Below the pieces are notes generated by a model. It did no database searches. It saw only the letters and a list, made by a program, of their open reading frames with translations, and was not told the origin of the DNA. The position numbers and the translations under genes were made by a program. A stretch of 64,000 bases of DNA from an uncultured virus (IMG/VR IMGVR_UViG_3300008117_000028). Its lineage: Duplodnaviria > Heunggongvirae > Uroviricota > Caudoviricetes. The stretch lies in IMG/VR virus record IMGVR_UViG_3300008117_000028; one strand, given 5' to 3'. Of the stretch, positions 1-64,000 are shown piece after piece. Every line of letters starts with the position of its first letter. Position 1 is the stretch's first letter.

Positions 1-2
1 AA

Positions 3-146
3 ATGGAAATCGGACAACTATACACAACTACTCAAAGTGGTATTACTGGAATTATCAAGGCTATTGATAATCACCCAAGCGGAGTAAATCGTGTCTTGCT
101 AGATGTAAATGGCAAAGAACGCTGGACTTCAGTATCAGTTAAGTAA
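3..146 (+). CDS. small hypothetical early protein (47 aa, MEIGQLYTTT...SVSVK); upstream context cut by window edge
   Basis: Hand-translated ATG3..TAA146; not in ORF track (too short). Confidence 0.6.
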   Translation: MEIGQLYTTTQSGITGIIKAIDNHPSGVNRVLLDVNGKERWTSVSVK

Positions 147-164
147 TAGTTAGCGGATACTGCT

Positions 165-186
165 TGTCGGTGGTATCCGCTATAAT
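165..186 (+). promoter_or_regulatory. early-type promoter TGTCGGT-N9-TATAAT, overlapping an inverted repeat (AGCGGATAC/GTATCCGCT)
   Basis: Motif recurs at 1060, 2305, 3233 and 4930 with identical spacing. Confidence 0.75.
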
Positions 187-215
187 AAACCAAAACCCAA
201 CGAAAGGAAAAATAA

Positions 216-638
216 ATGGCAAGAGGAAAAGCAATACAGGTAAAAATACCTACTGCTAAGGTTATCAAAGCCTTAGAAGCAAAGTTAGCACAAGTAGAGG
301 CTGACTTTAAGAAACAAGATGAAAACGAAGCAAAGTATAATAAAGCCCGTGAGAAGTGGTCAAAGGAACTTGGTAAGTATGCCGTTGCTCAAATAGCAAA
401 AGCAGAAAACCTACGCACCAACTATCGCTCTTGGAACAAAACTCTCAATGTAGATTTTGACCTTGTATGCGATGAAAAGGATTTTCCAAAAGAGCCTGAA
501 AAGGACTACGAGGTTATTCACCTTCATACTTATCGTGAAATGAAAGAGGAAATGGAAAATGCTATCCGTATTCTCAAGATGACCGATGAGGAGGTAGTTT
601 CTACTTCTACTTACAACGCTATCGCAAGATACTTGTAA
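216..638 (+). CDS. hypothetical early protein (helical/coiled-coil)
   Basis: 140 aa ORF with CAACGAAAGGAAAAA RBS at 198-212. Confidence 0.85.
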   Translation: MARGKAIQVKIPTAKVIKALEAKLAQVEADFKKQDENEAKYNKAREKWSKELGKYAVAQIAKAENLRTNYRSWNKTLNVDFDLVCDEKDFPKEPEKDYEVIHLHTYREMKEEMENAIRILKMTDEEVVSTSTYNAIARYL

Positions 639-645
639 TCTTAGC

Positions 646-680
646 GGGGGCTAGACAAAACCTAGCCCCCATGCTACAAT
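646..680 (+). promoter_or_regulatory. sigma70-type promoter TAGACA-N17-TACAAT overlapping hairpin GGGGGCTAG/CTAGCCCCC
   Basis: -35 at 652-657, TG-extended -10 at 675-680. Confidence 0.6.
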
Positions 681-707
681 TCATGTCCCTACTACAAAAG
701 GAATAAA

Positions 708-920
708 ATGCGTTATCGTGTAGAAATATATGATGCTAATAAAGCTCACGATTTAACTATCTACTCAGAAGAAAACTTAAATCGTAATTCTTTAACCCGT
801 CTTGTAAAAGATAATCTAAATAGATTTCAAGGCAATATCAAAGCATATGTTTTTGATACTAATCAAAATAAAAAAATATTTGCTGCTTTCTTTCCAGAGG
901 ACATTCATAGTCTAATCTAA
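708..920 (+). CDS. hypothetical protein
   Basis: 70 aa ORF with AAAGGA RBS. Confidence 0.75.
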   Translation: MRYRVEIYDANKAHDLTIYSEENLNRNSLTRLVKDNLNRFQGNIKAYVFDTNQNKKIFAAFFPEDIHSLI

Positions 921-926
921 TAATCT

Positions 927-969
927 TGGGCCAGGTTTGTGTCGTGTAATCATCTAGATCCCTGGCCCA
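927..969 (+). other. GC-rich intergenic hairpin (TGGGCCAGG/CCTGGCCCA); terminator or RNA processing site
   Basis: 9-bp perfect inverted repeat 927-935/961-969. Confidence 0.5.
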
Positions 970-998
970 TCTTCCCCTGCCCGCAAGTAGCTGCGGGG

Positions 999-1030
999 TT
1001 TTCCACAGGTTTACGGGCCCTTGTGGATAA
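999..1030. promoter_or_regulatory. pair of oppositely oriented DnaA-box-like 9-mers
   Basis: TTTTCCACA (999-1007, one mismatch) and TGTGGATAA (1022-1030, perfect reverse complement of TTATCCACA). Confidence 0.45.
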
Positions 1031-1052
1031 CTCCTGAAAATGTGTGTTAGTC

Positions 1053-1081
1053 TTGTCAATGTCAGTCATGTGTGTTAAAAT
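1053..1081 (+). promoter_or_regulatory. early-type promoter TTGTCA-N17-TAAAAT containing TGTCAGT-N9-TAAAAT
   Basis: Repeated motif; followed by AACGAAAGGA RBS at 1094-1103. Confidence 0.75.
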
Positions 1082-1109
1082 TAGGCAACTCAAAACGAAA
1101 GGATAAAAA

Positions 1110-2126
1110 ATGGCTCATGAGTTAGAAACTCAAAACGGTGTTGCAAGTTTTGCATCATTCCGTGAACCTGCGTGGCATGGTTTAGGTACTGTGTTCACAG
1201 AAGAAAAAACAACTAGCGAAATGCTAGAGGCTGCTAACCTTAATGGTTGGAATGTTCGCTTAGAGGAATTAGAAATTCCATCTACATTAACAAGCGATAA
1301 AAACTATCAATATGTTGTGCGTACTAATCCTACGGACAAAACACAAACCGACGTTTTAGGAATTGTTGGTGAGCGTTATGTACCATTGCAAAATGAAGAA
1401 TTATTTGCATTCGGAGATAACATTCTTGACGGCGGTGGACGTTGGGAGACTGCTGGCTCAATTCGTGGTGGTCGTGTTGTATTCGGCTCTCTTGCATTAG
1501 AGCGTGAGACTGTATTAGACCCTAATGGCGTGGCAGATAAAGTAAAAACTTATTTGCTTATTAACACATCACATGACGGAACTATTGCTATTCAAGCAAG
1601 CATTACACCTGTTCGTGTTGTATGTGCTAACACTCTTAACCTTGCGTTAGGTCGTACAAAAAAGCGTGATGGCGTAAAGCAATCATTCAAAATTCGCCAC
1701 ACACAAACCGCACAAGGTCGTGTGCAAGTTGCTCGTGAGACTTTAGGTCTTGCTAATGCATACATGGATGAATTCGATAAAATGGCTAAGTTGATGATTG
1801 AGAAGGAAATTACTGCTCAACAATTTAACGATATCATTTTGGCTGCATATCCTAAACCTACTAAGGATACTAAGGGTGCTGTTAAAAAATGGCAAAATAA
1901 AGTTGATTTAATCAACGATATTTATACTGGCGAATTTAATCATACAATCGCTGGTAATGCGTGGGGTGCTCTTAATGCTTTAACTGAGCGTTTAGATTGG
2001 CACCGTTCTGCTCGTGGTGCTAACAATGAAAATCTGTTAGCCTCTGCAAGTGGATTTGATGCAACTATTAACGCAGAAAAAAATCGTCTGCTTAAAGTTG
2101 TTCAAACTAATTTGCAACTCATCTAA
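1110..2126 (+). CDS. DUF932/DUF945 family phage-plasmid protein (TIGR03299-like)
   Basis: MAHELE...PAWHGLG, ETAGSIRGG, SHDG, TPVRVVCANTL and IRHT motifs. Confidence 0.85.
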   Translation: MAHELETQNGVASFASFREPAWHGLGTVFTEEKTTSEMLEAANLNGWNVRLEELEIPSTLTSDKNYQYVVRTNPTDKTQTDVLGIVGERYVPLQNEELFAFGDNILDGGGRWETAGSIRGGRVVFGSLALERETVLDPNGVADKVKTYLLINTSHDGTIAIQASITPVRVVCANTLNLALGRTKKRDGVKQSFKIRHTQTAQGRVQVARETLGLANAYMDEFDKMAKLMIEKEITAQQFNDIILAAYPKPTKDTKGAVKKWQNKVDLINDIYTGEFNHTIAGNAWGALNALTERLDWHRSARGANNENLLASASGFDATINAEKNRLLKVVQTNLQLI

Positions 2127-2132
2127 ATAAAT

Positions 2133-2150
2133 GGGCCCCGCAAGGGGCCC
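2133..2150 (+). terminator. GC hairpin with GCAA tetraloop after the DUF932 gene, just before the tRNA
   Basis: GGGCCCC-GCAA-GGGGCCC; weak U tract, so it could instead be a processing hairpin. Confidence 0.5.
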
Positions 2151-2156
2151 CTCTTA

Positions 2157-2230
2157 GGTCCGTTAGCTCAGTTGGTTAGAGCGCTACCCTGTCACGGTAG
2201 AGGTCGTGAGTTCAAGTCTCATACGGATCG
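2157..2230 (+). tRNA. tRNA-Asp (GTC)
   Basis: Acceptor GGTCCGT/ACGGATC, D-arm AGCTCAGTTGGTTAGAGC, anticodon arm CTACC-CTGTCAC-GGTAG, T-loop GTTCAAG. Confidence 0.95.
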
Positions 2231-2297
2231 CAAAGCCCCCAGATGGTGAAGGCCGATTTTCTTCCTTACGGCAAGGGGATTTTTTTCCTGAAAATGC

Positions 2298-2326
2298 TTG
2301 TAATTGTCAGTCTCATCCGCTATAAT
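2298..2326 (+). promoter_or_regulatory. early-type promoter TTGTAA-N17-TATAAT containing TGTCAGT-N9-TATAAT
   Basis: Repeated motif; CAACGAAAGGAA RBS at 2335-2346. Confidence 0.75.
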
Positions 2327-2350
2327 TGGGCCAACAACGAAAGGAATAAT

Positions 2351-3118
2351 ATGCCAAACTGGGTATATAACACATTAACAATCCAAGGACCTAAGTCTGA
2401 GATAGATTATATCAAGGATAAACTAAATGCTCCATTTACATTAGCAATAGAGAATCATGGAATGGGAGACATTAGTGCACATGGATTCCCAACTAAAATT
2501 AAACAAGTAACATATAGTAATCCTGTATTTGCATTCTTCAACATTCATTCATATAAGGATGATGGAATTACAGATGAGGAATATGCACAGCAACCTGACC
2601 GCAGTGGTATAGATATAAATAATGACCCTGATTGGTTTGCTAAATCTGTTGAACGTGCTAAAACCGCTAAAGATTGGTATTCATGGAATAACTCTAATTG
2701 GGGTACCAAATGGGATGTTGCTGTATCAGATGATGAGGAATATCCTGATACAGAATTACTTGAATATAAATCAGACGGTGATGATAACTGGCTTATATAT
2801 AAATATAATACTGCTTGGTCTCCTGCCGTCACAATTCTAACTAAACTATCTAATATGGTTCCTAACTCTTTGCTTACTTTAGAATATGAAGAGGAGCAAG
2901 GTTGGGGCGGAGAGTTAGAGATTGTCCGTGGTGATGTCACAGAGATTCTAGAATATGAGAATCGTTGCTATGCCTGCCAATCTTTTGACACATTAAGTTA
3001 TTGTGACAATGACTGTGGTGAATTCTGTTCAGAATGTAACCAAGGCTCTTGGCAAGATGAAGAGGCTATGGCACAATGCGATACACACGTTTCTCTATTA
3101 GAAAAGGTGGAAGCATGA
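2351..3118 (+). CDS. DUF1281/YubB-like ferredoxin-fold protein with C-terminal Cys cluster
   Basis: MPNWVYN start, WYSWN..NWGTKWD and YNTAWSP motifs; start moved from 2243 to ATG2351 on promoter/RBS evidence. Confidence 0.75.
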   Translation: MPNWVYNTLTIQGPKSEIDYIKDKLNAPFTLAIENHGMGDISAHGFPTKIKQVTYSNPVFAFFNIHSYKDDGITDEEYAQQPDRSGIDINNDPDWFAKSVERAKTAKDWYSWNNSNWGTKWDVAVSDDEEYPDTELLEYKSDGDDNWLIYKYNTAWSPAVTILTKLSNMVPNSLLTLEYEEEQGWGGELEIVRGDVTEILEYENRCYACQSFDTLSYCDNDCGEFCSECNQGSWQDEEAMAQCDTHVSLLEKVEA

Positions 3119-3732
3119 CAGAAAGCTGGTTTAAAGATTCACATCTCTGCACAGAATGTGATGCTTTAATAGAGGTAACTCGTAAAGATGAATTCAGAAA
3201 CATTTGGCACTGTGGAATAGAATGTAATCTATTGTCAGTGGAAGATGCTACAATACACCCAAACAACGAAAGGAAAGAAATGGAAACAAATACGGTCCCT
3301 GAGACCTATAACCCTAATCTACTTGTGACATACAAGTCGATTACCGACGGTGAGGTAACTTACCCAACAATCAAGGTAACTAGCCTGGAATATCAATTAG
3401 ACCAAGTTAAGTACACTGAGAAGACGCTTATGCAGAATGTTAGTTTAATTAATCAAATCACATCTAACTTAACTGCAGATGGCTGGTACAACCCAAATAT
3501 AGATAAGGAAGACATTCTTCGTGACCTTTGTGAAATCCTTGGACACGAGCCAAAGCAAACAATTCGTATAACCGCTCAAATTAGTGTTGAGGCTGAATAT
3601 GAAATTCCTTTAGAGGAAGTTGAAAACTTTGATGCTAAATACTTCCTACAAGATAATCTAACTATTGATTCATACAATGGTGATTTAACTGTAGATACAT
3701 TTGATGTTGAAGATGCGGATGTGGATTGGTAA
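3115..3732 (+). CDS. hypothetical protein with N-terminal CxxC/HC region and a second in-frame start at 3280
   Basis: ATG3115 overlaps the upstream stop (ATGA); internal promoter at 3233-3254 and RBS at 3264-3276 precede ATG3280. Confidence 0.7.
   Translation: MTESWFKDSHLCTECDALIEVTRKDEFRNIWHCGIECNLLSVEDATIHPNNERKEMETNTVPETYNPNLLVTYKSITDGEVTYPTIKVTSLEYQLDQVKYTEKTLMQNVSLINQITSNLTADGWYNPNIDKEDILRDLCEILGHEPKQTIRITAQISVEAEYEIPLEEVENFDAKYFLQDNLTIDSYNGDLTVDTFDVEDADVDW
3233..3254 (+). promoter_or_regulatory. intragenic early-type promoter TGTCAGT-N9-TACAAT
   Basis: Same motif and spacing as the four intergenic copies. Confidence 0.65.
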
Positions 3733-3947
3733 TGTATATCGAACTAACCGCTCCATCCCAGCAAGCACTAAAGGCTGCTTACTGGGAAGCAGATTTGATT
3801 GGGCTGGATCCTCAGCCCATGACATCATTGACTTTCAATATCGGAACTGGTAATATTGAGAAGGTAAGTAGGATTAGAGATAAGTTTAATTTAAAAGAAA
3901 CTTATGTCGCTGAATATGAACCTACTGGATATTTGAGAGGATTGTAA
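3732..3947 (+). CDS. hypothetical protein
   Basis: ORF coupled by TAATG overlaps at both ends. Confidence 0.7.
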   Translation: MYIELTAPSQQALKAAYWEADLIGLDPQPMTSLTFNIGTGNIEKVSRIRDKFNLKETYVAEYEPTGYLRGL

Positions 3948-4093
3948 TGTCTGATTATAAAGATGGATTCCAGGACGGGTATAAATTTGCTCGTGAGGAA
4001 TTAATTGAGAAACTAAGAGAGATTGATATTAACGATATCGATTCCTGGTTACTAGATAGATTATCAGACATGATAGAGAGCAATAAACTATGA
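3947..4093 (+). CDS. small hypothetical protein (48 aa, MSDYKDGFQDGY...)
   Basis: Hand-translated; fills the gap with TAATG and ATGA couplings. Confidence 0.7.
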   Translation: MSDYKDGFQDGYKFAREELIEKLREIDINDIDSWLLDRLSDMIESNKL

Positions 4094-4278
4094 GCGAATG
4101 GATTAAATGTGATTCATGCTCAGCTCAGGCTAAATGGTTAGCCCGTAGCACATCTGGTGAGCTGGCATTTTGCGGGCATCACCGAAATAAGAATTCAGAA
4201 AGCCTAGACAAGTGGGCCTATGAAATGATAGAATTAAATAAAACGGAAGAAACACCTCAACTAGAAAAGGCGGTTTAA
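4090..4278 (+). CDS. small zinc-finger-like protein (CxxC...FCGHH)
   Basis: CDSC and LAFCGHH pattern. Confidence 0.7.
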   Translation: MSEWIKCDSCSAQAKWLARSTSGELAFCGHHRNKNSESLDKWAYEMIELNKTEETPQLEKAV

Positions 4279-4279
4279 A

Positions 4280-4684
4280 ATGGGAGACAGAGCAAACTTT
4301 GTATTCGTAGATGGAGCAGGAGACACCATATGTCTATATGGACACTGGGCTGGATATAACATGCTAGGCAAATTAGCGGATGCTGTTATTGCTGCCCGTC
4401 CTCGTTGGAATGATGAATCATATGCAACACGTATTACTATTAGTCATCTAATCGGCGACCAATGGAATATGGAGACTGGATGGGGCCTGCAAGTAAATGC
4501 TATTGGTGACAATGAGCACAAGATTGCCGTGATTAATTGGCAAGAGCGAACATTCTCATTGCACGAACAGGACGACCATCGTAACCTAGAGAATAAAGTT
4601 TTAGGTATGAAGAATGAAGCAATCTTTACCATGGACCTAGAAGCATTCTGTGAGAAGTATGCAATGGAAAGACTACTCGTCTAA
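4280..4684 (+). CDS. hypothetical protein (MGDRAN...LYGHWAG)
   Basis: 134 aa ORF in operon context. Confidence 0.8.
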   Translation: MGDRANFVFVDGAGDTICLYGHWAGYNMLGKLADAVIAARPRWNDESYATRITISHLIGDQWNMETGWGLQVNAIGDNEHKIAVINWQERTFSLHEQDDHRNLENKVLGMKNEAIFTMDLEAFCEKYAMERLLV

Positions 4685-4698
4685 TATGTTATAATATT

Positions 4699-4827
4699 GG
4701 TAGGCCTGGGTGCCTATCTATACGAGTGGTGCAACTAATCGAGTTGCTAAGTAAAGCAGGTTTTTCCTTTCGTTGAGGTCCTAGCAGCCACTCTTCCTGA
4801 TCCCCTAGTTTTATAGCTGGGGGATTT
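4699..4827 (+). ncRNA. putative structured small RNA carrying an anti-RBS loop (UUUUUCCUUUCGUUG)
   Basis: Extended -10 TGTTATAAT at 4687-4695; stems TAGGC/GCCTA, GAGTGG/CCACTC, GCAACT/AGTTGC and AGG/CCT; 3' hairpin ATCCCCTAG/CTGGGGGAT; no sensible + strand ORF. Confidence 0.65.
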
Positions 4828-4921
4828 GCCCACAAAAAGACATGAGGGTAGCATATCTCTTTTACGGATGTCAAGTATATTTCCTGGAAATTTGATCAAG
4901 CTTTGTGTGATACACACCATA

Positions 4922-4951
4922 TAGACAAATGTCAGTGGTATGAATTATAAT
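4922..4951 (+). promoter_or_regulatory. early-type promoter TAGACA-N18-TATAAT containing TGTCAGT-N9-TATAAT
   Basis: Repeated motif; AACGAAAGGAA RBS at 4963-4973. Confidence 0.75.
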
Positions 4952-4977
4952 TAGGTCATACTAACGAAAGGAATAAA

Positions 4978-5217
4978 ATGGCGGAAACATCATTTCTAGA
5001 TAATGAAAATCAAATGGTAATTGACGCAGAACTGCAAACAATTGCTGAACAATTATTAGATGACTGGATGTATGAAAATCTAAATGAAGGACAATTCTAT
5101 GCAGATTGGCGTATTGCAGATATGTCAGATTCAAATTATCTGAAAGGTAGATTTAATAAACATTATAATTTAAATAAAGATGATGAATATTATATTGAAT
5201 GGGATGAGGAAAAATAA
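4978..5217 (+). CDS. acidic hypothetical protein
   Basis: 79 aa ORF with strong RBS. Confidence 0.8.
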   Translation: MAETSFLDNENQMVIDAELQTIAEQLLDDWMYENLNEGQFYADWRIADMSDSNYLKGRFNKHYNLNKDDEYYIEWDEEK

Positions 5218-5384
5218 TGTTAGGTTATACATATAAAGATATACAGGCATTTGGTAATAGTCTTACTTGGGCTATTGATACCGCCAAGTCTCAGGGTGAA
5301 GAACAACAGTATAAACAATTATTAATTGTATGGGACTTCTTTGAAGGTCTATTAGCAGAAGGATATATATCAGAAGATGTCTAA
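5217..5384 (+). CDS. small hypothetical protein (55 aa, MLGYTYKD...FFEGLLAEGY)
   Basis: Hand-translated; TAATG coupling. Confidence 0.7.
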   Translation: MLGYTYKDIQAFGNSLTWAIDTAKSQGEEQQYKQLLIVWDFFEGLLAEGYISEDV

Positions 5385-5532
5385 TAGTTTAATTGAATAT
5401 ATGAAAATACATTTAACTAGCCTGTACCAGGACATGAATCAAATGCAAGATATTGAGACATTTGATTGGCATTATTTAAAAGGACAAATAGATTCTATTG
5501 AACATGTATTGGAGATGTATAATGAGTTATAA
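5377..5532 (+). CDS. small hypothetical protein (51 aa, MSNSLIEYMKIHL...)
   Basis: Hand-translated; fills the operon gap. Confidence 0.65.
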   Translation: MSNSLIEYMKIHLTSLYQDMNQMQDIETFDWHYLKGQIDSIEHVLEMYNEL

Positions 5533-5806
5533 AACTGATACTCTTGACCCCCGCCTACAAAAATTAGTAGATATGGGAGAAACAGGCACAGACATCCTAC
5601 ATGGGGAATTAAAGAACCTTATGTATAAAGCTGAACAGGAATACCTGGAAGCTAAGCGTATAGAGGAAGAGAATGACTATGATGACGCAATGGAATCCAT
5701 GGAGCGTAAATATTGGGAGGGCCAATTAGACGCCTTGACAGGAATCTATACTCTGACGTATAATTTATCATTCGCTATCAACGAAAGGGCGCAAAAACGT
5801 GGATAA
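5522..5806 (+). CDS. hypothetical protein
   Basis: ORF track 5498..5806; ATG5522 has a GGAG RBS. Confidence 0.75.
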   Translation: MSYKTDTLDPRLQKLVDMGETGTDILHGELKNLMYKAEQEYLEAKRIEEENDYDDAMESMERKYWEGQLDALTGIYTLTYNLSFAINERAQKRG

Positions 5807-6218
5807 TAAAGATAAAGAACTTGGAACAAAAGTAAGACTTCAATTAGATAAAATGGTTTCTGTTTTAAATGATTTGCCAATTGGTGCTTCATTAGTATGG
5901 CTTTGGGCCTGGGACATAATCAGAGATAAATTTAATAATTATTCTCAAGATGACTTTGCTAATGATTATACTGTTACTGATGGAACTACATTAGATGTTA
6001 TCTGGGAGAAACTCTGGGATAACCCGCCTGCCGATTTTACTCTTGAATACGGGGCCGAATTAATGGATGAGGCTGTCATGGACTGGATGATCGACAATGA
6101 ATTCATTGCTTCTCTAGATGACGACGGATGGCTGGACGAGGATTCTGACGAAGAGTCAGATAATACAACTGAATATGGGCAGGACCTGGCGCTTCAAGGC
6201 GGAGCACAGGGTATTTAG
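5799..6218 (+). CDS. acidic hypothetical protein
   Basis: GTG start with TCAACGAAAGG at 5778-5788. Confidence 0.75.
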   Translation: MDNKDKELGTKVRLQLDKMVSVLNDLPIGASLVWLWAWDIIRDKFNNYSQDDFANDYTVTDGTTLDVIWEKLWDNPPADFTLEYGAELMDEAVMDWMIDNEFIASLDDDGWLDEDSDEESDNTTEYGQDLALQGGAQGI

Positions 6219-6230
6219 AAAGGTAACACA

Positions 6231-6374
6231 ATGACAACAAAGCGTGAATATCTAGCCTCAAAGGGCATTACAGTGGGCAAGCGTGGTCGCTTCTCAGGTG
6301 CTGCTAAGCAGGCTCTCTCTGAAGCAGAGAAGAACGGTATCAAGTTTACTGCAGAAGCTAAGCTGACTAAGTAA
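6231..6374 (+). CDS. Lsr2 DNA-binding-domain-like mini-protein (47 aa)
   Basis: MTTKREYLASKGITVGKRGRFSGAAKQALSEA resembles the Lsr2 C-terminal domain (IREWA..NG..VS.RGRI); GAAAGG RBS; not in ORF track. Confidence 0.65.
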   Translation: MTTKREYLASKGITVGKRGRFSGAAKQALSEAEKNGIKFTAEAKLTK

Positions 6375-6385
6375 ACTATTAAACA

Positions 6386-6440
6386 TTGGGGAGGGTTGAG
6401 AGTACGTGCCCTTGACCTTCCCCAACCTTTTTGATATAAT
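6386..6440 (+). promoter_or_regulatory. long hairpin (6386-6425) overlapping promoter TTGACC-N17-TATAAT
   Basis: TTGGGGAGGGTTGAG.../...CTTGACCTTCCCCAA followed by a T tract; -35 at 6412-6417, -10 at 6435-6440. Confidence 0.65.
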
Positions 6441-6463
6441 CTAAAGACAAGGAATAGGCGGAT

Positions 6464-6733
6464 ATGGCAAAGAAAACAGATGAAGATAAAATTGCTGAAC
6501 AACTACAAGAGGTATTAGACAACCATTGGTTTAATCCAGTAATTGCCGCCAGCGTTATTGTAAATAGATTTCCTCTATATACCCAAGATAGACTTATGGA
6601 GTTAATGAAGGAAATTATTAAACAACAAGCAGGCAATTTTGAACCTTATTGGGCAGAGGGTATAACCTCTGAGGCTTTAATGTTAGCCTCTCATCTTGCT
6701 GAGGTAATAGAAATGCATGAGCCACTAGCATGA
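6464..6733 (+). CDS. hypothetical protein
   Basis: 89 aa ORF downstream of the promoter. Confidence 0.75.
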   Translation: MAKKTDEDKIAEQLQEVLDNHWFNPVIAASVIVNRFPLYTQDRLMELMKEIIKQQAGNFEPYWAEGITSEALMLASHLAEVIEMHEPLA

Positions 6734-6921
6734 GCAAGCCCGTAGGGACTCCAAATAAAAAGGCAAAGAAATGGACGGATCCGAAGCGGGGCAAAGATAA
6801 GAATCATGCCCTAGCTTCATTCCGTAAATGGAAGAAAATAGAGAAGGCAAAAAAGCAGGCGGAATTAGATAGATACAATGAACTATGTGGACCAGTATCA
6901 GTAACATATATAAATAAATAA
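6730..6921 (+). CDS. basic hypothetical protein
   Basis: ATGA coupling; last + strand gene. Confidence 0.65.
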   Translation: MSKPVGTPNKKAKKWTDPKRGKDKNHALASFRKWKKIEKAKKQAELDRYNELCGPVSVTYINK

Positions 6922-7425
6922 TTAAACATATATAGGACATAATGTCCGATTTGTACTGTATGTACATTTTGGATATATATGTCCTATTTTTATGTGTGGG
7001 AACGTGGGCAGAATATCCCCTTTACGATAGCTTATAAAAAATCCCTGAAATTTATAGAAGAATGTCTAATAATATAGATAAATATAATATAAATTAGACT
7101 AAATGTATAATAAATATAGCAAAATGTCTAGCAAATTTAGCATATATTTATGCCCAAATTATGTCAAAAATCTCTTGACAAAGTGGGCAAAATATGCCAT
7201 TTACGAGAGGTCTTGACAAATCCCTGAACATTTGATATATGTGGGGACATGTGGAGTATTATGGAGTATTATGGGGAATCGCTCAATTACTCATATAATG
7301 TCTATATATATAATTAGTAATATTTGCTGATAAATTGATAGTATTTGTTTTTCTCTATATGATCTAGATATAGCTCTAAATGGGCTTTAAAGGGGGTTTT
7401 TAGAGGTTTAAATGAAGGGGGGAAT
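6922..7425. repeat. AT-rich non-coding convergence region with direct and inverted repeats
   Basis: TAGGACATA/TATGTCCTA inverted repeat; ~50-bp imperfect direct repeat 7004-7053/7183-7233; TGGAGTATTA tandem copies; TGTCAA/TTGACA inverted repeat. Confidence 0.7.
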
Positions 7426-7545
7426 CTAGGATGCTGATGCCATATTGAAGTGTTTGCTGCATACGCTTACAATGGCATAATCCACAGGTTGTGTGTATAT
7501 GCCTTCTCTATTGCAGTAATAGCATTTATCTTGGTTATTGTTCAT
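7426..7545 (-). CDS. small Cys/His protein (39 aa, CYYC...CSKH)
   Basis: Hand-translated. Confidence 0.5.
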   Translation of the reverse strand: MNNNQDKCYYCNREGIYTQPVDYAIVSVCSKHFNMASAS

Positions 7546-7563
7546 ATTGGTATAAATATTATA

Positions 7564-7773
7564 TCATTTCTTTCTACCGAGAAATCCTCCTATATTAGGA
7601 TCTAGCATCTCTTCTGGTACGTCCCGCCCATTTGGATATATTATATGGACTACATTAGGATTTGATGTATCTACGATTTTCTCCAGTTTTATGCAATAAT
7701 CTGGATTTTTATTGCATCTAGGGAACATGCTGGATTGATCGCATTTACAGAGCATTGTCCTCTTTCTCATCAT
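7564..7773 (-). CDS. hypothetical Cys-containing protein
   Basis: ORF track; the start may be MLCKC. Confidence 0.55.
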   Translation of the reverse strand: MMRKRTMLCKCDQSSMFPRCNKNPDYCIKLEKIVDTSNPNVVHIIYPNGRDVPEEMLDPNIGGFLGRKK

Positions 7774-7885
7774 CCCAAGCCATTTCCCAGCTTTCCATAT
7801 TCTTTGAAAAACGAGTAAATAATACTCCTAAAACTCCTGCAGTCACCCCAATAATAGCCATGAGTAACAATATAACCTTCTTCAT
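7745..7885 (-). CDS. small single-pass membrane protein (46 aa, MKKVILLLMAIIGV...)
   Basis: Hand-translated; ATGA coupling. Confidence 0.6.
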   Translation of the reverse strand: MKKVILLLMAIIGVTAGVLGVLFTRFSKNMESWEMAWDDEKEDNAL

Positions 7886-8073
7886 AAACTGCCATCCTTT
7901 CTCATATAATATTCAATGTCTAATTGTATTGCTACACATTTTTGACATAAAGCGTATATAAATTTCTCTTCCATAACATGTAAAAACAGTTGACCAGAAT
8001 TTTCACATCCATGACAACGTAATTTACTTCTCAAGAGACTTTTCCCATTCCTCTTGATAACTCCAATATTCAA
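7882..8073 (-). CDS. zinc-ribbon-like protein
   Basis: CHGC...CQKC. Confidence 0.55.
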   Translation of the reverse strand: MNIGVIKRNGKSLLRSKLRCHGCENSGQLFLHVMEEKFIYALCQKCVAIQLDIEYYMRKDGSL

Positions 8074-8296
8074 CTAAATCCTTTGACCCTAGATCATCAA
8101 ATAGGTATCTATTATTCTTTTCATTGTATATCCACCCACGCCATAGACCATCATAATCATCTATCCAAGACATATTAAAGTACTCGTATCTTATCTCATC
8201 TAACTCTGACTTGGCTAATAGGGCAAGTAACTCATCATTTTCTTTAATTAGCTTTCTGAGGGCATTTCTAAACTTAAAATATCTAATCATCATCAT
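8024..8296 (-). CDS. hypothetical protein
   Basis: ORF track. Confidence 0.65.
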   Translation of the reverse strand: MMMIRYFKFRNALRKLIKENDELLALLAKSELDEIRYEYFNMSWIDDYDGLWRGWIYNEKNNRYLFDDLGSKDLVEYWSYQEEWEKSLEK

Positions 8297-8522
8297 CCAA
8301 TTCCTCCGCCAACTCCTCTATATCTTCATCTATCATTACCTTGAACTTCTTATAGAAAGATTTTGCTAACTGCTCTAACTCCTCTATAATCCAAATTAGC
8401 TCCTCATGGCTAAAATCCTCTATATGATCTAGTATGAAATCATCTATTAAATTAAGGGTTTCATTTCTAAGGTCAGGTACTGACTGCATGTTCTCTCTTT
8501 CCGCCGCACTTTTCGCTTTCAC
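8283..8522 (-). CDS. acidic hypothetical protein
   Basis: ORF track. Confidence 0.6.
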   Translation of the reverse strand: MKAKSAAERENMQSVPDLRNETLNLIDDFILDHIEDFSHEELIWIIEELEQLAKSFYKKFKVMIDEDIEELAEELDDDD

Positions 8523-8567
8523 TAATTGGGATGTATATAGTATATATTATCTATATATTCTAGTCAA

Positions 8568-9047
8568 CTAATCAAATAGCTTATCTTGTAGCCATATGTA
8601 TTCTTTAATTAATGTAGCATTCTTTGTTATATTACAATATCCGTGAGAAGGTTTTGTATTTTCAATTGTATTTGGCCCTCCTTTAGATAAAGGGATTACA
8701 TGGTCAATATGTAGACCGTTCTCCCATCCTGGTTTTCCTACTTGTCTGGGTGCGTTGAGATCTATTGGCTTTTTGCATATATGGCAATCTGTTCCGTATT
8801 TTTCTAATATATCTTTTTCTAATATAGTATTGTTTGATAATATTGATAATCTTTTAGCACGAGATTTACGACTATTGGCTCTTATTTGATCGCCACGCCT
8901 AATTAGTTCATTCCGCCAATATTGTATTTCAGCTTCCCTGCATCTATCACAAGGCAGTTCTTTTGCATCTCTTCTGTGCCAATCATAACCAGAACGTGAA
9001 CCACAGTCTGGCTTGACTCTATGCCTTTTACCTATTTTATATTCCAA
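8568..9047 (-). CDS. HNH endonuclease
   Basis: CHICKK...HIDHVIPLSKGG.N...N..PSHGYCN..K; N-terminal GY..HRR....PC..C motif. Confidence 0.85.
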   Translation of the reverse strand: MEYKIGKRHRVKPDCGSRSGYDWHRRDAKELPCDRCREAEIQYWRNELIRRGDQIRANSRKSRAKRLSILSNNTILEKDILEKYGTDCHICKKPIDLNAPRQVGKPGWENGLHIDHVIPLSKGGPNTIENTKPSHGYCNITKNATLIKEYIWLQDKLFD

Positions 9048-9054
9048 TCTTATA

Positions 9055-9963
9055 TTAAACTAATAACTTATTAATAGTTTCCGCAACGTGTAAATTTCTA
9101 TGTAATCCCCAATGTCCTGATATTTTATTAGGAATATAATCATTTGCCCTATAAAAATATTTATTATCAGCATATTCAGAATGACACTTAAAAGATAGTT
9201 CTTCGTTAGAAATTAATAATGTAGGTATTGGATAATCAATTGCAAAATAATTATTGCTATAATTTAACATGTAATCTTTTAAAGAACCTAAATAATTCAT
9301 ATCATCGTCAAAAAAATCATAATTATAATCATGTTCATAAATACTATATTTAAAATTAATATTAAAATTTTTGCAATAAATTTCTAAAATATTTATAAAA
9401 GTATGAGTATAGTATCTTGTAATTTCAGTAGTTAATAATTTATTAGGATCATATGGAGATTTATGATATTTTTCAAAATTAGTGTTATGCGAATCTACTA
9501 ATGTAATACTTGCTTTATTTTTATGCAATATTGTAAATTTTTTTTCTTTAGAAGATATTTCCCATTTATTCTTTTCTAAAGGAAATTCTGCTCTATAACA
9601 TGGAAAAACTCCAACTACATTTTTAGGATTTCCAAATTGTTTGACGTATTGAAAAAATTTTATTACTTGCCCTTGGGCACTGTCTCCAGGTGAAGCTAAA
9701 GAATTTATTGTTTTAATCTTGTTAGATTTTAATAATTCTGGCCAAGAGTATTCGCTAGGAATCCCAAATCCAAAAGTATTTGAACATCCTAGCGATAACA
9801 AATCTACATTTTCTATAAAATCTGTTCCTCTATAACCAAAATTATTAATTTTATATTCAATATCTTTTTCTTTAAAAGAGCTGTTATAATTATTAAAAAT
9901 ATGATTTTTTAATTCGCTATTTATAAATGGCAAATATACATTATCTAAATAGTCATTATTCAT
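9055..9963 (-). CDS. SGNH-hydrolase-like phage protein (paralogue of 32047 and 33107)
   Basis: INNFGYRG, LGCSNTFGFG...SWP and C-terminal HWG...N.H motifs. Confidence 0.6.
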   Translation of the reverse strand: MNNDYLDNVYLPFINSELKNHIFNNYNSSFKEKDIEYKINNFGYRGTDFIENVDLLSLGCSNTFGFGIPSEYSWPELLKSNKIKTINSLASPGDSAQGQVIKFFQYVKQFGNPKNVVGVFPCYRAEFPLEKNKWEISSKEKKFTILHKNKASITLVDSHNTNFEKYHKSPYDPNKLLTTEITRYYTHTFINILEIYCKNFNINFKYSIYEHDYNYDFFDDDMNYLGSLKDYMLNYSNNYFAIDYPIPTLLISNEELSFKCHSEYADNKYFYRANDYIPNKISGHWGLHRNLHVAETINKLLV

Positions 9964-10073
9964 ATTAATTTTTTATTTAATTTTTATTTTATAATTGGCT
10001 TTCCTGTAGCCTAAGCCATATGAACCTAACATTAATAAAATAATAGCTGATGAATGTAACAAATAAAACATGA

Positions 10074-12116
10074 TTAGCCCTTCTTTACATCAAATCGGTC
10101 TAGCATCATAACCTTATCCCACGCTGAAATAAAGTCTTTAATATATTTATCTTTTGCATCATCTGAGGCATATACTTCAGCAATTGCACGAAGTTCTGAA
10201 TTAGATGCAATAATTAGATCCACTCTAGGAACCCCGTTTGCCTGATCAGCATTAATATAGGAAAGTAGATCAACTAAATAACTATTGTCTAGTTTTTCAT
10301 TACTTAGCATTCGCATTCCAGATAACAATAGAACCATTTCTACTGGTGTTAGACCTAATAGGTTAGCTTTTTCTACTAACAAAACCTCTTCTGGGGTTGG
10401 TATACCTTCCTGAACATAGTTACGGAAACCATCAAACTTTGGCTCAAGAACAGCAAATGATTCAATATCTGTTTGCTCTTGTGTAGCATCTCCACGACCA
10501 GCAATAAATGGAACCTCTACTTGATCTCCAGTAATTTTTTCAATTGCTGCACATCCTGCTAAAACAATTAAATCTGCAAGTGATGCATTAAAACTATCCT
10601 TAATAGATTCTAAGAAGCTAATAACATTTAATATTGATGGCTTATTATTAATTTCCCATGTATTTTGAGGCTGTAATCTAATACGGGCACCATTTGCGCC
10701 ACCACGCTTATCTGTTTTACGGAAAGTAGATGCAGAAGCCCAAGCGGTCTCTACAAAGTGTGACATAGGTATATCAGATGATTTAATCTTATTCTTAATA
10801 GCATCTATTTCAATATTAATATTAGATGATTGAACTGGATCCTGCCAAATTAATTCTTCTGATGGTACATCTTTACCAAGATATCTTGCAATTGGGCCCA
10901 TGTCTCTATGAGTTAACTTAAACCAAGCACGAGCAAAAACATTTGAGAAATAATCAAAATCTTCAAGGAATTTCTTTGAAATTTTTTCATATTCTGGATC
11001 GAATCGCAAAGCAAGGTCTGCTGTTGTCATTACTGGGGCATGGAATTTACCTTCAATATGAGCATCTGGAACTAAATTAGCAGCAGATTCATCTGTAGGT
11101 ATCCATTGTGTAGCTCCTGCAGGACTCTTTGTTTGTTTCCATTCATATTTAAATAGTAATTTAAGATATGAGTTATCCCATTTAGTAGGAGTTGCAGTCC
11201 ATGCACCTTCAATACCACTTGTAATTGTGTCTTCTGCATTACCTTTTCCAAATGAGTTTTTCCATCCAAGACCCATATCTTCAATTGGGGCAGCTTCTGG
11301 ATTTGGACCAACATGTGAAGGATCGCCAGCACCATGTGCTTTACCAAATGCATGTCCACCTGCAATAAGTGCAACTGTTTCCTCATCATTCATTGCCATA
11401 CGAGCAAAGGTTTCACGAATATCTTTTGCAGAAAGAACTGGATCTGGATTTCCATTAGGGCCTTCTGGGTTAACATAAATTAATCCCATTTGAACTGCAG
11501 CTAATGGATTTTCTAATTCACGATCTCCGCTATAACGATTGTCTGCAAGCCACTCTTTTTCTGATCCCCAATATGTATCGTCTGATTCCCAGACATCTTC
11601 ACGGCCACCAGCAAAACCAAATGTTTTAAATCCCATATTTTCAAGAGCAACATTTCCTGCAAGAATCATAAGGTCTGCCCACGAAATTTTCTTTCCATAT
11701 TTTTGTTTAATAGGCCATAGCAAACGACGGGCCTTATCTAAATTACCATTATCTGGCCAAGAGTTTTGTGGAGCAAATCTATGTAGACCTTCTCCAGCAC
11801 CACCACGACCATCTGAAATTCTATATGTACCTGCTGAATGCCATGCCATACGAATAAAGAATGGGCCATAGTTACCATAGTCTGCAGGCCACCATTCTTG
11901 CGAAGTAGTTAAAAGATAATCAATATCTTTTTTAATAGCATCAAGATCTAAACTTTCAAACTCTTTCGCATAATTAAAATCATCTGACATTGGGTCAGAT
12001 TTTTCTGAATGCTTTCTTAATCCTGACAAATCTAATTGATTAGGCCACCAATCTGCATTTGATGTTTTTTGATTGTTTAATGCATTACCCGTAAATGGGC
12101 ATTTTGCTTCGCTCAT
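10074..12116 (-). CDS. katG: catalase-peroxidase
   Basis: [48 protein letters not shown] and [10 protein letters not shown] motifs. Confidence 0.97.
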
Positions 12117-12180
12117 TATTTCTCTTTCTACTAGTAGATAATCTATTATATAATATTTATACTTATTTAGTCAATAGTAT

Positions 12181-12444
12181 TTAACAATTATGTGTACATC
12201 CACAAACTGGACATGGAGATCCTGGTGGAGATACGCAATCATCGCACCACTCTGGCGGAGTTTTTTGATAACCAGGAATACTATTTTCAATTTTATTTTT
12301 AGGCACAATTCTTCTAATTTCATATAAACATACTAGGCATTCCCCTATGTATAGATAATTTCCAGACTCCAATTGATTTATAGCTGTAGTTTTACCCCTT
12401 ACAACCATCTCACAATATTTACAATATGCATCAAATTCTTTCAT
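12181..12444 (-). CDS. Cys-rich zinc-ribbon protein
   Basis: Several CxxC motifs (AYCKYC, GECLVC, CDDC, CPVC). Confidence 0.6.
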   Translation of the reverse strand: MKEFDAYCKYCEMVVRGKTTAINQLESGNYLYIGECLVCLYEIRRIVPKNKIENSIPGYQKTPPEWCDDCVSPPGSPCPVCGCTHNC

Positions 12445-12598
12445 TATTCATATTCCCTATATTTACAATAAGGACATTTATCTTGTTTTTTTTCTATTTT
12501 TTTAAAAGTAGTATCGTATCTATTTCCGCATGTATAACAAAGTTTATTCACTAAACCATTTAACTTATGTTCCCAGTATATTGGACTTCTAAATTTAA

Positions 12599-12901
12599 TC
12601 ATCTTAATTTATCTCTAAATGGAGTTATTGGAATATTCCAGTCACCGTCATCGGACCATTTACCTGTTGAGTACCCAGCTTCAGATATTTCTTTATCTTT
12701 AATCCTGATCCATTTACCATACTCATTTGGTTCTGCAGAGCCCACATACTCCTGACCAGTTTCCATATCAATTAATTTCCATTTAGCTGGTGCTTTTGTA
12801 TGAATAGTTAAATCTATAGCATTTTCATATGATTCTACTGTTTCTCCATTTAAAAGCTTTCTCATATATTTTCTCCATTGGCGTCTTTTATATATCCACA
12901 A
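12599..12901 (-). CDS. hypothetical protein (likely start MRKLLNG)
   Basis: ORF track. Confidence 0.65.
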   Translation of the reverse strand: MWIYKRRQWRKYMRKLLNGETVESYENAIDLTIHTKAPAKWKLIDMETGQEYVGSAEPNEYGKWIRIKDKEISEAGYSTGKWSDDGDWNIPITPFRDKLR

Positions 12902-13023
12902 GAATCACAAATAAAATATTTTTTCATAGTAAATGGACAGGACGTATATCTAAACAAAGGATGTCCAAACAACTTGCATTTTATTTTATTTAACATTAAT
13001 TTATTTTACAATATTGTAACAAA

Positions 13024-13845
13024 TTAGTCAATTAATTTTTTATTAATTATTTTATGGGTATTATCGCAATATGGAAAATCTTTAGATTGTCCACAAATGC
13101 ATTTCTTTTTACAAAAAGTTGTTTCTGGATGTACAGTATTTACCCAACTAATTATTTCCTCTTCTTCTTTCATAAAAGGATGTTTTTCTGGGTCAAACAG
13201 CTCAAAAGTTCCAGGCGCATGTTCTTTTTCCATTGCAAAATTAGAATAAGCATATCTAGTACCGCCAGTTATTTTTCTTACCCCATGTTCCCATGGATGA
13301 CATGCTCCATGAATTACTAAATCTCTTGGGTTTACTTCAACTTCTAAACAATCTTGATCATCTTGAGGTCGTTGTTTAATAGATCCATCTTTTTCAATAT
13401 TAGGATAATAAATGTTTCCACCCTCGTAATCTCCAAAATATGTTACTATTCCATGACTTAATCTACAGCATGTACTCCATCTATCTAATTGTGTTAATTT
13501 ATGCTCCATATTCATTCCTGGACTATCTGCATGTATGAACATGCCTTCATCTCCAGGTCTCATTACGTTAACAAAAAGTTGTGGATGAATATAGTGTTCT
13601 GGGTATAGAAGATAGGATATTTTGTCCCATATTGGCTTTAAATCAATTAGCAGTGGGCCAGTTTTATCTTTATACCAATCAATATGTTGATTTTTGTAAA
13701 CAAAAGCTTCTTTTTTATCTTTAAATGTATTTTCATATTCTTTCATTAAAGAAGTTATTTTATTATTTTCTTCTTCTGAAATAAAATTTTTATATATCCA
13801 TATTTCTTCTGCAATTTGTTTTATATTATTGTTTTTTGTAAACAT
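13024..13845 (-). CDS. 2OG-Fe(II) oxygenase (prolyl-4-hydroxylase-like) with C-terminal CDGSH-type Fe-S motif
   Basis: HAD...YEGG.IYYP...HGV..ITGGTRY; CICGQSKDFPYCDNTH. Confidence 0.85.
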   Translation of the reverse strand: MFTKNNNIKQIAEEIWIYKNFISEEENNKITSLMKEYENTFKDKKEAFVYKNQHIDWYKDKTGPLLIDLKPIWDKISYLLYPEHYIHPQLFVNVMRPGDEGMFIHADSPGMNMEHKLTQLDRWSTCCRLSHGIVTYFGDYEGGNIYYPNIEKDGSIKQRPQDDQDCLEVEVNPRDLVIHGACHPWEHGVRKITGGTRYAYSNFAMEKEHAPGTFELFDPEKHPFMKEEEEIISWVNTVHPETTFCKKKCICGQSKDFPYCDNTHKIINKKLID

Positions 13846-13846
13846 A

Positions 13847-14572
13847 TTAAACCTTGCTATTTTGTATAGGATTCAACCAATTATCAAAAGACTCTTGTGA
13901 CCTGTCTTTAATTTTTTCTAAATACTCTGGGCTTTTATATGAATAAAAAGTTCCTGGTACTTGTGCTATGTTTGTAGCAAAACAAGAAAAGGCATATCTA
14001 ACACCAGACAATACTGGTTTTGTTCCATGAAAATATGGAGCTTCTGATTTGTGTATAACTACGTCTCCAAGTCCAGGCTTGTATATTAATTCATCTGATT
14101 CATCAAAATTATTTTCTGATTTTAAAATTCCATCTTTTGAAAAAGCAGGATAAAATATTTCTCCACCTTCAAAATTTGATATATATGCAACAACTCCAAA
14201 ATCAATTATGCTACAGGTTGAATAACTATCTTCTTGAGTTAATTCATGAGCATTTTCTTTACCAGGGCTATCACAGTGAACAAACATTCCTTCTTGTCCT
14301 GGTCTTGAACATATGAATTGTGATTGTGGATTTATAACATACTCTGGATAAATAAGATCAGACACATGTTCCCACAAATCTAAGGCTTCTGGTACCGATG
14401 GACTCATTTTATCGTCATACCAAGGAATATAGTTTTTATCTTCTTTAAATCTATTTTCTTCGAATTTATCTAATATTGTAGAAAATCTATTGCACATTTC
14501 TTCTGGAATATAGTTTTTAAAGACATATATTCCTTCAGCAATTTGGATGCAGTCTGGTCGATTATAAAACAT
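13847..14572 (-). CDS. 2OG-Fe(II) oxygenase (prolyl-4-hydroxylase-like)
   Basis: HCD...FEGGEIFYP...HGTKPVLSGVRY; tandem paralogue of 13024. Confidence 0.85.
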   Translation of the reverse strand: MFYNRPDCIQIAEGIYVFKNYIPEEMCNRFSTILDKFEENRFKEDKNYIPWYDDKMSPSVPEALDLWEHVSDLIYPEYVINPQSQFICSRPGQEGMFVHCDSPGKENAHELTQEDSYSTCSIIDFGVVAYISNFEGGEIFYPAFSKDGILKSENNFDESDELIYKPGLGDVVIHKSEAPYFHGTKPVLSGVRYAFSCFATNIAQVPGTFYSYKSPEYLEKIKDRSQESFDNWLNPIQNSKV

Positions 14573-14599
14573 TATGTCTATATTCTATCATATATTTAA

Positions 14600-15244
14600 T
14601 CATTGAACAATAATTCCTACCTGTAAATGATTTAAGGCTAAATATTTATATTTTATATCATTATTTAAAACAAACTCTTGCCAAGCCTTAAACTCATGAG
14701 ATCTCCAATTATTATATCCAAAATATTCATCAAATATAATAACTGTACCTTTCACTATTCTATTTTTCCCTAATAAATTTAAAACAGTTTTAGTTGACTC
14801 ATAAGTATCACAATCAATATTAATAAACGCAAATGGGCCATTATTTTTAGACAACCAGTCTGGTAAAGATTCATCAAAATATCCAGGAATTAGTTCAACA
14901 TTATTATTAACTTCAGGCATAACTCCATTTAATGAAAAATCTCCTTGAGACCACTCCCAACCAGACCAATCTTCTTTAAGTCCTGTAAAAGAATCAAATC
15001 CGTAAAATTTATAGTTTGGTAATAATGAACTTATATAATTAATTGATTTACCATTAAATACACCAAATTCAGCCATTATGCCATAAAATTTTAATTGTTT
15101 TAAACAATAACGCCACATTGATTCTTTACTCTCATCAAAAAAGACTAAGGCGTCTTTCATATTTTGTTCAGCATAATCAGCAGAATCTTTTACAGCTCTT
15201 TCTAGTAAAACATCTGCTACTCTTAAATAAGGTTTTCTACTCAA
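14600..15244 (-). CDS. TylF/class I SAM-dependent methyltransferase-like protein
   Basis: EFGVFNGKS, GFDSFTGL.EDW, IDCDTYEST and IFDEY motifs. Confidence 0.8.
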   Translation of the reverse strand: MSRKPYLRVADVLLERAVKDSADYAEQNMKDALVFFDESKESMWRYCLKQLKFYGIMAEFGVFNGKSINYISSLLPNYKFYGFDSFTGLKEDWSGWEWSQGDFSLNGVMPEVNNNVELIPGYFDESLPDWLSKNNGPFAFINIDCDTYESTKTVLNLLGKNRIVKGTVIIFDEYFGYNNWRSHEFKAWQEFVLNNDIKYKYLALNHLQVGIIVQ

Positions 15245-15361
15245 AAAAGTCTTTCTACTAAATAATTCCTGTTTGTTCTGCGTCGTCTATCTGATCATCT
15301 ATTGTTCTTAAAATATCAATATGCAACTCCGAAGAGTCGCATATTGATTGTTTACACATAT

Positions 15362-15580
15362 TTATACTTTCTTAGATCTACCAGTTCTTTTTACTCCGAT
15401 ATTTGTTTCTCTACGAATACCGTGTTTATTTCTATCTATTCTGGTTAATGATCTTTTATCTTGAATTCCAGATTTAAACTTACCCTGTGTTGGATTTTTA
15501 CGACCAACTTCTTGAGAAGTTAAAGCTCCAGATGGTTCATTGTTTGGCGGAGTTGCCATTCCTGTACCATTTTCACTCAT
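15362..15580 (-). CDS. small basic, disordered-looking hypothetical protein
   Basis: ORF track. Confidence 0.6.
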   Translation of the reverse strand: MSENGTGMATPPNNEPSGALTSQEVGRKNPTQGKFKSGIQDKRSLTRIDRNKHGIRRETNIGVKRTGRSKKV

Positions 15581-15722
15581 TAATAAATCTTTCTCTTTGT
15601 TCTGAAGTTGCAGTCATATTTAATGTTAGTCCTGCTTCTCCATCTCTTGTTACATCTAACATAGGAGCTGAAACAATTCCTGTTTCGCTTCCTACTGATT
15701 CACATCCGCATTCTACACACAT
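15573..15722 (-). CDS. small protein beginning MCVECGC (49 aa)
   Basis: Hand-translated. Confidence 0.55.
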   Translation of the reverse strand: MCVECGCESVGSETGIVSAPMLDVTRDGEAGLTLNMTATSEQRERFINE

Positions 15723-15724
15723 TA

Positions 15725-15883
15725 TTACTTACCGCCGTTGTTTAGTCCTGCGCCATCTTGTGATGATTTATCTGTTGCAGGGAATGCTGCTTTTGGAGCT
15801 TCTGTGTATGACTCTGTAGCCCATGGTGAAGAACCTGCTGGCTTTGCCTCATTGAAGCCTGTTAAATTTTTTCCGTCTGACAT
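15725..15883 (-). CDS. small hypothetical protein (52 aa, MSDGKNLTGF...)
   Basis: Hand-translated; AGGAG RBS. Confidence 0.65.
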   Translation of the reverse strand: MSDGKNLTGFNEAKPAGSSPWATESYTEAPKAAFPATDKSSQDGAGLNNGGK

Positions 15884-16100
15884 TTTATTTCTCCTATAGG
15901 TTTGTATTTAGATGGGTCTAGAAGTCCATCCATTACTCAATTATAGCATTTATAGGATTAGGATCTATATTTCCCATAACATGACTCACAAACCCATGAA
16001 TATAGGTTTAAATCTTTAATTATTCTAGTTGCCTTATTATTACAGTCTTTTTTTTCGCATAAACTCTCTACGTATGGAGAGTCCATTTGTTCTTTAGAAA

Positions 16101-16334
16101 TCACTTAATCCTATTTCCAAATTTAGCCCATGCTCTTTCATGTAAAAAGAACCCAAATATTTCGCACAATGTATAAATTAAAGCAAAAGCACCAGCATAT
16201 TCCCAATGGGCTTCTCCAGTAAGTAATTTTTCAAAAAAATAAACCATAGTTCCAACAAACAATATATGAACTGCTGGCCAAGTTAGAGCTTTAAACAAAC
16301 TTCTTTTTTTGCTATCCATTTTATTCCCTGCCAA
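16101..16334 (-). CDS. DUF2061-like membrane protein
   Basis: DSKKRSLFKALTW...FFLHERAW. Confidence 0.7.
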   Translation of the reverse strand: MAGNKMDSKKRSLFKALTWPAVHILFVGTMVYFFEKLLTGEAHWEYAGAFALIYTLCEIFGFFLHERAWAKFGNRIK

Positions 16335-16470
16335 TTTTTCTAATTATATAATCTATTACTTCTCGTGGTTTCCATTCATAAGGTAATTCTAAATATCTAA
16401 TTTCATCCAATATTTTTTGCCTTATTTGATCCTCTATGTAATCCACACATATATTCTATCATTTATATAA

Positions 16471-16499
16471 AAAAAGGGCAAGGTTTCCCCTGCCCTTTT
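16471..16499. terminator. intrinsic terminator
   Basis: AAAAAGGGCA...TGCCCTTTT downstream of the 16512 gene. Confidence 0.75.
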
Positions 16500-16511
16500 A
16501 ATATAAAGAAT

Positions 16512-17525
16512 TTACTTCTTTAAAGCAACCTTCTTTTTAGGAAATGCCTTGTTCCAGGCTGTAGCCAACTTATTGTAATCGGCTTTTTCCTTAATTACTG
16601 CTGCGTCAGCAATAACTTTTGCTGCTGCTGCTGCATCTGCTGCAATTTTATTTGCAGCAATTACTGAATTAGCATCTGATAATTGCTTGGACAAAGAATT
16701 AATTTGTGCTTGCAATTGTGCAATTGTTCCATTTAAATCAGTTACTGTAAATGATGCCACAACTGCTTTTACTGGAACATTTAATCCAGTTACGGCTGTT
16801 GCTGATGTTGCACCAGTTACTGCAACTGTAACAGTTCCAACTACTGCTACTGCTAGGTTTTCTTTTTTAGATCCTAGCACTAGGGTTGAATCTGCTGCAA
16901 CTTGAGCTGCAGTAGATGTTACAATTTGCTTAGAAATTGAGCCATCTGCCCAAGTTCCACCAATTAGTGTTGCTGTCACAGTATCAGAAACTGCATTTCC
17001 AAATACGTCTGTTGTGTTTACTGTAATTGATGGGATAGTTCCTACTGCTACTGCAGTTGGTACGGATACTCCTACGTTAGAAACTGCTCCTGCAATTCCT
17101 TTTACATAAACAATTGTTGAATATGAACCATTAACAACGGTTACAGATCCTGTTGTTGTTGATGTTGTATAAGCATAAACAGTAATTGCTGATCCTGCTG
17201 AAGTTGCAGAATATGTTGCAGTTCCTGCTGAAGCATTTACTACTGCATTTGTAGCGCTCAAAGCTGTTACTAACTTAACTGTACTTGATGCAGTAAATGT
17301 TACTACTGTACCAGTATCTGCAGTTGCTGCAATAGCAATTGCATCTGCTGAATCTACTGTATTGTCGGCTGGAACGTTCGCAGTCGCAGGCGCTGTAGAT
17401 GTTGTAGCATTTGCTGAACCAGCAACAGTTACCGCAAGAGGTGCTGCTGATGCATTAATTGATTGAATGCCTAATAGTGCTAGGGCTGCAGCCGAAGCAA
17501 CGGCAATCTTTTTTAATGACTTCAT
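16512..17525 (-). CDS. secreted/surface protein: signal peptide, Ala/Thr/Val-rich beta region, coiled-coil and basic C-terminus
   Basis: MKSLKKIAVASAAALALLG...ASA signal peptide; AGGAG RBS. Confidence 0.8.
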   Translation of the reverse strand: MKSLKKIAVASAAALALLGIQSINASAAPLAVTVAGSANATTSTAPATANVPADNTVDSADAIAIAATADTGTVVTFTASSTVKLVTALSATNAVVNASAGTATYSATSAGSAITVYAYTTSTTTGSVTVVNGSYSTIVYVKGIAGAVSNVGVSVPTAVAVGTIPSITVNTTDVFGNAVSDTVTATLIGGTWADGSISKQIVTSTAAQVAADSTLVLGSKKENLAVAVVGTVTVAVTGATSATAVTGLNVPVKAVVASFTVTDLNGTIAQLQAQINSLSKQLSDANSVIAANKIAADAAAAAKVIADAAVIKEKADYNKLATAWNKAFPKKKVALKK

Positions 17526-17626
17526 TATTTATTTTTCTCCTTTATATCCATTTTTTTATCAAAATGGAATTCTATTTTGAGCATACGCTCATATATATAG
17601 ACGCTTAACCAATATTTTTGTTGTGT

Positions 17627-17803
17627 TTATTCTTCTGTGAATTTAATATGAAAACTACAAGGGTCTCCGCCATCTTCCCATTCTTCCATTTCTTCATCAG
17701 ATAAAGGTGGCCCCTCATGCGTATTACAAAATACTTCTGTTACCCAGTTTTTTTCACGACCATATTCATACCATGATTGAACATCTAGAAAATCTATAGC
17801 CAT
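17627..17803 (-). CDS. small acidic protein (58 aa, ...FCNTHEG...GGDPC)
   Basis: Hand-translated. Confidence 0.6.
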   Translation of the reverse strand: MAIDFLDVQSWYEYGREKNWVTEVFCNTHEGPPLSDEEMEEWEDGGDPCSFHIKFTEE

Positions 17804-18096
17804 TCTTTTATCTCTTCCATTAAAATATGTTTTGGTTTAGCTCCAATAATTTTTTTTACAGGTTTTCCGTATTGAAATAAGATTGTTGTTGGAATACTAA
17901 TAACTTCATATTCAGACGACTTTATTTTATTTTCATCAACATTTATTTTACCCACCCAAATTCCAGTATCATTAGAAACTTCATCTAATATTGGACTGAA
18001 CATTTTGCATGGTCTACACCATTCTGCCCAAAAATCAATTAAAATTATTTTATGACTATTAATTGTGTCTTCAAAATTAGAATCAGTTACTATCAC
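17794..18096 (-). CDS. trxA: thioredoxin
   Basis: DFWAEWCRPCK, KINVDEN, SIPT and GAKPK motifs. Confidence 0.92.
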   Translation of the reverse strand: MIVTDSNFEDTINSHKIILIDFWAEWCRPCKMFSPILDEVSNDTGIWVGKINVDENKIKSSEYEVISIPTTILFQYGKPVKKIIGAKPKHILMEEIKEWL

Positions 18097-18578
18097 ACCT
18101 TCTCCTTATGAGTAGGCCAATAATATTGGCACCCTTCACAACAAGGCTTATTATACTTTGAGTTGACTGAATCTGCAAATTTTTCATAATATATAGGATC
18201 TTTTTTATATAGATTTGCTTGATGTGTAGTTGTAACCAGCTTAATAGTTGTAGGATTTATAGCCCATTTAGGAGTATCATCCCCCCAGATTAAAGATTTA
18301 CGAGACCTTGAAAGTTTTTGAATATTTTGTTTATTTTTATCTACTTTAATTCCACGAGCATCTGCAAGACAAACTGCTGTCATAGCATACCTATAAAGTT
18401 CAGCTTCGGCTCCTTTCCACATAAGTACTGCAGGATGGTTACGCCAAGCATTAGATTTAGACATACCAGTTAATATATTTAGTATCTGATAAGATTCTAG
18501 TATTTGTTTGTTAAGACGCTTATTGTCTAAAGCATCAAGACTGTCTCTTTTTGCTGCATATGGTAAAAATGTTTGCAT
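18093..18578 (-). CDS. pyrimidine-dimer DNA glycosylase / endonuclease V family protein
   Basis: MQTFLPY...LDNKRLNKQILE..QI...WRNHPAVLMW...HQANLYKKDP..Y...YYWP; start moved to leaderless ATG18578. Confidence 0.8.
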   Translation of the reverse strand: MQTFLPYAAKRDSLDALDNKRLNKQILESYQILNILTGMSKSNAWRNHPAVLMWKGAEAELYRYAMTAVCLADARGIKVDKNKQNIQKLSRSRKSLIWGDDTPKWAINPTTIKLVTTTHQANLYKKDPIYYEKFADSVNSKYNKPCCEGCQYYWPTHKEKV

Positions 18579-18631
18579 GGTATCCATTCTACTAAATAAT
18601 AAATGGGCGGTCAATAGACCGCCCATGATGT

Positions 18632-18838
18632 TTATTTATCTTTTAACTCTTCCGCTGCAGAGTTAAATTTATTCATAAAAGTTTGTATAACAAAAAATGT
18701 TGTTTCTCCTGCATTTTTTGCCATAGCCTGAGATGCCTCTTCGTTTTTATCAGATTCTGGTACTGAGTTATACCACTTTTGATATAGTTCTGTTGAAACT
18801 TCTTTTATTATTTCTTCAAGAACAGTTAATTTATCCAT
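18632..18838 (-). CDS. hypothetical protein
   Basis: ORF track; followed by hairpin GGGCGGTC/GACCGCCC. Confidence 0.7.
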   Translation of the reverse strand: MDKLTVLEEIIKEVSTELYQKWYNSVPESDKNEEASQAMAKNAGETTFFVIQTFMNKFNSAAEELKDK

Positions 18839-19952
18839 TTATTTTTTTAGCCCATTCTGCTTTAATTGCAGCAAGTTTATCTGATGCTGCTTTAACTTCA
18901 GCCTGATATTGTGCTTCTGCTTGTGCTATTGCTTTATTTGCTTCTAGTATTAAATTAGCCTTAGCTTCAGCAGCCAATTGCTCTGGTGTTTTTGTAACAG
19001 GCGGAGTGGCTGTTGGAGTTTGTTTAGTAATTGCAATTTGAGAAGATGGAATTAATTTTCCATATTGCCCTCTTGCACCCTTAATAGGTTTTGACATTAG
19101 GTTAAGTGTATTAATAACTTCAGCATATGGAATTCCTGGTTTTGCTGATTTTATAGAAATCCATGTTGCAGCAACAACTTGTGTGGAAATAGAAGATCCT
19201 GCTGCATTTCTAATTTCTCCACCTGGAATTAATACTTGCATATTTCCATTAGCATAGTAATCTAATCTATCTTTATCAAAATTAGAATAATTATCAATTT
19301 GTTCATATTGATCTGCCATTCCAATAGAAATAGATTCGTTTATACATGCTGGCCACGATAGTCTAGAAAGATCTCTCATGTTTCCTGCTGCAAAAAATAC
19401 AGGAACTTCTTTAGCAACAAGAGTAGATATTGTGCCACGCAACATTGGTGTTGCTGGACAATAGTCTGTTAATGTTGTAAGTATATTATGGTTTGCCTGA
19501 GACATAGCAACAGCCTGTATATTAAATCTTGATTGATTTTCTGATACCCATTTCAATGCTAATGAAACTCCAGTTTCACCAGTAGATTGTCTTAGTCCAG
19601 AAGAGGTATTTCCAATAATTCTAATAAATACAATTTTAATATTTGGATTAGTTCTAATAGCAACAGATGCCATCTGAGTTCCATGATCAAAACCATTTTT
19701 AGAAATTATGTTAAATGGAAGGGTAGCAGATCCTGTGCCCTCCATAAATTTTTGCCCATTTGGACAAGAGTTCCATTCTAAAACACAAACTTCATGAACA
19801 ATCTTATCTTTAAAAATAGGTAAAGATGTGTCTATTGCTGTGTCAAGAATAGCTAAAGTGGGAGCCTGTTGATCCGCCTTGGCGCCCACAGTAATAAAGA
19901 CAGTAGATAGTATTGATAGTATTGATATTGCGCTTATTAGTTTTTTATTCAT
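18831..19952 (-). CDS. secreted subtilisin-like (S8) serine protease
   Basis: Signal peptide; AILDT, HGTQMAS, AAGN and GSSIS catalytic-site motifs. Confidence 0.85.
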   Translation of the reverse strand: MNKKLISAISILSILSTVFITVGAKADQQAPTLAILDTAIDTSLPIFKDKIVHEVCVLEWNSCPNGQKFMEGTGSATLPFNIISKNGFDHGTQMASVAIRTNPNIKIVFIRIIGNTSSGLRQSTGETGVSLALKWVSENQSRFNIQAVAMSQANHNILTTLTDYCPATPMLRGTISTLVAKEVPVFFAAGNMRDLSRLSWPACINESISIGMADQYEQIDNYSNFDKDRLDYYANGNMQVLIPGGEIRNAAGSSISTQVVAATWISIKSAKPGIPYAEVINTLNLMSKPIKGARGQYGKLIPSSQIAITKQTPTATPPVTKTPEQLAAEAKANLILEANKAIAQAEAQYQAEVKAASDKLAAIKAEWAKKING

Positions 19953-20151
19953 TCGTATATTTTACTAAAATATATACGATATTGTCAAGAGTTTTTGTCT
20001 AGCCTTCTTTGATACCATTTTCCAGCGTCTAATTGTGGTTGTGGTAGGTTATTTGCCTCTAAAAGAGTTACAAGCATATTGTTTAATAAATCTAATTCAA
20101 ATTCAAGTTTAATTAATTGAATTTCTATTTGTCTAATTCTTTCTGACTTTC

Positions 20152-20361
20152 TCATTCTGGTCTATCCTCTGGTGTTGGGGCGGTTGCTAAACTTCCGCAG
20201 TTTGCACATTCCATGTCTATAAAATATTGAACAATTTCATAATCATAAAATATAGCTTTAACATTCCATATGTAGCATCCGCATGGACATACGTGAGTTG
20301 GTGTTCCTCTTAAATCCATCGCCTTATCATAGTTTTCTGGCTTAAGATTATTTATGTCCAT
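20152..20361 (-). CDS. zinc-ribbon protein
   Basis: HVCPCGC...ECANCG. Confidence 0.7.
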   Translation of the reverse strand: MDINNLKPENYDKAMDLRGTPTHVCPCGCYIWNVKAIFYDYEIVQYFIDMECANCGSLATAPTPEDRPE

Positions 20362-20374
20362 AGTTAATTATACT

Positions 20375-20944
20375 CTAAACCTCTATGATTGTAAAGGGTG
20401 GTCTAACTGACATGTTAAACTTTGAAGCAGCTTCTAGCGCCATTCTGACACGTTTACGAGGTGTTTTAATAGATGCTGTAGAGAACAAAGACCCTAGGGC
20501 TATTTCTTGACCAGCTCCTTCTGCCATATACTGTAAATCTGCTTCGCCTATATGAAAATCTGTATCCATAGTAAAAATACGTCCAGTGCCTTGTACGGCA
20601 ATTAAAAATACTCCGCCTTCGTCACCATCTTCTGTAGAGCCTGCTGTTTGATTTCCGTAACCCTGTTCTTTAAATGCTTCTTTAACTGATTCTACAAACT
20701 TAGTTCTCATAAATTTATCTAAATTTTTAAAACCAGCATTGGGAGTATATTTAGGTGGAGCCCAATTGTACTGAAGTATCTGTCCCATTCTAAAACTATC
20801 AACAAATGCAATTCCAAATTGTCCTACTTTAAAAACTTTTGGATCTATTCTTGAAAAAATTAATCCACTTTTATCATCAGATGCAGCAGAGTCTCCTCCT
20901 AAGAGGACTTTGTTTTCATGAATAAGGGCTACCACTGCTGTCAT
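20375..20944 (-). CDS. HslV/proteasome-like N-terminal threonine (Ntn) protease
   Basis: Met-Thr N-terminus, GGDS, K.FK, A.GAG..IALG.L, ALEAA...V.PPF. Confidence 0.75.
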   Translation of the reverse strand: MTAVVALIHENKVLLGGDSAASDDKSGLIFSRIDPKVFKVGQFGIAFVDSFRMGQILQYNWAPPKYTPNAGFKNLDKFMRTKFVESVKEAFKEQGYGNQTAGSTEDGDEGGVFLIAVQGTGRIFTMDTDFHIGEADLQYMAEGAGQEIALGSLFSTASIKTPRKRVRMALEAASKFNMSVRPPFTIIEV

Positions 20945-20962
20945 AATACTAGTATACTAAAT

Positions 20963-21280
20963 TTAAAATTCTGTGTCGAAATTATGTATATTTTCCCCAT
21001 CAGATATATTCCTAAGCACATTTTCTAGTTCAGATTTAATTAAAATTAATTCTTGAAGGGCATCGTAATATTTATCTTTCCAGTCAGTTAATTCTTTTTC
21101 TAATTGATATAATTCAATTTTAAGGTCTTTGACCTCTAATTTTAATTGATCTTGTTCTCGTTCTCTTTGTCTGTTTTTTTCTTTTTTATTCTCGTTCAGT
21201 CCAGCAATAATTGCCGTCCCCATGCCAGACAATATCGCAGCAGCGATTGCAATAATTATAGCGTTCAGGTCTAGGTTCAT
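20963..21280 (-). CDS. membrane-anchored coiled-coil protein
   Basis: N-terminal hydrophobic helix followed by a heptad-rich region. Confidence 0.7.
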   Translation of the reverse strand: MNLDLNAIIIAIAAAILSGMGTAIIAGLNENKKEKNRQREREQDQLKLEVKDLKIELYQLEKELTDWKDKYYDALQELILIKSELENVLRNISDGENIHNFDTEF

Positions 21281-21309
21281 TATACATTAATTATACCGTA
21301 ATATCTTTA

Positions 21310-21546
21310 TTAAATTAATAATTCAGAAGCAGATATTTCATTTCCAATATATTTTTTCTTTAATATAAAATCTCTAACCAAATCTGCACCAGATTGTCTT
21401 CCAGCAATTATAATAAGCCATCTTGGTTCAAATTTTTCATTGATACATCCTTCACACATTAATAAATTTATTGGAAGCAATGTTGATTTTTTTACATTTA
21501 ATTTATTTTTTGATTTATTGCAAGAATAGCAAAGAACTTTATCCAT
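21310..21546 (-). CDS. zinc-finger-like hypothetical protein
   Basis: CYSC...CEGC. Confidence 0.7.
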   Translation of the reverse strand: MDKVLCYSCNKSKNKLNVKKSTLLPINLLMCEGCINEKFEPRWLIIIAGRQSGADLVRDFILKKKYIGNEISASELLI

Positions 21547-21763
21547 TATTATCTTCCTCTACATGACTAAAAACAATTTCATCCATAATTGAAAATTCTG
21601 AATTGTCTATCAATTCTTCATGCTCCACTCCATCTTGTGTATACTTAATTGGAGATGCAAATGCTCCCAATCTTTCTGTTGATCCATATAGTCCCAGTTC
21701 ATGAATAAATACAATTAAAACTCTATCGTAATATTCTTTCACTTGGAACTCCTTCCAGCTCAC
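21539..21763 (-). CDS. hypothetical protein
   Basis: ORF track; start uncertain. Confidence 0.55.
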   Translation of the reverse strand: MSWKEFQVKEYYDRVLIVFIHELGLYGSTERLGAFASPIKYTQDGVEHEELIDNSEFSIMDEIVFSHVEEDNNG

Positions 21764-22043
21764 ATCTTACGCCATACGACTCTAGCAATTTTTTTACTTT
21801 TGCTACATAGTCAATGACCATTTCTTTTTTAGTACCTGTAAATTGTATAAAGTTATCCTCATATAATCTTAATGCTAAAAACTCTGGATATTTAACAACA
21901 TCCATTTGTAAGTTGTTTACTGGTTTAGTTATTCCTCTTAAAGCTTTTGCCATTTCTGGTGTATAAAAAACTGGTTTGTTTGGTTCACCAGTCCATTGAT
22001 TTATTCCGTATTTAAAATGATCTTTATTTTTATCAATATACAT
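21723..22043 (-). CDS. hypothetical protein
   Basis: ORF track. Confidence 0.7.
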   Translation of the reverse strand: MYIDKNKDHFKYGINQWTGEPNKPVFYTPEMAKALRGITKPVNNLQMDVVKYPEFLALRLYEDNFIQFTGTKKEMVIDYVAKVKKLLESYGVRCELEGVPSERILR

Positions 22044-22344
22044 TTTTAACTTTTAATCTTTTCCAAACTTCATTTGTTTTATGTAAATTTTTATTTTTAT
22101 CTATAGAGCCAGAACTTAAATATACTCCACCCCAAACTCCATACTCATTATTTTGAATTCCAGATTTATAACACATTGATATTACTGGGCATGCTAAGCA
22201 GGCTTCGTCAATATTTTTTGCAATTTTTTCATCATTTTCGTATTTATCATAAAAAAGATTAGTATCCATGCCTCTACAAATAGCAAGATGCCACCAATCT
22301 AAATCTTCTTTATCTACTCCAAGATCATTTAAAATACTTGACAT
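22033..22344 (-). CDS. whiB: WhiB family Fe-S transcription factor
   Basis: W...AIC....LFY...AK...C..CPV...C.....YGVWGG. Confidence 0.9.
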   Translation of the reverse strand: MSSILNDLGVDKEDLDWWHLAICRGMDTNLFYDKYENDEKIAKNIDEACLACPVISMCYKSGIQNNEYGVWGGVYLSSGSIDKNKNLHKTNEVWKRLKVKNVY

Positions 22345-22555
22345 ATTGTTTAGGTAAAACCCACATTCCTTTATTGTTTACAGATACTTTATCTGCTATT
22401 CCCCAAGCTTTATTAAATATTCCTTTTATATTAAAAAATCCATTATTATTTTTTTTCCAAATAATTAAATCATAATTGTTCCAGTATGCTTCACTAGTAA
22501 ATGATTTATATTTATTTATAAATATATCTACGCCACGTTCGTTTAAATGTAACAT
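22325..22555 (-). CDS. hypothetical protein
   Basis: ORF track. Confidence 0.65.
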   Translation of the reverse strand: MLHLNERGVDIFINKYKSFTSEAYWNNYDLIIWKKNNNGFFNIKGIFNKAWGIADKVSVNNKGMWVLPKQYVKYFK

Positions 22556-22633
22556 TTTTCCTTAAATATAAAGGGCTAATCCCTGTATACTATTATACAG
22601 GGATACTAAAAGCCTTGTCAACTGATTTTTATA

Positions 22634-23488
22634 TTATTTTTTTATCGAAGATGGATTAAATTTTCCATCCCATAATGATTTTTTAACACTATTTACTGGT
22701 ACGCAATTTGGGACCATGCGACCATTTTTTTCTTTCATTCCTACTTGTTTATATCCAGACCAACATGCTTTTTGCAAATTGTCCCATTTATCTTCTTCTT
22801 CATTATCTGATTCATAATCTTCAGAATCCTCAGAATCTTTAGATTTTGCAACTGGCCAATTAATTTCATTTTTCATTGGATCTCCAATTGGGGCTGGGTT
22901 GGATTCGCCAGCATCTTCTGTTTCCATTTCTGCTGAATCTGATTCCTCTTCAGAATCTTCTTCTGGAACCTCGATCATTCCTTCAATTGCTTCCATTAAA
23001 TGCTCAATTACCATTCCTAATTGTTCTTTTGTAATTTCTGGACGAAGGGCTTTTGCAATATCTTCATCATCTGGAATTTCAATTACTGTATCTGCTGGAT
23101 TAATTGCGTCATCAAGCATGTCTTTAATTTCTTCTACTAAATCATCATGTGTTAAAGACTTTTTCATATTTTTTTCACGTTCTACAATTTTACGTGACCA
23201 AGAGAATCCTGCGTCTCCGCCCCATGCTAACCACATAATCTTTCCATTAGATGGATTTTCTGCATTATCCCAGTCCTTACCTTTTTTATCTACTTCATGA
23301 CGTGAAAAGAAAGAATACATACGCTTAACTGTTGAAAGGCTGAGGGTTTCTCCTCTAGCAAGTTGTCCTGCACGAGTCCAGCCTACTGCTGTTCCAGCTC
23401 CCTTAGCTTTACCTTGTTCTTTTAATTTAATTGCACGACGGGCTGCAGATTGCATGCCAGCGGTTGGTTTGTATCCTTCTTTTGCCAT
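22634..23488 (-). CDS. phage protein with basic N-terminal domain, acidic linker and C-terminal CW.GY....K.K.G..VPNCVP motif
   Basis: RA.QLA...LS..TVKRM.SFF.RH...W.AWGG.AG..W pattern recognised from phage proteins; function unknown. Confidence 0.7.
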   Translation of the reverse strand: MAKEGYKPTAGMQSAARRAIKLKEQGKAKGAGTAVGWTRAGQLARGETLSLSTVKRMYSFFSRHEVDKKGKDWDNAENPSNGKIMWLAWGGDAGFSWSRKIVEREKNMKKSLTHDDLVEEIKDMLDDAINPADTVIEIPDDEDIAKALRPEITKEQLGMVIEHLMEAIEGMIEVPEEDSEEESDSAEMETEDAGESNPAPIGDPMKNEINWPVAKSKDSEDSEDYESDNEEEDKWDNLQKACWSGYKQVGMKEKNGRMVPNCVPVNSVKKSLWDGKFNPSSIKK

Positions 23489-23631
23489 TATTTCTCCTTA
23501 ACGCTAATTACTTTAACGTTTGTTATTTCATCGTCTACACCAAATATATCATTTGCATAGTCTAGAGCATCATTTTCATCAAAGGCTTCTACTTCTACCT
23601 CTACCTCTAATTTTACTCTATAGGTATTCAT
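23488..23631 (-). CDS. small acidic protein (47 aa, MNTYRVKLEVEVEVEA...)
   Basis: Hand-translated; fills the gap exactly. Confidence 0.65.
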   Translation of the reverse strand: MNTYRVKLEVEVEVEAFDENDALDYANDIFGVDDEITNVKVISVKEK

Positions 23632-24216
23632 TTATTTAATTGCTTGACCACACTCTGAACATGTTTTTGCTTTTTTAGTTGTTTTTGCAACAGGTTCAGA
23701 TTTTTTAACAAGGCTTGCTCCAAATTTAGGTCTTCCAAATCCAACAATTGAAACCATTATATTCTTTTTATTTTTCTTATATGCACGAAGCTTTTTGCAA
23801 ACTTCTCCACCATTTCTTTGACTTCCTTTAGGGTCTCCAGAAGTATTTCCTTCAATACACCAAACGGTTCCATCTCCATTGTCAGTCATAACTATTCCAA
23901 CATGAGAAATTCTATCTACACCGTCTGATGGGAAATCAAAATATGCAACATCTCCTGGCTCTGGATCTGCAATGTCTCCGTCAATCCATTGACCAGCTTT
24001 TTTAAATGCTGCTGCTCCGCCTGGAGTATAAACTGTGTTAGGAACTTTTACTCCTGCTTCATTTGCACACCACATAACAAATGATCCACACCATGGTTGA
24101 AAATTAGCTTTAGTAAATGCACCATATTTTGTTTCATTGTCTTTTGGTCCTTCTACAGTACCAATTTCAGCTTTAGCAACTTCAACAAATTTTTCTGCTG
24201 TTCCTTGTGCTGACAT
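23632..24216 (-). CDS. endolysin, CHAP amidase/peptidase domain
   Basis: EIG..EGP..N.TKYG, PWCGSFV.W, HVGIV, IEGNTS and GFGRP motifs. Confidence 0.88.
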   Translation of the reverse strand: MSAQGTAEKFVEVAKAEIGTVEGPKDNETKYGAFTKANFQPWCGSFVMWCANEAGVKVPNTVYTPGGAAAFKKAGQWIDGDIADPEPGDVAYFDFPSDGVDRISHVGIVMTDNGDGTVWCIEGNTSGDPKGSQRNGGEVCKKLRAYKKNKKNIMVSIVGFGRPKFGASLVKKSEPVAKTTKKAKTCSECGQAIK

Positions 24217-24218
24217 TA

Positions 24219-24629
24219 TTAATCCTTATCCCAATTTGTATCTACAGGTTGTTCTTCTGGCATTGCTCCGTCTGGTTTTGCTAATCTACGAGCTTTTGCT
24301 TCATCAATTTCTGCTTCTAATTTTTTATCTGCTTGTGTATTTTTTGCATCCATTTCTTTGTTAGCTAATTGTGCAGACATAATATCTTTAGCACCAGATT
24401 GGCCAATTAAAAGTCCAGCTAATGTTCCTGTAATAAATGTTGCTACTGATCCTAGGACATTGAAAAACATTTTATCATTCTCAGATTGACCAGTAATTGG
24501 CTGTGTTACAAATATTAAAGCATACATAATGCCTACTGCTGTAATAAAAAGAATTGATCCTAATGTAATTCCTAAAATAAATTTTAATCTTGCGTCTAAT
24601 TCTGCTGGTGTTAGTCTTTCTCTAGCCAT
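24219..24629 (-). CDS. two-TM membrane protein, holin candidate
   Basis: Two hydrophobic helices and a charged C-terminal tail; adjacent to the endolysin. Confidence 0.6.
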   Translation of the reverse strand: MARERLTPAELDARLKFILGITLGSILFITAVGIMYALIFVTQPITGQSENDKMFFNVLGSVATFITGTLAGLLIGQSGAKDIMSAQLANKEMDAKNTQADKKLEAEIDEAKARRLAKPDGAMPEEQPVDTNWDKD

Positions 24630-24819
24630 TTGTATTTTCCTTAGTATCTGCTAAATCTTCTGGACATGCTCCGTTAGCTGTACAGATAGGTGGTTTACAT
24701 TCTGCTTTTTCCCAATTTGCTGGGTCCTGACATGGATAACGATAATGTCCATCGTATCCGCATCCGCTTATAGACAGGACTAAAAGGCTAGAAGCTAAAA
24801 ACACCTTTAATTTTTTCAT
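24622..24819 (-). CDS. small lipoprotein (lipobox ISGC) with Cys/Pro-rich mature part
   Basis: MKKLK-hydrophobic-LSISGC. Confidence 0.75.
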   Translation of the reverse strand: MKKLKVFLASSLLVLSISGCGYDGHYRYPCQDPANWEKAECKPPICTANGACPEDLADTKENTNG

Positions 24820-24851
24820 AAGTCTATTATAGCAAATATGAATTTAGTAGG

Positions 24852-25040
24852 CTATTCTTCTTCTTTTTCGGCTCTTTCTCTAATGCCTATAGTTAAAAAC
24901 CATATAGCTACAGAGGCTAATGTTACATATCCAACAACTGTTTTTGCACTACCCTCAAGAACAACCCAGGCTACAAAAAATCCTAGAAATGTAAAATTCT
25001 CACTAAGAATAGCAATTGCTCTTTTCTTTAACCAGTTCAT
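24852..25040 (-). CDS. small two-TM membrane protein
   Basis: Two hydrophobic stretches. Confidence 0.7.
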   Translation of the reverse strand: MNWLKKRAIAILSENFTFLGFFVAWVVLEGSAKTVVGYVTLASVAIWFLTIGIRERAEKEEE

Positions 25041-25042
25041 AT

Positions 25043-27445
25043 TTACCCCCTTATTCTCAAAATTGAACTACCTAGAATTACTTGTCCAACTAAAACTGCT
25101 GCTACAAGAACTTCCTTAGCCTTTTGCCTTTCTTGTGGACTCATATCTGCCCCAATATTTGCAAGCGCCTTAAATACTTCACATTGTTGTTCTTCTGTTA
25201 AACCTTCAATTGCTTCATCTGGATTGAAACATCCAGCAATTGCTCCTACTAAAGCTGCTGGGGATTCTAATGTTAATAAAGCTGATGCTACCTCTGCTGT
25301 AATAACTACAGGATTTCCATTTGCATCTTCTCTAACCTCTACTGGAATTTGTGGTGGAAGATCACGATATTCAAGTCCTGCTGCTTCAATATTTGCTGCA
25401 GCTACTGGTTCTCCGTCTGCTGCTGCAATAAGGGCATCTGCAACTATTTCTTTTTCTGCAATTGTTAAAACTCCATCTTCAGATAACGCTTCTGAAAGAT
25501 TATTAACTTCTGATGATGTAATTTCTCCGTCAGACATTAATGCATCTAATACAGCTTCTGCATCTGATGCTGTTAGATTTCCATCTGCTATTAAATCTTC
25601 TACAACTGAAACAATCTCTTCTACAGTTAATGGAGTTTCTTCTTCAGCTGGTTCTTCAGCTGGCTCTTCTATTGGTTCTTCTTCAGTTGGTTCTTCAACA
25701 GGTGGTTCTTCAACAGGTGGTTCTTCAACAGGTGGTTCTTCAACAGGTGGTTCTTCAACAGGTGGTTCTTCAACAGGTGGTTCAACTGGTGTTAGTCCAC
25801 CACTAATTAAGTTAGAACTTTGTATTGCTGGAATTGAAATAACAGTTTCGGTATATTGGCTTACTGGGCCAGACCAGTTAGCAACTCTAATTGTATATGT
25901 AGCACCTTCTGTCAAGCCAGCTAATTGAATTGATTCTGGGGCTCCGTCGGTATTTAATGTTTGTCCTTCATATGGATTTTCTGCATTTGGATCATCTGTA
26001 ATTACTTGATAAAACCAAGTATTTGCTGTATATCCTGTTGGTAATTCTGGGGCAACAGTTACTGTTGTGCCATCGACAACTGGTGTAGATAATATCGGTG
26101 CAGGAGTTGGAATATTATTATTAATAGCAGTTGTAAGTTGAGATGCTTTTGTATTCAAAGAAGTTTGTAAATTTGTTTTTGAATTTGATGCTGAATTAAT
26201 AGCATTAGTCAATGATGATGTATTAATAGAATTTATTGAAGAAGTATTAATGCTATTTTGAGAAACGACTGGGCTTAGACTTTGATTTAATTGTGTAATA
26301 ACAGCATTTGCTGCATCTACTGCTGCTTGAACAGTTGATGTATTTGGATCTACATAAGGAGTAAATGTTGTACCTTGACTTATTTGTCCAGCAAAACCAG
26401 AACCTGTATTTGTATCTTCAATTGGAATAATTGTTCCATTAGTAGTTTCTCTATAATTAAATCTAGCGCCATTTGGAATAGGTCCAGTAGCAGTCACATT
26501 TGCCATCCATGCACCATCATTTGGATTTACATCAGCATTAAATCTAATTTGAACCATTTGTGTAGATGCATCTTGTTGTGGATATGGACGAAGGTCCCAC
26601 GCAATGTCCAATGAAGATCCTGTTGTTGAATATGTAATTCCAGTTCCTGTGCTCCAAGTAGTCCAGTCCCATCCAGCAATAGAAACCGAAGGGGCGTTGG
26701 GTGTTTGATAATATACCCACCCTTCATCTACTCCAAATGTAATTGTTGCATTAGACCCAACATAAACATTATTATATAAAGTTCCACCCATTTGTAAATT
26801 AAATGGAAGATTCATGCGGATACCAGCATCATCTACGCCAGCAAGAACATTTGTGGTTGTTCCAATTGTTGCTTGCAAATTATTTACTGCTGTCTGAGCA
26901 TTATCAATTGCTATATTTGCTTGAGTAAGTTCAGTTTGTGCTGTTGCTTGTGCAGTAGAAGCTTCTGTTTTTGCAGTAGAAACCTGTAATATTTCTGTCT
27001 GTGCAGTAGTTACAGTAATACTATCTATTGCTGTTTGGGCAGTAGTTATAGTTTGTTTTGCATCTTGAACTACTTGAGAACTTTGATCTGTTGGATTTAT
27101 TGTTAAGTCTATATTATTTATTGTTGTAGTTGCAGTATCAACTGCATTTACTGCTATTTGTGCTGTAGATATACTTTGATTGACCTGAGTTACTGCGGAT
27201 TGAGCCTGTGTTAATTCTGTTTGTGCTGTTGCCACTAGTACTGTTGCAGAATCTGTAGCTGCAATAGCTTGTTGAACTTCTGTTGTTGCGGTTGCAATTG
27301 CTGTATTTACCGCTTGTTGAGCTGGGCTTATTACTACCTGTTCTTGATTAATATTTTCTGTTGCATATGCATAACTGGGACCAACAAAAAATAGCCAGCC
27401 AGTTACAAATAGGCCAGCTATAAATAGCTTTAACTTTCTCTTCAA
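25043..27445 (-). CDS. large exported, membrane-anchored protein: coiled-coil, beta domain, FN3-like domain, PPVEE repeats
   Basis: Signal peptide; A/T/Q-rich heptads; GLTEGATYTIRVA; C-terminal hydrophobic anchor; TTG27445 preceded by GGAG. Confidence 0.8.
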   Translation of the reverse strand: MKRKLKLFIAGLFVTGWLFFVGPSYAYATENINQEQVVISPAQQAVNTAIATATTEVQQAIAATDSATVLVATAQTELTQAQSAVTQVNQSISTAQIAVNAVDTATTTINNIDLTINPTDQSSQVVQDAKQTITTAQTAIDSITVTTAQTEILQVSTAKTEASTAQATAQTELTQANIAIDNAQTAVNNLQATIGTTTNVLAGVDDAGIRMNLPFNLQMGGTLYNNVYVGSNATITFGVDEGWVYYQTPNAPSVSIAGWDWTTWSTGTGITYSTTGSSLDIAWDLRPYPQQDASTQMVQIRFNADVNPNDGAWMANVTATGPIPNGARFNYRETTNGTIIPIEDTNTGSGFAGQISQGTTFTPYVDPNTSTVQAAVDAANAVITQLNQSLSPVVSQNSINTSSINSINTSSLTNAINSASNSKTNLQTSLNTKASQLTTAINNNIPTPAPILSTPVVDGTTVTVAPELPTGYTANTWFYQVITDDPNAENPYEGQTLNTDGAPESIQLAGLTEGATYTIRVANWSGPVSQYTETVISIPAIQSSNLISGGLTPVEPPVEEPPVEEPPVEEPPVEEPPVEEPPVEEPTEEEPIEEPAEEPAEEETPLTVEEIVSVVEDLIADGNLTASDAEAVLDALMSDGEITSSEVNNLSEALSEDGVLTIAEKEIVADALIAAADGEPVAAANIEAAGLEYRDLPPQIPVEVREDANGNPVVITAEVASALLTLESPAALVGAIAGCFNPDEAIEGLTEEQQCEVFKALANIGADMSPQERQKAKEVLVAAVLVGQVILGSSILRIRG
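25691..25780. repeat. 15-bp tandem repeat x6 (TTCTTCAACAGGTGG) encoding PPVEE
   Basis: Six perfect head-to-tail copies. Confidence 0.95.
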
Positions 27446-27521
27446 TTGGATCTCCAATGCAACAAAATTTTTGTTACATGGAAATTATAACATGATTTTT
27501 TATTTAATTTATCTTAGTTGT

Positions 27522-28094
27522 CTAAGAGTTTGCAACAATTCCTTTTCTTAAAGAATACATTACTGTTATTCCACATCTTGCAGATTTTGTACTAACTGAA
27601 TGATATATGCCATCTGGCAGAAAGATTACGTCTCCTTCTTCTACTTCAATTTCTGCATCTACCTGTTCGTTATCATCATTATGTTGTTTTTTAAATTGCC
27701 ATATTGATTTTCCTTTTATCTGCCAATGAAATTGATCTGCTGGGTCGTTGTGGAATGATACTTTTTTACTATTGGATATTAAATCTAAAAATGCAGCACC
27801 AGAAGCTCCATTTTTATCCAAAAGATTATTAAAACACTCTAAAACATCATTATATTGTTTATAAAAACTAGAGTCTCTTATTTGTGCATAAAATTGATTT
27901 TTTTGTGTTGCAACACCACCGTTTACTATCCAAGAGTCTGGGAAGTTTAAATCTGGTTTATTAAAGTATTCATATGATAGATGTTCAAATATATCTTCCC
28001 AAGATGGAGTATTTTTAAAAAATCCTTTTAATAAAAAATGTGTTGTATTTTTTTTAGCATCAGACAATTGTTCTTTTATCTCATTTATATTCAT
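27522..28094 (-). CDS. cupin/JmjC-like protein
   Basis: FHNDPADQFHWQIKGKSIW...EEGDVIFLP.GIYHSV. Confidence 0.75.
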   Translation of the reverse strand: MNINEIKEQLSDAKKNTTHFLLKGFFKNTPSWEDIFEHLSYEYFNKPDLNFPDSWIVNGGVATQKNQFYAQIRDSSFYKQYNDVLECFNNLLDKNGASGAAFLDLISNSKKVSFHNDPADQFHWQIKGKSIWQFKKQHNDDNEQVDAEIEVEEGDVIFLPDGIYHSVSTKSARCGITVMYSLRKGIVANS

Positions 28095-28109
28095 AAAATC
28101 CTTAATGTT

Positions 28110-28206
28110 AAAGAGCAGTTTTGAGACGTGCTCAGGTCTATCCAGATATTTAATGTCGCTGTCTCCCCCGACGAATCTGCGACTTCTCAGTGACGAGATG
28201 CAGATT
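28110..28206 (-). ncRNA. putative structured RNA (two hairpins plus 3' H-type pseudoknot)
   Basis: TATAAT at 28215-28210; AATCTGC/GCAGATT with inner TCTC/GAGA; GTCG/CGAC; AGAC/GTCT interlocked with GAGCA/TGCTC. Confidence 0.55.
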
Positions 28207-28218
28207 TCTATTATACTA

Positions 28219-28626
28219 TTATTTTATTTTAATAGTCTTTGGCTTCTTTTCTTCTGGGATAACTCTGTCTACGCTGATTCGCAGCATACCGTTTTCAAAA
28301 TCAGCACCTACAACTTCCATATATTCGCCAAGCGCAAATGATCTTGTGAATTTACGTGTTGCAATACCCTTATGTACAAATTGAGTTTCTGTTTCTTCTT
28401 TGTTTCCTTTTACAATAAGGGTTGAGTTGTCTACTGTTACTTCAATATCTTTTTTATCAAATCCAGCAACAGCAATTTCAACTTGATAAGAATCCTCATC
28501 TAGTTTAATTACATTGTATGGTGGATACGATTGGTTTTCTGAATATACATGGTTTAATCTATTTAATGTGTGATTAAAACCAATAAAAAAAGGGTCATTA
28601 AAAATGGCCCATGGATCTTTCATCAT
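28219..28626 (-). CDS. small heat shock protein (Hsp20/IbpA-like)
   Basis: YPPYNV, EIAVAGF, HKGIATRKFTRSF.L and NGMLRI...PEEKKP motifs; start ATG28626 after AGGAG. Confidence 0.93.
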   Translation of the reverse strand: MMKDPWAIFNDPFFIGFNHTLNRLNHVYSENQSYPPYNVIKLDEDSYQVEIAVAGFDKKDIEVTVDNSTLIVKGNKEETETQFVHKGIATRKFTRSFALGEYMEVVGADFENGMLRISVDRVIPEEKKPKTIKIK

Positions 28627-28692
28627 ATTTTTTCTCCTTTTAAGCAAGTTATATTAGTACCCCCAAATGGCAGGTACTAATATATTATATCA

Positions 28693-28875
28693 TTATTTTG
28701 GATTGTCTGTTTTATAAAATCCAGAACCTTTAAATTGAACTCCTACTGAGCTATAAGATCTAGTCATACCGTATCCACATGAGTTGCATGGAGGAATTAT
28801 TTCTTGATCATCAAATTTTCTATTTATTTCAATAGAAGTGTCGCATGTTATGCATGAGTATTCATATATTGGCAT
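28693..28875 (-). CDS. FmdB-family zinc-ribbon protein
   Basis: MPIYEYSC..C...C..CG...FKGSGFYKTD. Confidence 0.85.
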   Translation of the reverse strand: MPIYEYSCITCDTSIEINRKFDDQEIIPPCNSCGYGMTRSYSSVGVQFKGSGFYKTDNPK

Positions 28876-29282
28876 TACTTTCCACTCTTTTTTCTCTTCT
28901 CAGCCAAGACTGCAAAATCTTTAACCTTAGTTTCTCCCATATATCCCCAGGCATATCCATCTTCAATCATTTGTTCATTAACTGATTGTTTTGATCCATC
29001 TAAATATAGCCATCCAAGAATTCTTCCATATTTTTCTGAAGAATCTGGTTTTTCTGTTTTAATTACAATTTCTTTTGCATCTTTAATTTTATATTTTAAA
29101 TATTCTTTTGACTCTAAACCAAGAGCTTTTTCAAATTTATCTGAAGTCCTTGATTCTGGTGTATCTATGCCAGCCATCCTAACTCTTTGAGAAAAAGAAA
29201 CATTAAACCCAAGATCTATATCTACATCTAAAGTATCGCCGTCTACAACACCAGTTATTTTTTTAACTCTATATTCGTACAT
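28875..29282 (-). CDS. thermonuclease (SNase-like) family protein
   Basis: VVDGDT.DVDIDLGF, RVRMAGIDTPESRT and KYGRILG motifs. Confidence 0.88.
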   Translation of the reverse strand: MYEYRVKKITGVVDGDTLDVDIDLGFNVSFSQRVRMAGIDTPESRTSDKFEKALGLESKEYLKYKIKDAKEIVIKTEKPDSSEKYGRILGWLYLDGSKQSVNEQMIEDGYAWGYMGETKVKDFAVLAEKRKKSGK

Positions 29283-29464
29283 TAAAATATTTTCTTTTTC
29301 TTATCTTCAGACATTTTTTGCTCATTTGCAGTTGCTGCGTACAAAGCTCTTTGATGTGCTAATGCTCTAGATTTGCTTGGATGACATCCTTTTAGTTCAC
29401 CTTTATCATTTACTACTGCAAAACCCTTACAGCCTGCAGCACCTTGTCTAATATTATATGGCAT
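29282..29464 (-). CDS. small hypothetical phage protein
   Basis: MPY...GCH.....A..Q.RALYA; GGAGG RBS. Confidence 0.7.
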   Translation of the reverse strand: MPYNIRQGAAGCKGFAVVNDKGELKGCHPSKSRALAHQRALYAATANEQKMSEDKKKKIF

Positions 29465-29490
29465 ATTGACCTCCTATATGTATTATAGCA

Positions 29491-29787
29491 TTATTCATCA
29501 ATTGGCCTAATACCTTTTTCTTCTATTATTTTATATGCTTCTGGTGTTAAACTTATAGTTGCCTGTAAATTTTCATCATATTCAACTGAAATTAAGTCCT
29601 TATTAAATAAATCTATTAAAGTTTTATCAACATAATTTGTATGCGAATCCCACAATTCTGGAGCAACTTCCTCTGCATATTCTGTTACTTTAAAAATTAA
29701 CTCCCCATCAGGATCTATTCCAGCTATTTCAATTGCTCCTATTTCTAAATAATATTGAAATAAATCGTCTTCCCCTGGCTCTTCCAT
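29491..29787 (-). CDS. acidic hypothetical protein
   Basis: ORF track; AAGGAG RBS. Confidence 0.7.
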   Translation of the reverse strand: MEEPGEDDLFQYYLEIGAIEIAGIDPDGELIFKVTEYAEEVAPELWDSHTNYVDKTLIDLFNKDLISVEYDENLQATISLTPEAYKIIEEKGIRPIDE

Positions 29788-29799
29788 TTTGCTCCTTTG

Positions 29800-29873
29800 T
29801 GCAACAGGTAGGACTTGAACCTACGATTGCCGAATTATGAGTTCGGGGCTTTAACCAACTAAGCTACTGTTGC
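29800..29873 (-). tRNA. tRNA with CAT anticodon (elongator Met or Ile2)
   Basis: Acceptor GCAACAG/CTGTTGC, anticodon arm CCGAA-CTCATAA-TTCGG, GGTTCAAGTCC; lacks initiator features. Confidence 0.92.
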
Positions 29874-29911
29874 TCATAACAATATAATTATATATATAGT
29901 ATATTAATTAG

Positions 29912-30502
29912 TCAATAGCCTAATTCAAAAATTTTACCATTATCATTTTTATTTACACTTAATATTATATTTACCATATCATTTCTTATTTCTTCTGTTA
30001 TGGTTGACGGAGATATTGAAATCATTGCTTGATTTTCTTTTACATGCAAAGATAAAGATTTAACTAAAGCTTGATTGCCAGCTTTTACTGATGAATAATG
30101 TGCGTCTAAAATTGCTTTATTTGCAGCAACTGAGGATATGAAGATAATATGTCCATTTTCATTTAATGATTTTATGCAATTTATAATTAATAAGTTATAA
30201 TTAAATAAATATGAGTCATAAAACAGTTTTAATTCTTTTATATTAATTTTTGTTATATTATCTGATATGGAATTTCCAGATAAAAAAATTATTTTACTAT
30301 AGTAATTTACTGGTAGGTCTCTAATAAAATTTAAAACAGATTCATAATCTTCAAAATCTAAATACTTCCAGTTATATTCTCCATAAATTTTATTTTTTTG
30401 CCTGTAAGTTATTAAATCTATTATAAAATTTTCTTTTTCTAATGATTTTATTATTAATTTAGAAGATCTGGCTGTGCCACCTATGATTAAAACTTTATTC
30501 AT
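29912..30502 (-). CDS. short-chain dehydrogenase/reductase-like protein (degenerate)
   Basis: KVLIIGGT, IIFISSVA and YxxxK (YSSVK). Confidence 0.7.
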   Translation of the reverse strand: MNKVLIIGGTARSSKLIIKSLEKENFIIDLITYRQKNKIYGEYNWKYLDFEDYESVLNFIRDLPVNYYSKIIFLSGNSISDNITKINIKELKLFYDSYLFNYNLLIINCIKSLNENGHIIFISSVAANKAILDAHYSSVKAGNQALVKSLSLHVKENQAMISISPSTITEEIRNDMVNIILSVNKNDNGKIFELGY

Positions 30503-31983
30503 TAAGTTAGTATATCACTTTTATAAATAGATTTCCATAAATTAATATCAGCAATATCATTTAATAAAGGCTGCCCTTTAATATTTAAACTAGTATTTAA
30601 TAATAATGGCACTCCTGTTTCTTGATAAAATTTATTTAATACTCTCCAAAGACCTCTATGCTGATTTCTATTTACTGTTTGTACTCTAGAAGTTCCATCT
30701 ACATGAACCACAGACGGAACTATCTCTGGTTTTTTACATTTTACTGCATATTGCATGTAAGGTGATGTAAATTCCATTTCAAACCATTCTGATGCACATT
30801 CTTCCATTATAACTGGCGCAAATGGTCTAAACATTTCTCTTTGTTTAATTAAATTAACTTTATTTTTTATATCTGGGTCTCTTGGATCGGCTAATATACT
30901 TCTGTTTCCTAATGCTCTAGGTCCATACTCTGCACGTCCGTTTGCAACTGCAACAATTTTATTTTCTTTTAACTCAGAAATTATTTTATCTACTGGATAT
31001 TCTCCTTTAATATTATATCCAAGATAAGGATTGTTCCAATTTAAATGTTTTCCATATAATGCAGCAGCTGCGCCTAAAGATGATCCAGCATCTCCTGGGT
31101 TAGGCATTATCCAAATATCTTTAAATATATCCCATAAAAAAGTATTAGCAGAACAGTTTAAAGCACATCCGCCCATAAAAACTAGTTTATTTTTACCAGT
31201 TATACCTTTTGCATACTTCATAAATTCTAAAAGTCTTAATGTATAAACCTTTTGGACTGCTGCTGCTAAATCAAAATTTCTTTGATCAAACCAAGACTTA
31301 GAGTTATTCTCCCATCCAGCCATACATGGAATACTTCCCCAATTAAAATCATATATTCCTTTATGAAAATTATATTTTTGTTTTGTAATTGATGGAAAAT
31401 AAGAATTTACTTGATCAAAATATCTATCTGGGTTTCCATAGCCAGCCATACCCATAAAAATATATTCCTCTTCATTTGGTTTTAATCCTACTAGTTGTGT
31501 AAAAGCAGAATAGAATAATCCAAAGCTAAATGGATAATTTTGTTTATGTTTTAATTTAACTTTGTCTCCTTCTCCCGTCCATATTGTAGAAGTATTCCAT
31601 TCTCCTATAGAATCCAAAACAACTATAACTGCATCATCGAATTTACTTGTATAATATCCAGCACATGCATGCGAATAATGATGTTTGAAATATTTAACTG
31701 GTACGGTTTTATTAAATATATTTTTAATTTGATATTTTGGAACCCAATTACCATTTCCACCCTTTAATAATAATCTAGAAGCTTTTAATAATGGATTTTC
31801 ATAATATGCTATCTGATCTGGAAAACCGTATTGCAGGGCATCACTAATTAAATCATTATTGATATACCAATCATTTTTTTTCTTGCTATATCTTTCAGCA
31901 TGACCAGCAAATAAGATATTCCCATCTTCAATTAATGATAAAGATGCATCATGCGAAGTTTCATTAATTCCAAGTATTATCAA
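30502..31983 (-). CDS. carbamoyltransferase (NodU/CmcH family)
   Basis: HDAS, ERYSK.KND, HH.SHA, GGCALNC, GDAGSSLGAA, GPRALGNRS, FRPFAP, HVDGTSRVQTV and LNTSLN motifs. Confidence 0.95.
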   Translation of the reverse strand: MIILGINETSHDASLSLIEDGNILFAGHAERYSKKKNDWYINNDLISDALQYGFPDQIAYYENPLLKASRLLLKGGNGNWVPKYQIKNIFNKTVPVKYFKHHYSHACAGYYTSKFDDAVIVVLDSIGEWNTSTIWTGEGDKVKLKHKQNYPFSFGLFYSAFTQLVGLKPNEEEYIFMGMAGYGNPDRYFDQVNSYFPSITKQKYNFHKGIYDFNWGSIPCMAGWENNSKSWFDQRNFDLAAAVQKVYTLRLLEFMKYAKGITGKNKLVFMGGCALNCSANTFLWDIFKDIWIMPNPGDAGSSLGAAAALYGKHLNWNNPYLGYNIKGEYPVDKIISELKENKIVAVANGRAEYGPRALGNRSILADPRDPDIKNKVNLIKQREMFRPFAPVIMEECASEWFEMEFTSPYMQYAVKCKKPEIVPSVVHVDGTSRVQTVNRNQHRGLWRVLNKFYQETGVPLLLNTSLNIKGQPLLNDIADINLWKSIYKSDILT

Positions 31984-32063
31984 TATATATACCTGTCTCT
32001 TTTTTTATTTTTTTTAAATTTTAATTTAAATCTATGTAAATAATATTTAAACTTTAAAATCAT
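31980..32063 (-). CDS. 27-aa Lys-rich peptide MILKFKYYLHRFKLKFKKNKKRDRYIY
   Basis: Hand-translated; its TGA overlaps the TTG start of the carbamoyltransferase. Confidence 0.55.
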   Translation of the reverse strand: MILKFKYYLHRFKLKFKKNKKRDRYIY

Positions 32064-33126
32064 ATCCATACCTATCGTTTAATTGTTTTGCAAAAATATC
32101 TCTTATATGTATATGTCTATGAAAACCTAAATGTGCACTTTCTTTTTCATTTATATAGTAATCTAACGCTACATTGAAATAAATATCTTTAATAAATTCT
32201 CTATGACAACTGTCTATTATGTATATAGGATAATCAGTTAAATTTTTTCTTACCCAATTATTATTTTCTAGATCAATAAAATTTGTAAAATTATTATCAT
32301 TAGAAAGTTTTTTTAAAAGTTCATTTGAATGTAAGTCCCAAGTGCCATATAATAAATTTATATTAGTTTTTTTACAATATGTTTCTAAAATATTTATACT
32401 CTGTGCAGAATACATATGAGCCATTTGTATAGGTATAACTTCTTCTGCCAAAAGTGGTCTTTTAAAATATTTTATTTCATTTTGATTATCAAATATTATA
32501 GAAGAATTTAAGTCATCAATTGATTTATTTGAATAATTTATATTAGTTTTATCATCCATGTTAGTATAGTAAATATCTGTATTTGATTCATAGTGTGTTG
32601 ATATATAATTTTCAAATTTATGGGAGGTAAAAAACATGGGAGAATTAAAAATTTTAATTCTTTCAAAATTTGGCATTAAAAATAAAATATTTTTTGGATT
32701 ATTGTATTTTTTTATGTAAGTAAAAATTTTTTCAACCTGACTATTAATGCTCTCACCAGCCTGTGCTATTGAATTATATGTGTACTTACTATCCTTTAAT
32801 AATAATTCATACCAAATTTTATCTGTTCTTAATCCATCCCCCATAGTATTTGAACATCCAGCTATTAAAAAATCAATATTTTCTTTAAATTCTGGTGATC
32901 TAAATCCATCTTTATTTAAAATAAAATCTATTTCAGGATCTATTTTTTTAAATAAAGAAAATCTATTTTCAATAACTCCATAATCTTTATCAGTATAATT
33001 ATAAAATTCATTATAATATATTTTATCTACAATGCTTGGATAATATTTAAAATATTTATTGTCTAATTTGTTAATTATACAATCATAAAACATTTCTGTA
33101 TAAGTGTTATCCATTATTTTTTCCAA
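32047..33126 (-). CDS. SGNH-hydrolase-like phage protein
   Basis: LNKDGFRS, AGCSNTMGDG and C-terminal HLG...H.H motifs. Confidence 0.6.
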   Translation of the reverse strand: MEKIMDNTYTEMFYDCIINKLDNKYFKYYPSIVDKIYYNEFYNYTDKDYGVIENRFSLFKKIDPEIDFILNKDGFRSPEFKENIDFLIAGCSNTMGDGLRTDKIWYELLLKDSKYTYNSIAQAGESINSQVEKIFTYIKKYNNPKNILFLMPNFERIKIFNSPMFFTSHKFENYISTHYESNTDIYYTNMDDKTNINYSNKSIDDLNSSIIFDNQNEIKYFKRPLLAEEVIPIQMAHMYSAQSINILETYCKKTNINLLYGTWDLHSNELLKKLSNDNNFTNFIDLENNNWVRKNLTDYPIYIIDSCHREFIKDIYFNVALDYYINEKESAHLGFHRHIHIRDIFAKQLNDRYGYDFKV

Positions 33127-33838
33127 TCAAATATTTATCAAATATAAAATCACAATAAAATTTATGAAAAGATGTACCTGGATGTAAATTATCTCTTGCC
33201 CATAATGAATTTAAATCATTATTTGACAATCTATCATACTCAAAAACTTTTTTCATCATATAATCTTTATCATAATCATAAAATGTTTCAAATCTATTTA
33301 ATATATCATGATTATTAATTAATTCATACTTAGAGTTTGCTAATTCTAACCAGGAAGGACCCTTAGTAATTCTTTTTGGTTGTTTTAAATTTATTGATTT
33401 AATCCAAGAAAATGTATATAATTTTATATTATTAGATCTACAATATTGTTCTAAATACAAATAAATTCTATAAATAAAAGAATTTCTATGGTCTTCCTTA
33501 AACAATCCATATCTTTCTTCTCTATTAAATTCAGTTGTTACAAAAAAAACTACATCTGGATTAGAATATAGATAGCAATACTTAAAAAATTGATCTATAG
33601 AATCACTAATTGCTGAGCCAGATGTTCCTAAATTAAAATAACCACTAGTTTTTTCTATTTCCGATATTTTTTTATATACTCTATAACACCATGTTTCTTC
33701 TTTTTCTAAACCGTCTCCTGCAGCAAATGAGTCTCCTATAAACAATATATGTTTACCATCATGATTTTTTTTAAAATCATCACATCTATAATCTATATCA
33801 TTAAATTTATCAGCTAATCTATAATCTAAATGCATCAT
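33107..33838 (-). CDS. SGNH-hydrolase-like phage protein
   Basis: FIGDSFAAGDG, NLG.SG and ARD.LHPG...H motifs. Confidence 0.65.
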   Translation of the reverse strand: MMHLDYRLADKFNDIDYRCDDFKKNHDGKHILFIGDSFAAGDGLEKEETWCYRVYKKISEIEKTSGYFNLGTSGSAISDSIDQFFKYCYLYSNPDVVFFVTTEFNREERYGLFKEDHRNSFIYRIYLYLEQYCRSNNIKLYTFSWIKSINLKQPKRITKGPSWLELANSKYELINNHDILNRFETFYDYDKDYMMKKVFEYDRLSNNDLNSLWARDNLHPGTSFHKFYCDFIFDKYLIGKNNG

Positions 33839-33927
33839 TAGTATAAAAAATTCCTTTTTTTAAAAGCTTTTTTATTTTTTTTAATCCATAGAATAAATTT
33901 AATTTTATTAATAATTTTTTTAATCAT
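33838..33927 (-). CDS. 29-aa Lys-rich peptide MIKKIINKIKFILWIKKNKKAFKKRNFLY
   Basis: Hand-translated; ATGA and TAATG couplings on either side. Confidence 0.55.
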   Translation of the reverse strand: MIKKIINKIKFILWIKKNKKAFKKRNFLY

Positions 33928-34262
33928 ATATTTATTTTATCTCCAACTATCCCAGGTATTTTTATACATATAATTTTGCAATTAGTTATAAATTCTGGGT
34001 CTGCTATTTCGAATGGTTCTAAAATAAATATGTCTCCAGCATTTAATTCTTTATTATGAATAAACATAGTTCCTTCTATTAAAAAATTAATTTCTTTAAT
34101 TTTAGAATGGTAATGATGACCATATTGCTCTCCTGCAATATGCTCTTTATATCCAACCTCAAACTCTTTTGTTTTATAAACTGATGGGTCGAAATCTCCT
34201 ATAAACCAACCCATTTTCATATTTTTAATATTATCTATTATCATAATCCATACTCTGTCCAA
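33924..34262 (-). CDS. cupin-fold protein
   Basis: GWFIGDF.PS, HHYH...EIN, GDIF.LEP.E. Confidence 0.7.
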   Translation of the reverse strand: MDRVWIMIIDNIKNMKMGWFIGDFDPSVYKTKEFEVGYKEHIAGEQYGHHYHSKIKEINFLIEGTMFIHNKELNAGDIFILEPFEIADPEFITNCKIICIKIPGIVGDKINI

Positions 34263-35350
34263 TTTATAGTATCAAATCCAGAATCTGTAATTAAGTTAAT
34301 TGCAGTAGCACGGTTATTGTCTTCTGGTAAAAGTTTATCGTTGATTAAAAATCTATTTCCGCTTGTCATGTTCATCAATAACATATCCCAGCATAAACCA
34401 AGACTTTGTAAATGTTTTTCTGTTATACTTCTAGCTGATTCTTTTCTTGCGGTAGTTAAAATAATTTTATATCCTTTAGAATCCCAATCATTAAATTTAT
34501 TTAATACTCCATTTAAAATTTCTGGGTCTGCTTTTCCTATATCACTAAATCTATGTGAATGTTTTAATATAGTTCCATCAATATCGCAAAATATTGTTTT
34601 TGGTTTTTCTGTATAGTACTCTCTAACTTTTCCATTATATTTTTCTAGATCTTCTGGTGTCCCTAGAGCAATGTAGGCGTGTTTTTGTAAAAAATATGGA
34701 TATATTTTTTTATTATTTTCTATTAAATAATTATATGTTTCAGAAATATAACACTCTGGAGTTCCTAATTTTCTAAAAGTATTTAATAAATTTTGTGCTG
34801 AAAATACAAAATCTTTTCCATTTTTCCAATAATGTATTCCTACTAGAGCATTATCACTAATACTTTCTTTCTCAGCAATTTTTGTAACTAAATTATTATT
34901 AATTTCAGCAAAACTATTTTTTAAATCATTTGATTTAAATAATACAACTGCTCCGTCACAATTATCGTCGCTAACAAATTCTAAAAAATCTTGACTATTC
35001 CAATTGATTATTTGATCACAATTTGTAATAATTAATGGATTATCATTATTAATATATTCTTTAGCATACAGAACAGTTTCGGTAGCACCACTAGTTAAAG
35101 TGTCTATTTTAATTTCTATGCTTTCTGGAGATATTGTTTTTAATAAATCTGAAAGTTTTCTGTTATGATTTTCGTTTTCATAATTTCTAGTTATAAAAAT
35201 ATATCTAGCTTTTATTCCTAAAGTTGATACAGAATGTTCTATTAAATATTTTTTATTTACTTTTATTAGTGGTTTTGGTTCTAAAATACCAGCATTTATA
35301 AATCTAGTACCTAGCCCAGCCATAGGAATAACAATATTTAAATTATTCAT
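34241..35350 (-). CDS. sugar nucleotidyltransferase-like domain fused to HAD-like phosphatase domain
   Basis: IPMAGLGTRF...PKPLI, NCDQ and LGTPEDL, then DIDGT...TAR. Confidence 0.8.
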   Translation of the reverse strand: MNNLNIVIPMAGLGTRFINAGILEPKPLIKVNKKYLIEHSVSTLGIKARYIFITRNYENENHNRKLSDLLKTISPESIEIKIDTLTSGATETVLYAKEYINNDNPLIITNCDQIINWNSQDFLEFVSDDNCDGAVVLFKSNDLKNSFAEINNNLVTKIAEKESISDNALVGIHYWKNGKDFVFSAQNLLNTFRKLGTPECYISETYNYLIENNKKIYPYFLQKHAYIALGTPEDLEKYNGKVREYYTEKPKTIFCDIDGTILKHSHRFSDIGKADPEILNGVLNKFNDWDSKGYKIILTTARKESARSITEKHLQSLGLCWDMLLMNMTSGNRFLINDKLLPEDNNRATAINLITDSGFDTINWTEYGL

Positions 35351-36323
35351 TAACTAACTCCTTTAAAAATTTATTTGATTCTATTTTATTAATTATGTCC
35401 TCAGACTTTTTGGTATCATTTTTTATAGAATAAAAATATATATCTCTTTCATATGAAATGTTATGAAAAAAATGATGTTGTGCTCTAATGAATCCTCCAT
35501 GCTCTCTTGAATTATGTGGAGTAACTAATTCTGTTGATATTTCTAGAATATTAGTTTTTGGTTTCATAAAAATTCCATTCATTGCACTTGCTCCACTTAA
35601 AGAAATAAGTGTTTTAACTTCACTAAAATAGTTTATTTGCTCTATAAATGAATTAAAATTTTCTGGATAGACTATCTCAAAATTTTTATCTTGAAAATAC
35701 TTTTCTAATATATATTCATCAGATAATCTTTCTTTAAAATCTTTAAGTAAATCTTGCTTTTTTTCAAATTCATAAGTTTTAGGCACAATATTTTTTCTGC
35801 TTACATACACTTTTCTAAATGGCTCATAATCTCTATCGACATAGTCTAAAAATTTTTCATTAATTTTATTAATTGGATTTGGTACTGGCTGGTCGTCTGA
35901 TTGCATTGCAAAATAAAAATTATCGATTAATATTTGAGAATGTAATGCAGGATCTAAGAACATTCTATTTATATTATTATCTTTTAAAAAACAATAAAAA
36001 AATTCAATTAGATTATGATTTAAGTACCCTGGCCTTAAATTATAAGTATTAAAAATAAATAATGGATTTTCAAAAATATTTAAACAATTTAAAATTGTTC
36101 CATAAGTATTTATTACATTGTGAAGAGGATTTTGATGAACTTTAATTAAAATTTTAGGTTGGCTAGATAGAATTTTAAAAGACCTATTATCTTCAGCAAA
36201 AAAATGTTTTTTATCTTGACTTTCTAAAGTAAATTTTTCATCTACTATACTTATGAGATTTTCATCTGAAAAATATCTTAGATTTCCTACTTTTATTTCA
36301 TTGCTGGAAATGCTAACACTCAT
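35343..36323 (-). CDS. glycosyltransferase family 61 (DUF563)-like protein
   Basis: KVYVSRK, R...E..LE.YF...FEIVYPE...F.EQI.YF, SGA..MN..FM.P. Confidence 0.7.
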   Translation of the reverse strand: MSVSISSNEIKVGNLRYFSDENLISIVDEKFTLESQDKKHFFAEDNRSFKILSSQPKILIKVHQNPLHNVINTYGTILNCLNIFENPLFIFNTYNLRPGYLNHNLIEFFYCFLKDNNINRMFLDPALHSQILIDNFYFAMQSDDQPVPNPINKINEKFLDYVDRDYEPFRKVYVSRKNIVPKTYEFEKKQDLLKDFKERLSDEYILEKYFQDKNFEIVYPENFNSFIEQINYFSEVKTLISLSGASAMNGIFMKPKTNILEISTELVTPHNSREHGGFIRAQHHFFHNISYERDIYFYSIKNDTKKSEDIINKIESNKFLKELVNE

Positions 36324-36325
36324 AA

Positions 36326-36565
36326 TTAGATATCCTTTTTATTTAATTCATTTTCAACTATTTGCTGAACGTATTCAGAAAAATGTTTTCTTATACTTCC
36401 CGAAGGTCTACTTCCTGCAGCATTCCATATTCTAGCATATTCTACTATATTAGAAAATGTAGTAGGGCATACTGTTATTCCATTATATTCTTTTAATGTT
36501 GTTGGAAGTGGAACATGCTTCCCACAGCATTTACATTCTTTTGCTTTTTCCTGGTATATATTCAT
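36326..36565 (-). CDS. Cys-containing hypothetical protein
   Basis: ORF track. Confidence 0.65.
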   Translation of the reverse strand: MNIYQEKAKECKCCGKHVPLPTTLKEYNGITVCPTTFSNIVEYARIWNAAGSRPSGSIRKHFSEYVQQIVENELNKKDI

Positions 36566-38352
36566 ATTGTCATCATCCTGTCTATTGACTCTTTTAAATC
36601 TTCTGGCATTCTTGGAGCTCTTATCATATTTTGTACAAAGACTTCTTCTGTATTATGATCTTCAAAACTCATTGATTCATATGTATGAATTTTGATTTCT
36701 TGATTTGAATCAAACCTAGTTCTACTTATAGCATTATAAATTGATCCACATACGGCATCTGCTAAGTCTTTAGATCCTTTTCTTGGGTGATCAACTTTAT
36801 CTCTCATAATTTTTAATTGAAGTAACTCATCTATTAATAATGGAATATGTGGCCCATGTAGTCTTTCTTCTAATACAACCATTGCCATGTCGTCATAATG
36901 TTTTTTAGCAACAGATAAAATTTCAGTATTTATTCCATATTGTTTAAGTTGTTGCATCATATCATGAGAGTTCCATCGGTCAAATGTGCATATTTTTATT
37001 TTGAATCCCTTAGTTCTTAAAGCCAATATATAATCTTTAACTTCGGTAAAATCTACTGATTTATCTGCAGTAGGTGTCCAATATCTTATTGCATCAACTT
37101 CAACTATTGGTGCTGGTTGTGAGTAAGTATCTGTTACTTTTACGTTTACCCATTTTTGAACATGAGCTAAAGACACAGCGCAGTGGTCATGTTTTTGTGC
37201 TAAATCTACGTGTATAAAATAATCTTTGTCTGGATCTGGGGCGAACCAATTTTCGAATCTTCCAAATTGATCTATGGCTAATGCAGTATTATTAAAAGCT
37301 AATTCAATTTTTTCTCTTGATTTAAAAAATGCATCTATTGCTTCTGGTGGCATGCAAGCAAAACGACTTAGTGCATCTGGCATGTTTTTATAAAATTCTA
37401 TTTTAAAATCTTCAATTTTTTTAGTAGGATTTACGTCCCAGGTTGGTCTTTTAAGTGCATATACTTTAGGAATATTATATGAAATTATATGATCTTCTTC
37501 CCATTCAACCGTTATTTCATTACCCTGCGTTCCGTCTGGTAGGTCTTCATTCATTTTTAAAATTTTAGATTTAATAATAGTTTCTTTTTCCGCTACTACT
37601 GAGTCGTAAAATTTTTGGATTGGATCATTTTTAAAACGAGGAAATGAAAGTAAAATTACTTTACCGTAATCTGGAAAGCGTGATATTACAGATCCACGAT
37701 ACATATCGTATATTGCATCTGCGGTTTTAGCTTGATCATGTCCAGTTGTATTTTCTGTGGCGAAGCCAGAAATTTCGTCTAGAATGACAGCAATTACGTT
37801 ATACCCTTCAAAAGCTTCTCTTTCTGAATGTCCTGAGTATACATTTACATTTTTATCAAATCTAATCTCAGAAGCTTTTGGATCATATTTTCCTACAAAC
37901 CATGGACTTCTATCTATACGTGTTTTAAATCCTTTAAAAAATACGTTGTTTGCTTGCTGTGCGTTAACAGCAATATTAATAATATCAATTGTATCTCCAG
38001 GTGGTTTTCCGTAATATGTTGCTGGATCTTTTAAACATAATAATAAGTAAACCATATAGGAAACTGATATTGTAGATGTATAGTCTTTTCCTGAACCCTT
38101 ACCCAATTGAGCAATGATTTCTGTACAAGTCTGTTTAAATCTCCGTTTGCCTTCCTCTTCTCCAAATAATTTAATTAAGGTAGACTCTTTATATATTTGA
38201 GAACCTTTTTCAATTAATGTATATTGATATTCTGAAAGTGGTGGCAATCCTAGATATTCTGGACTAGTAACAAATGTTTTTAGGTCTACTGGGCGCTCTT
38301 CAAATTCTTCGCCATCTAAAATATCAATTAAATCAGAAAAATCAAAAGACAT
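36562..38352 (-). CDS. terL: terminase large subunit
   Basis: Walker A GKGSGKD, Walker B VILDE, RNase H-like HVDLA...D, FDRWNS, KVDHP..GSKDLADA. Confidence 0.88.
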   Translation of the reverse strand: MSFDFSDLIDILDGEEFEERPVDLKTFVTSPEYLGLPPLSEYQYTLIEKGSQIYKESTLIKLFGEEEGKRRFKQTCTEIIAQLGKGSGKDYTSTISVSYMVYLLLCLKDPATYYGKPPGDTIDIINIAVNAQQANNVFFKGFKTRIDRSPWFVGKYDPKASEIRFDKNVNVYSGHSEREAFEGYNVIAVILDEISGFATENTTGHDQAKTADAIYDMYRGSVISRFPDYGKVILLSFPRFKNDPIQKFYDSVVAEKETIIKSKILKMNEDLPDGTQGNEITVEWEEDHIISYNIPKVYALKRPTWDVNPTKKIEDFKIEFYKNMPDALSRFACMPPEAIDAFFKSREKIELAFNNTALAIDQFGRFENWFAPDPDKDYFIHVDLAQKHDHCAVSLAHVQKWVNVKVTDTYSQPAPIVEVDAIRYWTPTADKSVDFTEVKDYILALRTKGFKIKICTFDRWNSHDMMQQLKQYGINTEILSVAKKHYDDMAMVVLEERLHGPHIPLLIDELLQLKIMRDKVDHPRKGSKDLADAVCGSIYNAISRTRFDSNQEIKIHTYESMSFEDHNTEEVFVQNMIRAPRMPEDLKESIDRMMTI

Positions 38353-38909
38353 TATGCTGGGACTTTTACTTTCTTATATATGTGATTACTATATGAGTAT
38401 CTTTTTTCAGATATTACTGGCTTTACACCATGCAAAGCAATTGGTAATGCACTATGTATTACCATGTCTCCTTGATTTGGAGCATAAATTATATTTTGTG
38501 TCGGATAATATATTTCTCCGCCTTCAAATTTATTTAAATATACTACTAAACCATAAATTGATAATTCTAACTCTTTATATGGAGTTCCTTCAACGTATAG
38601 CTTAGATAGATTTTCTGCTTCAGTAAAATCATGTATATCAGAATGTTCTCCCCAAAAATTTCCTTTGACCAACCTAGTTGCAGTGCTTGCTTTTCCAAGA
38701 TATAAGCCTTCTGGTATCATGGTATTAATTCTATTTCTTAATTTAATAATTTCAGACAATGGTTCTGTTCTAGAAAAATTATTTTCTTTAATCCATTCTT
38801 CTTCATTAATTTTTTCTAATATATCAACTATATTGTTTGACTCTTCTTTGGATAAAAAATTTTCATAAACATATATTTCTTCACCAATTCTTTTAAAATT
38901 TTCAAACAT
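38352..38909 (-). CDS. 2OG-Fe(II) oxygenase
   Basis: HSD...YLN.FEGGEIYYP...HGVKPV...RY. Confidence 0.82.
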   Translation of the reverse strand: MFENFKRIGEEIYVYENFLSKEESNNIVDILEKINEEEWIKENNFSRTEPLSEIIKLRNRINTMIPEGLYLGKASTATRLVKGNFWGEHSDIHDFTEAENLSKLYVEGTPYKELELSIYGLVVYLNKFEGGEIYYPTQNIIYAPNQGDMVIHSALPIALHGVKPVISEKRYSYSNHIYKKVKVPA

Positions 38910-39442
38910 TATAATGCTTCTCCTGAATCTATTATTACTGGCTCTACTATTCCAGTTATTTGTGATAATCTTTTTGCAACATCCATTTTACATTTAGGAC
39001 AAGAAGATGTAACTTCTTTTAATATTTTAACTAATATTTCTTGCTTATGTTCTGTTTCAGCAATTTGTGATGCTAATTCAGCATTATCTAAAAGACCTAC
39101 TTCTTTAAGCATAGTAATTCTTTTTGTTTCAATATCTGAAATTAATTTAAGAGCGTTTGCTTTTACATTTAATTGACCTGCCTGATCTGCGTCCTCTACA
39201 GTTTTCCAGGCTTCTTTAATTAACATTGAGTAATGTTGGTCTGCTCCTGAAATAGCCTCTTTAGCCCGTTCCTTAGAGCTTGTATCGTTGTATACGACGG
39301 TTTTCCACTCATCTATAAGTTCTACTACATCAGAACGTTTAAAGCCCGTCAGAGAGGCAATCTGGGTCGGATTATTGCCCTTTAAAAGTTCGGCAACAAC
39401 TTTATTCATACGATCAAAATGATCAGATAATTCAATTTCCAT
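38909..39442 (-). CDS. HTH/helical protein, probable terminase small subunit
   Basis: N-terminal HTH-like segment (PTQIASLTGFKRSDV); upstream of terL. Confidence 0.55.
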   Translation of the reverse strand: MEIELSDHFDRMNKVVAELLKGNNPTQIASLTGFKRSDVVELIDEWKTVVYNDTSSKERAKEAISGADQHYSMLIKEAWKTVEDADQAGQLNVKANALKLISDIETKRITMLKEVGLLDNAELASQIAETEHKQEILVKILKEVTSSCPKCKMDVAKRLSQITGIVEPVIIDSGEAL

Positions 39443-39471
39443 ATTAATTTATTATACCATATTTTAGTTGA

Positions 39472-39801
39472 CTAAGATTGAGATTTTGCTATTTTAAGCA
39501 ATACTAAATATCCAATTAAATCATCAATATCATTATCTCCAGGATAATCTGTGCCCTTCATAAGTCTATTTAATTTATCATCAATACGGACATGCAGTTG
39601 CTCTCTAGGACCTGCTTTTGAAAATATACGAACAGGATCTAAGGCTGAATTTCCATATGATATATTTTTTTCAATAAGCATATGAGCAATTTCATGACAG
39701 GTATTCCAAATTTCTTGACCTGCTGCTGTACCTACTGTTAATAGATATAAGTCTTCACATCTAAATTCTTTTATATCTTCGAATACTGGCTTTAAGCTCA
39801 T
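39472..39801 (-). CDS. DUF1599-like nucleotide-modification-associated protein
   Basis: KNISYGNSAL.P.RIFS...VRIDDKL.R...DLIGYL.L. Confidence 0.7.
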   Translation of the reverse strand: MSLKPVFEDIKEFRCEDLYLLTVGTAAGQEIWNTCHEIAHMLIEKNISYGNSALDPVRIFSKAGPREQLHVRIDDKLNRLMKGTDYPGDNDIDDLIGYLVLLKIAKSQS

Positions 39802-40511
39802 CTTGTACCTTTCACTAGTGGATCTTCAATCCATTGAACGTATCCGTCTTCCCATTTTTGACTACCATAAATATGTTTAACGTCAATAAAATGGAATATC
39901 CGCCAATTTTCTCCACCATAACAGTGGAATTTATATAGTTTAGCATTATCTGATGAATTTAACAATAGGTAATCATCAATTAAATTGTTAACCTGAATAT
40001 TTAATGCTTTAAGAATACCTTTAGTCCATATATCTGGTCCTGTGTGGGTATGAACAAAATGTGGAGATCCATAAGTCGGATTAATTAATTTTTCTTTAAT
40101 TGTATCTAGGACTGATTTTAAAATAGGATTTCCAGCGGATGCAGCAAATGTCCATTGGCAAAAATGAATATCAGTTTCAGGACAAACAATCATTTCATAT
40201 TCTTCATTTAACCATGTATTAATTGGATTCAAACATTCTGTATCTAAATCTGTATATACTCCACCGTATTTATAAATGATCATATATCTCCACAAATCAC
40301 CACGCATTACTCCTACTGGAAGTCCGACAAATAAATCATGCCACTCTTGCCCATATTCTTCTAAAATAAATTGTGCAGCTTGACTATCATCCATATATCT
40401 ATATTCATATTCAGGATTTAATGTCTTCCACGTATTTACTGCATCCAGCATATATGGCTGCAATTGATCAAATGGGTCTTTGTAAGTTTGCCAGATAATC
40501 TTTGGAATCAT
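39798..40511 (-). CDS. glycosyltransferase, GT32/DXD (OCH1-like)
   Basis: IPKIIWQT, D.WRY..IYKYGGVY.DLD and TGP motifs. Confidence 0.88.
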   Translation of the reverse strand: MIPKIIWQTYKDPFDQLQPYMLDAVNTWKTLNPEYEYRYMDDSQAAQFILEEYGQEWHDLFVGLPVGVMRGDLWRYMIIYKYGGVYTDLDTECLNPINTWLNEEYEMIVCPETDIHFCQWTFAASAGNPILKSVLDTIKEKLINPTYGSPHFVHTHTGPDIWTKGILKALNIQVNNLIDDYLLLNSSDNAKLYKFHCYGGENWRIFHFIDVKHIYGSQKWEDGYVQWIEDPLVKGTR

Positions 40512-41026
40512 TGATTATCAAATTTCGCTATGAATACTCCTGTCACTGGAAATTCTTTATGCTCCACAATTCCTTTAAAAGTTTTTAAAACCCTTTCGGT
40601 GTTCCAATCTTCTTCCACATGAACCTCATATGGATTTCCATTAATTGCATCTTGATGGTAATGAATAATAGGAATAGATATGATGGCATTTCTTGCCTGT
40701 TGAGATATTCTATTCCAAAGTTCAACCGCTGACTCTTCTGACATATGTTCTAAAACATCTCCAAGTATTACAAGGTCATATTTAAAATTATTCATATCTT
40801 TAACATCCATAGCAAATAATTTATCATATCTATTTTCTAGATTAAATTGATCTATATATGGCTGCCACACCTCTACTGCGTTTATTATTACTCCAGAACC
40901 AAGGCCATCTCTAATTAAATCAAGGTATACGCCTTGACCAGCCCCAACATCAAGAACTGTTTTTGGATTTATTTCAATTATTTTTTCTTTAGTCCAAGGT
41001 TTATTTGTTGGATCAGAGTATCCCAT
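40508..41026 (-). CDS. class I SAM-dependent methyltransferase
   Basis: VLDVGAGQG, YDLVILGDVLEH. Confidence 0.85.
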   Translation of the reverse strand: MGYSDPTNKPWTKEKIIEINPKTVLDVGAGQGVYLDLIRDGLGSGVIINAVEVWQPYIDQFNLENRYDKLFAMDVKDMNNFKYDLVILGDVLEHMSEESAVELWNRISQQARNAIISIPIIHYHQDAINGNPYEVHVEEDWNTERVLKTFKGIVEHKEFPVTGVFIAKFDNQ

Positions 41027-41708
41027 TTAAAATTTTCCTATCTTCTTTTGTTTGAAATGTTGACTCTATTGACAATATGTCGCAAATTCTTTTAGCATCT
41101 GGCTTTAAAGTAAACACTTCTAATAAATGTTTTTGTCTAAACATAAACCAATCTAATGGTAAGTTTATACCATTACTTGCAAAATGTATCATTTTTTGAG
41201 CACCTGTTCTGCTTACTATATAGCAGGCAGCAGACCAGTCTTGATAAGATGAGCATAATTCATCTGATATATCTAGCGAAGTATTATATTTATGATCTTG
41301 ATCTGCTGGACAGAATGCATGAAATGCGTCAAATCTTTTTGGCAATTGTTTCATATATTTTTCTAATTCAATTAAAAAATTGTCATATAAAATAATATCG
41401 TCTTCCATTAATATTAAATAGTCATAATCAGAATCAATAAAGTTTTTCCATGCCAGCCAGTTGCTTGCCCATATTCCAACTTCGCCATATCTCCAGCCCT
41501 GCTTGTTGTCTAAATTGTATCCATTAATATCTATATTAAAATCTAAATTTTGATTTTTAAAATTAACATATTCATCGTATGATGAAATTTTGATAGTATC
41601 TGTATCTAGAATTTTTATATTTTTAAGCAAATTAGAATGAACATTTTCAACTAATTTATTTCTATCATGATCTCTTGGTAAATGGAAAAGCTTATAGGCT
41701 ATATTCAT
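41013..41708 (-). CDS. glycosyltransferase family 25-like protein
   Basis: GEVG...SN...W, LILMEDD, Y.VSR.GA.K, P.D. Confidence 0.75.
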   Translation of the reverse strand: MNIAYKLFHLPRDHDRNKLVENVHSNLLKNIKILDTDTIKISSYDEYVNFKNQNLDFNIDINGYNLDNKQGWRYGEVGIWASNWLAWKNFIDSDYDYLILMEDDIILYDNFLIELEKYMKQLPKRFDAFHAFCPADQDHKYNTSLDISDELCSSYQDWSAACYIVSRTGAQKMIHFASNGINLPLDWFMFRQKHLLEVFTLKPDAKRICDILSIESTFQTKEDRKILNGIL

Positions 41709-41902
41709 CTCTTTTTAATTAATCCAAATTGCTCTAAGTATCTTTGTATAGTCATAGCAGAAACTTTACATTCTTTAGAAATTTCAGTAACTGTTTTCTT
41801 TTGAACTATATATCTACGATATAGCCAATCTTTACTTTGATATAACTTTATATAGACCACCACCCAGTATTTTTCCAAGCGTCTGGATTTTTCTTTAGCC
41901 AT
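41705..41902 (-). CDS. small HTH DNA-binding protein (true start probably downstream)
   Basis: WL.RRY...K...EIS.EC.VS.MTI.RYL. Confidence 0.65.
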   Translation of the reverse strand: MAKEKSRRLEKYWVVVYIKLYQSKDWLYRRYIVQKKTVTEISKECKVSAMTIQRYLEQFGLIKKR

Positions 41903-42005
41903 TCTTTATTTAATTCTCTTTGTTTTTCCCAATCAATTTCATGAGTTGGCATATTGCACTTTGGACATATTTCTGAGCCCATATGCTTATAAACATGTTC
42001 ACATT

Positions 42006-42572
42006 TCATCGTTTAGTTAATACCTCATTTGAATAATAAGCAATTCCAAAAGCATCTGCTACGTCGAAATCATTTAAGGATAGACTATATTTATTATTAA
42101 AATAATCTACCGTTCTTTGTTTACGCATGTTGCGTAACTGGTTTTTATACCAAGAATCTGCATATCCAGGATTCTTTAATCTTATTGCAGACTTTTCATC
42201 TTTCGTTGGATTTTTGTTGCCAATGAATGCCTGCCACGAGGATGGACTAATAGTAATAACCTCAGCGCCAGTAGACATAAGCTCAGCAATAACAACTCCA
42301 TAGACATATGATAATTTTATCACAGCATCTGCTGATCTGACAAGGACTGCACCTTCTACTGCAATATAATCTGACTTTAGTTCTTCTAACATTAAATTAG
42401 TTTTTATTTTAGCATCATATATTTTTTCATATATAGTTGCGCCCTTAAATTCAATTTTACCCCACTTTAATGGTTTATTATTTTCCATAAGGCAAAATGC
42501 AACGGAGTTAGTGGAGGCATCTATTCCTAAAACTTTATTAGCTTTTATTTTAACTAAGTTAGCTAATGTCAC
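42006..42572 (-). CDS. RuvC-like Holliday junction resolvase
   Basis: VLGIDAS, IAVEG, P.SWQ..IG, D.ADAFGIA. Confidence 0.8.
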   Translation of the reverse strand: MTLANLVKIKANKVLGIDASTNSVAFCLMENNKPLKWGKIEFKGATIYEKIYDAKIKTNLMLEELKSDYIAVEGAVLVRSADAVIKLSYVYGVVIAELMSTGAEVITISPSSWQAFIGNKNPTKDEKSAIRLKNPGYADSWYKNQLRNMRKQRTVDYFNNKYSLSLNDFDVADAFGIAYYSNEVLTKR

Positions 42573-42837
42573 CTAATATGCTCCATATAATTTTTTTACT
42601 TTGATAATCAATATTTTTTTCACAAGTAGAACAAATGTTGGATTGATTATATCTACTTAATTTAGTTTTACAATTTTTACAAATTCTGTGTGCTCCACTT
42701 TTAATAGCCTTTTTTTCATAATATTTTTCCATTATTCTACGATTTGTAGCAATTCGACAGCATTCGTCTGAGCAGTACTTTTGATTATGAGTTTTAGGAT
42801 TAAAGTTTTTAGCGCATTCTGAATTAAAACATATCAT
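42559..42837 (-). CDS. Cys-rich zinc-binding protein
   Basis: Multiple Cys motifs (QKYCS.EC, CKNC, CSTC). Confidence 0.7.
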   Translation of the reverse strand: MICFNSECAKNFNPKTHNQKYCSDECCRIATNRRIMEKYYEKKAIKSGAHRICKNCKTKLSRYNQSNICSTCEKNIDYQSKKIIWSILGDIS

Positions 42838-43664
42838 AAGTCTGGTGCCTCATATGCTGCTATCTGTACTGTTCCAGTTTCTGCTGACCAGCATTCTTTT
42901 TTAATAGGACATCCTTTACAGGAATATGAAGTTTTGGTGAATGGTCTCATTGGCAATCCCCCATCCTTAAAATTATCATATACTTCGCATAACCAAATAA
43001 AAAGATCGTCAATAATTTTTTTATTTTTTTCTGTTAATTGTATTGGGATAAGTAATATCTCTTGTGTATTTTTATTTTCATATAGAAAAAATGCTTCTTT
43101 TGCATTACGTAATTTCATATATGTTAAAAGCTGAAGCATATGATTTGATGAAGGAGACATTTCAGCTTGTCTAGTATCCCAAACTTCTTGCTTAGCTGTC
43201 TTTATTTCTCCAATAACTTCTTCATCATCCCAATTAATTACAAGATCAATAAATCCACGAATTGGCGGATATTCATTTGTTATCTCTACTTCAGTTTTAA
43301 CTTCTTTCATAGAATTTGTTTTAAACAAATCTGATGATTGATTTTGTATTAGTTTTTGTAATCTTTCATGAGCTTGAGTTCCATGAGACATATTTGCAAT
43401 TGCTTTAGCATCGTTATTATCTATAAATGTTGCACCAGAAAATGCCATATACCAATATCTTGGACAATTTCCATTGCCGTATCCAAAACTACTTGGGCTA
43501 AATGATTTTTTAGTCATTAAACCATCTGGCCTTTTTGTTGCTAGGTATGCATCATCTAATAATTTAGAAAATTCTTCAATGTTAAATTTACCATTGTATT
43601 TTTTAAATTTTAAATTATTTACTATTTCTCTAGCCATTATATCTAACAACATACTTGAGGGCAT
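42834..43664 (-). CDS. Cas4-like PD-(D/E)xK exonuclease
   Basis: SPS...CPR, GT..HE, G.ID, EIKT, QL..YM, C..CP....CW. Confidence 0.82.
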   Translation of the reverse strand: MPSSMLLDIMAREIVNNLKFKKYNGKFNIEEFSKLLDDAYLATKRPDGLMTKKSFSPSSFGYGNGNCPRYWYMAFSGATFIDNNDAKAIANMSHGTQAHERLQKLIQNQSSDLFKTNSMKEVKTEVEITNEYPPIRGFIDLVINWDDEEVIGEIKTAKQEVWDTRQAEMSPSSNHMLQLLTYMKLRNAKEAFFLYENKNTQEILLIPIQLTEKNKKIIDDLFIWLCEVYDNFKDGGLPMRPFTKTSYSCKGCPIKKECWSAETGTVQIAAYEAPDL

Positions 43665-43968
43665 CTACAAGTTTGTCTATGGACTCCTTTACTGAATAGT
43701 AAACATTCTTTTTATTATTATTTTCTGTTCCAGCCTTGTCTTTCATAATTGTAGAATATACCGAAGCCATTACTGCAAATTTTGTTGACATTGCCTGCAA
43801 TTCCATTATTAAATGTGGAGCTTTTGCAGACGGTACGTCTGGATTCATTAGTAATTTTACCACAATTGCTAAAGCTTTATCTAAATGTTCATCTTTCATA
43901 AACTCATGAAGATCATTAAATTCTGTGATGTCACTAATTAGTTCAAGAGTATTTTTAGATTCAGTCAT
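43630..43968 (-). CDS. hypothetical helical protein in recombination operon
   Basis: ORF track. Confidence 0.7.
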   Translation of the reverse strand: MTESKNTLELISDITEFNDLHEFMKDEHLDKALAIVVKLLMNPDVPSAKAPHLIMELQAMSTKFAVMASVYSTIMKDKAGTENNNKKNVYYSVKESIDKLVDALKYVVRYNG

Positions 43969-44123
43969 TATAAAATTTTACCTATCAGTCCATATCCTAT
44001 CCATAATCCTACTATACCCATTACCCCAGCAAATACTGGCGGTGCAGGTACTGGAAGTTTAAATAAAGCAAATACTGCTCCTACTCCAGCACCAGTTAAT
44101 GTGGTTAGAAAAACTTCTTTCAT
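43968..44123 (-). CDS. XapX/DUF1427-like small membrane protein (51 aa)
   Basis: Hand-translated MKEVFLTTLTGAGVGAVFALFKLPVPAPPVFAGVMGIVGLWIGY... Confidence 0.75.
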   Translation of the reverse strand: MKEVFLTTLTGAGVGAVFALFKLPVPAPPVFAGVMGIVGLWIGYGLIGKIL

Positions 44124-44260
44124 TTTACTATCCTTTTGTCTTTAGGAAATGCTCCCATGTCAGCTTTAACAGTACCGTCTTTTCTTAATCTAACAATTCT
44201 GCCATTTTTTATTTGCATTTTGTTAAATCCATCATGTCTTTTATATTTTCCGCTAGACAT
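44120..44260 (-). CDS. small basic protein (46 aa, MSSGKYKRHDGFN...)
   Basis: Hand-translated; ATGA coupling. Confidence 0.6.
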   Translation of the reverse strand: MSSGKYKRHDGFNKMQIKNGRIVRLRKDGTVKADMGAFPKDKRIVK

Positions 44261-44261
44261 T

Positions 44262-45218
44262 TTATATTTTCCTTCCATCAATATATTCTTCTGATTCCAC
44301 GAAGATCGGAATAACTCTTTTTAATTTATTTGGTTCTTGTCCTTTATAAACTAATTGTCTTCCTACTTCTCCATCTTCAACAACATTTTTAATTTTTTCA
44401 TTTTGCATTTCTATCCATTTAGCAAGACCATTTGTTCTAACTCCATAAATCCAATCTTTACTTCCTGGGCTTCTAAATATAGAAAATGACCTAATAAATA
44501 TTTTATTAGGTTGAGATTTTACAGACCTTGCTCCATGCCAAAATGGTCTTCCTGATGGGAATACAGTAATGTCTCCCTTTTTAGGTTTATATACAAAAAC
44601 TTTTTTATTTTCTTCATCAACAAAATCAATTTCTCCGCCTTCATAATCGTCATTTAAATAAATTGTATATGTAATTATTTGCTTTGGTCCAGGCTCTTCT
44701 TCTCTATGATTATGCCAATCTGTATGTACTGCAATTGTATAATCTTCTTCTAAATTTAATTTATGTTGTAATATTTCAAATGTAGATAAGCTCATATTAC
44801 TAGCATCTTCTCTATCTGGGGCCATGATGTCCCAATCAGTTATTTCATAAGTCCATTTTCCATTATCTTTCCAATCATTTAAATAATCAAAATGAACAGT
44901 TTTTATAGCATTTCTTATTAAACTAAAACCCTTAATGTGCTCTTTTTTATTTTTTTTCATATCATATGGGTCTGACCATATACTTCTTAATCCGAATGTA
45001 TACCAAGGAGTCCATGTATAAATTAAACTATTATCGTTTCTTAATTCTGGCTGTGGGCCGTGATAGTCTCTATATACAGACTCTTCTGGTTTTGTTTTTT
45101 CAAGATCCACAATATCTTTTTGAGATTCATATATTTGATTTAATAATAGATTAATATCATTCTCAGATAATATATCTCTATAAACAGTCACTTGAGGCAT
45201 TATATTTATTTTATTCAT
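44262..45218 (-). CDS. 2OG-Fe(II) oxygenase
   Basis: HTD...YLNDDYEGGEI.F...KPKKGD..VFPS..PFWHG. Confidence 0.82.
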   Translation of the reverse strand: MNKINIMPQVTVYRDILSENDINLLLNQIYESQKDIVDLEKTKPEESVYRDYHGPQPELRNDNSLIYTWTPWYTFGLRSIWSDPYDMKKNKKEHIKGFSLIRNAIKTVHFDYLNDWKDNGKWTYEITDWDIMAPDREDASNMSLSTFEILQHKLNLEEDYTIAVHTDWHNHREEEPGPKQIITYTIYLNDDYEGGEIDFVDEENKKVFVYKPKKGDITVFPSGRPFWHGARSVKSQPNKIFIRSFSIFRSPGSKDWIYGVRTNGLAKWIEMQNEKIKNVVEDGEVGRQLVYKGQEPNKLKRVIPIFVESEEYIDGRKI

Positions 45219-45519
45219 TATTTTTCTCCCAACAATCTAAAATTTGTTCTAATAAAGACCATTCTATCACAGCAAGCCTAGTTTTTGAATTATCCTTACC
45301 CAATATTATTTTTAGTACTGGGTGCTTATCTCTACTTACTTTGAATGTGTCTGTGCATATCTTGGACCAAATGCTTTGAGATATTGAAATGCTTTTTTCA
45401 TATTCTTTATAGTCTACCACAAAATTACGCCATTGGGCATCTCCTTTTTGATAGTTTCCACGTCCACTATTTTTTTGTTGTTTAGCACCATCTCGTTTTG
45501 CTTCTGATCTTTCAGACAT
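45211..45519 (-). CDS. PD-(D/E)xK endonuclease / resolvase-like protein
   Basis: E.......NSG....KGD......D.K pattern. Confidence 0.6.
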   Translation of the reverse strand: MSERSEAKRDGAKQQKNSGRGNYQKGDAQWRNFVVDYKEYEKSISISQSIWSKICTDTFKVSRDKHPVLKIILGKDNSKTRLAVIEWSLLEQILDCWEKNNE

Positions 45520-45710
45520 TATCCATTAACCTTTATTTGATTTGCATGGCCATCTGGACAGTTCCAAGACATAATAAATGTATCTGGGTCCCAAAAAGCT
45601 TCTTCAGCATTTTTATCACATTTAGAACATGGTTTTATTCCAGATATTTTTTCTAAATCTTTTTTATGTAAAATTTCTGGTTTTGTAAAAAACTCATTAA
45701 GACTTGGCAT
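45519..45710 (-). CDS. zinc-ribbon protein
   Basis: CSKC...CPDGH. Confidence 0.65.
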   Translation of the reverse strand: MPSLNEFFTKPEILHKKDLEKISGIKPCSKCDKNAEEAFWDPDTFIMSWNCPDGHANQIKVNG

Positions 45711-46701
45711 TTATTTCCTCAATTAATTTGTTAGCAACATCTGGATTATCTTTTAAATACTGTACTGCTTTAGCTCGTCCCTGTAATCTTTCTCCATCTA
45801 CTGTATACCAAGCTCCGCCTTTTTCTACAAGCCCACACATTTCTGCAACATCTAAAGTTTCTCCTACTTTATCAACTCCTAAAGTTTCTCCTTGATAATA
45901 GAAGTCGTATTGCCCAGATAAATTTGGTGGGGATACTTTGCTGTAATCAACAATCCAATTAACTGGTCTGCCGACTCTTTGCTCAATAATTTTATCGCCA
46001 ACTTTAACGCCAGCCTTGATAGCATTAGCCTCAGCCTCGGAAGACCATAACTTAATAACAGTGGTGGAAAAGAATTTGACTGCCATTCCTCCCGTAGGTA
46101 TATGGCTGGCATGCATAGATCCAAATTGGTTTCTTTGTTGGGAGATAAGAACAAGTAATGTATTTTTGTTTGCATAGTTTAACATTTTGACTGCGTGGGT
46201 CATATCCTTTGCTTCAGCGCCTATTTGTTTTGTATCTTGTAAATCTTTTAATTCATTTCCATCTTTTTCAAAATAAATAGCTGGCAATAATGCAGAGATA
46301 GAGTCTACAACAATTAAATCAACATCTGCTTCCATTAATTTAGTTGCGACATCTACCATATCATTAACTGTTTTTGCTGGCGAATAAATTAATTTTTCTG
46401 AATCTACACCAAGTTGTTCTGCCCATGCTGGATCGTAAGATGCTTCAGCATCTATCCATGCACATACTTTTCCTTCTTTTTGTGCCATGCCTATCATTTG
46501 TAAACAAAAAGAAGATTTTCCAGCAGACTTATTGCCCCATACTAAAACTTGACGACCATATGGAAGTCCTCCACGCAACGCCATATTTAATCCAATACTT
46601 GGAGTAACTTGTTTTTTTACCTGAACACTTTGAGCTGACTGAACTCTATCTCTAGTTTTTGGATCTAGTTTAGATAATATTTCATTTATTTCAATTGTCA
46701 T
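45697..46701 (-). CDS. recA: RecA-like recombinase
   Basis: GGLPYGR, G..SAGKS, WIDAE, VVDSISAL, TGG.A.KF, GAWY...LQG. Confidence 0.92.
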   Translation of the reverse strand: MTIEINEILSKLDPKTRDRVQSAQSVQVKKQVTPSIGLNMALRGGLPYGRQVLVWGNKSAGKSSFCLQMIGMAQKEGKVCAWIDAEASYDPAWAEQLGVDSEKLIYSPAKTVNDMVDVATKLMEADVDLIVVDSISALLPAIYFEKDGNELKDLQDTKQIGAEAKDMTHAVKMLNYANKNTLLVLISQQRNQFGSMHASHIPTGGMAVKFFSTTVIKLWSSEAEANAIKAGVKVGDKIIEQRVGRPVNWIVDYSKVSPPNLSGQYDFYYQGETLGVDKVGETLDVAEMCGLVEKGGAWYTVDGERLQGRAKAVQYLKDNPDVANKLIEEINAKS

Positions 46702-46706
46702 TTAAA

Positions 46707-47033
46707 CTACTTTCTATAATATGGGCTATTGTAATCTATATATCCTACTTCTAAATTTCCTCTTGTACATTGAAATCCTATAGAATTTGTTGGTCTGTAT
46801 CCGTCGTCTTCGTACATTAATTCAAAACCAAATTCATTTAAATCTTTATCGTAAGTAACGCACATAGCACTTCCATTTTTAGTAATAAAATCATTTGGCC
46901 AAGATTGTTCATTTAGTAATTCTTTAAAAATATCTGCTGGTACCGATACTTTGCCTTGATGTTTTAATATTGCTACAAAAGCTGTTGTTGCTCGTAAATT
47001 ATTAAATATTGTTTCAAGGTCTTTTTGATTCAT
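46707..47033 (-). CDS. hypothetical protein, paralogue of 47383
   Basis: AT...VAIL..Q.K.SVP.D.F shared with 47383; leaderless start. Confidence 0.65.
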   Translation of the reverse strand: MNQKDLETIFNNLRATTAFVAILKHQGKVSVPADIFKELLNEQSWPNDFITKNGSAMCVTYDKDLNEFGFELMYEDDGYRPTNSIGFQCTRGNLEVGYIDYNSPYYRK

Positions 47034-47048
47034 CATACGATTATACCA

Positions 47049-47432
47049 TTAAAATAAATTTCCGTGAAGTCTTGGTCTACTTTTATTTATATTAATTTTT
47101 TTATCCATAACTTCATCTAAGCTATGAACAATATCATTTTCATTTCTCATAGCAGCATATATATCTAATAAACGAATAATTATATCGGCCATTTCTTCAA
47201 CAATATGCTCACTACCTTTTGATTTTCTTATTGCTTCTAAGACTTCAGTTACTTCAGAATGTACCAATGCCAACTTGTTTCCAATTTTGTCATAGTTATA
47301 TTCACCGTCCCAAAATCCTTTTTCTATAGCTGTTTCATGAAGAATTGCAGATAAGGCATCTAAACCATAATCAGTTATTAAATTATTCATTTGTATTTGA
47401 TTCAACATTCTTATCAATATTTTGTTGTTCAA
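47049..47432 (-). CDS. MazG-like nucleoside triphosphate pyrophosphohydrolase
   Basis: LALVHSEVTEVLEA.R....EEMADIIIR.LD...K..IN..R...HG. Confidence 0.85.
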   Translation of the reverse strand: MNNKILIRMLNQIQMNNLITDYGLDALSAILHETAIEKGFWDGEYNYDKIGNKLALVHSEVTEVLEAIRKSKGSEHIVEEMADIIIRLLDIYAAMRNENDIVHSLDEVMDKKININKSRPRLHGNLF

Positions 47433-47622
47433 TTTTATCCTTTAGTTCAAAAACAAACGAGGCTATATCCTCGTTATATTCAACACTTAAATTTTTATCT
47501 TCATTAGAGGCATTTAAAAATACATCTAGCGGAACAGATATCTTTTTTTGTGAATCTAAAATTGCTACTAAAATATTAGTAGCATTCATTGCTTGATATA
47601 TCTCTGCAGGAGTTTTGCTCAT
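47383..47622 (-). CDS. hypothetical protein
   Basis: ORF track; ATGA-coupled to dnaE. Confidence 0.65.
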   Translation of the reverse strand: MSKTPAEIYQAMNATNILVAILDSQKKISVPLDVFLNASNEDKNLSVEYNEDIASFVFELKDKIEQQNIDKNVESNTNE

Positions 47623-50600
47623 TTTACTTCCTTTATCATTAAGGTTCCATCATCTAATTTAGACAGAACAGGTTTACATTTCATTCCCTCACGCATTTTT
47701 GCTAATACTTGTGGATACATAGATGGGAATGCAATAGCTCTTGTTAATTCTTTATTTTTATTTGTCATAACAATATGTGCCATCGTTTTTCCAGCTTTTG
47801 TTTTATATGGATTAAAATTAATTACCATCATTTCATTATCTTCCATATCGTATTCTTTTCTATACAAATAATCTACAAATAAGTCTGAGCCGTTTGGATC
47901 GATATCGTTTATTTTAATATACCTAGCAATACGATTATCTCCTACAAGAATAAAGTACATCTGTCCAGTTTCAATTTGAGTTTGTTCATGATGGAATAAA
48001 CCAATTGATCCTGTTTCATCTACTAATTCTACTCTGGCCCAACCAGTACCACGTTTAATACTTTTTACCATCCCAAACATTGGAAAGGATCCAAGATCAT
48101 CAAAATCTTCTATTGGCCTTGCCTGTGCTTTAATTCGTGGAGGCAAATCTGTATTAAAAGTCGGTATTCCTAAATATTCGTAATAATTTTCTTTTTCTTT
48201 GTTATTACGCTGATTATCCGTAAAAGCAGCCCCACCAATGTTATTAAGAGCAGTAATAGCCCTGCTGTTAATACCGCTGCCTTTGGCAGAGGCTTTTTTA
48301 ATGAAATCTGCATACGATTCATACGGTCTCTTTTCTATAATTTTATTTGCAATACTATCAGATATAAATTTAATTTCAGCTAATCCAAATTGAATTGCAT
48401 CATTTTTTAAAGAAAAATAAACTTCTGATTCATTGATGTGTGGCAATAATATTTTTAAGTTTAATCTTTTTGCTTCAATTAAATATTCTGTCCTAGCATC
48501 TTTATCATTTTCATTTTTAAGTACTGAAAACATGAACTCAAGAGGGTAATACTTTTTAAGCCAAGCAGTATAATAAGAAAGCATAGAATAAGCAACGGCA
48601 TGACTACGGTTAAAAGAATAACCTGCGTGAGCTTCGAAATCATGCCATAGGGATTCGGCTTTTTTCTTAGAAATGTGTTTTGAAGCCCCATCAATAAATT
48701 TATCCTTGAACTGGTCGAATTCTTTTGCATCCTTTTTCTTTCCTATGATCTTACGAACTTTATCAGCCTCAGACCAAGTCATCCCTCCTAAATAAACGCA
48801 AGCTTGCATAACTTGCTCTTGATATATGATAACACCATATGTATTTTCAGTAAAAGGTTTCATAATTTCATGAACGTATTCTACATCTTCAAATCCATGT
48901 TTTCTATTAATATATGAAGCACCTACCGTGTTCATGGCACCTGGACGCACTAAAGCATTTGAAGCAGCAAGATCTTCAAATTTATCTACACCCATTTTAA
49001 TTAATAAATTTGTATACGGAGTAGCTTCAGCTTGGAATACACCTTTTGTATATCCATCACTTAATACTCTATATACCTCTGCATCATCTAAAGATAAATC
49101 AGAAAGAATAATATCTTTATTGTATCTTTCTTTAATTGATTTTAATGTATCTGAGATAACTGATAATGTTTTTAAGCCTAATGCATCTAATTTAATTAAA
49201 CCAATATCTGCTACGGTGTCCATATCATAAGCTACTACTGGTATTCTGCCAGAAACTTTATCTTGTGCGTCTTCTCTAGATTCAATTGGTGCATATTTTC
49301 TTAAATCATCTTTAGCAACAACAACTCCTGCAGCATGTACTCCAACTGATCTAATTTTTCCACGTAATCTTTCAGCAAGCCATACCACTTCTGGATATTT
49401 AGATCTAAATTCTTTTGTGTTAGGAGATTCCATAAAATCTTCAAATGTATCAATTGACTTCATTGCACGATTTACGTCTTGTAGTGGAACCATAAATACA
49501 CGAGCAGCATCTCTAATAACGCCTTTATCTTTAAAATATGTGTATGTTGAAATAGATGCTACATGCTTAAATTTCTTTTTAAGATAATCTTTAACCTCTT
49601 TGCGACGACGATCCTCAAAGTCTGTATCTATATCTGGGAAGTCATTACGCTCAGGATTAATAAATCGGAAAAACAATAAGTCATATTCAATTGGGTCTAC
49701 ATCTGTAATTCCTAGGGCATAACATACTAATGAACCAGCAGCAGAGCCACGACCAGGACCAACCATAATATTATTTTCTTTAGCCCAATTAATCATGTCT
49801 GCTACTACTAGGAAATATGAGGCAAAACTTTTATCTTTAATAATTTCTAATTCTTCTATCAATCTTTGCTCATATATGTCATTTCCTAGCCATGATGAGG
49901 TCAGATGTAGGCTTTCTAAGCCTTTAAAGGCCATCTCAGCCAGTTTCTGATCTGCATCCGTCTTGGGTACTGGGAGGAGGTCTAGACCACTATTAAAATC
50001 GTATTCTTCAATTTTATTAGCAATTTCTATTGTATTATCAAAAATATCTGATCGATTTATCCCAACTTTATTAAAATCTTCTTCTATTTCTTTTCTAGAC
50101 TGAATCCAGAGATTTTGTTCTTGAAATGATATTTTCCTATTTGGGTATAAATAATTAAACCTATCCATCATATTACTTATATTTCTAGACATCTCAAAAT
50201 CTGATTCTTTATCTGATTTTGGAGATGTAGATAGAATTAACATAGCTTCAACTAAAACCTTGTCTTCTTTTTTAGCAAAATGAGAATCTGATGTTGCAAC
50301 TGGTTTGATGTCTAGTTCTTTTGCAAACTCTAATAATTTATTATTTATTTCTTGTGGGTTGTGAGATTGAACCTCAATGTAAAAATCTTCGCCAAAAGTT
50401 TGTTTAAAATCTTTGAGTATAAGTTTTGCTTCTGAGAACTCCTGCCGTTCAATGCATTTACTAATAAGACCATTAAGACATCCACTAAGTACAATAATAC
50501 CTTCCGCATATTCTTTTAATACCTCTCTATCAATACGTGGTTTATGATAAAATCCTTCGTTCCAAGCAATTTCTTGTAAAATATTTATATTTTCTAAACC

Positions 50601-50900
50601 TTTCATATTTTTGGCTAAAAGGATAATATGGTTATATGCCTGAATACTTTTATCTGTTTTAGATGATCTATCAAACCTATCTGTTGGTGATATGTATGCC
50701 TCTACACCTAATATTGGCTTAATTCCAATTTCTTTACATGCTAATTGCATTTCTCTATGAGAAGATAATGTTCCATGATCTGTAATAGCAATTGCTGTAT
50801 GTCCATTATTTTTTGCAGCTTCTGCTAGAGCTTTGGGTGAATTTAATCCATCCATTAAGCTGTAATAGCTATGGACATGTAGGTGAGCAAAATTTGTCAT
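47619..50900 (-). CDS. dnaE: DNA polymerase III alpha subunit
   Basis: PHP domain HLHVHS.YS..DG, AITDHG; GRGSAAGSLV, PDIDTDF, HAAG, K.D.LGL and Y.FNRSHA..Y motifs. Confidence 0.97.
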   Translation of the reverse strand: MTNFAHLHVHSYYSLMDGLNSPKALAEAAKNNGHTAIAITDHGTLSSHREMQLACKEIGIKPILGVEAYISPTDRFDRSSKTDKSIQAYNHIILLAKNMKGLENINILQEIAWNEGFYHKPRIDREVLKEYAEGIIVLSGCLNGLISKCIERQEFSEAKLILKDFKQTFGEDFYIEVQSHNPQEINNKLLEFAKELDIKPVATSDSHFAKKEDKVLVEAMLILSTSPKSDKESDFEMSRNISNMMDRFNYLYPNRKISFQEQNLWIQSRKEIEEDFNKVGINRSDIFDNTIEIANKIEEYDFNSGLDLLPVPKTDADQKLAEMAFKGLESLHLTSSWLGNDIYEQRLIEELEIIKDKSFASYFLVVADMINWAKENNIMVGPGRGSAAGSLVCYALGITDVDPIEYDLLFFRFINPERNDFPDIDTDFEDRRRKEVKDYLKKKFKHVASISTYTYFKDKGVIRDAARVFMVPLQDVNRAMKSIDTFEDFMESPNTKEFRSKYPEVVWLAERLRGKIRSVGVHAAGVVVAKDDLRKYAPIESREDAQDKVSGRIPVVAYDMDTVADIGLIKLDALGLKTLSVISDTLKSIKERYNKDIILSDLSLDDAEVYRVLSDGYTKGVFQAEATPYTNLLIKMGVDKFEDLAASNALVRPGAMNTVGASYINRKHGFEDVEYVHEIMKPFTENTYGVIIYQEQVMQACVYLGGMTWSEADKVRKIIGKKKDAKEFDQFKDKFIDGASKHISKKKAESLWHDFEAHAGYSFNRSHAVAYSMLSYYTAWLKKYYPLEFMFSVLKNENDKDARTEYLIEAKRLNLKILLPHINESEVYFSLKNDAIQFGLAEIKFISDSIANKIIEKRPYESYADFIKKASAKGSGINSRAITALNNIGGAAFTDNQRNNKEKENYYEYLGIPTFNTDLPPRIKAQARPIEDFDDLGSFPMFGMVKSIKRGTGWARVELVDETGSIGLFHHEQTQIETGQMYFILVGDNRIARYIKINDIDPNGSDLFVDYLYRKEYDMEDNEMMVINFNPYKTKAGKTMAHIVMTNKNKELTRAIAFPSMYPQVLAKMREGMKCKPVLSKLDDGTLMIKEVK

Positions 50901-50921
50901 AAAAGCATTCTACTAAATAAT

Positions 50922-50949
50922 ATAGGGGCTGACAATAGCCAGCCCCTAT
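50922..50949. terminator. hairpin terminator after the SSB-like gene
   Basis: ATAGGGGCTG...CAGCCCCTAT. Confidence 0.7.
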
Positions 50950-50958
50950 TTATTTAAT

Positions 50959-51624
50959 TTACCACTCTACGCTACCTGTTGCGTTTGATGGCTCTTCTCC
51001 GCCTTCACCATTAAAGAAGGCTTCTTGCTCTGTATAGGGTAGGTCACGAACTGCAACCTTTTCCAATTCGTACAGTTCCAATCCAGATGAATCAAATGGT
51101 GTTTCATCTTTAGCAAGAGGGATTGCTGTATAACTGGTATCTGTTTTTGTGCCTGTACGCTTAATGCGCCACATTAAATTTGAAATGCTACCCATTTCGC
51201 CAGCATATTCAATTAATGTAGGAGTAATAGTCTTTCCACTACTACCCTGAGACAAGATGGCAACATATGGCTCTTCTTTGCCATCATCTACAAGGACATT
51301 GATATAAAGACGGGAACGGCCTTTCCATCCTGCCTTGTAATCCTTACGATGCTGCTCACATCCCCAACATTTTCCTTGGTCATCAATTGTACATAAAGCT
51401 TTACGCTTATAGTCTTTAGGATTTGTATGCTCAACAGCAATAAAACCTAAACTATTTTTTTCATTATAATGTGGAGAGTCAGGATCTAATTCCTGTAAAA
51501 ATCTAATTTTAACACTTTCTGAGTCATCTAATTTAACCCAACGAGCTTTACTGCCGTCTCCGCTAGATGATTGCGGTTTATCCATTACTTTATTTAAATC
51601 TTTTAGTCCTTTTACAAGACCCAT
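50959..51624 (-). CDS. probable single-stranded DNA-binding protein (gp32-like)
   Basis: K.RFL, H/C zinc motif, R.YINVLV, I.R.G...DT.Y, acidic tail; lies between primase and dnaE. Confidence 0.7.
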   Translation of the reverse strand: MGLVKGLKDLNKVMDKPQSSSGDGSKARWVKLDDSESVKIRFLQELDPDSPHYNEKNSLGFIAVEHTNPKDYKRKALCTIDDQGKCWGCEQHRKDYKAGWKGRSRLYINVLVDDGKEEPYVAILSQGSSGKTITPTLIEYAGEMGSISNLMWRIKRTGTKTDTSYTAIPLAKDETPFDSSGLELYELEKVAVRDLPYTEQEAFFNGEGGEEPSNATGSVEW

Positions 51625-51678
51625 TTTGCTTCCTCTTTCTGTAGTTGATAGTATAGATCTATCTGTCTTTTTATTATA

Positions 51679-52728
51679 TCATAAATTCCAAGATTTGTAT
51701 TCAATATCAGAAACTGCATTTTTAATACATATTTTTATTTCTTCTTCTGACATATCTCCTGCATCTTTTGCATCATGTGGATATATCTTACCATAAGAAT
51801 AAGAAGCCCACAAGATGTCTTTATTCTTTAATTTATTAGATATTGATATTCCTAATTCTCTGCCAGCTTGATCTGCGTCTGTCATGATAATAATTTTGTT
51901 AAAATATCTATTTAATAAATTAATATTATCTGTAGATATGTGTCCACCTAGTGTGGCTACCACATTTGGAAATCCAGATTGATGTATTCTAATAGCATCA
52001 AAACTTGATTCTACAATTATTACATGGTCACCTATTTTTTTAGCACGATGTATGTTAAATAATGTTTTGTTCTTTGGCAAGTTTGTGCTATTCTTAAATT
52101 TCTTTTCTGATATTGATCTGCCAACTAGTCCTACTGGAATTCCGTCTGGGCTATGCACTGGGACAATAGCCATGCCTTGAGATTCAGAATATCCTAATTT
52201 AAAATATGTTATAGATTCTTGATTTATTCCACGAGACTCAAAGTAATCTCTAGCTAATTTATTAAATGTTAATTCCATATATAATTCATCTAATTTTTTT
52301 TGATCAAATTCAATAAACTCAGGCTTATCTTCTAATACTGAATTTAAGGTTTCATCAAAATTATCTAAAGCCTGTGCTTCCTTTGCTGCAACCAGCCTTA
52401 TAGATTCAAAATCATTTTTACCAGTAATTTTTTTAACTAGCTGAATTATGTTACCAGTTTCACCGCATGAAGGGTTAAAACAGAGCCATGCTCCATTATC
52501 TTCGCTAATATAAAAACTTGGACTATGAGTATTATTATGAAATGGACAATATATAACTAAATTATTATTAGATTCACTAATAATTCTTAATCCTATTTCT
52601 TTAACTACTGATTTTATATGGTTTGGCGCATATTGCGTGGAATTAACTTGCCTTGTGTTATTCCCTCTGATTCCCATGCCTTCCGCCTTCCTGTATGTAT
52701 TCCATAAATAGTCATTAAGAACTTCCAT
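51679..52728 (-). CDS. dnaG: DNA primase (CHC2 zinc finger + Toprim)
   Basis: CPFH...SPSF...CF..SC, VE..FDA, VATLG, D.D.AG, KD; start may be further downstream. Confidence 0.9.
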   Translation of the reverse strand: MEVLNDYLWNTYRKAEGMGIRGNNTRQVNSTQYAPNHIKSVVKEIGLRIISESNNNLVIYCPFHNNTHSPSFYISEDNGAWLCFNPSCGETGNIIQLVKKITGKNDFESIRLVAAKEAQALDNFDETLNSVLEDKPEFIEFDQKKLDELYMELTFNKLARDYFESRGINQESITYFKLGYSESQGMAIVPVHSPDGIPVGLVGRSISEKKFKNSTNLPKNKTLFNIHRAKKIGDHVIIVESSFDAIRIHQSGFPNVVATLGGHISTDNINLLNRYFNKIIIMTDADQAGRELGISISNKLKNKDILWASYSYGKIYPHDAKDAGDMSEEEIKICIKNAVSDIEYKSWNL

Positions 52729-52907
52729 GTCTCACCAGTAAATTCTACTGAAAATGCGGTGTCTATGTCAAGTACTCTAGAATATCCTTTGTCTCTCATT
52801 TGATGAACTAACATATTTTCATATTGATTTTTGAGTCTAATAATATCTGAATCGTCTCTAAACTCTACATCAATTTGAAATCTTTTAATTTGGCTGTGGT
52901 GGTACAT
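52614..52907 (-). CDS. hypothetical protein
   Basis: ORF between helicase and primase. Confidence 0.65.
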   Translation of the reverse strand: MYHHSQIKRFQIDVEFRDDSDIIRLKNQYENMLVHQMRDKGYSRVLDIDTAFSVEFTGETWKFLMTIYGIHTGRRKAWESEGITQGKLIPRNMRQTI

Positions 52908-54123
52908 AATCGTATAACTCTTTAATAATACCTCTATTGATATCCCAATCTAAATGGAAGTCAAAATCATGACCATGTCTATTTTTCCTAGAAACAACTT
53001 CAATAAGATTTGTTTGAGGATATCTATGAATAGCCATAGCCATATCAGCATCATATTCAATAGCTTTAGACCATGCAACCTGAGACATCATTGGTGGATT
53101 TTCTTGATCTGAGATATCGTCTGCTGTAGCAGCAGTAATATCAATAACTGGTATGTTGTTTGTTACAGCAAGTAATTTAAACTCACGAGATATATTTCTA
53201 TTTCTTTCTACTTCAGAATTACTTCTTTTATTATCATTAAATAATTGGTGATAATCTAAAATAACAAGGTCTGGTTTGTGCTGATCTATTTTACCTTGTA
53301 CTGTTGCTGGAGTTACATCTCCTGCGCCTTCATTTGAAACAAGAATAAATCCATTTTTATTTTCAAACTTTTTATTACCCCATGATCTAAAATCATCTAT
53401 ATTAATGTCACCTTTTGATAAATCTGATGCCTTAAACAAACCTGAGCCAAGCATTGTATAAATACGATCACGCATATTTTCTGGCGACATTTCTAGAGAA
53501 ATAATCATTGGTTTAAATCCTTGCTCCCAAGCTTTACATGCAAGATATGAAGTAAACCATGTTTTACCTTTTCCTGGCCAACCAATTGCAACAATTAAAT
53601 GTCCTGGAGCCATTCCTGTAGGATATGCTTTATCAATTGCTTCAAATCCAGTTTTTATTCCTGGACTTCCGCCCATTGCGGAAGATCTATCTTTTACAGA
53701 CATAAAATGTCTTTCTGCTGCTTCTAGGTCTGTAACATCTAAGTCTCTTACATTATTAGTAAACCTAGCAAGTCCAGCAAGTTTACTTTGCATATCTGCT
53801 AATACTCTAGAGGCTGCATCTTCTTTTAATGCAGATCCACCTTGAAGAATAATACTTTTTAATCGTGCAGATAAATATTCATTTTTTAATTTGTCTAGGT
53901 AATATCCAGTTTCTGCCTTTACGTTTAAGTCTGGTTCGAAATCTTTAAATTTTTCTTGAAGCACACCAGTTTCAGGAACTGCTTTAAATTTATAATAATA
54001 TGATTTAAGACCTTCCCAAATATCCCTATGAGATGTAAATAAGTCATCAACATTATCTGCTAATAGGGTGCTTATATCTTTATTTTTACATACAGCAGAT
54101 ATTAATGTAGCTTCTGTATTCAC
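52885..54123 (-). CDS. dnaB: DnaB-like replicative helicase
   Basis: TGF..ID, G.PGKGKT, SLEM, ILDY.QL, IEYDAD, KNRHG. Confidence 0.92.
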   Translation of the reverse strand: MNTEATLISAVCKNKDISTLLADNVDDLFTSHRDIWEGLKSYYYKFKAVPETGVLQEKFKDFEPDLNVKAETGYYLDKLKNEYLSARLKSIILQGGSALKEDAASRVLADMQSKLAGLARFTNNVRDLDVTDLEAAERHFMSVKDRSSAMGGSPGIKTGFEAIDKAYPTGMAPGHLIVAIGWPGKGKTWFTSYLACKAWEQGFKPMIISLEMSPENMRDRIYTMLGSGLFKASDLSKGDINIDDFRSWGNKKFENKNGFILVSNEGAGDVTPATVQGKIDQHKPDLVILDYHQLFNDNKRSNSEVERNRNISREFKLLAVTNNIPVIDITAATADDISDQENPPMMSQVAWSKAIEYDADMAMAIHRYPQTNLIEVVSRKNRHGHDFDFHLDWDINRGIIKELYDYVPPQPN

Positions 54124-54437
54124 TCTTCTCCCTCTACTAATTTCTTAGTTGCTTCTTGTAATATTTTACGATTTCTTTTATCTTTTTCAATTTCTTTTTG
54201 CATTATATCAATTTTATCAAAATTAAAAAAGAAAAACTGAAGCGGATGTCCATGTTTACCAGTTGTAAAATAATATTGCAATAATTCTTTAGCACGTTCA
54301 TACCCTATACTATCAACAACATCTTGCATGGCCCATTTTTCTCTATACTTATTTAAAGAAGGAAGTTTACCATATTTTTCTTTATACATATTTTGATACA
54401 TTGTTAAAAGAATATATGCCTCTTTATTATTTGCCAC
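54120..54437 (-). CDS. hypothetical protein upstream of helicase
   Basis: ORF track; translationally coupled. Confidence 0.7.
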   Translation of the reverse strand: MANNKEAYILLTMYQNMYKEKYGKLPSLNKYREKWAMQDVVDSIGYERAKELLQYYFTTGKHGHPLQFFFFNFDKIDIMQKEIEKDKRNRKILQEATKKLVEGEE

Positions 54438-54627
54438 GTTTTAACTCTTCTTCTACTTCTTGTGTTTTTTGAATTAGTTTATCTTCTACAAATTTATAAA
54501 CACGTTCTGTTGCTGTATCGACATTTTCTCCAGAACGTACTTCATCCTCTACGCCAATACCTATTTTTATACTTTCATAGTTTCCAAGATTTCGAGTAAA
54601 TGATAGATCAACTTTTACTGTGGTCAT
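54427..54627 (-). CDS. hypothetical protein (TRNLGNYES)
   Basis: ORF track. Confidence 0.7.
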   Translation of the reverse strand: MTTVKVDLSFTRNLGNYESIKIGIGVEDEVRSGENVDTATERVYKFVEDKLIQKTQEVEEELKRGK

Positions 54628-54733
54628 TTATGCTCTGCCTTTATATGTCTATTTAATGTGTCATGTCCAAATATTCCCCAGCGCAATTCAATTTCTTTAT
54701 TACACATATCACATTTAACTATTCTATTTGACA

Positions 54734-55216
54734 TTACTCCGCCTTCCATACAGGTACAAATGAACCGTCAACGGTCTTAGTATACAATATCATGTTCTGT
54801 TTGAGAAGAGCCTGCAATTGTGTTTTTGATGGAAGGTCTTTAGTATATCCAGCTTCTAATATATATTCATGTAATTTAAGTATATCTGATTCACTAAACA
54901 TAAATTTATACCATTTACTATCTGGATTACTTATTGGATACACCTTCTGTGGCTCTTTAATTTTACCTTGAAGTATATATTCTTCAATAGTAACTTTATG
55001 TCTTCCTATTATTAATCCCACCTGTTTTATAGTATATGCGTTTTCCATATTTTTTTTAACATCTACATATGAATACAGCACTCTTTTTTTATCTGTATAG
55101 CACCAAGCAATTAACTCGTCTCTTGCTTTTGATAATCTAATTACTTTATGTAATTTATTATTCAAGAAGAAATAGAGAAATTTTTTGCGTATTCCCGATC
55201 TTGTTTTTCTAACCAT
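54734..55216 (-). CDS. MerR-like HTH DNA-binding protein
   Basis: YTIKQV...IGRH..TI..YI..G.I..P...FSESDI. Confidence 0.65.
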   Translation of the reverse strand: MVRKTRSGIRKKFLYFFLNNKLHKVIRLSKARDELIAWCYTDKKRVLYSYVDVKKNMENAYTIKQVGLIIGRHKVTIEEYILQGKIKEPQKVYPISNPDSKWYKFMFSESDILKLHEYILEAGYTKDLPSKTQLQALLKQNMILYTKTVDGSFVPVWKAE

Positions 55217-55371
55217 CTTCCAAATCTATTCGTTTCTTTGTTGATCATCCACCTTTTGCCACATAAAATACAGAATAGCTCTACATGAAGTTTTTGAGAA
55301 AATACTCTATCTACAAATACTCTGCCAGAACATTTAGCACACCACATTTTATACTTTGAACACCTTTCCAT
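55162..55371 (-). CDS. zinc-ribbon protein
   Basis: CAKC.GR.F.D...CI.CG.R. Confidence 0.65.
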   Translation of the reverse strand: MERCSKYKMWCAKCSGRVFVDRVFSQKLHVELFCILCGKRWMINKETNRFGRWLEKQDREYAKNFSISS

Positions 55372-56155
55372 CTACCACGCAAGAATAGTCTGGTGATATT
55401 TCAATAATTTGAACATGTGGCCATTTACCATTTTCAATATGTGCAATAGCAAATCCCTTTTGCCAATCATGGTGCTGAGAATACTTCATGCCAGAACTCT
55501 TTTCATCACACATATGTCCAATTTCGTACCCACGAATAGTTTCACCTTTGCCTTTATTCCTTAATTCATATGTTTGAAAGTGTGAAGCAATTCTATGTGA
55601 ATGTCCACGAATTAATGAAACCTGAAGATCATTCATATCTTTACGCACTGCACCAGTGTCTGCTACAGATAATCCGTGATGAACATGGATATCTCCATAA
55701 CGCTTTTTAGGTAATTCATTATAATAAATATAATCATAACCTAATGAATCTAAATTCCATAAAGATTCTGGTGTTACTGTTTTAATATAATCAGGAAGTT
55801 TTGCGTCTATATAATTAAAAATTCTAACATCATGATTTCCTAAAGCAGTAAATAATTCTGCATCCTTGCCAGCTACTTTTCTATTTTGAGCAAAAAAATC
55901 ACGAGCACCTTTTGCTTCATGTTGCATTAATGGAATAATGGCTGCGCCATTTTCATCTTTATACATCTTAAGAAACTCTGCTGATCTGCCTTCTGTATAT
56001 TTACTATAACAGGCTTGGTCGTCTGTATCTCCTAAAATATCTACAACATCTGGCTTGAACCATTTCATTACCTCAAACCAAAGCTTAATGGCTTTATCAT
56101 CTTGATACGGGAACTGTTGATCTGATGACAACATCCATTTTAGATCATTAGACAT
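55349..56155 (-). CDS. calcineurin-like metallophosphoesterase
   Basis: SD.QFP, LGD..D, GNHD, HG and GHSHR motifs. Confidence 0.85.
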   Translation of the reverse strand: MSNDLKWMLSSDQQFPYQDDKAIKLWFEVMKWFKPDVVDILGDTDDQACYSKYTEGRSAEFLKMYKDENGAAIIPLMQHEAKGARDFFAQNRKVAGKDAELFTALGNHDVRIFNYIDAKLPDYIKTVTPESLWNLDSLGYDYIYYNELPKKRYGDIHVHHGLSVADTGAVRKDMNDLQVSLIRGHSHRIASHFQTYELRNKGKGETIRGYEIGHMCDEKSSGMKYSQHHDWQKGFAIAHIENGKWPHVQIIEISPDYSCVVDGKVFKV

Positions 56156-56171
56156 CTATTATCCTTAAATT

Positions 56172-56196
56172 AAAAAAGTCACGGTTTCGTGACTTT
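56172..56196. terminator. intrinsic terminator
   Basis: AAAAAAGTCACG-GTTT-CGTGACTTT. Confidence 0.65.
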
Positions 56197-56241
56197 GTGC
56201 AATATGCTATATTTTAACATATTGTTATATCCTGTCAAGCA

Positions 56242-56670
56242 TTATATTGTTTTAAGTTGGGCTGCCATCCAATTAATTTTTATATCTCCAGTTGCTTTAG
56301 CATTGCTAGTAGCAACATAAATAGTTCCGCCTGTACCTGTAGAATTTTTAACTGCTGACACTGAGACTATTCCTAATGCTGCTGTTAATGCTTGTCCTAC
56401 AGACGCTACAAATCCAGTATCTGTTCCAGCAACAAATGATGATGTAAATGTTACTGTTTGATTTACTGGGGTGGTGCCTTTCAATGTTATTGTTACAAAA
56501 CCTTGATCAACAATTGCAACTCTATTTTGACCACTAGAATCTCTTGTAGCATTTAATAAAGACTTAGATGTTGTAAATACATCTGTTAGATTAGATTGTA
56601 ATTGATTTAAATCATTTGGGTCAAATGGAGCACCCTCATTAAATGTTACTGCTTTCCATTTTTCGGTCAT
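56242..56670 (-). CDS. probable minor tail/structural protein
   Basis: DLNQLQ.N...INWMA; beta-rich, at end of tail operon. Confidence 0.55.
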   Translation of the reverse strand: MTEKWKAVTFNEGAPFDPNDLNQLQSNLTDVFTTSKSLLNATRDSSGQNRVAIVDQGFVTITLKGTTPVNQTVTFTSSFVAGTDTGFVASVGQALTAALGIVSVSAVKNSTGTGGTIYVATSNAKATGDIKINWMAAQLKTI

Positions 56671-57074
56671 TATAAATTTTCTCCTAATTCATGCGAATTT
56701 GCTTCTGATTCGCTTACCTCTATAACCTTTGATCTATCTATTCCATATTTAATAAATGAATCTGGGTCTACTATATGCCTCTTTTTATTTTGAGATATTA
56801 AATACATTTTACCATCTGCTATGTTTTTTATCAAAGTTCCATCTCTAAATCCAAGCTTGCCAGCCAATTTAGTTAAACTTAATGCTTCTTCTGTTGCATT
56901 TACGGTATTAAATGCCCATGACTCCGCTGCTCTTTTAGATATAAGCCTATATCGTTTATTATCTTTTATCCAATAAACATCTTTAGATGTTTTAACAGCA
57001 ATTCCAGATGGAAAATTAGTTGGTGAGGTTACTAAGATGCTCTGAGTATTCTTCTTTAGCCTGTAATTTAGCAT
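56670..57074 (-). CDS. hypothetical protein with two internal repeats (Y.I...KR..I)
   Basis: ORF track 56670..57152; start trimmed to reduce overlap. Confidence 0.65.
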   Translation of the reverse strand: MLNYRLKKNTQSILVTSPTNFPSGIAVKTSKDVYWIKDNKRYRLISKRAAESWAFNTVNATEEALSLTKLAGKLGFRDGTLIKNIADGKMYLISQNKKRHIVDPDSFIKYGIDRSKVIEVSESEANSHELGENL

Positions 57075-57204
57075 TTTTTTCTTCCATAAGTTGAGTAATC
57101 TCTGCCCGTAAAATTGCAATTTGAGTTTCATAATTAGATACCATTTCTCCAATACGCTGTTGTAGGGCTGTTATTACTAAATTTGCCTTATTCTCCTGAC
57201 TCAT
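57016..57204 (-). CDS. coiled-coil hypothetical protein
   Basis: ORF track. Confidence 0.65.
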   Translation of the reverse strand: MSQENKANLVITALQQRIGEMVSNYETQIAILRAEITQLMEEKNAKLQAKEEYSEHLSNLTN

Positions 57205-57412
57205 TATTTACTTTCTCTAGTTCTGCTTGTAGCGCTTCTTTCTTTAAAAAAGCATTTTCTAATTGTATATTTAATGCATCTACTACTTCTTGATTAATTG
57301 GTGTGATAGCAGACTCTTGAATTATTAACATATTTATATTATAAATATTATTTACTACACTTTTTAAATGTTCATTTATAATAGCATTTTTTTCTGGTAC
57401 TGATAGCTCCAT
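57188..57412 (-). CDS. coiled-coil hypothetical protein
   Basis: ORF track. Confidence 0.65.
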   Translation of the reverse strand: MELSVPEKNAIINEHLKSVVNNIYNINMLIIQESAITPINQEVVDALNIQLENAFLKKEALQAELEKVNNESGE

Positions 57413-57687
57413 TAAATAACATCCTTTGTTTCAGTTATTGCTCCCCATTTACCCAAAGGACAACTAGCGTGTGGCAATTTAGCTTTTTCTGTCATAAAAC
57501 ATCCACATTTTTTACAAGTTTTTGATGCTTTAATTAATGATGGACAATTTAAACAATGATTTTCATATCTATATTTAAATGTTTCTTCATCTACTCTTCC
57601 AATTTTTGGATTTAATAAGTCCCAAGGGCGAACTTTGTCACCAGCATTTTTTTCTTTCCAAATTTGAAAAGGTGTTTTTTCTGACAT
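57412..57687 (-). CDS. Cys-rich DUF6171-like protein
   Basis: C..CP......C.KCGCFM..K..L..A.CP.GKW. Confidence 0.7.
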   Translation of the reverse strand: MSEKTPFQIWKEKNAGDKVRPWDLLNPKIGRVDEETFKYRYENHCLNCPSLIKASKTCKKCGCFMTEKAKLPHASCPLGKWGAITETKDVI

Positions 57688-57688
57688 A

Positions 57689-57937
57689 TTATTCCTCTAT
57701 TGGTTTAGGGCTAAAGGTATCAGTTTCTGCATCGTACAGTGCTCCTACTGAAACTATACCGCCTTCATCTGTATATAAATTTCCAGTTACATTTTTTATA
57801 ATTGGATTACTTGTAAATATTGCACCTAATCTTTCATCTGTGTGTAAAATATCTACAACTTCTCCATCAATAACAAATGCTATTTTTACTGGTGGTAGTT
57901 CTGGTCTTTGACCAGGCTCTAGTATTTCTTCTGCCAT
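57689..57937 (-). CDS. small tail-associated (chaperone-like) protein
   Basis: AF.IDGEVV...G..YD..T.TF; AAGGAG RBS. Confidence 0.6.
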   Translation of the reverse strand: MAEEILEPGQRPELPPVKIAFVIDGEVVDILHTDERLGAIFTSNPIIKNVTGNLYTDEGGIVSVGALYDAETDTFSPKPIEE

Positions 57938-57989
57938 TTTTCTCCTTTTTATATATTATACATAATATATTTATTTTTGTCTACAGCAA

Positions 57990-60440
57990 TTATGCTGAGA
58001 AATTGTCTAATTGATTACCTATTTTTTCAACTGCTGGAAGGCTAACTAGTCCTACAGATGTTCCTTTAGTGCCAGTATTTGTGGCAGATGTAGTATCAAA
58101 ATATGTGCCTACATATCCTAAAGCATTTATTGTATTTCCAGTAGTAACTGCAGCTACCTTTGTAATTGTTGGATACAATAGTTCGCTGTATTCAGATCCT
58201 GCTTGTGCAGCATAAGAACTAACAACGATTGAATTTTGTAATGTTAATGTTCCAGAAGAATATGAATATATACTTAAATTTGAATTATATGTATATGCAT
58301 CAGATTGTACTTCTTCTACCTCTTTCCAAGATTTATAAATTACTGCTCCTAAATATTGTCTAGTTTTATAATTATTATATGTTAATGTTGTACTTGTTTT
58401 AGTTTTCCATCTTGTTTGAGTTTCAGCAATTCTTGTTTTATATAAACTTGTAGTTGTTGCTGTACATGCTCCGCATCTTTGTCCTGGTCCAGATCCTTCT
58501 CCTGGACAATTTGATTGTCCAGTTATATAATTTGAACATAAATAACTTGAACTTGAACTAGATAAAGTATATGTAGAAGTATATGTAGTGGTAGTAGAAG
58601 TTGAACATGATGTACATCTTTGTCCTGGTCCAGATCCTGTTGCTGGTAATGGCGATGGACAAGAACCAGAACCAGAGACTTGTACGTTACATGAATAAGT
58701 TGTTGATGAAGTGCTAACTGTATACGAATATGTTGTAGTTGTAGATGGACATCTAACAAATCCTACGGCACATGCTGTATATCCAGCAGGTGCTCTAACG
58801 CATCCAGATGGGTCATTAGCGCCTGGAGTTTTACATGAACCATATGTTGTAGTTGTAGATGATGTACAACCACTACAGTTTTGTCCAGCACCAGTTGGAT
58901 CTGGTCTATACGTTGGGCAAGTAGCTGATCCAGTAATAGTAGATCCATTACATGGATATGTAGTGCTTCCAGTGCTTGATCTTACAAAATAAGAATATGT
59001 AGAAGAACTTGTAGAAGTTTCATTACAAGTGCTACATCTTTGACCGCTACCAGTTGGATCTGGTCTATATGAAATTCCTTCACAACAACCTTGTCCGTTA
59101 CATGATGCTGGTGAATTACATGGATAAGTTGTAGTTAAATAAGAATCTCTATAGCTATAGGCATATGAAGTTGAAACATTGCAATAACTACATTGATCAC
59201 CTATTGCTGATCCGCCATAATTAGAATCATTGCAAGGACCACTATTATTATAATATGATGGACATATTGCTACTACTTCACTATAACTTTCACATGCACA
59301 AAGTTGATTTGGTCCTGTTGGATCTGGCCTTATTAATAATCCGCTACAATCTGGCTGATTCAATGCCCAATCAGATGTACATACATATTCATAAGATTCT
59401 GTACAGGATCCTGAACAAACTGTATTTTCTCCGCCAGGCATTGCAGAGCTCCAATTTTCATATTCTGGACACGGATCTCCTGCATTTAATACTCTTACAT
59501 CATTAGTACATGAATAATTATATAAGCTAGATGTTGTTGTACATGCTGTACATCTTTTGCCTACATCAGAAATTGTATATGCAGATCCTTCAATATTAGC
59601 TGAAACATATGAAACGGCATTACATTCTTCTTCTGTTCCAGTTTTATTACTAGTACAATTGTATGCAAGTCCTGGTTCAATTTCATAAGAGTACTCTGGT
59701 ACTACTGCCCACCAAGAATTTGCAGATGCAACCCATACAGCAAGTCCTAGTCCACCACCTGATGTATCTATTGATGTATTTTGATTAGAAGAATTTAAAT
59801 CAACACTTTGTAGGGGATAACCACTTCCATTACTATTGTTTATTGCTTTTCCACCACTTACACTCCATGAACTTGTATTTCTAGCATAGGAGCTATAAAT
59901 AAATCCTCCGCTTGCAATACCTAATCCGCTTGTAGTTGTTCTATTGTTAAAGTTATCTTCTATACCTTGCATGGTAGCAGTCAGTGGATCACTGTAATAA
60001 TAATATTTAGTTATACCATCTGTTCCAGTAACTTCATCTCTTGAATAAAAAATGTTTGGTGGTGGAGTAGCATCTGTTTGGTCTATTGTATATGAAGATG
60101 TTGATTTAGTATTTCCATAAATTACCTCTTCGCTATATCCATCTCCTGGCAAAGTTTCATCTGTGGTATAAAATATTTTATTTACAATTGAATCATAATT
60201 GCTATATGTTCCTGGTGATTTGGTAATGCTTGTTCCAACTCTACCCGTTCCTGATAATGTAGGTCTAGTTAATTGTGTTGGTGAGTCAACTGTTCCAAAT
60301 GTTTTTGTCCACTCAGTTGGAGATATTTTTACATATATATTTTTTACTTTTTTCCAGGTACTTTGTGTTACTTTAACATATATATATTTTACAGCTTTCC
60401 ATGTACTTGGAGTAACCTTTAAATATGTTTTTGCTGTCAT
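57990..60440 (-). CDS. tail fibre/adhesin-like protein with long Cys-rich repeat region
   Basis: N-terminal Y.KV....WK.V repeats; repeated (RPDPT)G.GQ.C..C units; tail operon context. Confidence 0.7.
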   Translation of the reverse strand: MTAKTYLKVTPSTWKAVKYIYVKVTQSTWKKVKNIYVKISPTEWTKTFGTVDSPTQLTRPTLSGTGRVGTSITKSPGTYSNYDSIVNKIFYTTDETLPGDGYSEEVIYGNTKSTSSYTIDQTDATPPPNIFYSRDEVTGTDGITKYYYYSDPLTATMQGIEDNFNNRTTTSGLGIASGGFIYSSYARNTSSWSVSGGKAINNSNGSGYPLQSVDLNSSNQNTSIDTSGGGLGLAVWVASANSWWAVVPEYSYEIEPGLAYNCTSNKTGTEEECNAVSYVSANIEGSAYTISDVGKRCTACTTTSSLYNYSCTNDVRVLNAGDPCPEYENWSSAMPGGENTVCSGSCTESYEYVCTSDWALNQPDCSGLLIRPDPTGPNQLCACESYSEVVAICPSYYNNSGPCNDSNYGGSAIGDQCSYCNVSTSYAYSYRDSYLTTTYPCNSPASCNGQGCCEGISYRPDPTGSGQRCSTCNETSTSSSTYSYFVRSSTGSTTYPCNGSTITGSATCPTYRPDPTGAGQNCSGCTSSTTTTYGSCKTPGANDPSGCVRAPAGYTACAVGFVRCPSTTTTYSYTVSTSSTTYSCNVQVSGSGSCPSPLPATGSGPGQRCTSCSTSTTTTYTSTYTLSSSSSSYLCSNYITGQSNCPGEGSGPGQRCGACTATTTSLYKTRIAETQTRWKTKTSTTLTYNNYKTRQYLGAVIYKSWKEVEEVQSDAYTYNSNLSIYSYSSGTLTLQNSIVVSSYAAQAGSEYSELLYPTITKVAAVTTGNTINALGYVGTYFDTTSATNTGTKGTSVGLVSLPAVEKIGNQLDNFSA

Positions 60441-60443
60441 TAA

Positions 60444-62444
60444 TTACCAACTTATCCAAAGGTCTCCGACAAAGCCTGTGCTTGCTGATGGTGGGTTATT
60501 GGTTCCGCTACGAACTCCATAATAAACTCCAAGTCCACGTTTTAATTTATTATCATCATATGGATCTGCAATAATTACTCTATATCTTGCAGCCTTTCCA
60601 TAATTATATGTTGGGCCATTTGTACCAGTACTTGGATATCCACCACTAATATATTGTGTTATAGCAGTATTAGGTGCTCCGCTATTATTATATTCAAGGC
60701 TTCCTAAAGCTGTTAATCCATTTCCAACCCCAGGTATATTTTGAATTTCAACTCCGTCTGGAGTTAACTCTATTCTGGACAATGGAGTGTACGTAGATCC
60801 AGAACTTCCAGTATCTCCAGATTCTGTATCTATTTCAGTTGATGAAAATTCTAGTGGAACTACACCAGAGTATAAAGTAATTACATTACTACTAGATAAT
60901 GATTCTATTCTTGTATTAGCATCTCCTACAGTAAACTTTTCAGAATTCCATTTATTATATGATTCTTCTACAACAAAAGATGATCCTGTTATCGTAGACG
61001 CAGTAATATTTCCAGACATGCTAAGGTGTGAGCTATCATTTCCAGGGCTTGCTGTTAATGTAAATTTTCCAGTAGGAGATCCACCATTATAATGTGATAT
61101 TGATGAAGGGGTTAATCTAAAATGATATCCAGAACTACTTCCTAAAAATATATTTGGATCGCTTCCGCTATTAATTTTTAATGTTCCTGTTGAGTTTTGT
61201 AAATATGAACTTCCTAAATTCCAACCACCAATTTCTCCATAGGTTGATGTTAAGTATCCACTTTTTGAAACACTAAATGGAGCACTTGCAAAATCAGCAT
61301 GTCCTAGCCAAATTCCTGTTGCTGGTACCGCTTTAAATATGTCATTGCTAGAACCTATTTCTAAACTTCCAGTAAATGTTCCTGATCCTTTTATAGCAAG
61401 TGTTCCAGCTGTTCCGCTTGCCAAATATTCTAATAGTTTTGTTGTTCCATCTGTTCCATAAATAATAAATGGAGATGAACTGCCTGATATAACTACTCTT
61501 TGTCCGCCTGAAACACCTGCAGTAATTGATGCATCTGCAGTTATTATTCCAGTACTAATTTCGCTTGCTGGTAATTTAGAAACCGTAATAGGGTTTCCAT
61601 CTGCTGCTACTGGTTGTCCGTTTGCAGTACCACTAGCATTTACTGTGTCTATTTTTACATAATATGGAGTATTATAATCTAATGTTGTACCTAAAGATTT
61701 ATCAATAATAGTTCCAACACCTATTGAAACTTTATTTGATCCATTTGCAAAATTTAATGTATGCACCCAGTTATCATTGCTTGGAGTAAATCCTGCTGTA
61801 GTACCTATAAATACTTTTGCACCAGCAAAACTTCCTTTAGTAAAATCTACTGGATCTCCGTTTTCATCTAATCTTTTTCCATTCCATTCAACAATTACAG
61901 AAGCTAATCCAGCGGTTACTATTGGAATATCTGGATCTTCTGGGGAAAGAATTGTTTCTGTTATAGCTGGAACAATTACTGATCTTGGTAAACTTACAGC
62001 AGACTTAGCACCGTAACTTGATATAGCATATAACGCAACGGCATATTGTCCTGCAGGTGCGGCTATTGTTTGAGTTCCAGCTGTTTTAAAACTTCCTGCC
62101 GCTTTTTCGCCATCAAATGGAGAACCATCAATATAAATATCAACTCTATCTATATTTGTTATTGCTCTTCCTGCTGCGTCATTACCATTCCATGTTATTT
62201 TTATTAAACCTGGTTCTGCAGAAACGCTTCCTACTGGAAGATCTGGTGTTCCTGGTAATGTTTCTCCTGGGGTAGTTAATGTTTTTGATGCAGACCAAAG
62301 ACCAAATGTTCCATCTTTATATTTCCATCTAAATTGAATTGGATAATTTTTATTTAATTCAAGATCTGTAATAGTTACAACAAAATAGTTACCATTTTCG
62401 ATAGCTACTGATGTATCTTTTAATAGATCCTGATATGTTGTCAT
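60444..62444 (-). CDS. tail fibre/minor tail protein with FN3-like domains
   Basis: Beta-rich, G.IGGW.L, APFSV...G.L, C-terminal GDLW. Confidence 0.7.
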   Translation of the reverse strand: MTTYQDLLKDTSVAIENGNYFVVTITDLELNKNYPIQFRWKYKDGTFGLWSASKTLTTPGETLPGTPDLPVGSVSAEPGLIKITWNGNDAAGRAITNIDRVDIYIDGSPFDGEKAAGSFKTAGTQTIAAPAGQYAVALYAISSYGAKSAVSLPRSVIVPAITETILSPEDPDIPIVTAGLASVIVEWNGKRLDENGDPVDFTKGSFAGAKVFIGTTAGFTPSNDNWVHTLNFANGSNKVSIGVGTIIDKSLGTTLDYNTPYYVKIDTVNASGTANGQPVAADGNPITVSKLPASEISTGIITADASITAGVSGGQRVVISGSSSPFIIYGTDGTTKLLEYLASGTAGTLAIKGSGTFTGSLEIGSSNDIFKAVPATGIWLGHADFASAPFSVSKSGYLTSTYGEIGGWNLGSSYLQNSTGTLKINSGSDPNIFLGSSSGYHFRLTPSSISHYNGGSPTGKFTLTASPGNDSSHLSMSGNITASTITGSSFVVEESYNKWNSEKFTVGDANTRIESLSSSNVITLYSGVVPLEFSSTEIDTESGDTGSSGSTYTPLSRIELTPDGVEIQNIPGVGNGLTALGSLEYNNSGAPNTAITQYISGGYPSTGTNGPTYNYGKAARYRVIIADPYDDNKLKRGLGVYYGVRSGTNNPPSASTGFVGDLWISW

Positions 62445-62445
62445 A

Positions 62446-63513
62446 TTAGTTCCAGTCTAAATCCAATTTATATTCTATATCTAAAGATCTGCCAGCAACT
62501 TTTTTAATTCCATAAAAAGACCCATTACCAGAAACTGCTGCTGTATTGTTGCTTGATAAGGTTATGGTATTATCTTCAATATTTGTAATGGTTGCACCAG
62601 TTGCAATTCCAGTTCCTGATACCTTTTGTCCTATAAATAGGTTATTTATAGAGTCAACCTCTATTGTATTTTCTCCAGAAGATCCAGATATTGTTGTAGT
62701 ATTTATAACTACAGATCTACTGATTAATCCAAAAAATGGATCAAAGGTATCTTCATCATTAATTCTTAATCCGTCAAAACCAACATAGGTAGTGTCAGTT
62801 CCAGATGGAGTAATTGTAATACCAATTTTATTTATTAATGATTTATCTGGTGCTGGATTAGTTGCTCCTGCATATATTAATGACATGGAGATATCCTCTG
62901 TAATTTGATCTCCAGTTCCAGCAGGTGGTGTAATTTCATATTCAAAATATTCAGTGCTTGAGCTATAAAATTTAATTATTATAGATTCTAGATTATCGTC
63001 TATTTTTCTATATGCTAATCTTAAAGTATCGTTTACGCTATATCCAGATAAATCTAAATTTTCTATATTATAGAAATATTCATTTGAGGCTGGTCCATCT
63101 GACTGCATAACTATTATATTATTTCCTATTTTAGGATTATTGGTAGAAAAATCTGCTTTGAATAAGTCTTCATCTGTCCAGTCTAAATAGTTAGAAAAAT
63201 CTGTTAAAAATTTACTATCAAAATTATTAATTGAAGATCTATCAGATGGATACAATCCTATTTCATTTATTTCCCCTTCAACATCTTGAGGAATAGATGC
63301 TTTAAATATTACAGAATATGTCGATACATTATCAACTGTTTGAATTTCTGTTGATCCAAATAAAGCAGGTACTCTATAAAATTCAAATCCAAGTCTAGTA
63401 TCGTTTTCTGTTGCTTCTGTAAGATCTATACCTATTGCAATATCTTTATTTAAACTTTTTGTATTTCCTGCAATTAGATTAGTTAAAAATCTTTTTCCAA
63501 ATTTTGTAATCAT
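62446..63513 (-). CDS. probable tail/baseplate structural protein
   Basis: MITKFGKRF...L.FE..R...I.EIGL; GTGI..G.TIT.I...TITLS domain. Confidence 0.65.
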   Translation of the reverse strand: MITKFGKRFLTNLIAGNTKSLNKDIAIGIDLTEATENDTRLGFEFYRVPALFGSTEIQTVDNVSTYSVIFKASIPQDVEGEINEIGLYPSDRSSINNFDSKFLTDFSNYLDWTDEDLFKADFSTNNPKIGNNIIVMQSDGPASNEYFYNIENLDLSGYSVNDTLRLAYRKIDDNLESIIIKFYSSSTEYFEYEITPPAGTGDQITEDISMSLIYAGATNPAPDKSLINKIGITITPSGTDTTYVGFDGLRINDEDTFDPFFGLISRSVVINTTTISGSSGENTIEVDSINNLFIGQKVSGTGIATGATITNIEDNTITLSSNNTAAVSGNGSFYGIKKVAGRSLDIEYKLDLDWN

Positions 63514-63521
63514 TATTCTCC

Positions 63522-64000
63522 TTAAATTGGTGTAGAATATGATGAAGAATATTCTATTCCATTTGTTCCTGTAACTACTGCTTGTACTCTAAGCCATCTA
63601 AATGATGAAGTTGCATCAACATCTCCATCCCTTGAACTTACTCTATATGTTTTCATAACTCCACTATTTCCTATATTATAAGAACTAGTAGTTGAATATG
63701 TTTCTGATCCGCTTTCGAGTGCAGGAGCAGTGGGAGAGCTTGAAGAACTTATAATCCAATCATATCTTACTTCTGAAAATGATCCAAGTCCAGAAACATT
63801 GTTCCAACCCCAAGCTATTGATGTTCCATTTCGTTTGAAATAAACTGAAGGTGTTCCTGGTGTAGGCGCTGTAAACGCAACTGATTTATTTGTTGATTGT
63901 GGTGTTATTGCTGTAACTATAACACTTGGATTAAATATTCTAGCATCTACACCGTCAATATTTGATGGATTCTTGCTAGAGTTTCTTATTTTTAATATAG
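63522..64000 (-). CDS. partial structural protein (C-terminal part; runs off the window)
   Basis: Open frame from the window edge to TAA at 63524-63522. Confidence 0.65.
   Translation of the reverse strand, partial: ILKIRNSSKNPSNIDGVDARIFNPSVIVTAITPQSTNKSVAFTAPTPGTPSVYFKRNGTSIAWGWNNVSGLGSFSEVRYDWIISSSSSPTAPALESGSETYSTTSSYNIGNSGVMKTYRVSSRDGDVDATSSFRWLRVQAVVTGTNGIEYSSSYSTPI

Follow-up and report, generated by a model that had tools for sequence, protein, structure and literature searches.

A conserved candidate small RNA gene with complementarity to a shared early leader in a large actinophage

Organization of the small RNA locus

The window analyzed here is a stretch of 64,000 nucleotides from an uncultured virus of the Caudoviricetes (IMG/VR record IMGVR_UViG_3300008117_000028), and the full phage record comprises 113 kb. 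The genome has a G+C content of only about 32%, but a WhiB gene and a DnaE-like polymerase with 56% identity to that of Streptomyces phages support its earlier assignment to the actinophages. Directly 3' of a gene for a 134-aa protein lies a candidate small RNA gene (4687-4829, + strand), in which a TGnTATAAT promoter is followed by a 5' hairpin, an RNA core with a three-way junction and finally a terminator hairpin. The locus contains the following elements:

4280-4684, + strand: upstream gene for a 134-aa protein of PHROG 31860, a family of unknown function
4687-4695, + strand: extended -10 promoter TGTTATAAT, read from the sequence
4699-4718, + strand: 5' hairpin GGUAGGC-CUGGGU-GCCUAUC in the minimum-energy fold, predicted 5' end of the RNA
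4724-4793, + strand: three-way-junction core, from covariance model and fold
4799-4829, + strand: predicted terminator-like hairpin GAUCCCCUAGUU-UUAU-AGCUGGGGGAUU with a short U run
4843-4874, - strand: promoter-like block facing the terminator, with TTGACA (4874 to 4869), 13 nt and TGCTACCCT (4853 to 4845)

The positions given in the initial annotation were all borne out, namely TGTTATAAT at 4687-4695, the pairings TAGGC/GCCTA, GCAACT/AGTTGC and AGG/CCT, the closing stem GAGTGG (4724-4729)/CCACTC (4788-4793) and the hairpin at about 4799-4826. The region 4701-4829 on the + strand is best explained as encoding a non-coding small RNA some 125-130 nt long, whose transcription would start near 4701-4703. 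Judged by its sequence, the promoter is likely one of the host RNA polymerase, so that synthesis of the RNA probably begins as soon as infection does.

Among 59 distinct loci from this phage and its relatives, a TGnTAnA(A/C)T element is found at most 66 nt upstream of helix P1 of the core in 39 and a -10 element of any kind in 43, leaving about 16 without a recognizable -10. In several clades the extended -10 overlaps the stop codon of the upstream gene. Every locus with its promoter 26-34 nt upstream of P1 has the 5' hairpin, which is missing in clades with the -10 at 7-15 nt. The terminator proposed earlier was confirmed as a hairpin in the window, and a hairpin with a T-rich tail is present in 51/59 loci and missing in 8; the window's own copy failed a simple terminator scan because only three U's follow the stem. 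At most loci, the element thus carries its own promoter and terminator, as expected for the independent transcription unit of a trans-encoded sRNA. No conserved open reading frame covers the site, the median open frame across the loop being 10 codons on the + strand and 30 on the - strand. Four phage-containing sequencing runs labelled RNA-Seq (21-36% of sampled words) turned out to be contig sets with records as long as 204 kb, probably derived from DNA.

The loci without a promoter bear on a possible action in cis, in which the element would form the 3' UTR of the operon before it and would pair with the next leader in a read-through transcript, or would stabilize or terminate the upstream message. 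In clades such as L021/L036, L026-28, L049/L055 and L073/L074, the core follows the stop codon by 9-16 nt with no recognizable -10, and six of these also lack the terminator hairpin. A leader cassette is usually located 150-250 nt downstream. We nevertheless regard cis action as improbable, given the extended -10 and terminator at most loci, a downstream gene that varies among relatives and has its own promoter, and thirteen other identical leaders that are kilobases away.

The protein encoded upstream has no Pfam match, and its structural model (pLDDT 86.8, confident) gave no Foldseek match at E <= 0.001 (best VIA-align Z 3.6). The modelled protein thus shows no recognizable RNA-binding fold, which is uninformative on the idea of an RNA chaperone and was not counted against it.

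The RNA folds into a conserved three-way junction

The + strand of 4699-4830 is predicted to fold with -50.1 kcal/mol (z = -3.66), and none of 200 shuffled sequences reached an equally good fold. The core is built from three helices:

4724-4730/4787-4793, + strand: P1, paired helix of the core
4731-4736/4742-4747, + strand: P2, paired helix of the core
4748-4755, + strand: junction UAAGUAAA between P2 and P3
4756-4760/4780-4785, + strand: P3, paired helix of the core with a bulged A at 4783
4761-4779, + strand: P3 loop, carrying the reverse complement of the AACGAAAGG leader
4761-4776, + strand: anti-leader stretch UUUUUCCUUUCGUUGA within the P3 loop
4767-4774, + strand: invariant core CUUUCGUU within the P3 loop

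A covariance model (R1) scored 70.1 bits at 4720-4797. In 55 distinct sequences, 97.7% of the stem cells were paired, compared to 80.9% in shuffled alignments (0/500 shuffles equal) and 22-47% in controls with a slid alignment. Double changes affected 9 of the 17 pairs (144 cells), while the nucleotides of the junction were almost invariant. The covariance model, of a kind proposed in the initial annotation, supports a conserved + strand structure, and this structure, backed by covariation, coincides with the lack of a conserved open reading frame, as in an sRNA gene. The strand follows from the G-U pairs, found at U11-G110 in all 55 sequences, at G12-U62 in 22 and at G15-U59 in 27: read from the opposite strand they would turn into A-C mismatches, so that the + strand is the RNA strand.

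Nothing in Rfam matched the site at gathering score or at E <= 10, apart from a single chance match to CRISPR-DR17 (E = 1.5). The RNA family is therefore absent from Rfam and constitutes an uncatalogued family in large actinobacterial phages, which would merit an entry of its own.

The promoter-like block on the - strand raises the question of a product from that strand. Aligned by eye and then counted as a pattern over 58 loci, TTGACn-N16-19-TAnnnT occurs in 47/58, with the TG extension in 37/58, and its spacing is kept at 17-18 nt. A transcript from such a promoter would begin near 4838 and run antisense to the small RNA. One could imagine that TTGACn-N13-TGnTACCCT drives a leftward transcript with CAACGAAAGGAAAAA, serving as a decoy or sponge or forming double-stranded RNA with the + strand product. 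We consider a functional - strand product or sense/antisense pair very improbable: many stem G-U pairs would be A-C there, the - strand of the region folds unremarkably (z = -1.12), TACCCT is a weak -10 that a promoter scan did not pick up, and no conserved - strand open reading frame exists. The block could instead be a signal of the + strand or at the DNA level. A related alternative, in which the loop motif is the ribosome-binding site of a - strand gene, was also checked; the motif copy is followed by no start codon and belongs to no conserved - strand frame.

Several known identities were rejected for the element. For a tmRNA, ARAGORN reported only tRNA-Asp and tRNA-Met in the phage and Rfam nothing, and the tmRNA annotated after the homologous gene in phage Wofford was unmatched by model R1. 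A mimic of 16S rRNA helix 45 plus tail was suggested by GGUGCGGCU and AAGUCG, which resemble the 16S 3' end, but these letters form the two strands of P2, and as they covary freely between clades the likeness is accidental. The junction UAAGUAAA and the loop sequence UUUACUUA are complementary in one clade and could there form a pseudoknot or another hairpin, but the G-to-A change in the junction is uncompensated.

The P3 loop is complementary to the leader of the early units

The motif AACGAAAGG occurs seven times in the window, with six copies on the + strand (199, 1094, 2336, 3265, 4963 and 5780) and one on the - strand (4766-4774), against a chance expectation of 0.24; none of 100 shuffles contained seven. 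The six + strand copies are the following:

199-207, + strand: leader/RBS cassette AACGAAAGG, start codon at 216, predicted duplex -25.5 kcal/mol
1094-1102, + strand: leader/RBS cassette of a DUF932 gene, start at 1110, predicted duplex -17.5 kcal/mol
2336-2344, + strand: leader/RBS cassette, start at 2351, predicted duplex -20.6 kcal/mol
3265-3273, + strand: leader/RBS cassette, start at 3280, predicted duplex -21.5 kcal/mol
4922-4951, + strand: promoter TAGACA-N18-TATAAT of the 4963 cassette, with a TGTCAGTGG box in the spacer
4963-4971, + strand: leader/RBS cassette, start at 4978, predicted duplex -16.1 kcal/mol
5780-5788, + strand: leader/RBS cassette, GTG start at 5799, predicted duplex -20.2 kcal/mol

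A canonical TTGACA-N18-TATAAT promoter precedes the last of these. The regulon of six genes proposed in the initial annotation is thus present in the window, but the whole phage has 14 units, since eight further copies lie in the 5.7 kb preceding the window start. All 14 gene-strand copies and the single opposite one are found within about 10 kb, and a reversed-pattern control gave no copy in the 113-kb record. Each gene-strand copy is located 5-10 nt ahead of a start codon, and 12/14 are downstream of a TGTC(A/G)G box and a TAnAAT promoter, which places the pairing site a few nt from the inferred 5' end of each mRNA.

The sole - strand copy, in the window as well as in the 113-kb record, is the P3 loop itself, where the reverse complement of the leader motif was confirmed as TTTTTCCTTTCGTTGA at 4761-4776. 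Its core CUUUCGUU is unchanged in 55/55 distinct copies, and likewise in 77/77 true RNAs that were retrieved by a scaffold pattern agnostic of the loop. Predicted duplexes of the P3 loop with the 14 leaders range from -14.5 to -25.5 kcal/mol, compared to a median of -9.2 and a minimum of -15.8 kcal/mol for 77 - strand gene starts. Folding, as suggested earlier, largely agreed with an unpaired seed: CUUUCGUU has a mean unpaired probability of 0.71 in the window and a median of 0.70 across copies, and UCGUU forms an open loop, but in the minimum-energy fold of the window's clade CCUU (4766-4769) pairs weakly with GAGG (4775-4778). The seed is therefore mostly accessible and its complementarity to the leaders exceeds chance, both features of an sRNA gene.

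Evidence for a joint change of loop and target is not convincing. The cores of loop and leader are both invariant among relatives, and the loop variant ACUUUCGUUGG of clade C is not mirrored in the leaders of that clade, which remain AACGAAAGG or AACGAAAGAGG. In the flanks, loops paired with their own leaders over 1.99 nt compared to 1.75 +/- 0.07 nt after swapping, a weak effect of 0.24 nt on one side only and with kinship ignored.

Complementarity and accessibility are equally expected if the RNA acts positively, shielding early mRNAs at their 5' ends against 5'-dependent RNases or holding the mRNAs in reserve. A pairing site so close to the inferred 5' ends and a host-type promoter that probably supplies the RNA from the start of infection would suit this idea. 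The duplex, however, covers the Shine-Dalgarno sequence itself, and in known cases such pairing blocks 30S binding; we therefore give positive action little weight, and repression rather than activation appears the more plausible outcome.

The scaffold is shared with Streptomyces phages

The small RNA follows the same gene in 75/75 relatives that have DNA downstream of it, with one copy each, and it lies directly 3' of the 134-aa gene in all relatives found via that gene. The family comprises more than 100 metagenomic members. The locus itself gave no match to 50,697 phage records by megablast or blastn. When species genomes were searched for hosts and prophages with the scaffold pattern, 97 matches were obtained, which is about the chance number, and 0/80 fetched ones were real according to the covariance model.

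Eighty-three cultured Streptomyces phages carry the same scaffold, with a different loop, in their terminal repeat. These RNAs have P1, P2 and the U-A-A-N-U-A junction in common with the metagenomic family; model R1 matches 11/11 fetched loci, the joint alignment is 97.2% paired, and a broad model (R2) scores 52 bits in Wofford. Their P3 loop reads (A)AGGUCGG and contains no anti-leader sequence, which indicates that the anti-leader loop is younger than the scaffold and that the scaffold has a role beyond presenting this particular seed. An invariant CCUUUCAAU is found directly 3' of P1 and not in the loop. In BE-cluster members such as Wofford and Samisti12, transcription would be expected to begin about 7 nt downstream of a TTGACA-N17-TAnnnT promoter, roughly 750-900 nt from the end of the genome. 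The complement of the Streptomyces loop is not enriched on the gene strand of those genomes, with 0-5 copies per genome as in the controls. A pairing of the Streptomyces P3 loop with the 3' tail, for which GGAAGGUC is complementary to GACCUUUC, was rejected, as the Wofford variant AUGG is uncompensated.

Relatives with the leader motif had been expected to carry the element as well, and this expectation failed in DSL-LC01, a metagenome-assembled and more distant relative. Here, 22 ACGAAAGG leaders were detected, but neither such an RNA nor an antisense copy of the leader. The leader is therefore independent of the RNA.

These distributions lend some weight to the idea that the main job lies in the scaffold, which might be a binding platform or a sink for a protein of the host or the phage, or dock to the ribosome. 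The CCUUUC would then be a mimic or decoy of the 16S rRNA 3' tail and the complementarity to the leader a secondary, clade-specific trait. Helices and junction shared with the terminal-repeat RNAs, a junction that is nearly invariant, as in protein-binding or tertiary-folded RNAs, the CCUUUCAAU of the Streptomyces versions outside the loop and leaders that exist without the RNA in DSL-LC01 are all in line with it. The invariant stretch, on the other hand, is an exact match to the phage leader and reaches into CGUU, before which the identity to the 16S tail presumably ends. Furthermore, the adjacent 134-aa protein has no RNA-binding fold recognizable in its model. We consider a primary role of the scaffold unlikely, though less so than action in cis or positive action.

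A proposed translational shut-off of the early genes

The best reading of the locus, about which we remain evenly divided, is a trans-acting anti-leader sRNA that shuts off the translation of early genes. In this mechanism, host RNA polymerase would transcribe the RNA from the -35-independent TGnTATAAT promoter, giving a molecule that starts with a stabilizing 5' hairpin, continues into the three-way junction and ends at the intrinsic terminator. The apical loop of P3 would display UUCCUUUCGUU, from which the open UCGUU would nucleate pairing with the AACGA ahead of the Shine-Dalgarno sequence in the leaders of about 20-25 nt of the 14 early-arm units. The duplex would then extend over GAAAGGA(AAA) to 11-16 bp in total and mask the ribosome-binding site. 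As the RNA accumulates, it would out-compete the 16S 3' tail, which matches only about GAAAGGA, and translation, probably along with stability, would fall jointly across the early set. The initial annotation had proposed such a single RNA occluding the early ribosome-binding sites; the conserved gene, the mostly open core and the complementarity to the leaders agree with it, while the leaders of DSL-LC01 without the RNA and the Streptomyces scaffold without the anti-leader loop speak against a simple version of it.

More speculatively, the RNAs may form one anti-Shine-Dalgarno family, with a single three-way-junction scaffold ranging from soil Streptomyces phages to low-GC freshwater actinophages and a CCUUUC resembling the 16S tail in either the P3 loop or the 3' tail. 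Extension of this element in the freshwater clade would have made it match the phage's private leader, so that one RNA competes with the ribosome at 14 early units and acts as a translational timer between early and middle phase; the convergent, -35-dependent antisense promoter might restrain the RNA at the very start of infection. We regard this wider scheme as tentative.

Proteins and promoter switching are the main known means by which phages shut off their early genes on schedule. If the shut-off reading holds true, one small RNA would silence an entire early regulon via a leader duplicated along with each promoter, which would be an RNA-only solution to the same task. To our knowledge, sRNA mechanisms are poorly known in Actinobacteria, and no Hfq-type chaperone has been established there. 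The presence of the scaffold in 83 cultured Streptomyces phages makes expression and structure testable at the bench now, and the natural loop swap between the lineages represents a ready specificity experiment.

Comparison with known regulators

The RsaE-type sRNAs of Firmicutes act on multiple targets without a known chaperone, using pyrimidine-rich, C-rich loops against the Shine-Dalgarno region of purine-rich ribosome-binding sites. The actinobacterial 6C/B11 sRNA (PMC6486639) follows the same principle, with multiple targets, pyrimidine-rich hairpin loops directed against purine-rich ribosome-binding sites and no known chaperone. Both types are host-encoded and use a C-run seed against a generic G-rich Shine-Dalgarno sequence, whereas the seed UUCCUUUCGUU of the candidate RNA includes the extension AACG, which is not part of the Shine-Dalgarno sequence and therefore makes it specific to the phage's own leader. 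The 6C model of Rfam did not match the site either; the candidate loop is rich in U and has no more than 2-3 C's in a row, and the RNA folds into a three-way junction instead of two C-run hairpins.

The c4 antisense RNA of phages P1 and P7 (Rfam C4) is likewise phage-encoded and trans-acting, and the review PMC12197685 describes how its loop-exposed sequences block translation by pairing with a phage mRNA in the region of the ribosome-binding site. Judged by sequence, the candidate RNA would resemble c4 functionally only, through a loop that presents complementarity to a phage RBS region; its three-way junction is unlike c4, and the C4 model gave no match at this site even at E <= 10. While c4 controls a single operon (ant) of a temperate phage and sets immunity, the candidate RNA is complementary to the leader of 14 units in a large actinophage. 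The earlier statement that nothing similar has been described in actinophages is consistent with our literature search, which was confined to open-access text.

The arrangement of the targets is reminiscent of the host-takeover module of Bacillus phage SPO1, where short early transcription units are clustered in a terminal block and have individual strong promoters and strong, similar ribosome-binding sites. We know of no antisense RNA against the shared site in SPO1. In phage T4, the translational repressor RegA, a single protein, sits on the initiation regions of numerous early messages and thereby lowers their translation. In comparison to RegA, the factor proposed here would be an RNA, and its targets share one exact leader.

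Genomic context of the candidate RNA

In reverse complement, the window corresponds to one portion of G001, the full virus record, which is linear, 113,072 bp long and 100% complete (CheckV estimate), with a G+C content of ~32% genome-wide and 37-39% in the early arm. The label of actinophage in the initial annotation was borne out: a WhiB-family protein, a DnaE-like polymerase with 56% identity to that of Streptomyces phages (Stanwilliamsviridae) and homologs of the gene preceding the RNA in actinophage records only together place the phage among the actinobacterial phages. The window also holds tRNA genes, glycosyltransferases and auxiliary-looking - strand genes.

2157-2231, + strand: tRNA-Asp(GUC), within the early arm, flanked by two cassette genes (genes with the shared leader)
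10077-12116, - strand: 680-aa haem peroxidase-family protein
17797-18096, - strand: thioredoxin
22036-22344, - strand: WhiB-family protein
28222-28647, - strand: Hsp20
29799-29873, - strand: tRNA-Met(CAU), in the - strand block
30505-31983, - strand: carbamoyltransferase
35346-41708: several glycosyltransferases

A conserved structured RNA downstream of the 134-aa gene

A small RNA had been proposed at 4687-4827, and on re-reading the sequence all of its elements were found at the correct positions:

4687-4695, + strand: extended -10 element TGTTATAAT
+ strand: TAGGC/GCCTA hairpin
4724-4729 and 4788-4793, + strand: closing stem GAGTGG/CCACTC
+ strand: enclosed stems GCAACT/AGTTGC and AGG/CCT
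4761-4776, + strand: anti-leader stretch TTTTTCCTTTCGTTGA
about 4799-4826, + strand: long hairpin

The + strand RNA 4699-4830 folds with -50.1 kcal/mol (z = -3.66), a value equalled in 0/200 shuffles, and the - strand fold of the same region is unremarkable (z = -1.12). Using the 134-aa protein encoded at 4280-4684, we retrieved 76 IMG/VR loci (62-100% identity), one of which (L076) ends without DNA downstream of the gene, and made a covariance model, R1, from 55 distinct core sequences. Each of the remaining 75 loci gave a single R1 match (61-89 bits), always on the + strand and immediately 3' of the stop codon of the 134-aa gene; the match in the window (4720-4797) reaches 70 bits. The covariance search suggested earlier thus returned a conserved structured RNA in 75/75 loci with downstream DNA. 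In the 55-row alignment, which was fitted to the supplied structure and is therefore biased towards it, standard pairs make up 97.7% of 909 cells versus 80.9% in column shuffles (0/500 equal), and both-side changes occur in 9/17 pairs (144 cells). When the 3' partners are shifted by 1-3 columns, pairing falls to 22-47%. Despite the bias, the effect size and the slid controls make chance pairing unlikely. The predicted overall architecture is a three-way junction:

P1: nnnnGGU/GCCnnnn
P2: hairpin of variable length
Junction, nearly invariant: YUAA(G/A/C)UAA(N)G
P3: GCAGN/NCU-A-GC

Frequent G-U pairs (U11-G110 in 55/55 sequences, G12-U62 in 22, G15-U59 in 27) would become A-C mismatches on the opposite strand, so + is the RNA strand. 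There is no conserved ORF across the site among the relatives, where open-frame lengths are widely scattered (median over the loop: 10 codons on the + and 30 on the - strand), and the - strand motif copy in the window has no start codon downstream. A conserved - strand gene using the site as its ribosome-binding site, a competing explanation named initially, was not found.

The protein of the 134-aa gene yields a confident model (pLDDT 86.8) with no matching solved fold. In the cultured Streptomyces phage Wofford, genes 190-191 (L139:3001-3697) comprise the 134-aa homolog and, directly after it, the annotated tmRNA, where the freshwater clade has the RNA instead.

The early units share a promoter-proximal leader

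The 64-kb window contains seven copies of the motif AACGAAAGG versus 0.24 expected, and 0/100 shuffles reach seven. Six copies are on the + strand, each shortly upstream of a start codon, and the sole - strand copy (4766-4774) lies within the candidate RNA. G001 contains 14 gene-strand copies and one on the opposite strand, all confined to ~10 kb at one end, and a reversed-pattern control gave 0 matches in this genome. The six copies described initially are therefore real, but the regulon comprises 14 transcription units. All 14 gene-strand copies, including those in the 5.7 kb outside the window, sit 5-10 nt upstream of ATG or GTG, and 12 of them 10-14 nt downstream of a promoter with a TGTC(A/G)G(TGG) spacer box and a TAnAAT -10; the copy at 5780 is preceded by a canonical TTGACA-N18-TATAAT. 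From these positions, the "shared RBS" is a promoter-proximal leader of ~20-25 nt that is copied with every early unit.

The box common to the early promoters lies in the spacer (~-30 to -22), upstream of TAnAAT, a position similar to that of the activator boxes of phage middle promoters, and may mark a distinct promoter class. Immediately before its promoter, the gene after the RNA has a palindrome that looks like an operator.

4928-4936: TGTC(A/G)GTGG box, also within the 40 nt before 12/14 cassettes (e.g. 150-190, 2290-2330)
4906-4920: near-perfect to perfect palindrome GGTGTG-N3-CACACC; GGTGTGAAACACACC in relatives

The P3 loop mirrors the leader

Within P3, CUUUCGUU is invariant in 55/55 distinct cores. 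With only the junction and P3's 3' strand specified and the loop left free, a scan recovered the RNA in 77 of 80 readable loci, with CTTTCGTT in 77/77; the other three loci are chance matches in coding-like DNA without P1 or P2. The P3 stem varies in length, with covariation, and the loop measures 16-24 nt. The eight core bases have a median predicted unpaired probability of 0.70 (range 0.35-0.91; window 0.71). In the window fold UCGUU stays open and CCUU pairs weakly with GAGG, so that the seed, expected to be unpaired, is mostly but not entirely open.

For the 20-nt stretch 4760-4779 of the window P3 (loop plus closing G), predicted duplex energies with the 14 leaders range from -14.5 to -25.5 kcal/mol. 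Across 77 - strand genes, the start regions give -9.2 kcal/mol at the median and -15.8 kcal/mol at the minimum. As loop and leader are both invariant, classical compensatory evidence is absent. Clade C has the only loop variant, ACUUUCGUUGG, without a matching change in its leaders, which remain AACGAAAGG or AACGAAAGAGG, and this mismatch limits the pairing to about 9-10 bp. A flank swap test, with relatedness uncontrolled, gave 1.99 nt for own pairs versus 1.75 +/- 0.07 nt for swapped ones (0/2000 swaps equal), an effect seen on one side only and not on the other.

We give an even chance to a trans-acting anti-leader RNA that would lower translation of all 14 early units together. On this reading, the most economical one, an ancestral structured early RNA of the lineage would have gained its enlarged P3 loop, matching the leader peculiar to the early regulon, in the freshwater clade. 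Pairing in trans would nucleate with the open UCGUU on AACGA, outside the Shine-Dalgarno sequence, and the resulting duplex would cover the ribosome-binding site and reduce translation of the 14 units at once, with a -35-independent promoter letting the RNA build up through infection. We infer the transcript's existence, its timing and the repression. The same leader pairing with a protective effect seems improbable to us. The original observation is confirmed and enlarged, and the sRNA interpretation, with its predicted expression and putative effect, is plausible and specific.

Expression signals and a conserved promoter-like block

Promoters and terminators were surveyed in 59 distinct loci (the window and 58 relatives; L003 was excluded as identical to the window). 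TGnTAnA(A/C)T is present <=66 nt upstream of P1 in 39/59 loci and some -10 element in 43/59; a clear -10 is absent in about 16/59, including L021/L036, L026-28, L049/L055, L073/L074, L042 and L054. In several clades, the -10 spans the upstream gene's stop codon (e.g. ..GGTA[TAA]T.. or ..GTA[TGA]TATAAT), an arrangement difficult to account for without selection on the promoter. A cis-acting 3' untranslated element is an improbable alternative. A G+C-rich hairpin with a T-rich tail follows <=75 nt downstream in 51/59 loci and was not found in 8/59; the window's own terminator has just three U's and fails a simple terminator scan.

Directly 3' of the terminator lies a second conserved block (window 4829-4900) with a promoter-like sequence:

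4843-4874, - reading: TTGACA-N13-TGCTACCCT, facing the small RNA

The consensus in the - reading is TTGACn, 13 nt, TGnTACCCT, with a hexamer spacing of 17-18 nt; the TTGACn block is found in 47/58 loci, with the TG extension also in 37/58. Within it, CGTAA and CCCTCA are conserved beyond the needs of a promoter. If the block is a promoter, it would fire into the terminator, antisense to the RNA, and its transcript would hold a perfect leader copy. The block could also be a + strand or DNA-level signal. A - strand or double-stranded product is very improbable.

Leader and scaffold in more distant phages

DSL-LC01 (OQ999401.1), a metagenome-assembled phage predicted by its authors to be an actinophage (PMC10611076), is a more distant relative (upstream protein 42% identical). 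All 22 of its ACGAAAGG copies are on the same strand, 21 at 24015-43353 (~20 kb) and one at 89081, and neither R1 nor the broader model R2 has a match anywhere in its 129 kb. The leader is thus older than the RNA and independent of it; a relative of this kind, with the motif but not the element, had been named initially among the refuting conditions.

In Wofford, R1 gives a weak match (25 bits) in both terminal repeats, directly after a canonical TTGACA-N17-TACACT promoter:

L140:795-867, - strand: RNA homolog (NC_048722.1); second copy at 122588-122660

BLAST with this stretch returned 83 records of cultured Streptomyces phages, mostly with two copies apiece, which sit in direct terminal repeats 750-1050 nt from the genome end, after a TTGACA-N17-TAnnnT promoter and in unannotated DNA in most records. 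Eleven of the 83 were examined with R1 (including L146-L155), and all matched (15.6-27.4 bits). Common to these and the freshwater RNAs, with covariation, are P1, P2 (CCCCUAUCAGUC...GGCRAGGGG) and the UUAAWUAG junction; pairing in the joint alignment reaches 97.2% (0/500 shuffles equal) and R2 scores 52 bits in Wofford. The Streptomyces-phage P3 is a short hairpin with the loop (A)AGGUCGG, whose complement is not enriched in the genomes of these phages, and an invariant CCUUUCAAU is found directly 3' of P1 instead of in the loop. Early leaders are heterogeneous in these phages and AACGAAAGG-like in some only. By this comparison, the scaffold predates the anti-leader loop. A scaffold-centred function, with a protein or ribosome partner or as a mimic of the 16S tail, is rather unlikely.

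Among described RNAs, the closest in function is c4 of P1 and P7, whose loops pair around the RBS of ant (PMC12197685); within Actinobacteria it is the 6C/B11 sRNA, whose loops are C-rich (PMC6486639). No Rfam model matches our RNA, which, with its different fold and seed, places it outside both families. The text of the review PMC12197685 does not mention "Streptomyces", "actinophage" or "early gene", and searches of the open-access literature brought up no paper on an actinophage or regulon-wide anti-leader sRNA, in agreement with the initial remark on novelty. The RNA is a new family that would apply an already known regulatory principle in a new form, and the Streptomyces BE-cluster phages offer a cultured system for experiments on it.

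In one Saprospiraceae MAG, a 41-nt sequence that recurs close to many contig ends matches the scaffold pattern by chance (L238, L242, L243, L253 and about 20 further loci); it is probably a high-copy repeat or mobile element unrelated to the RNA.
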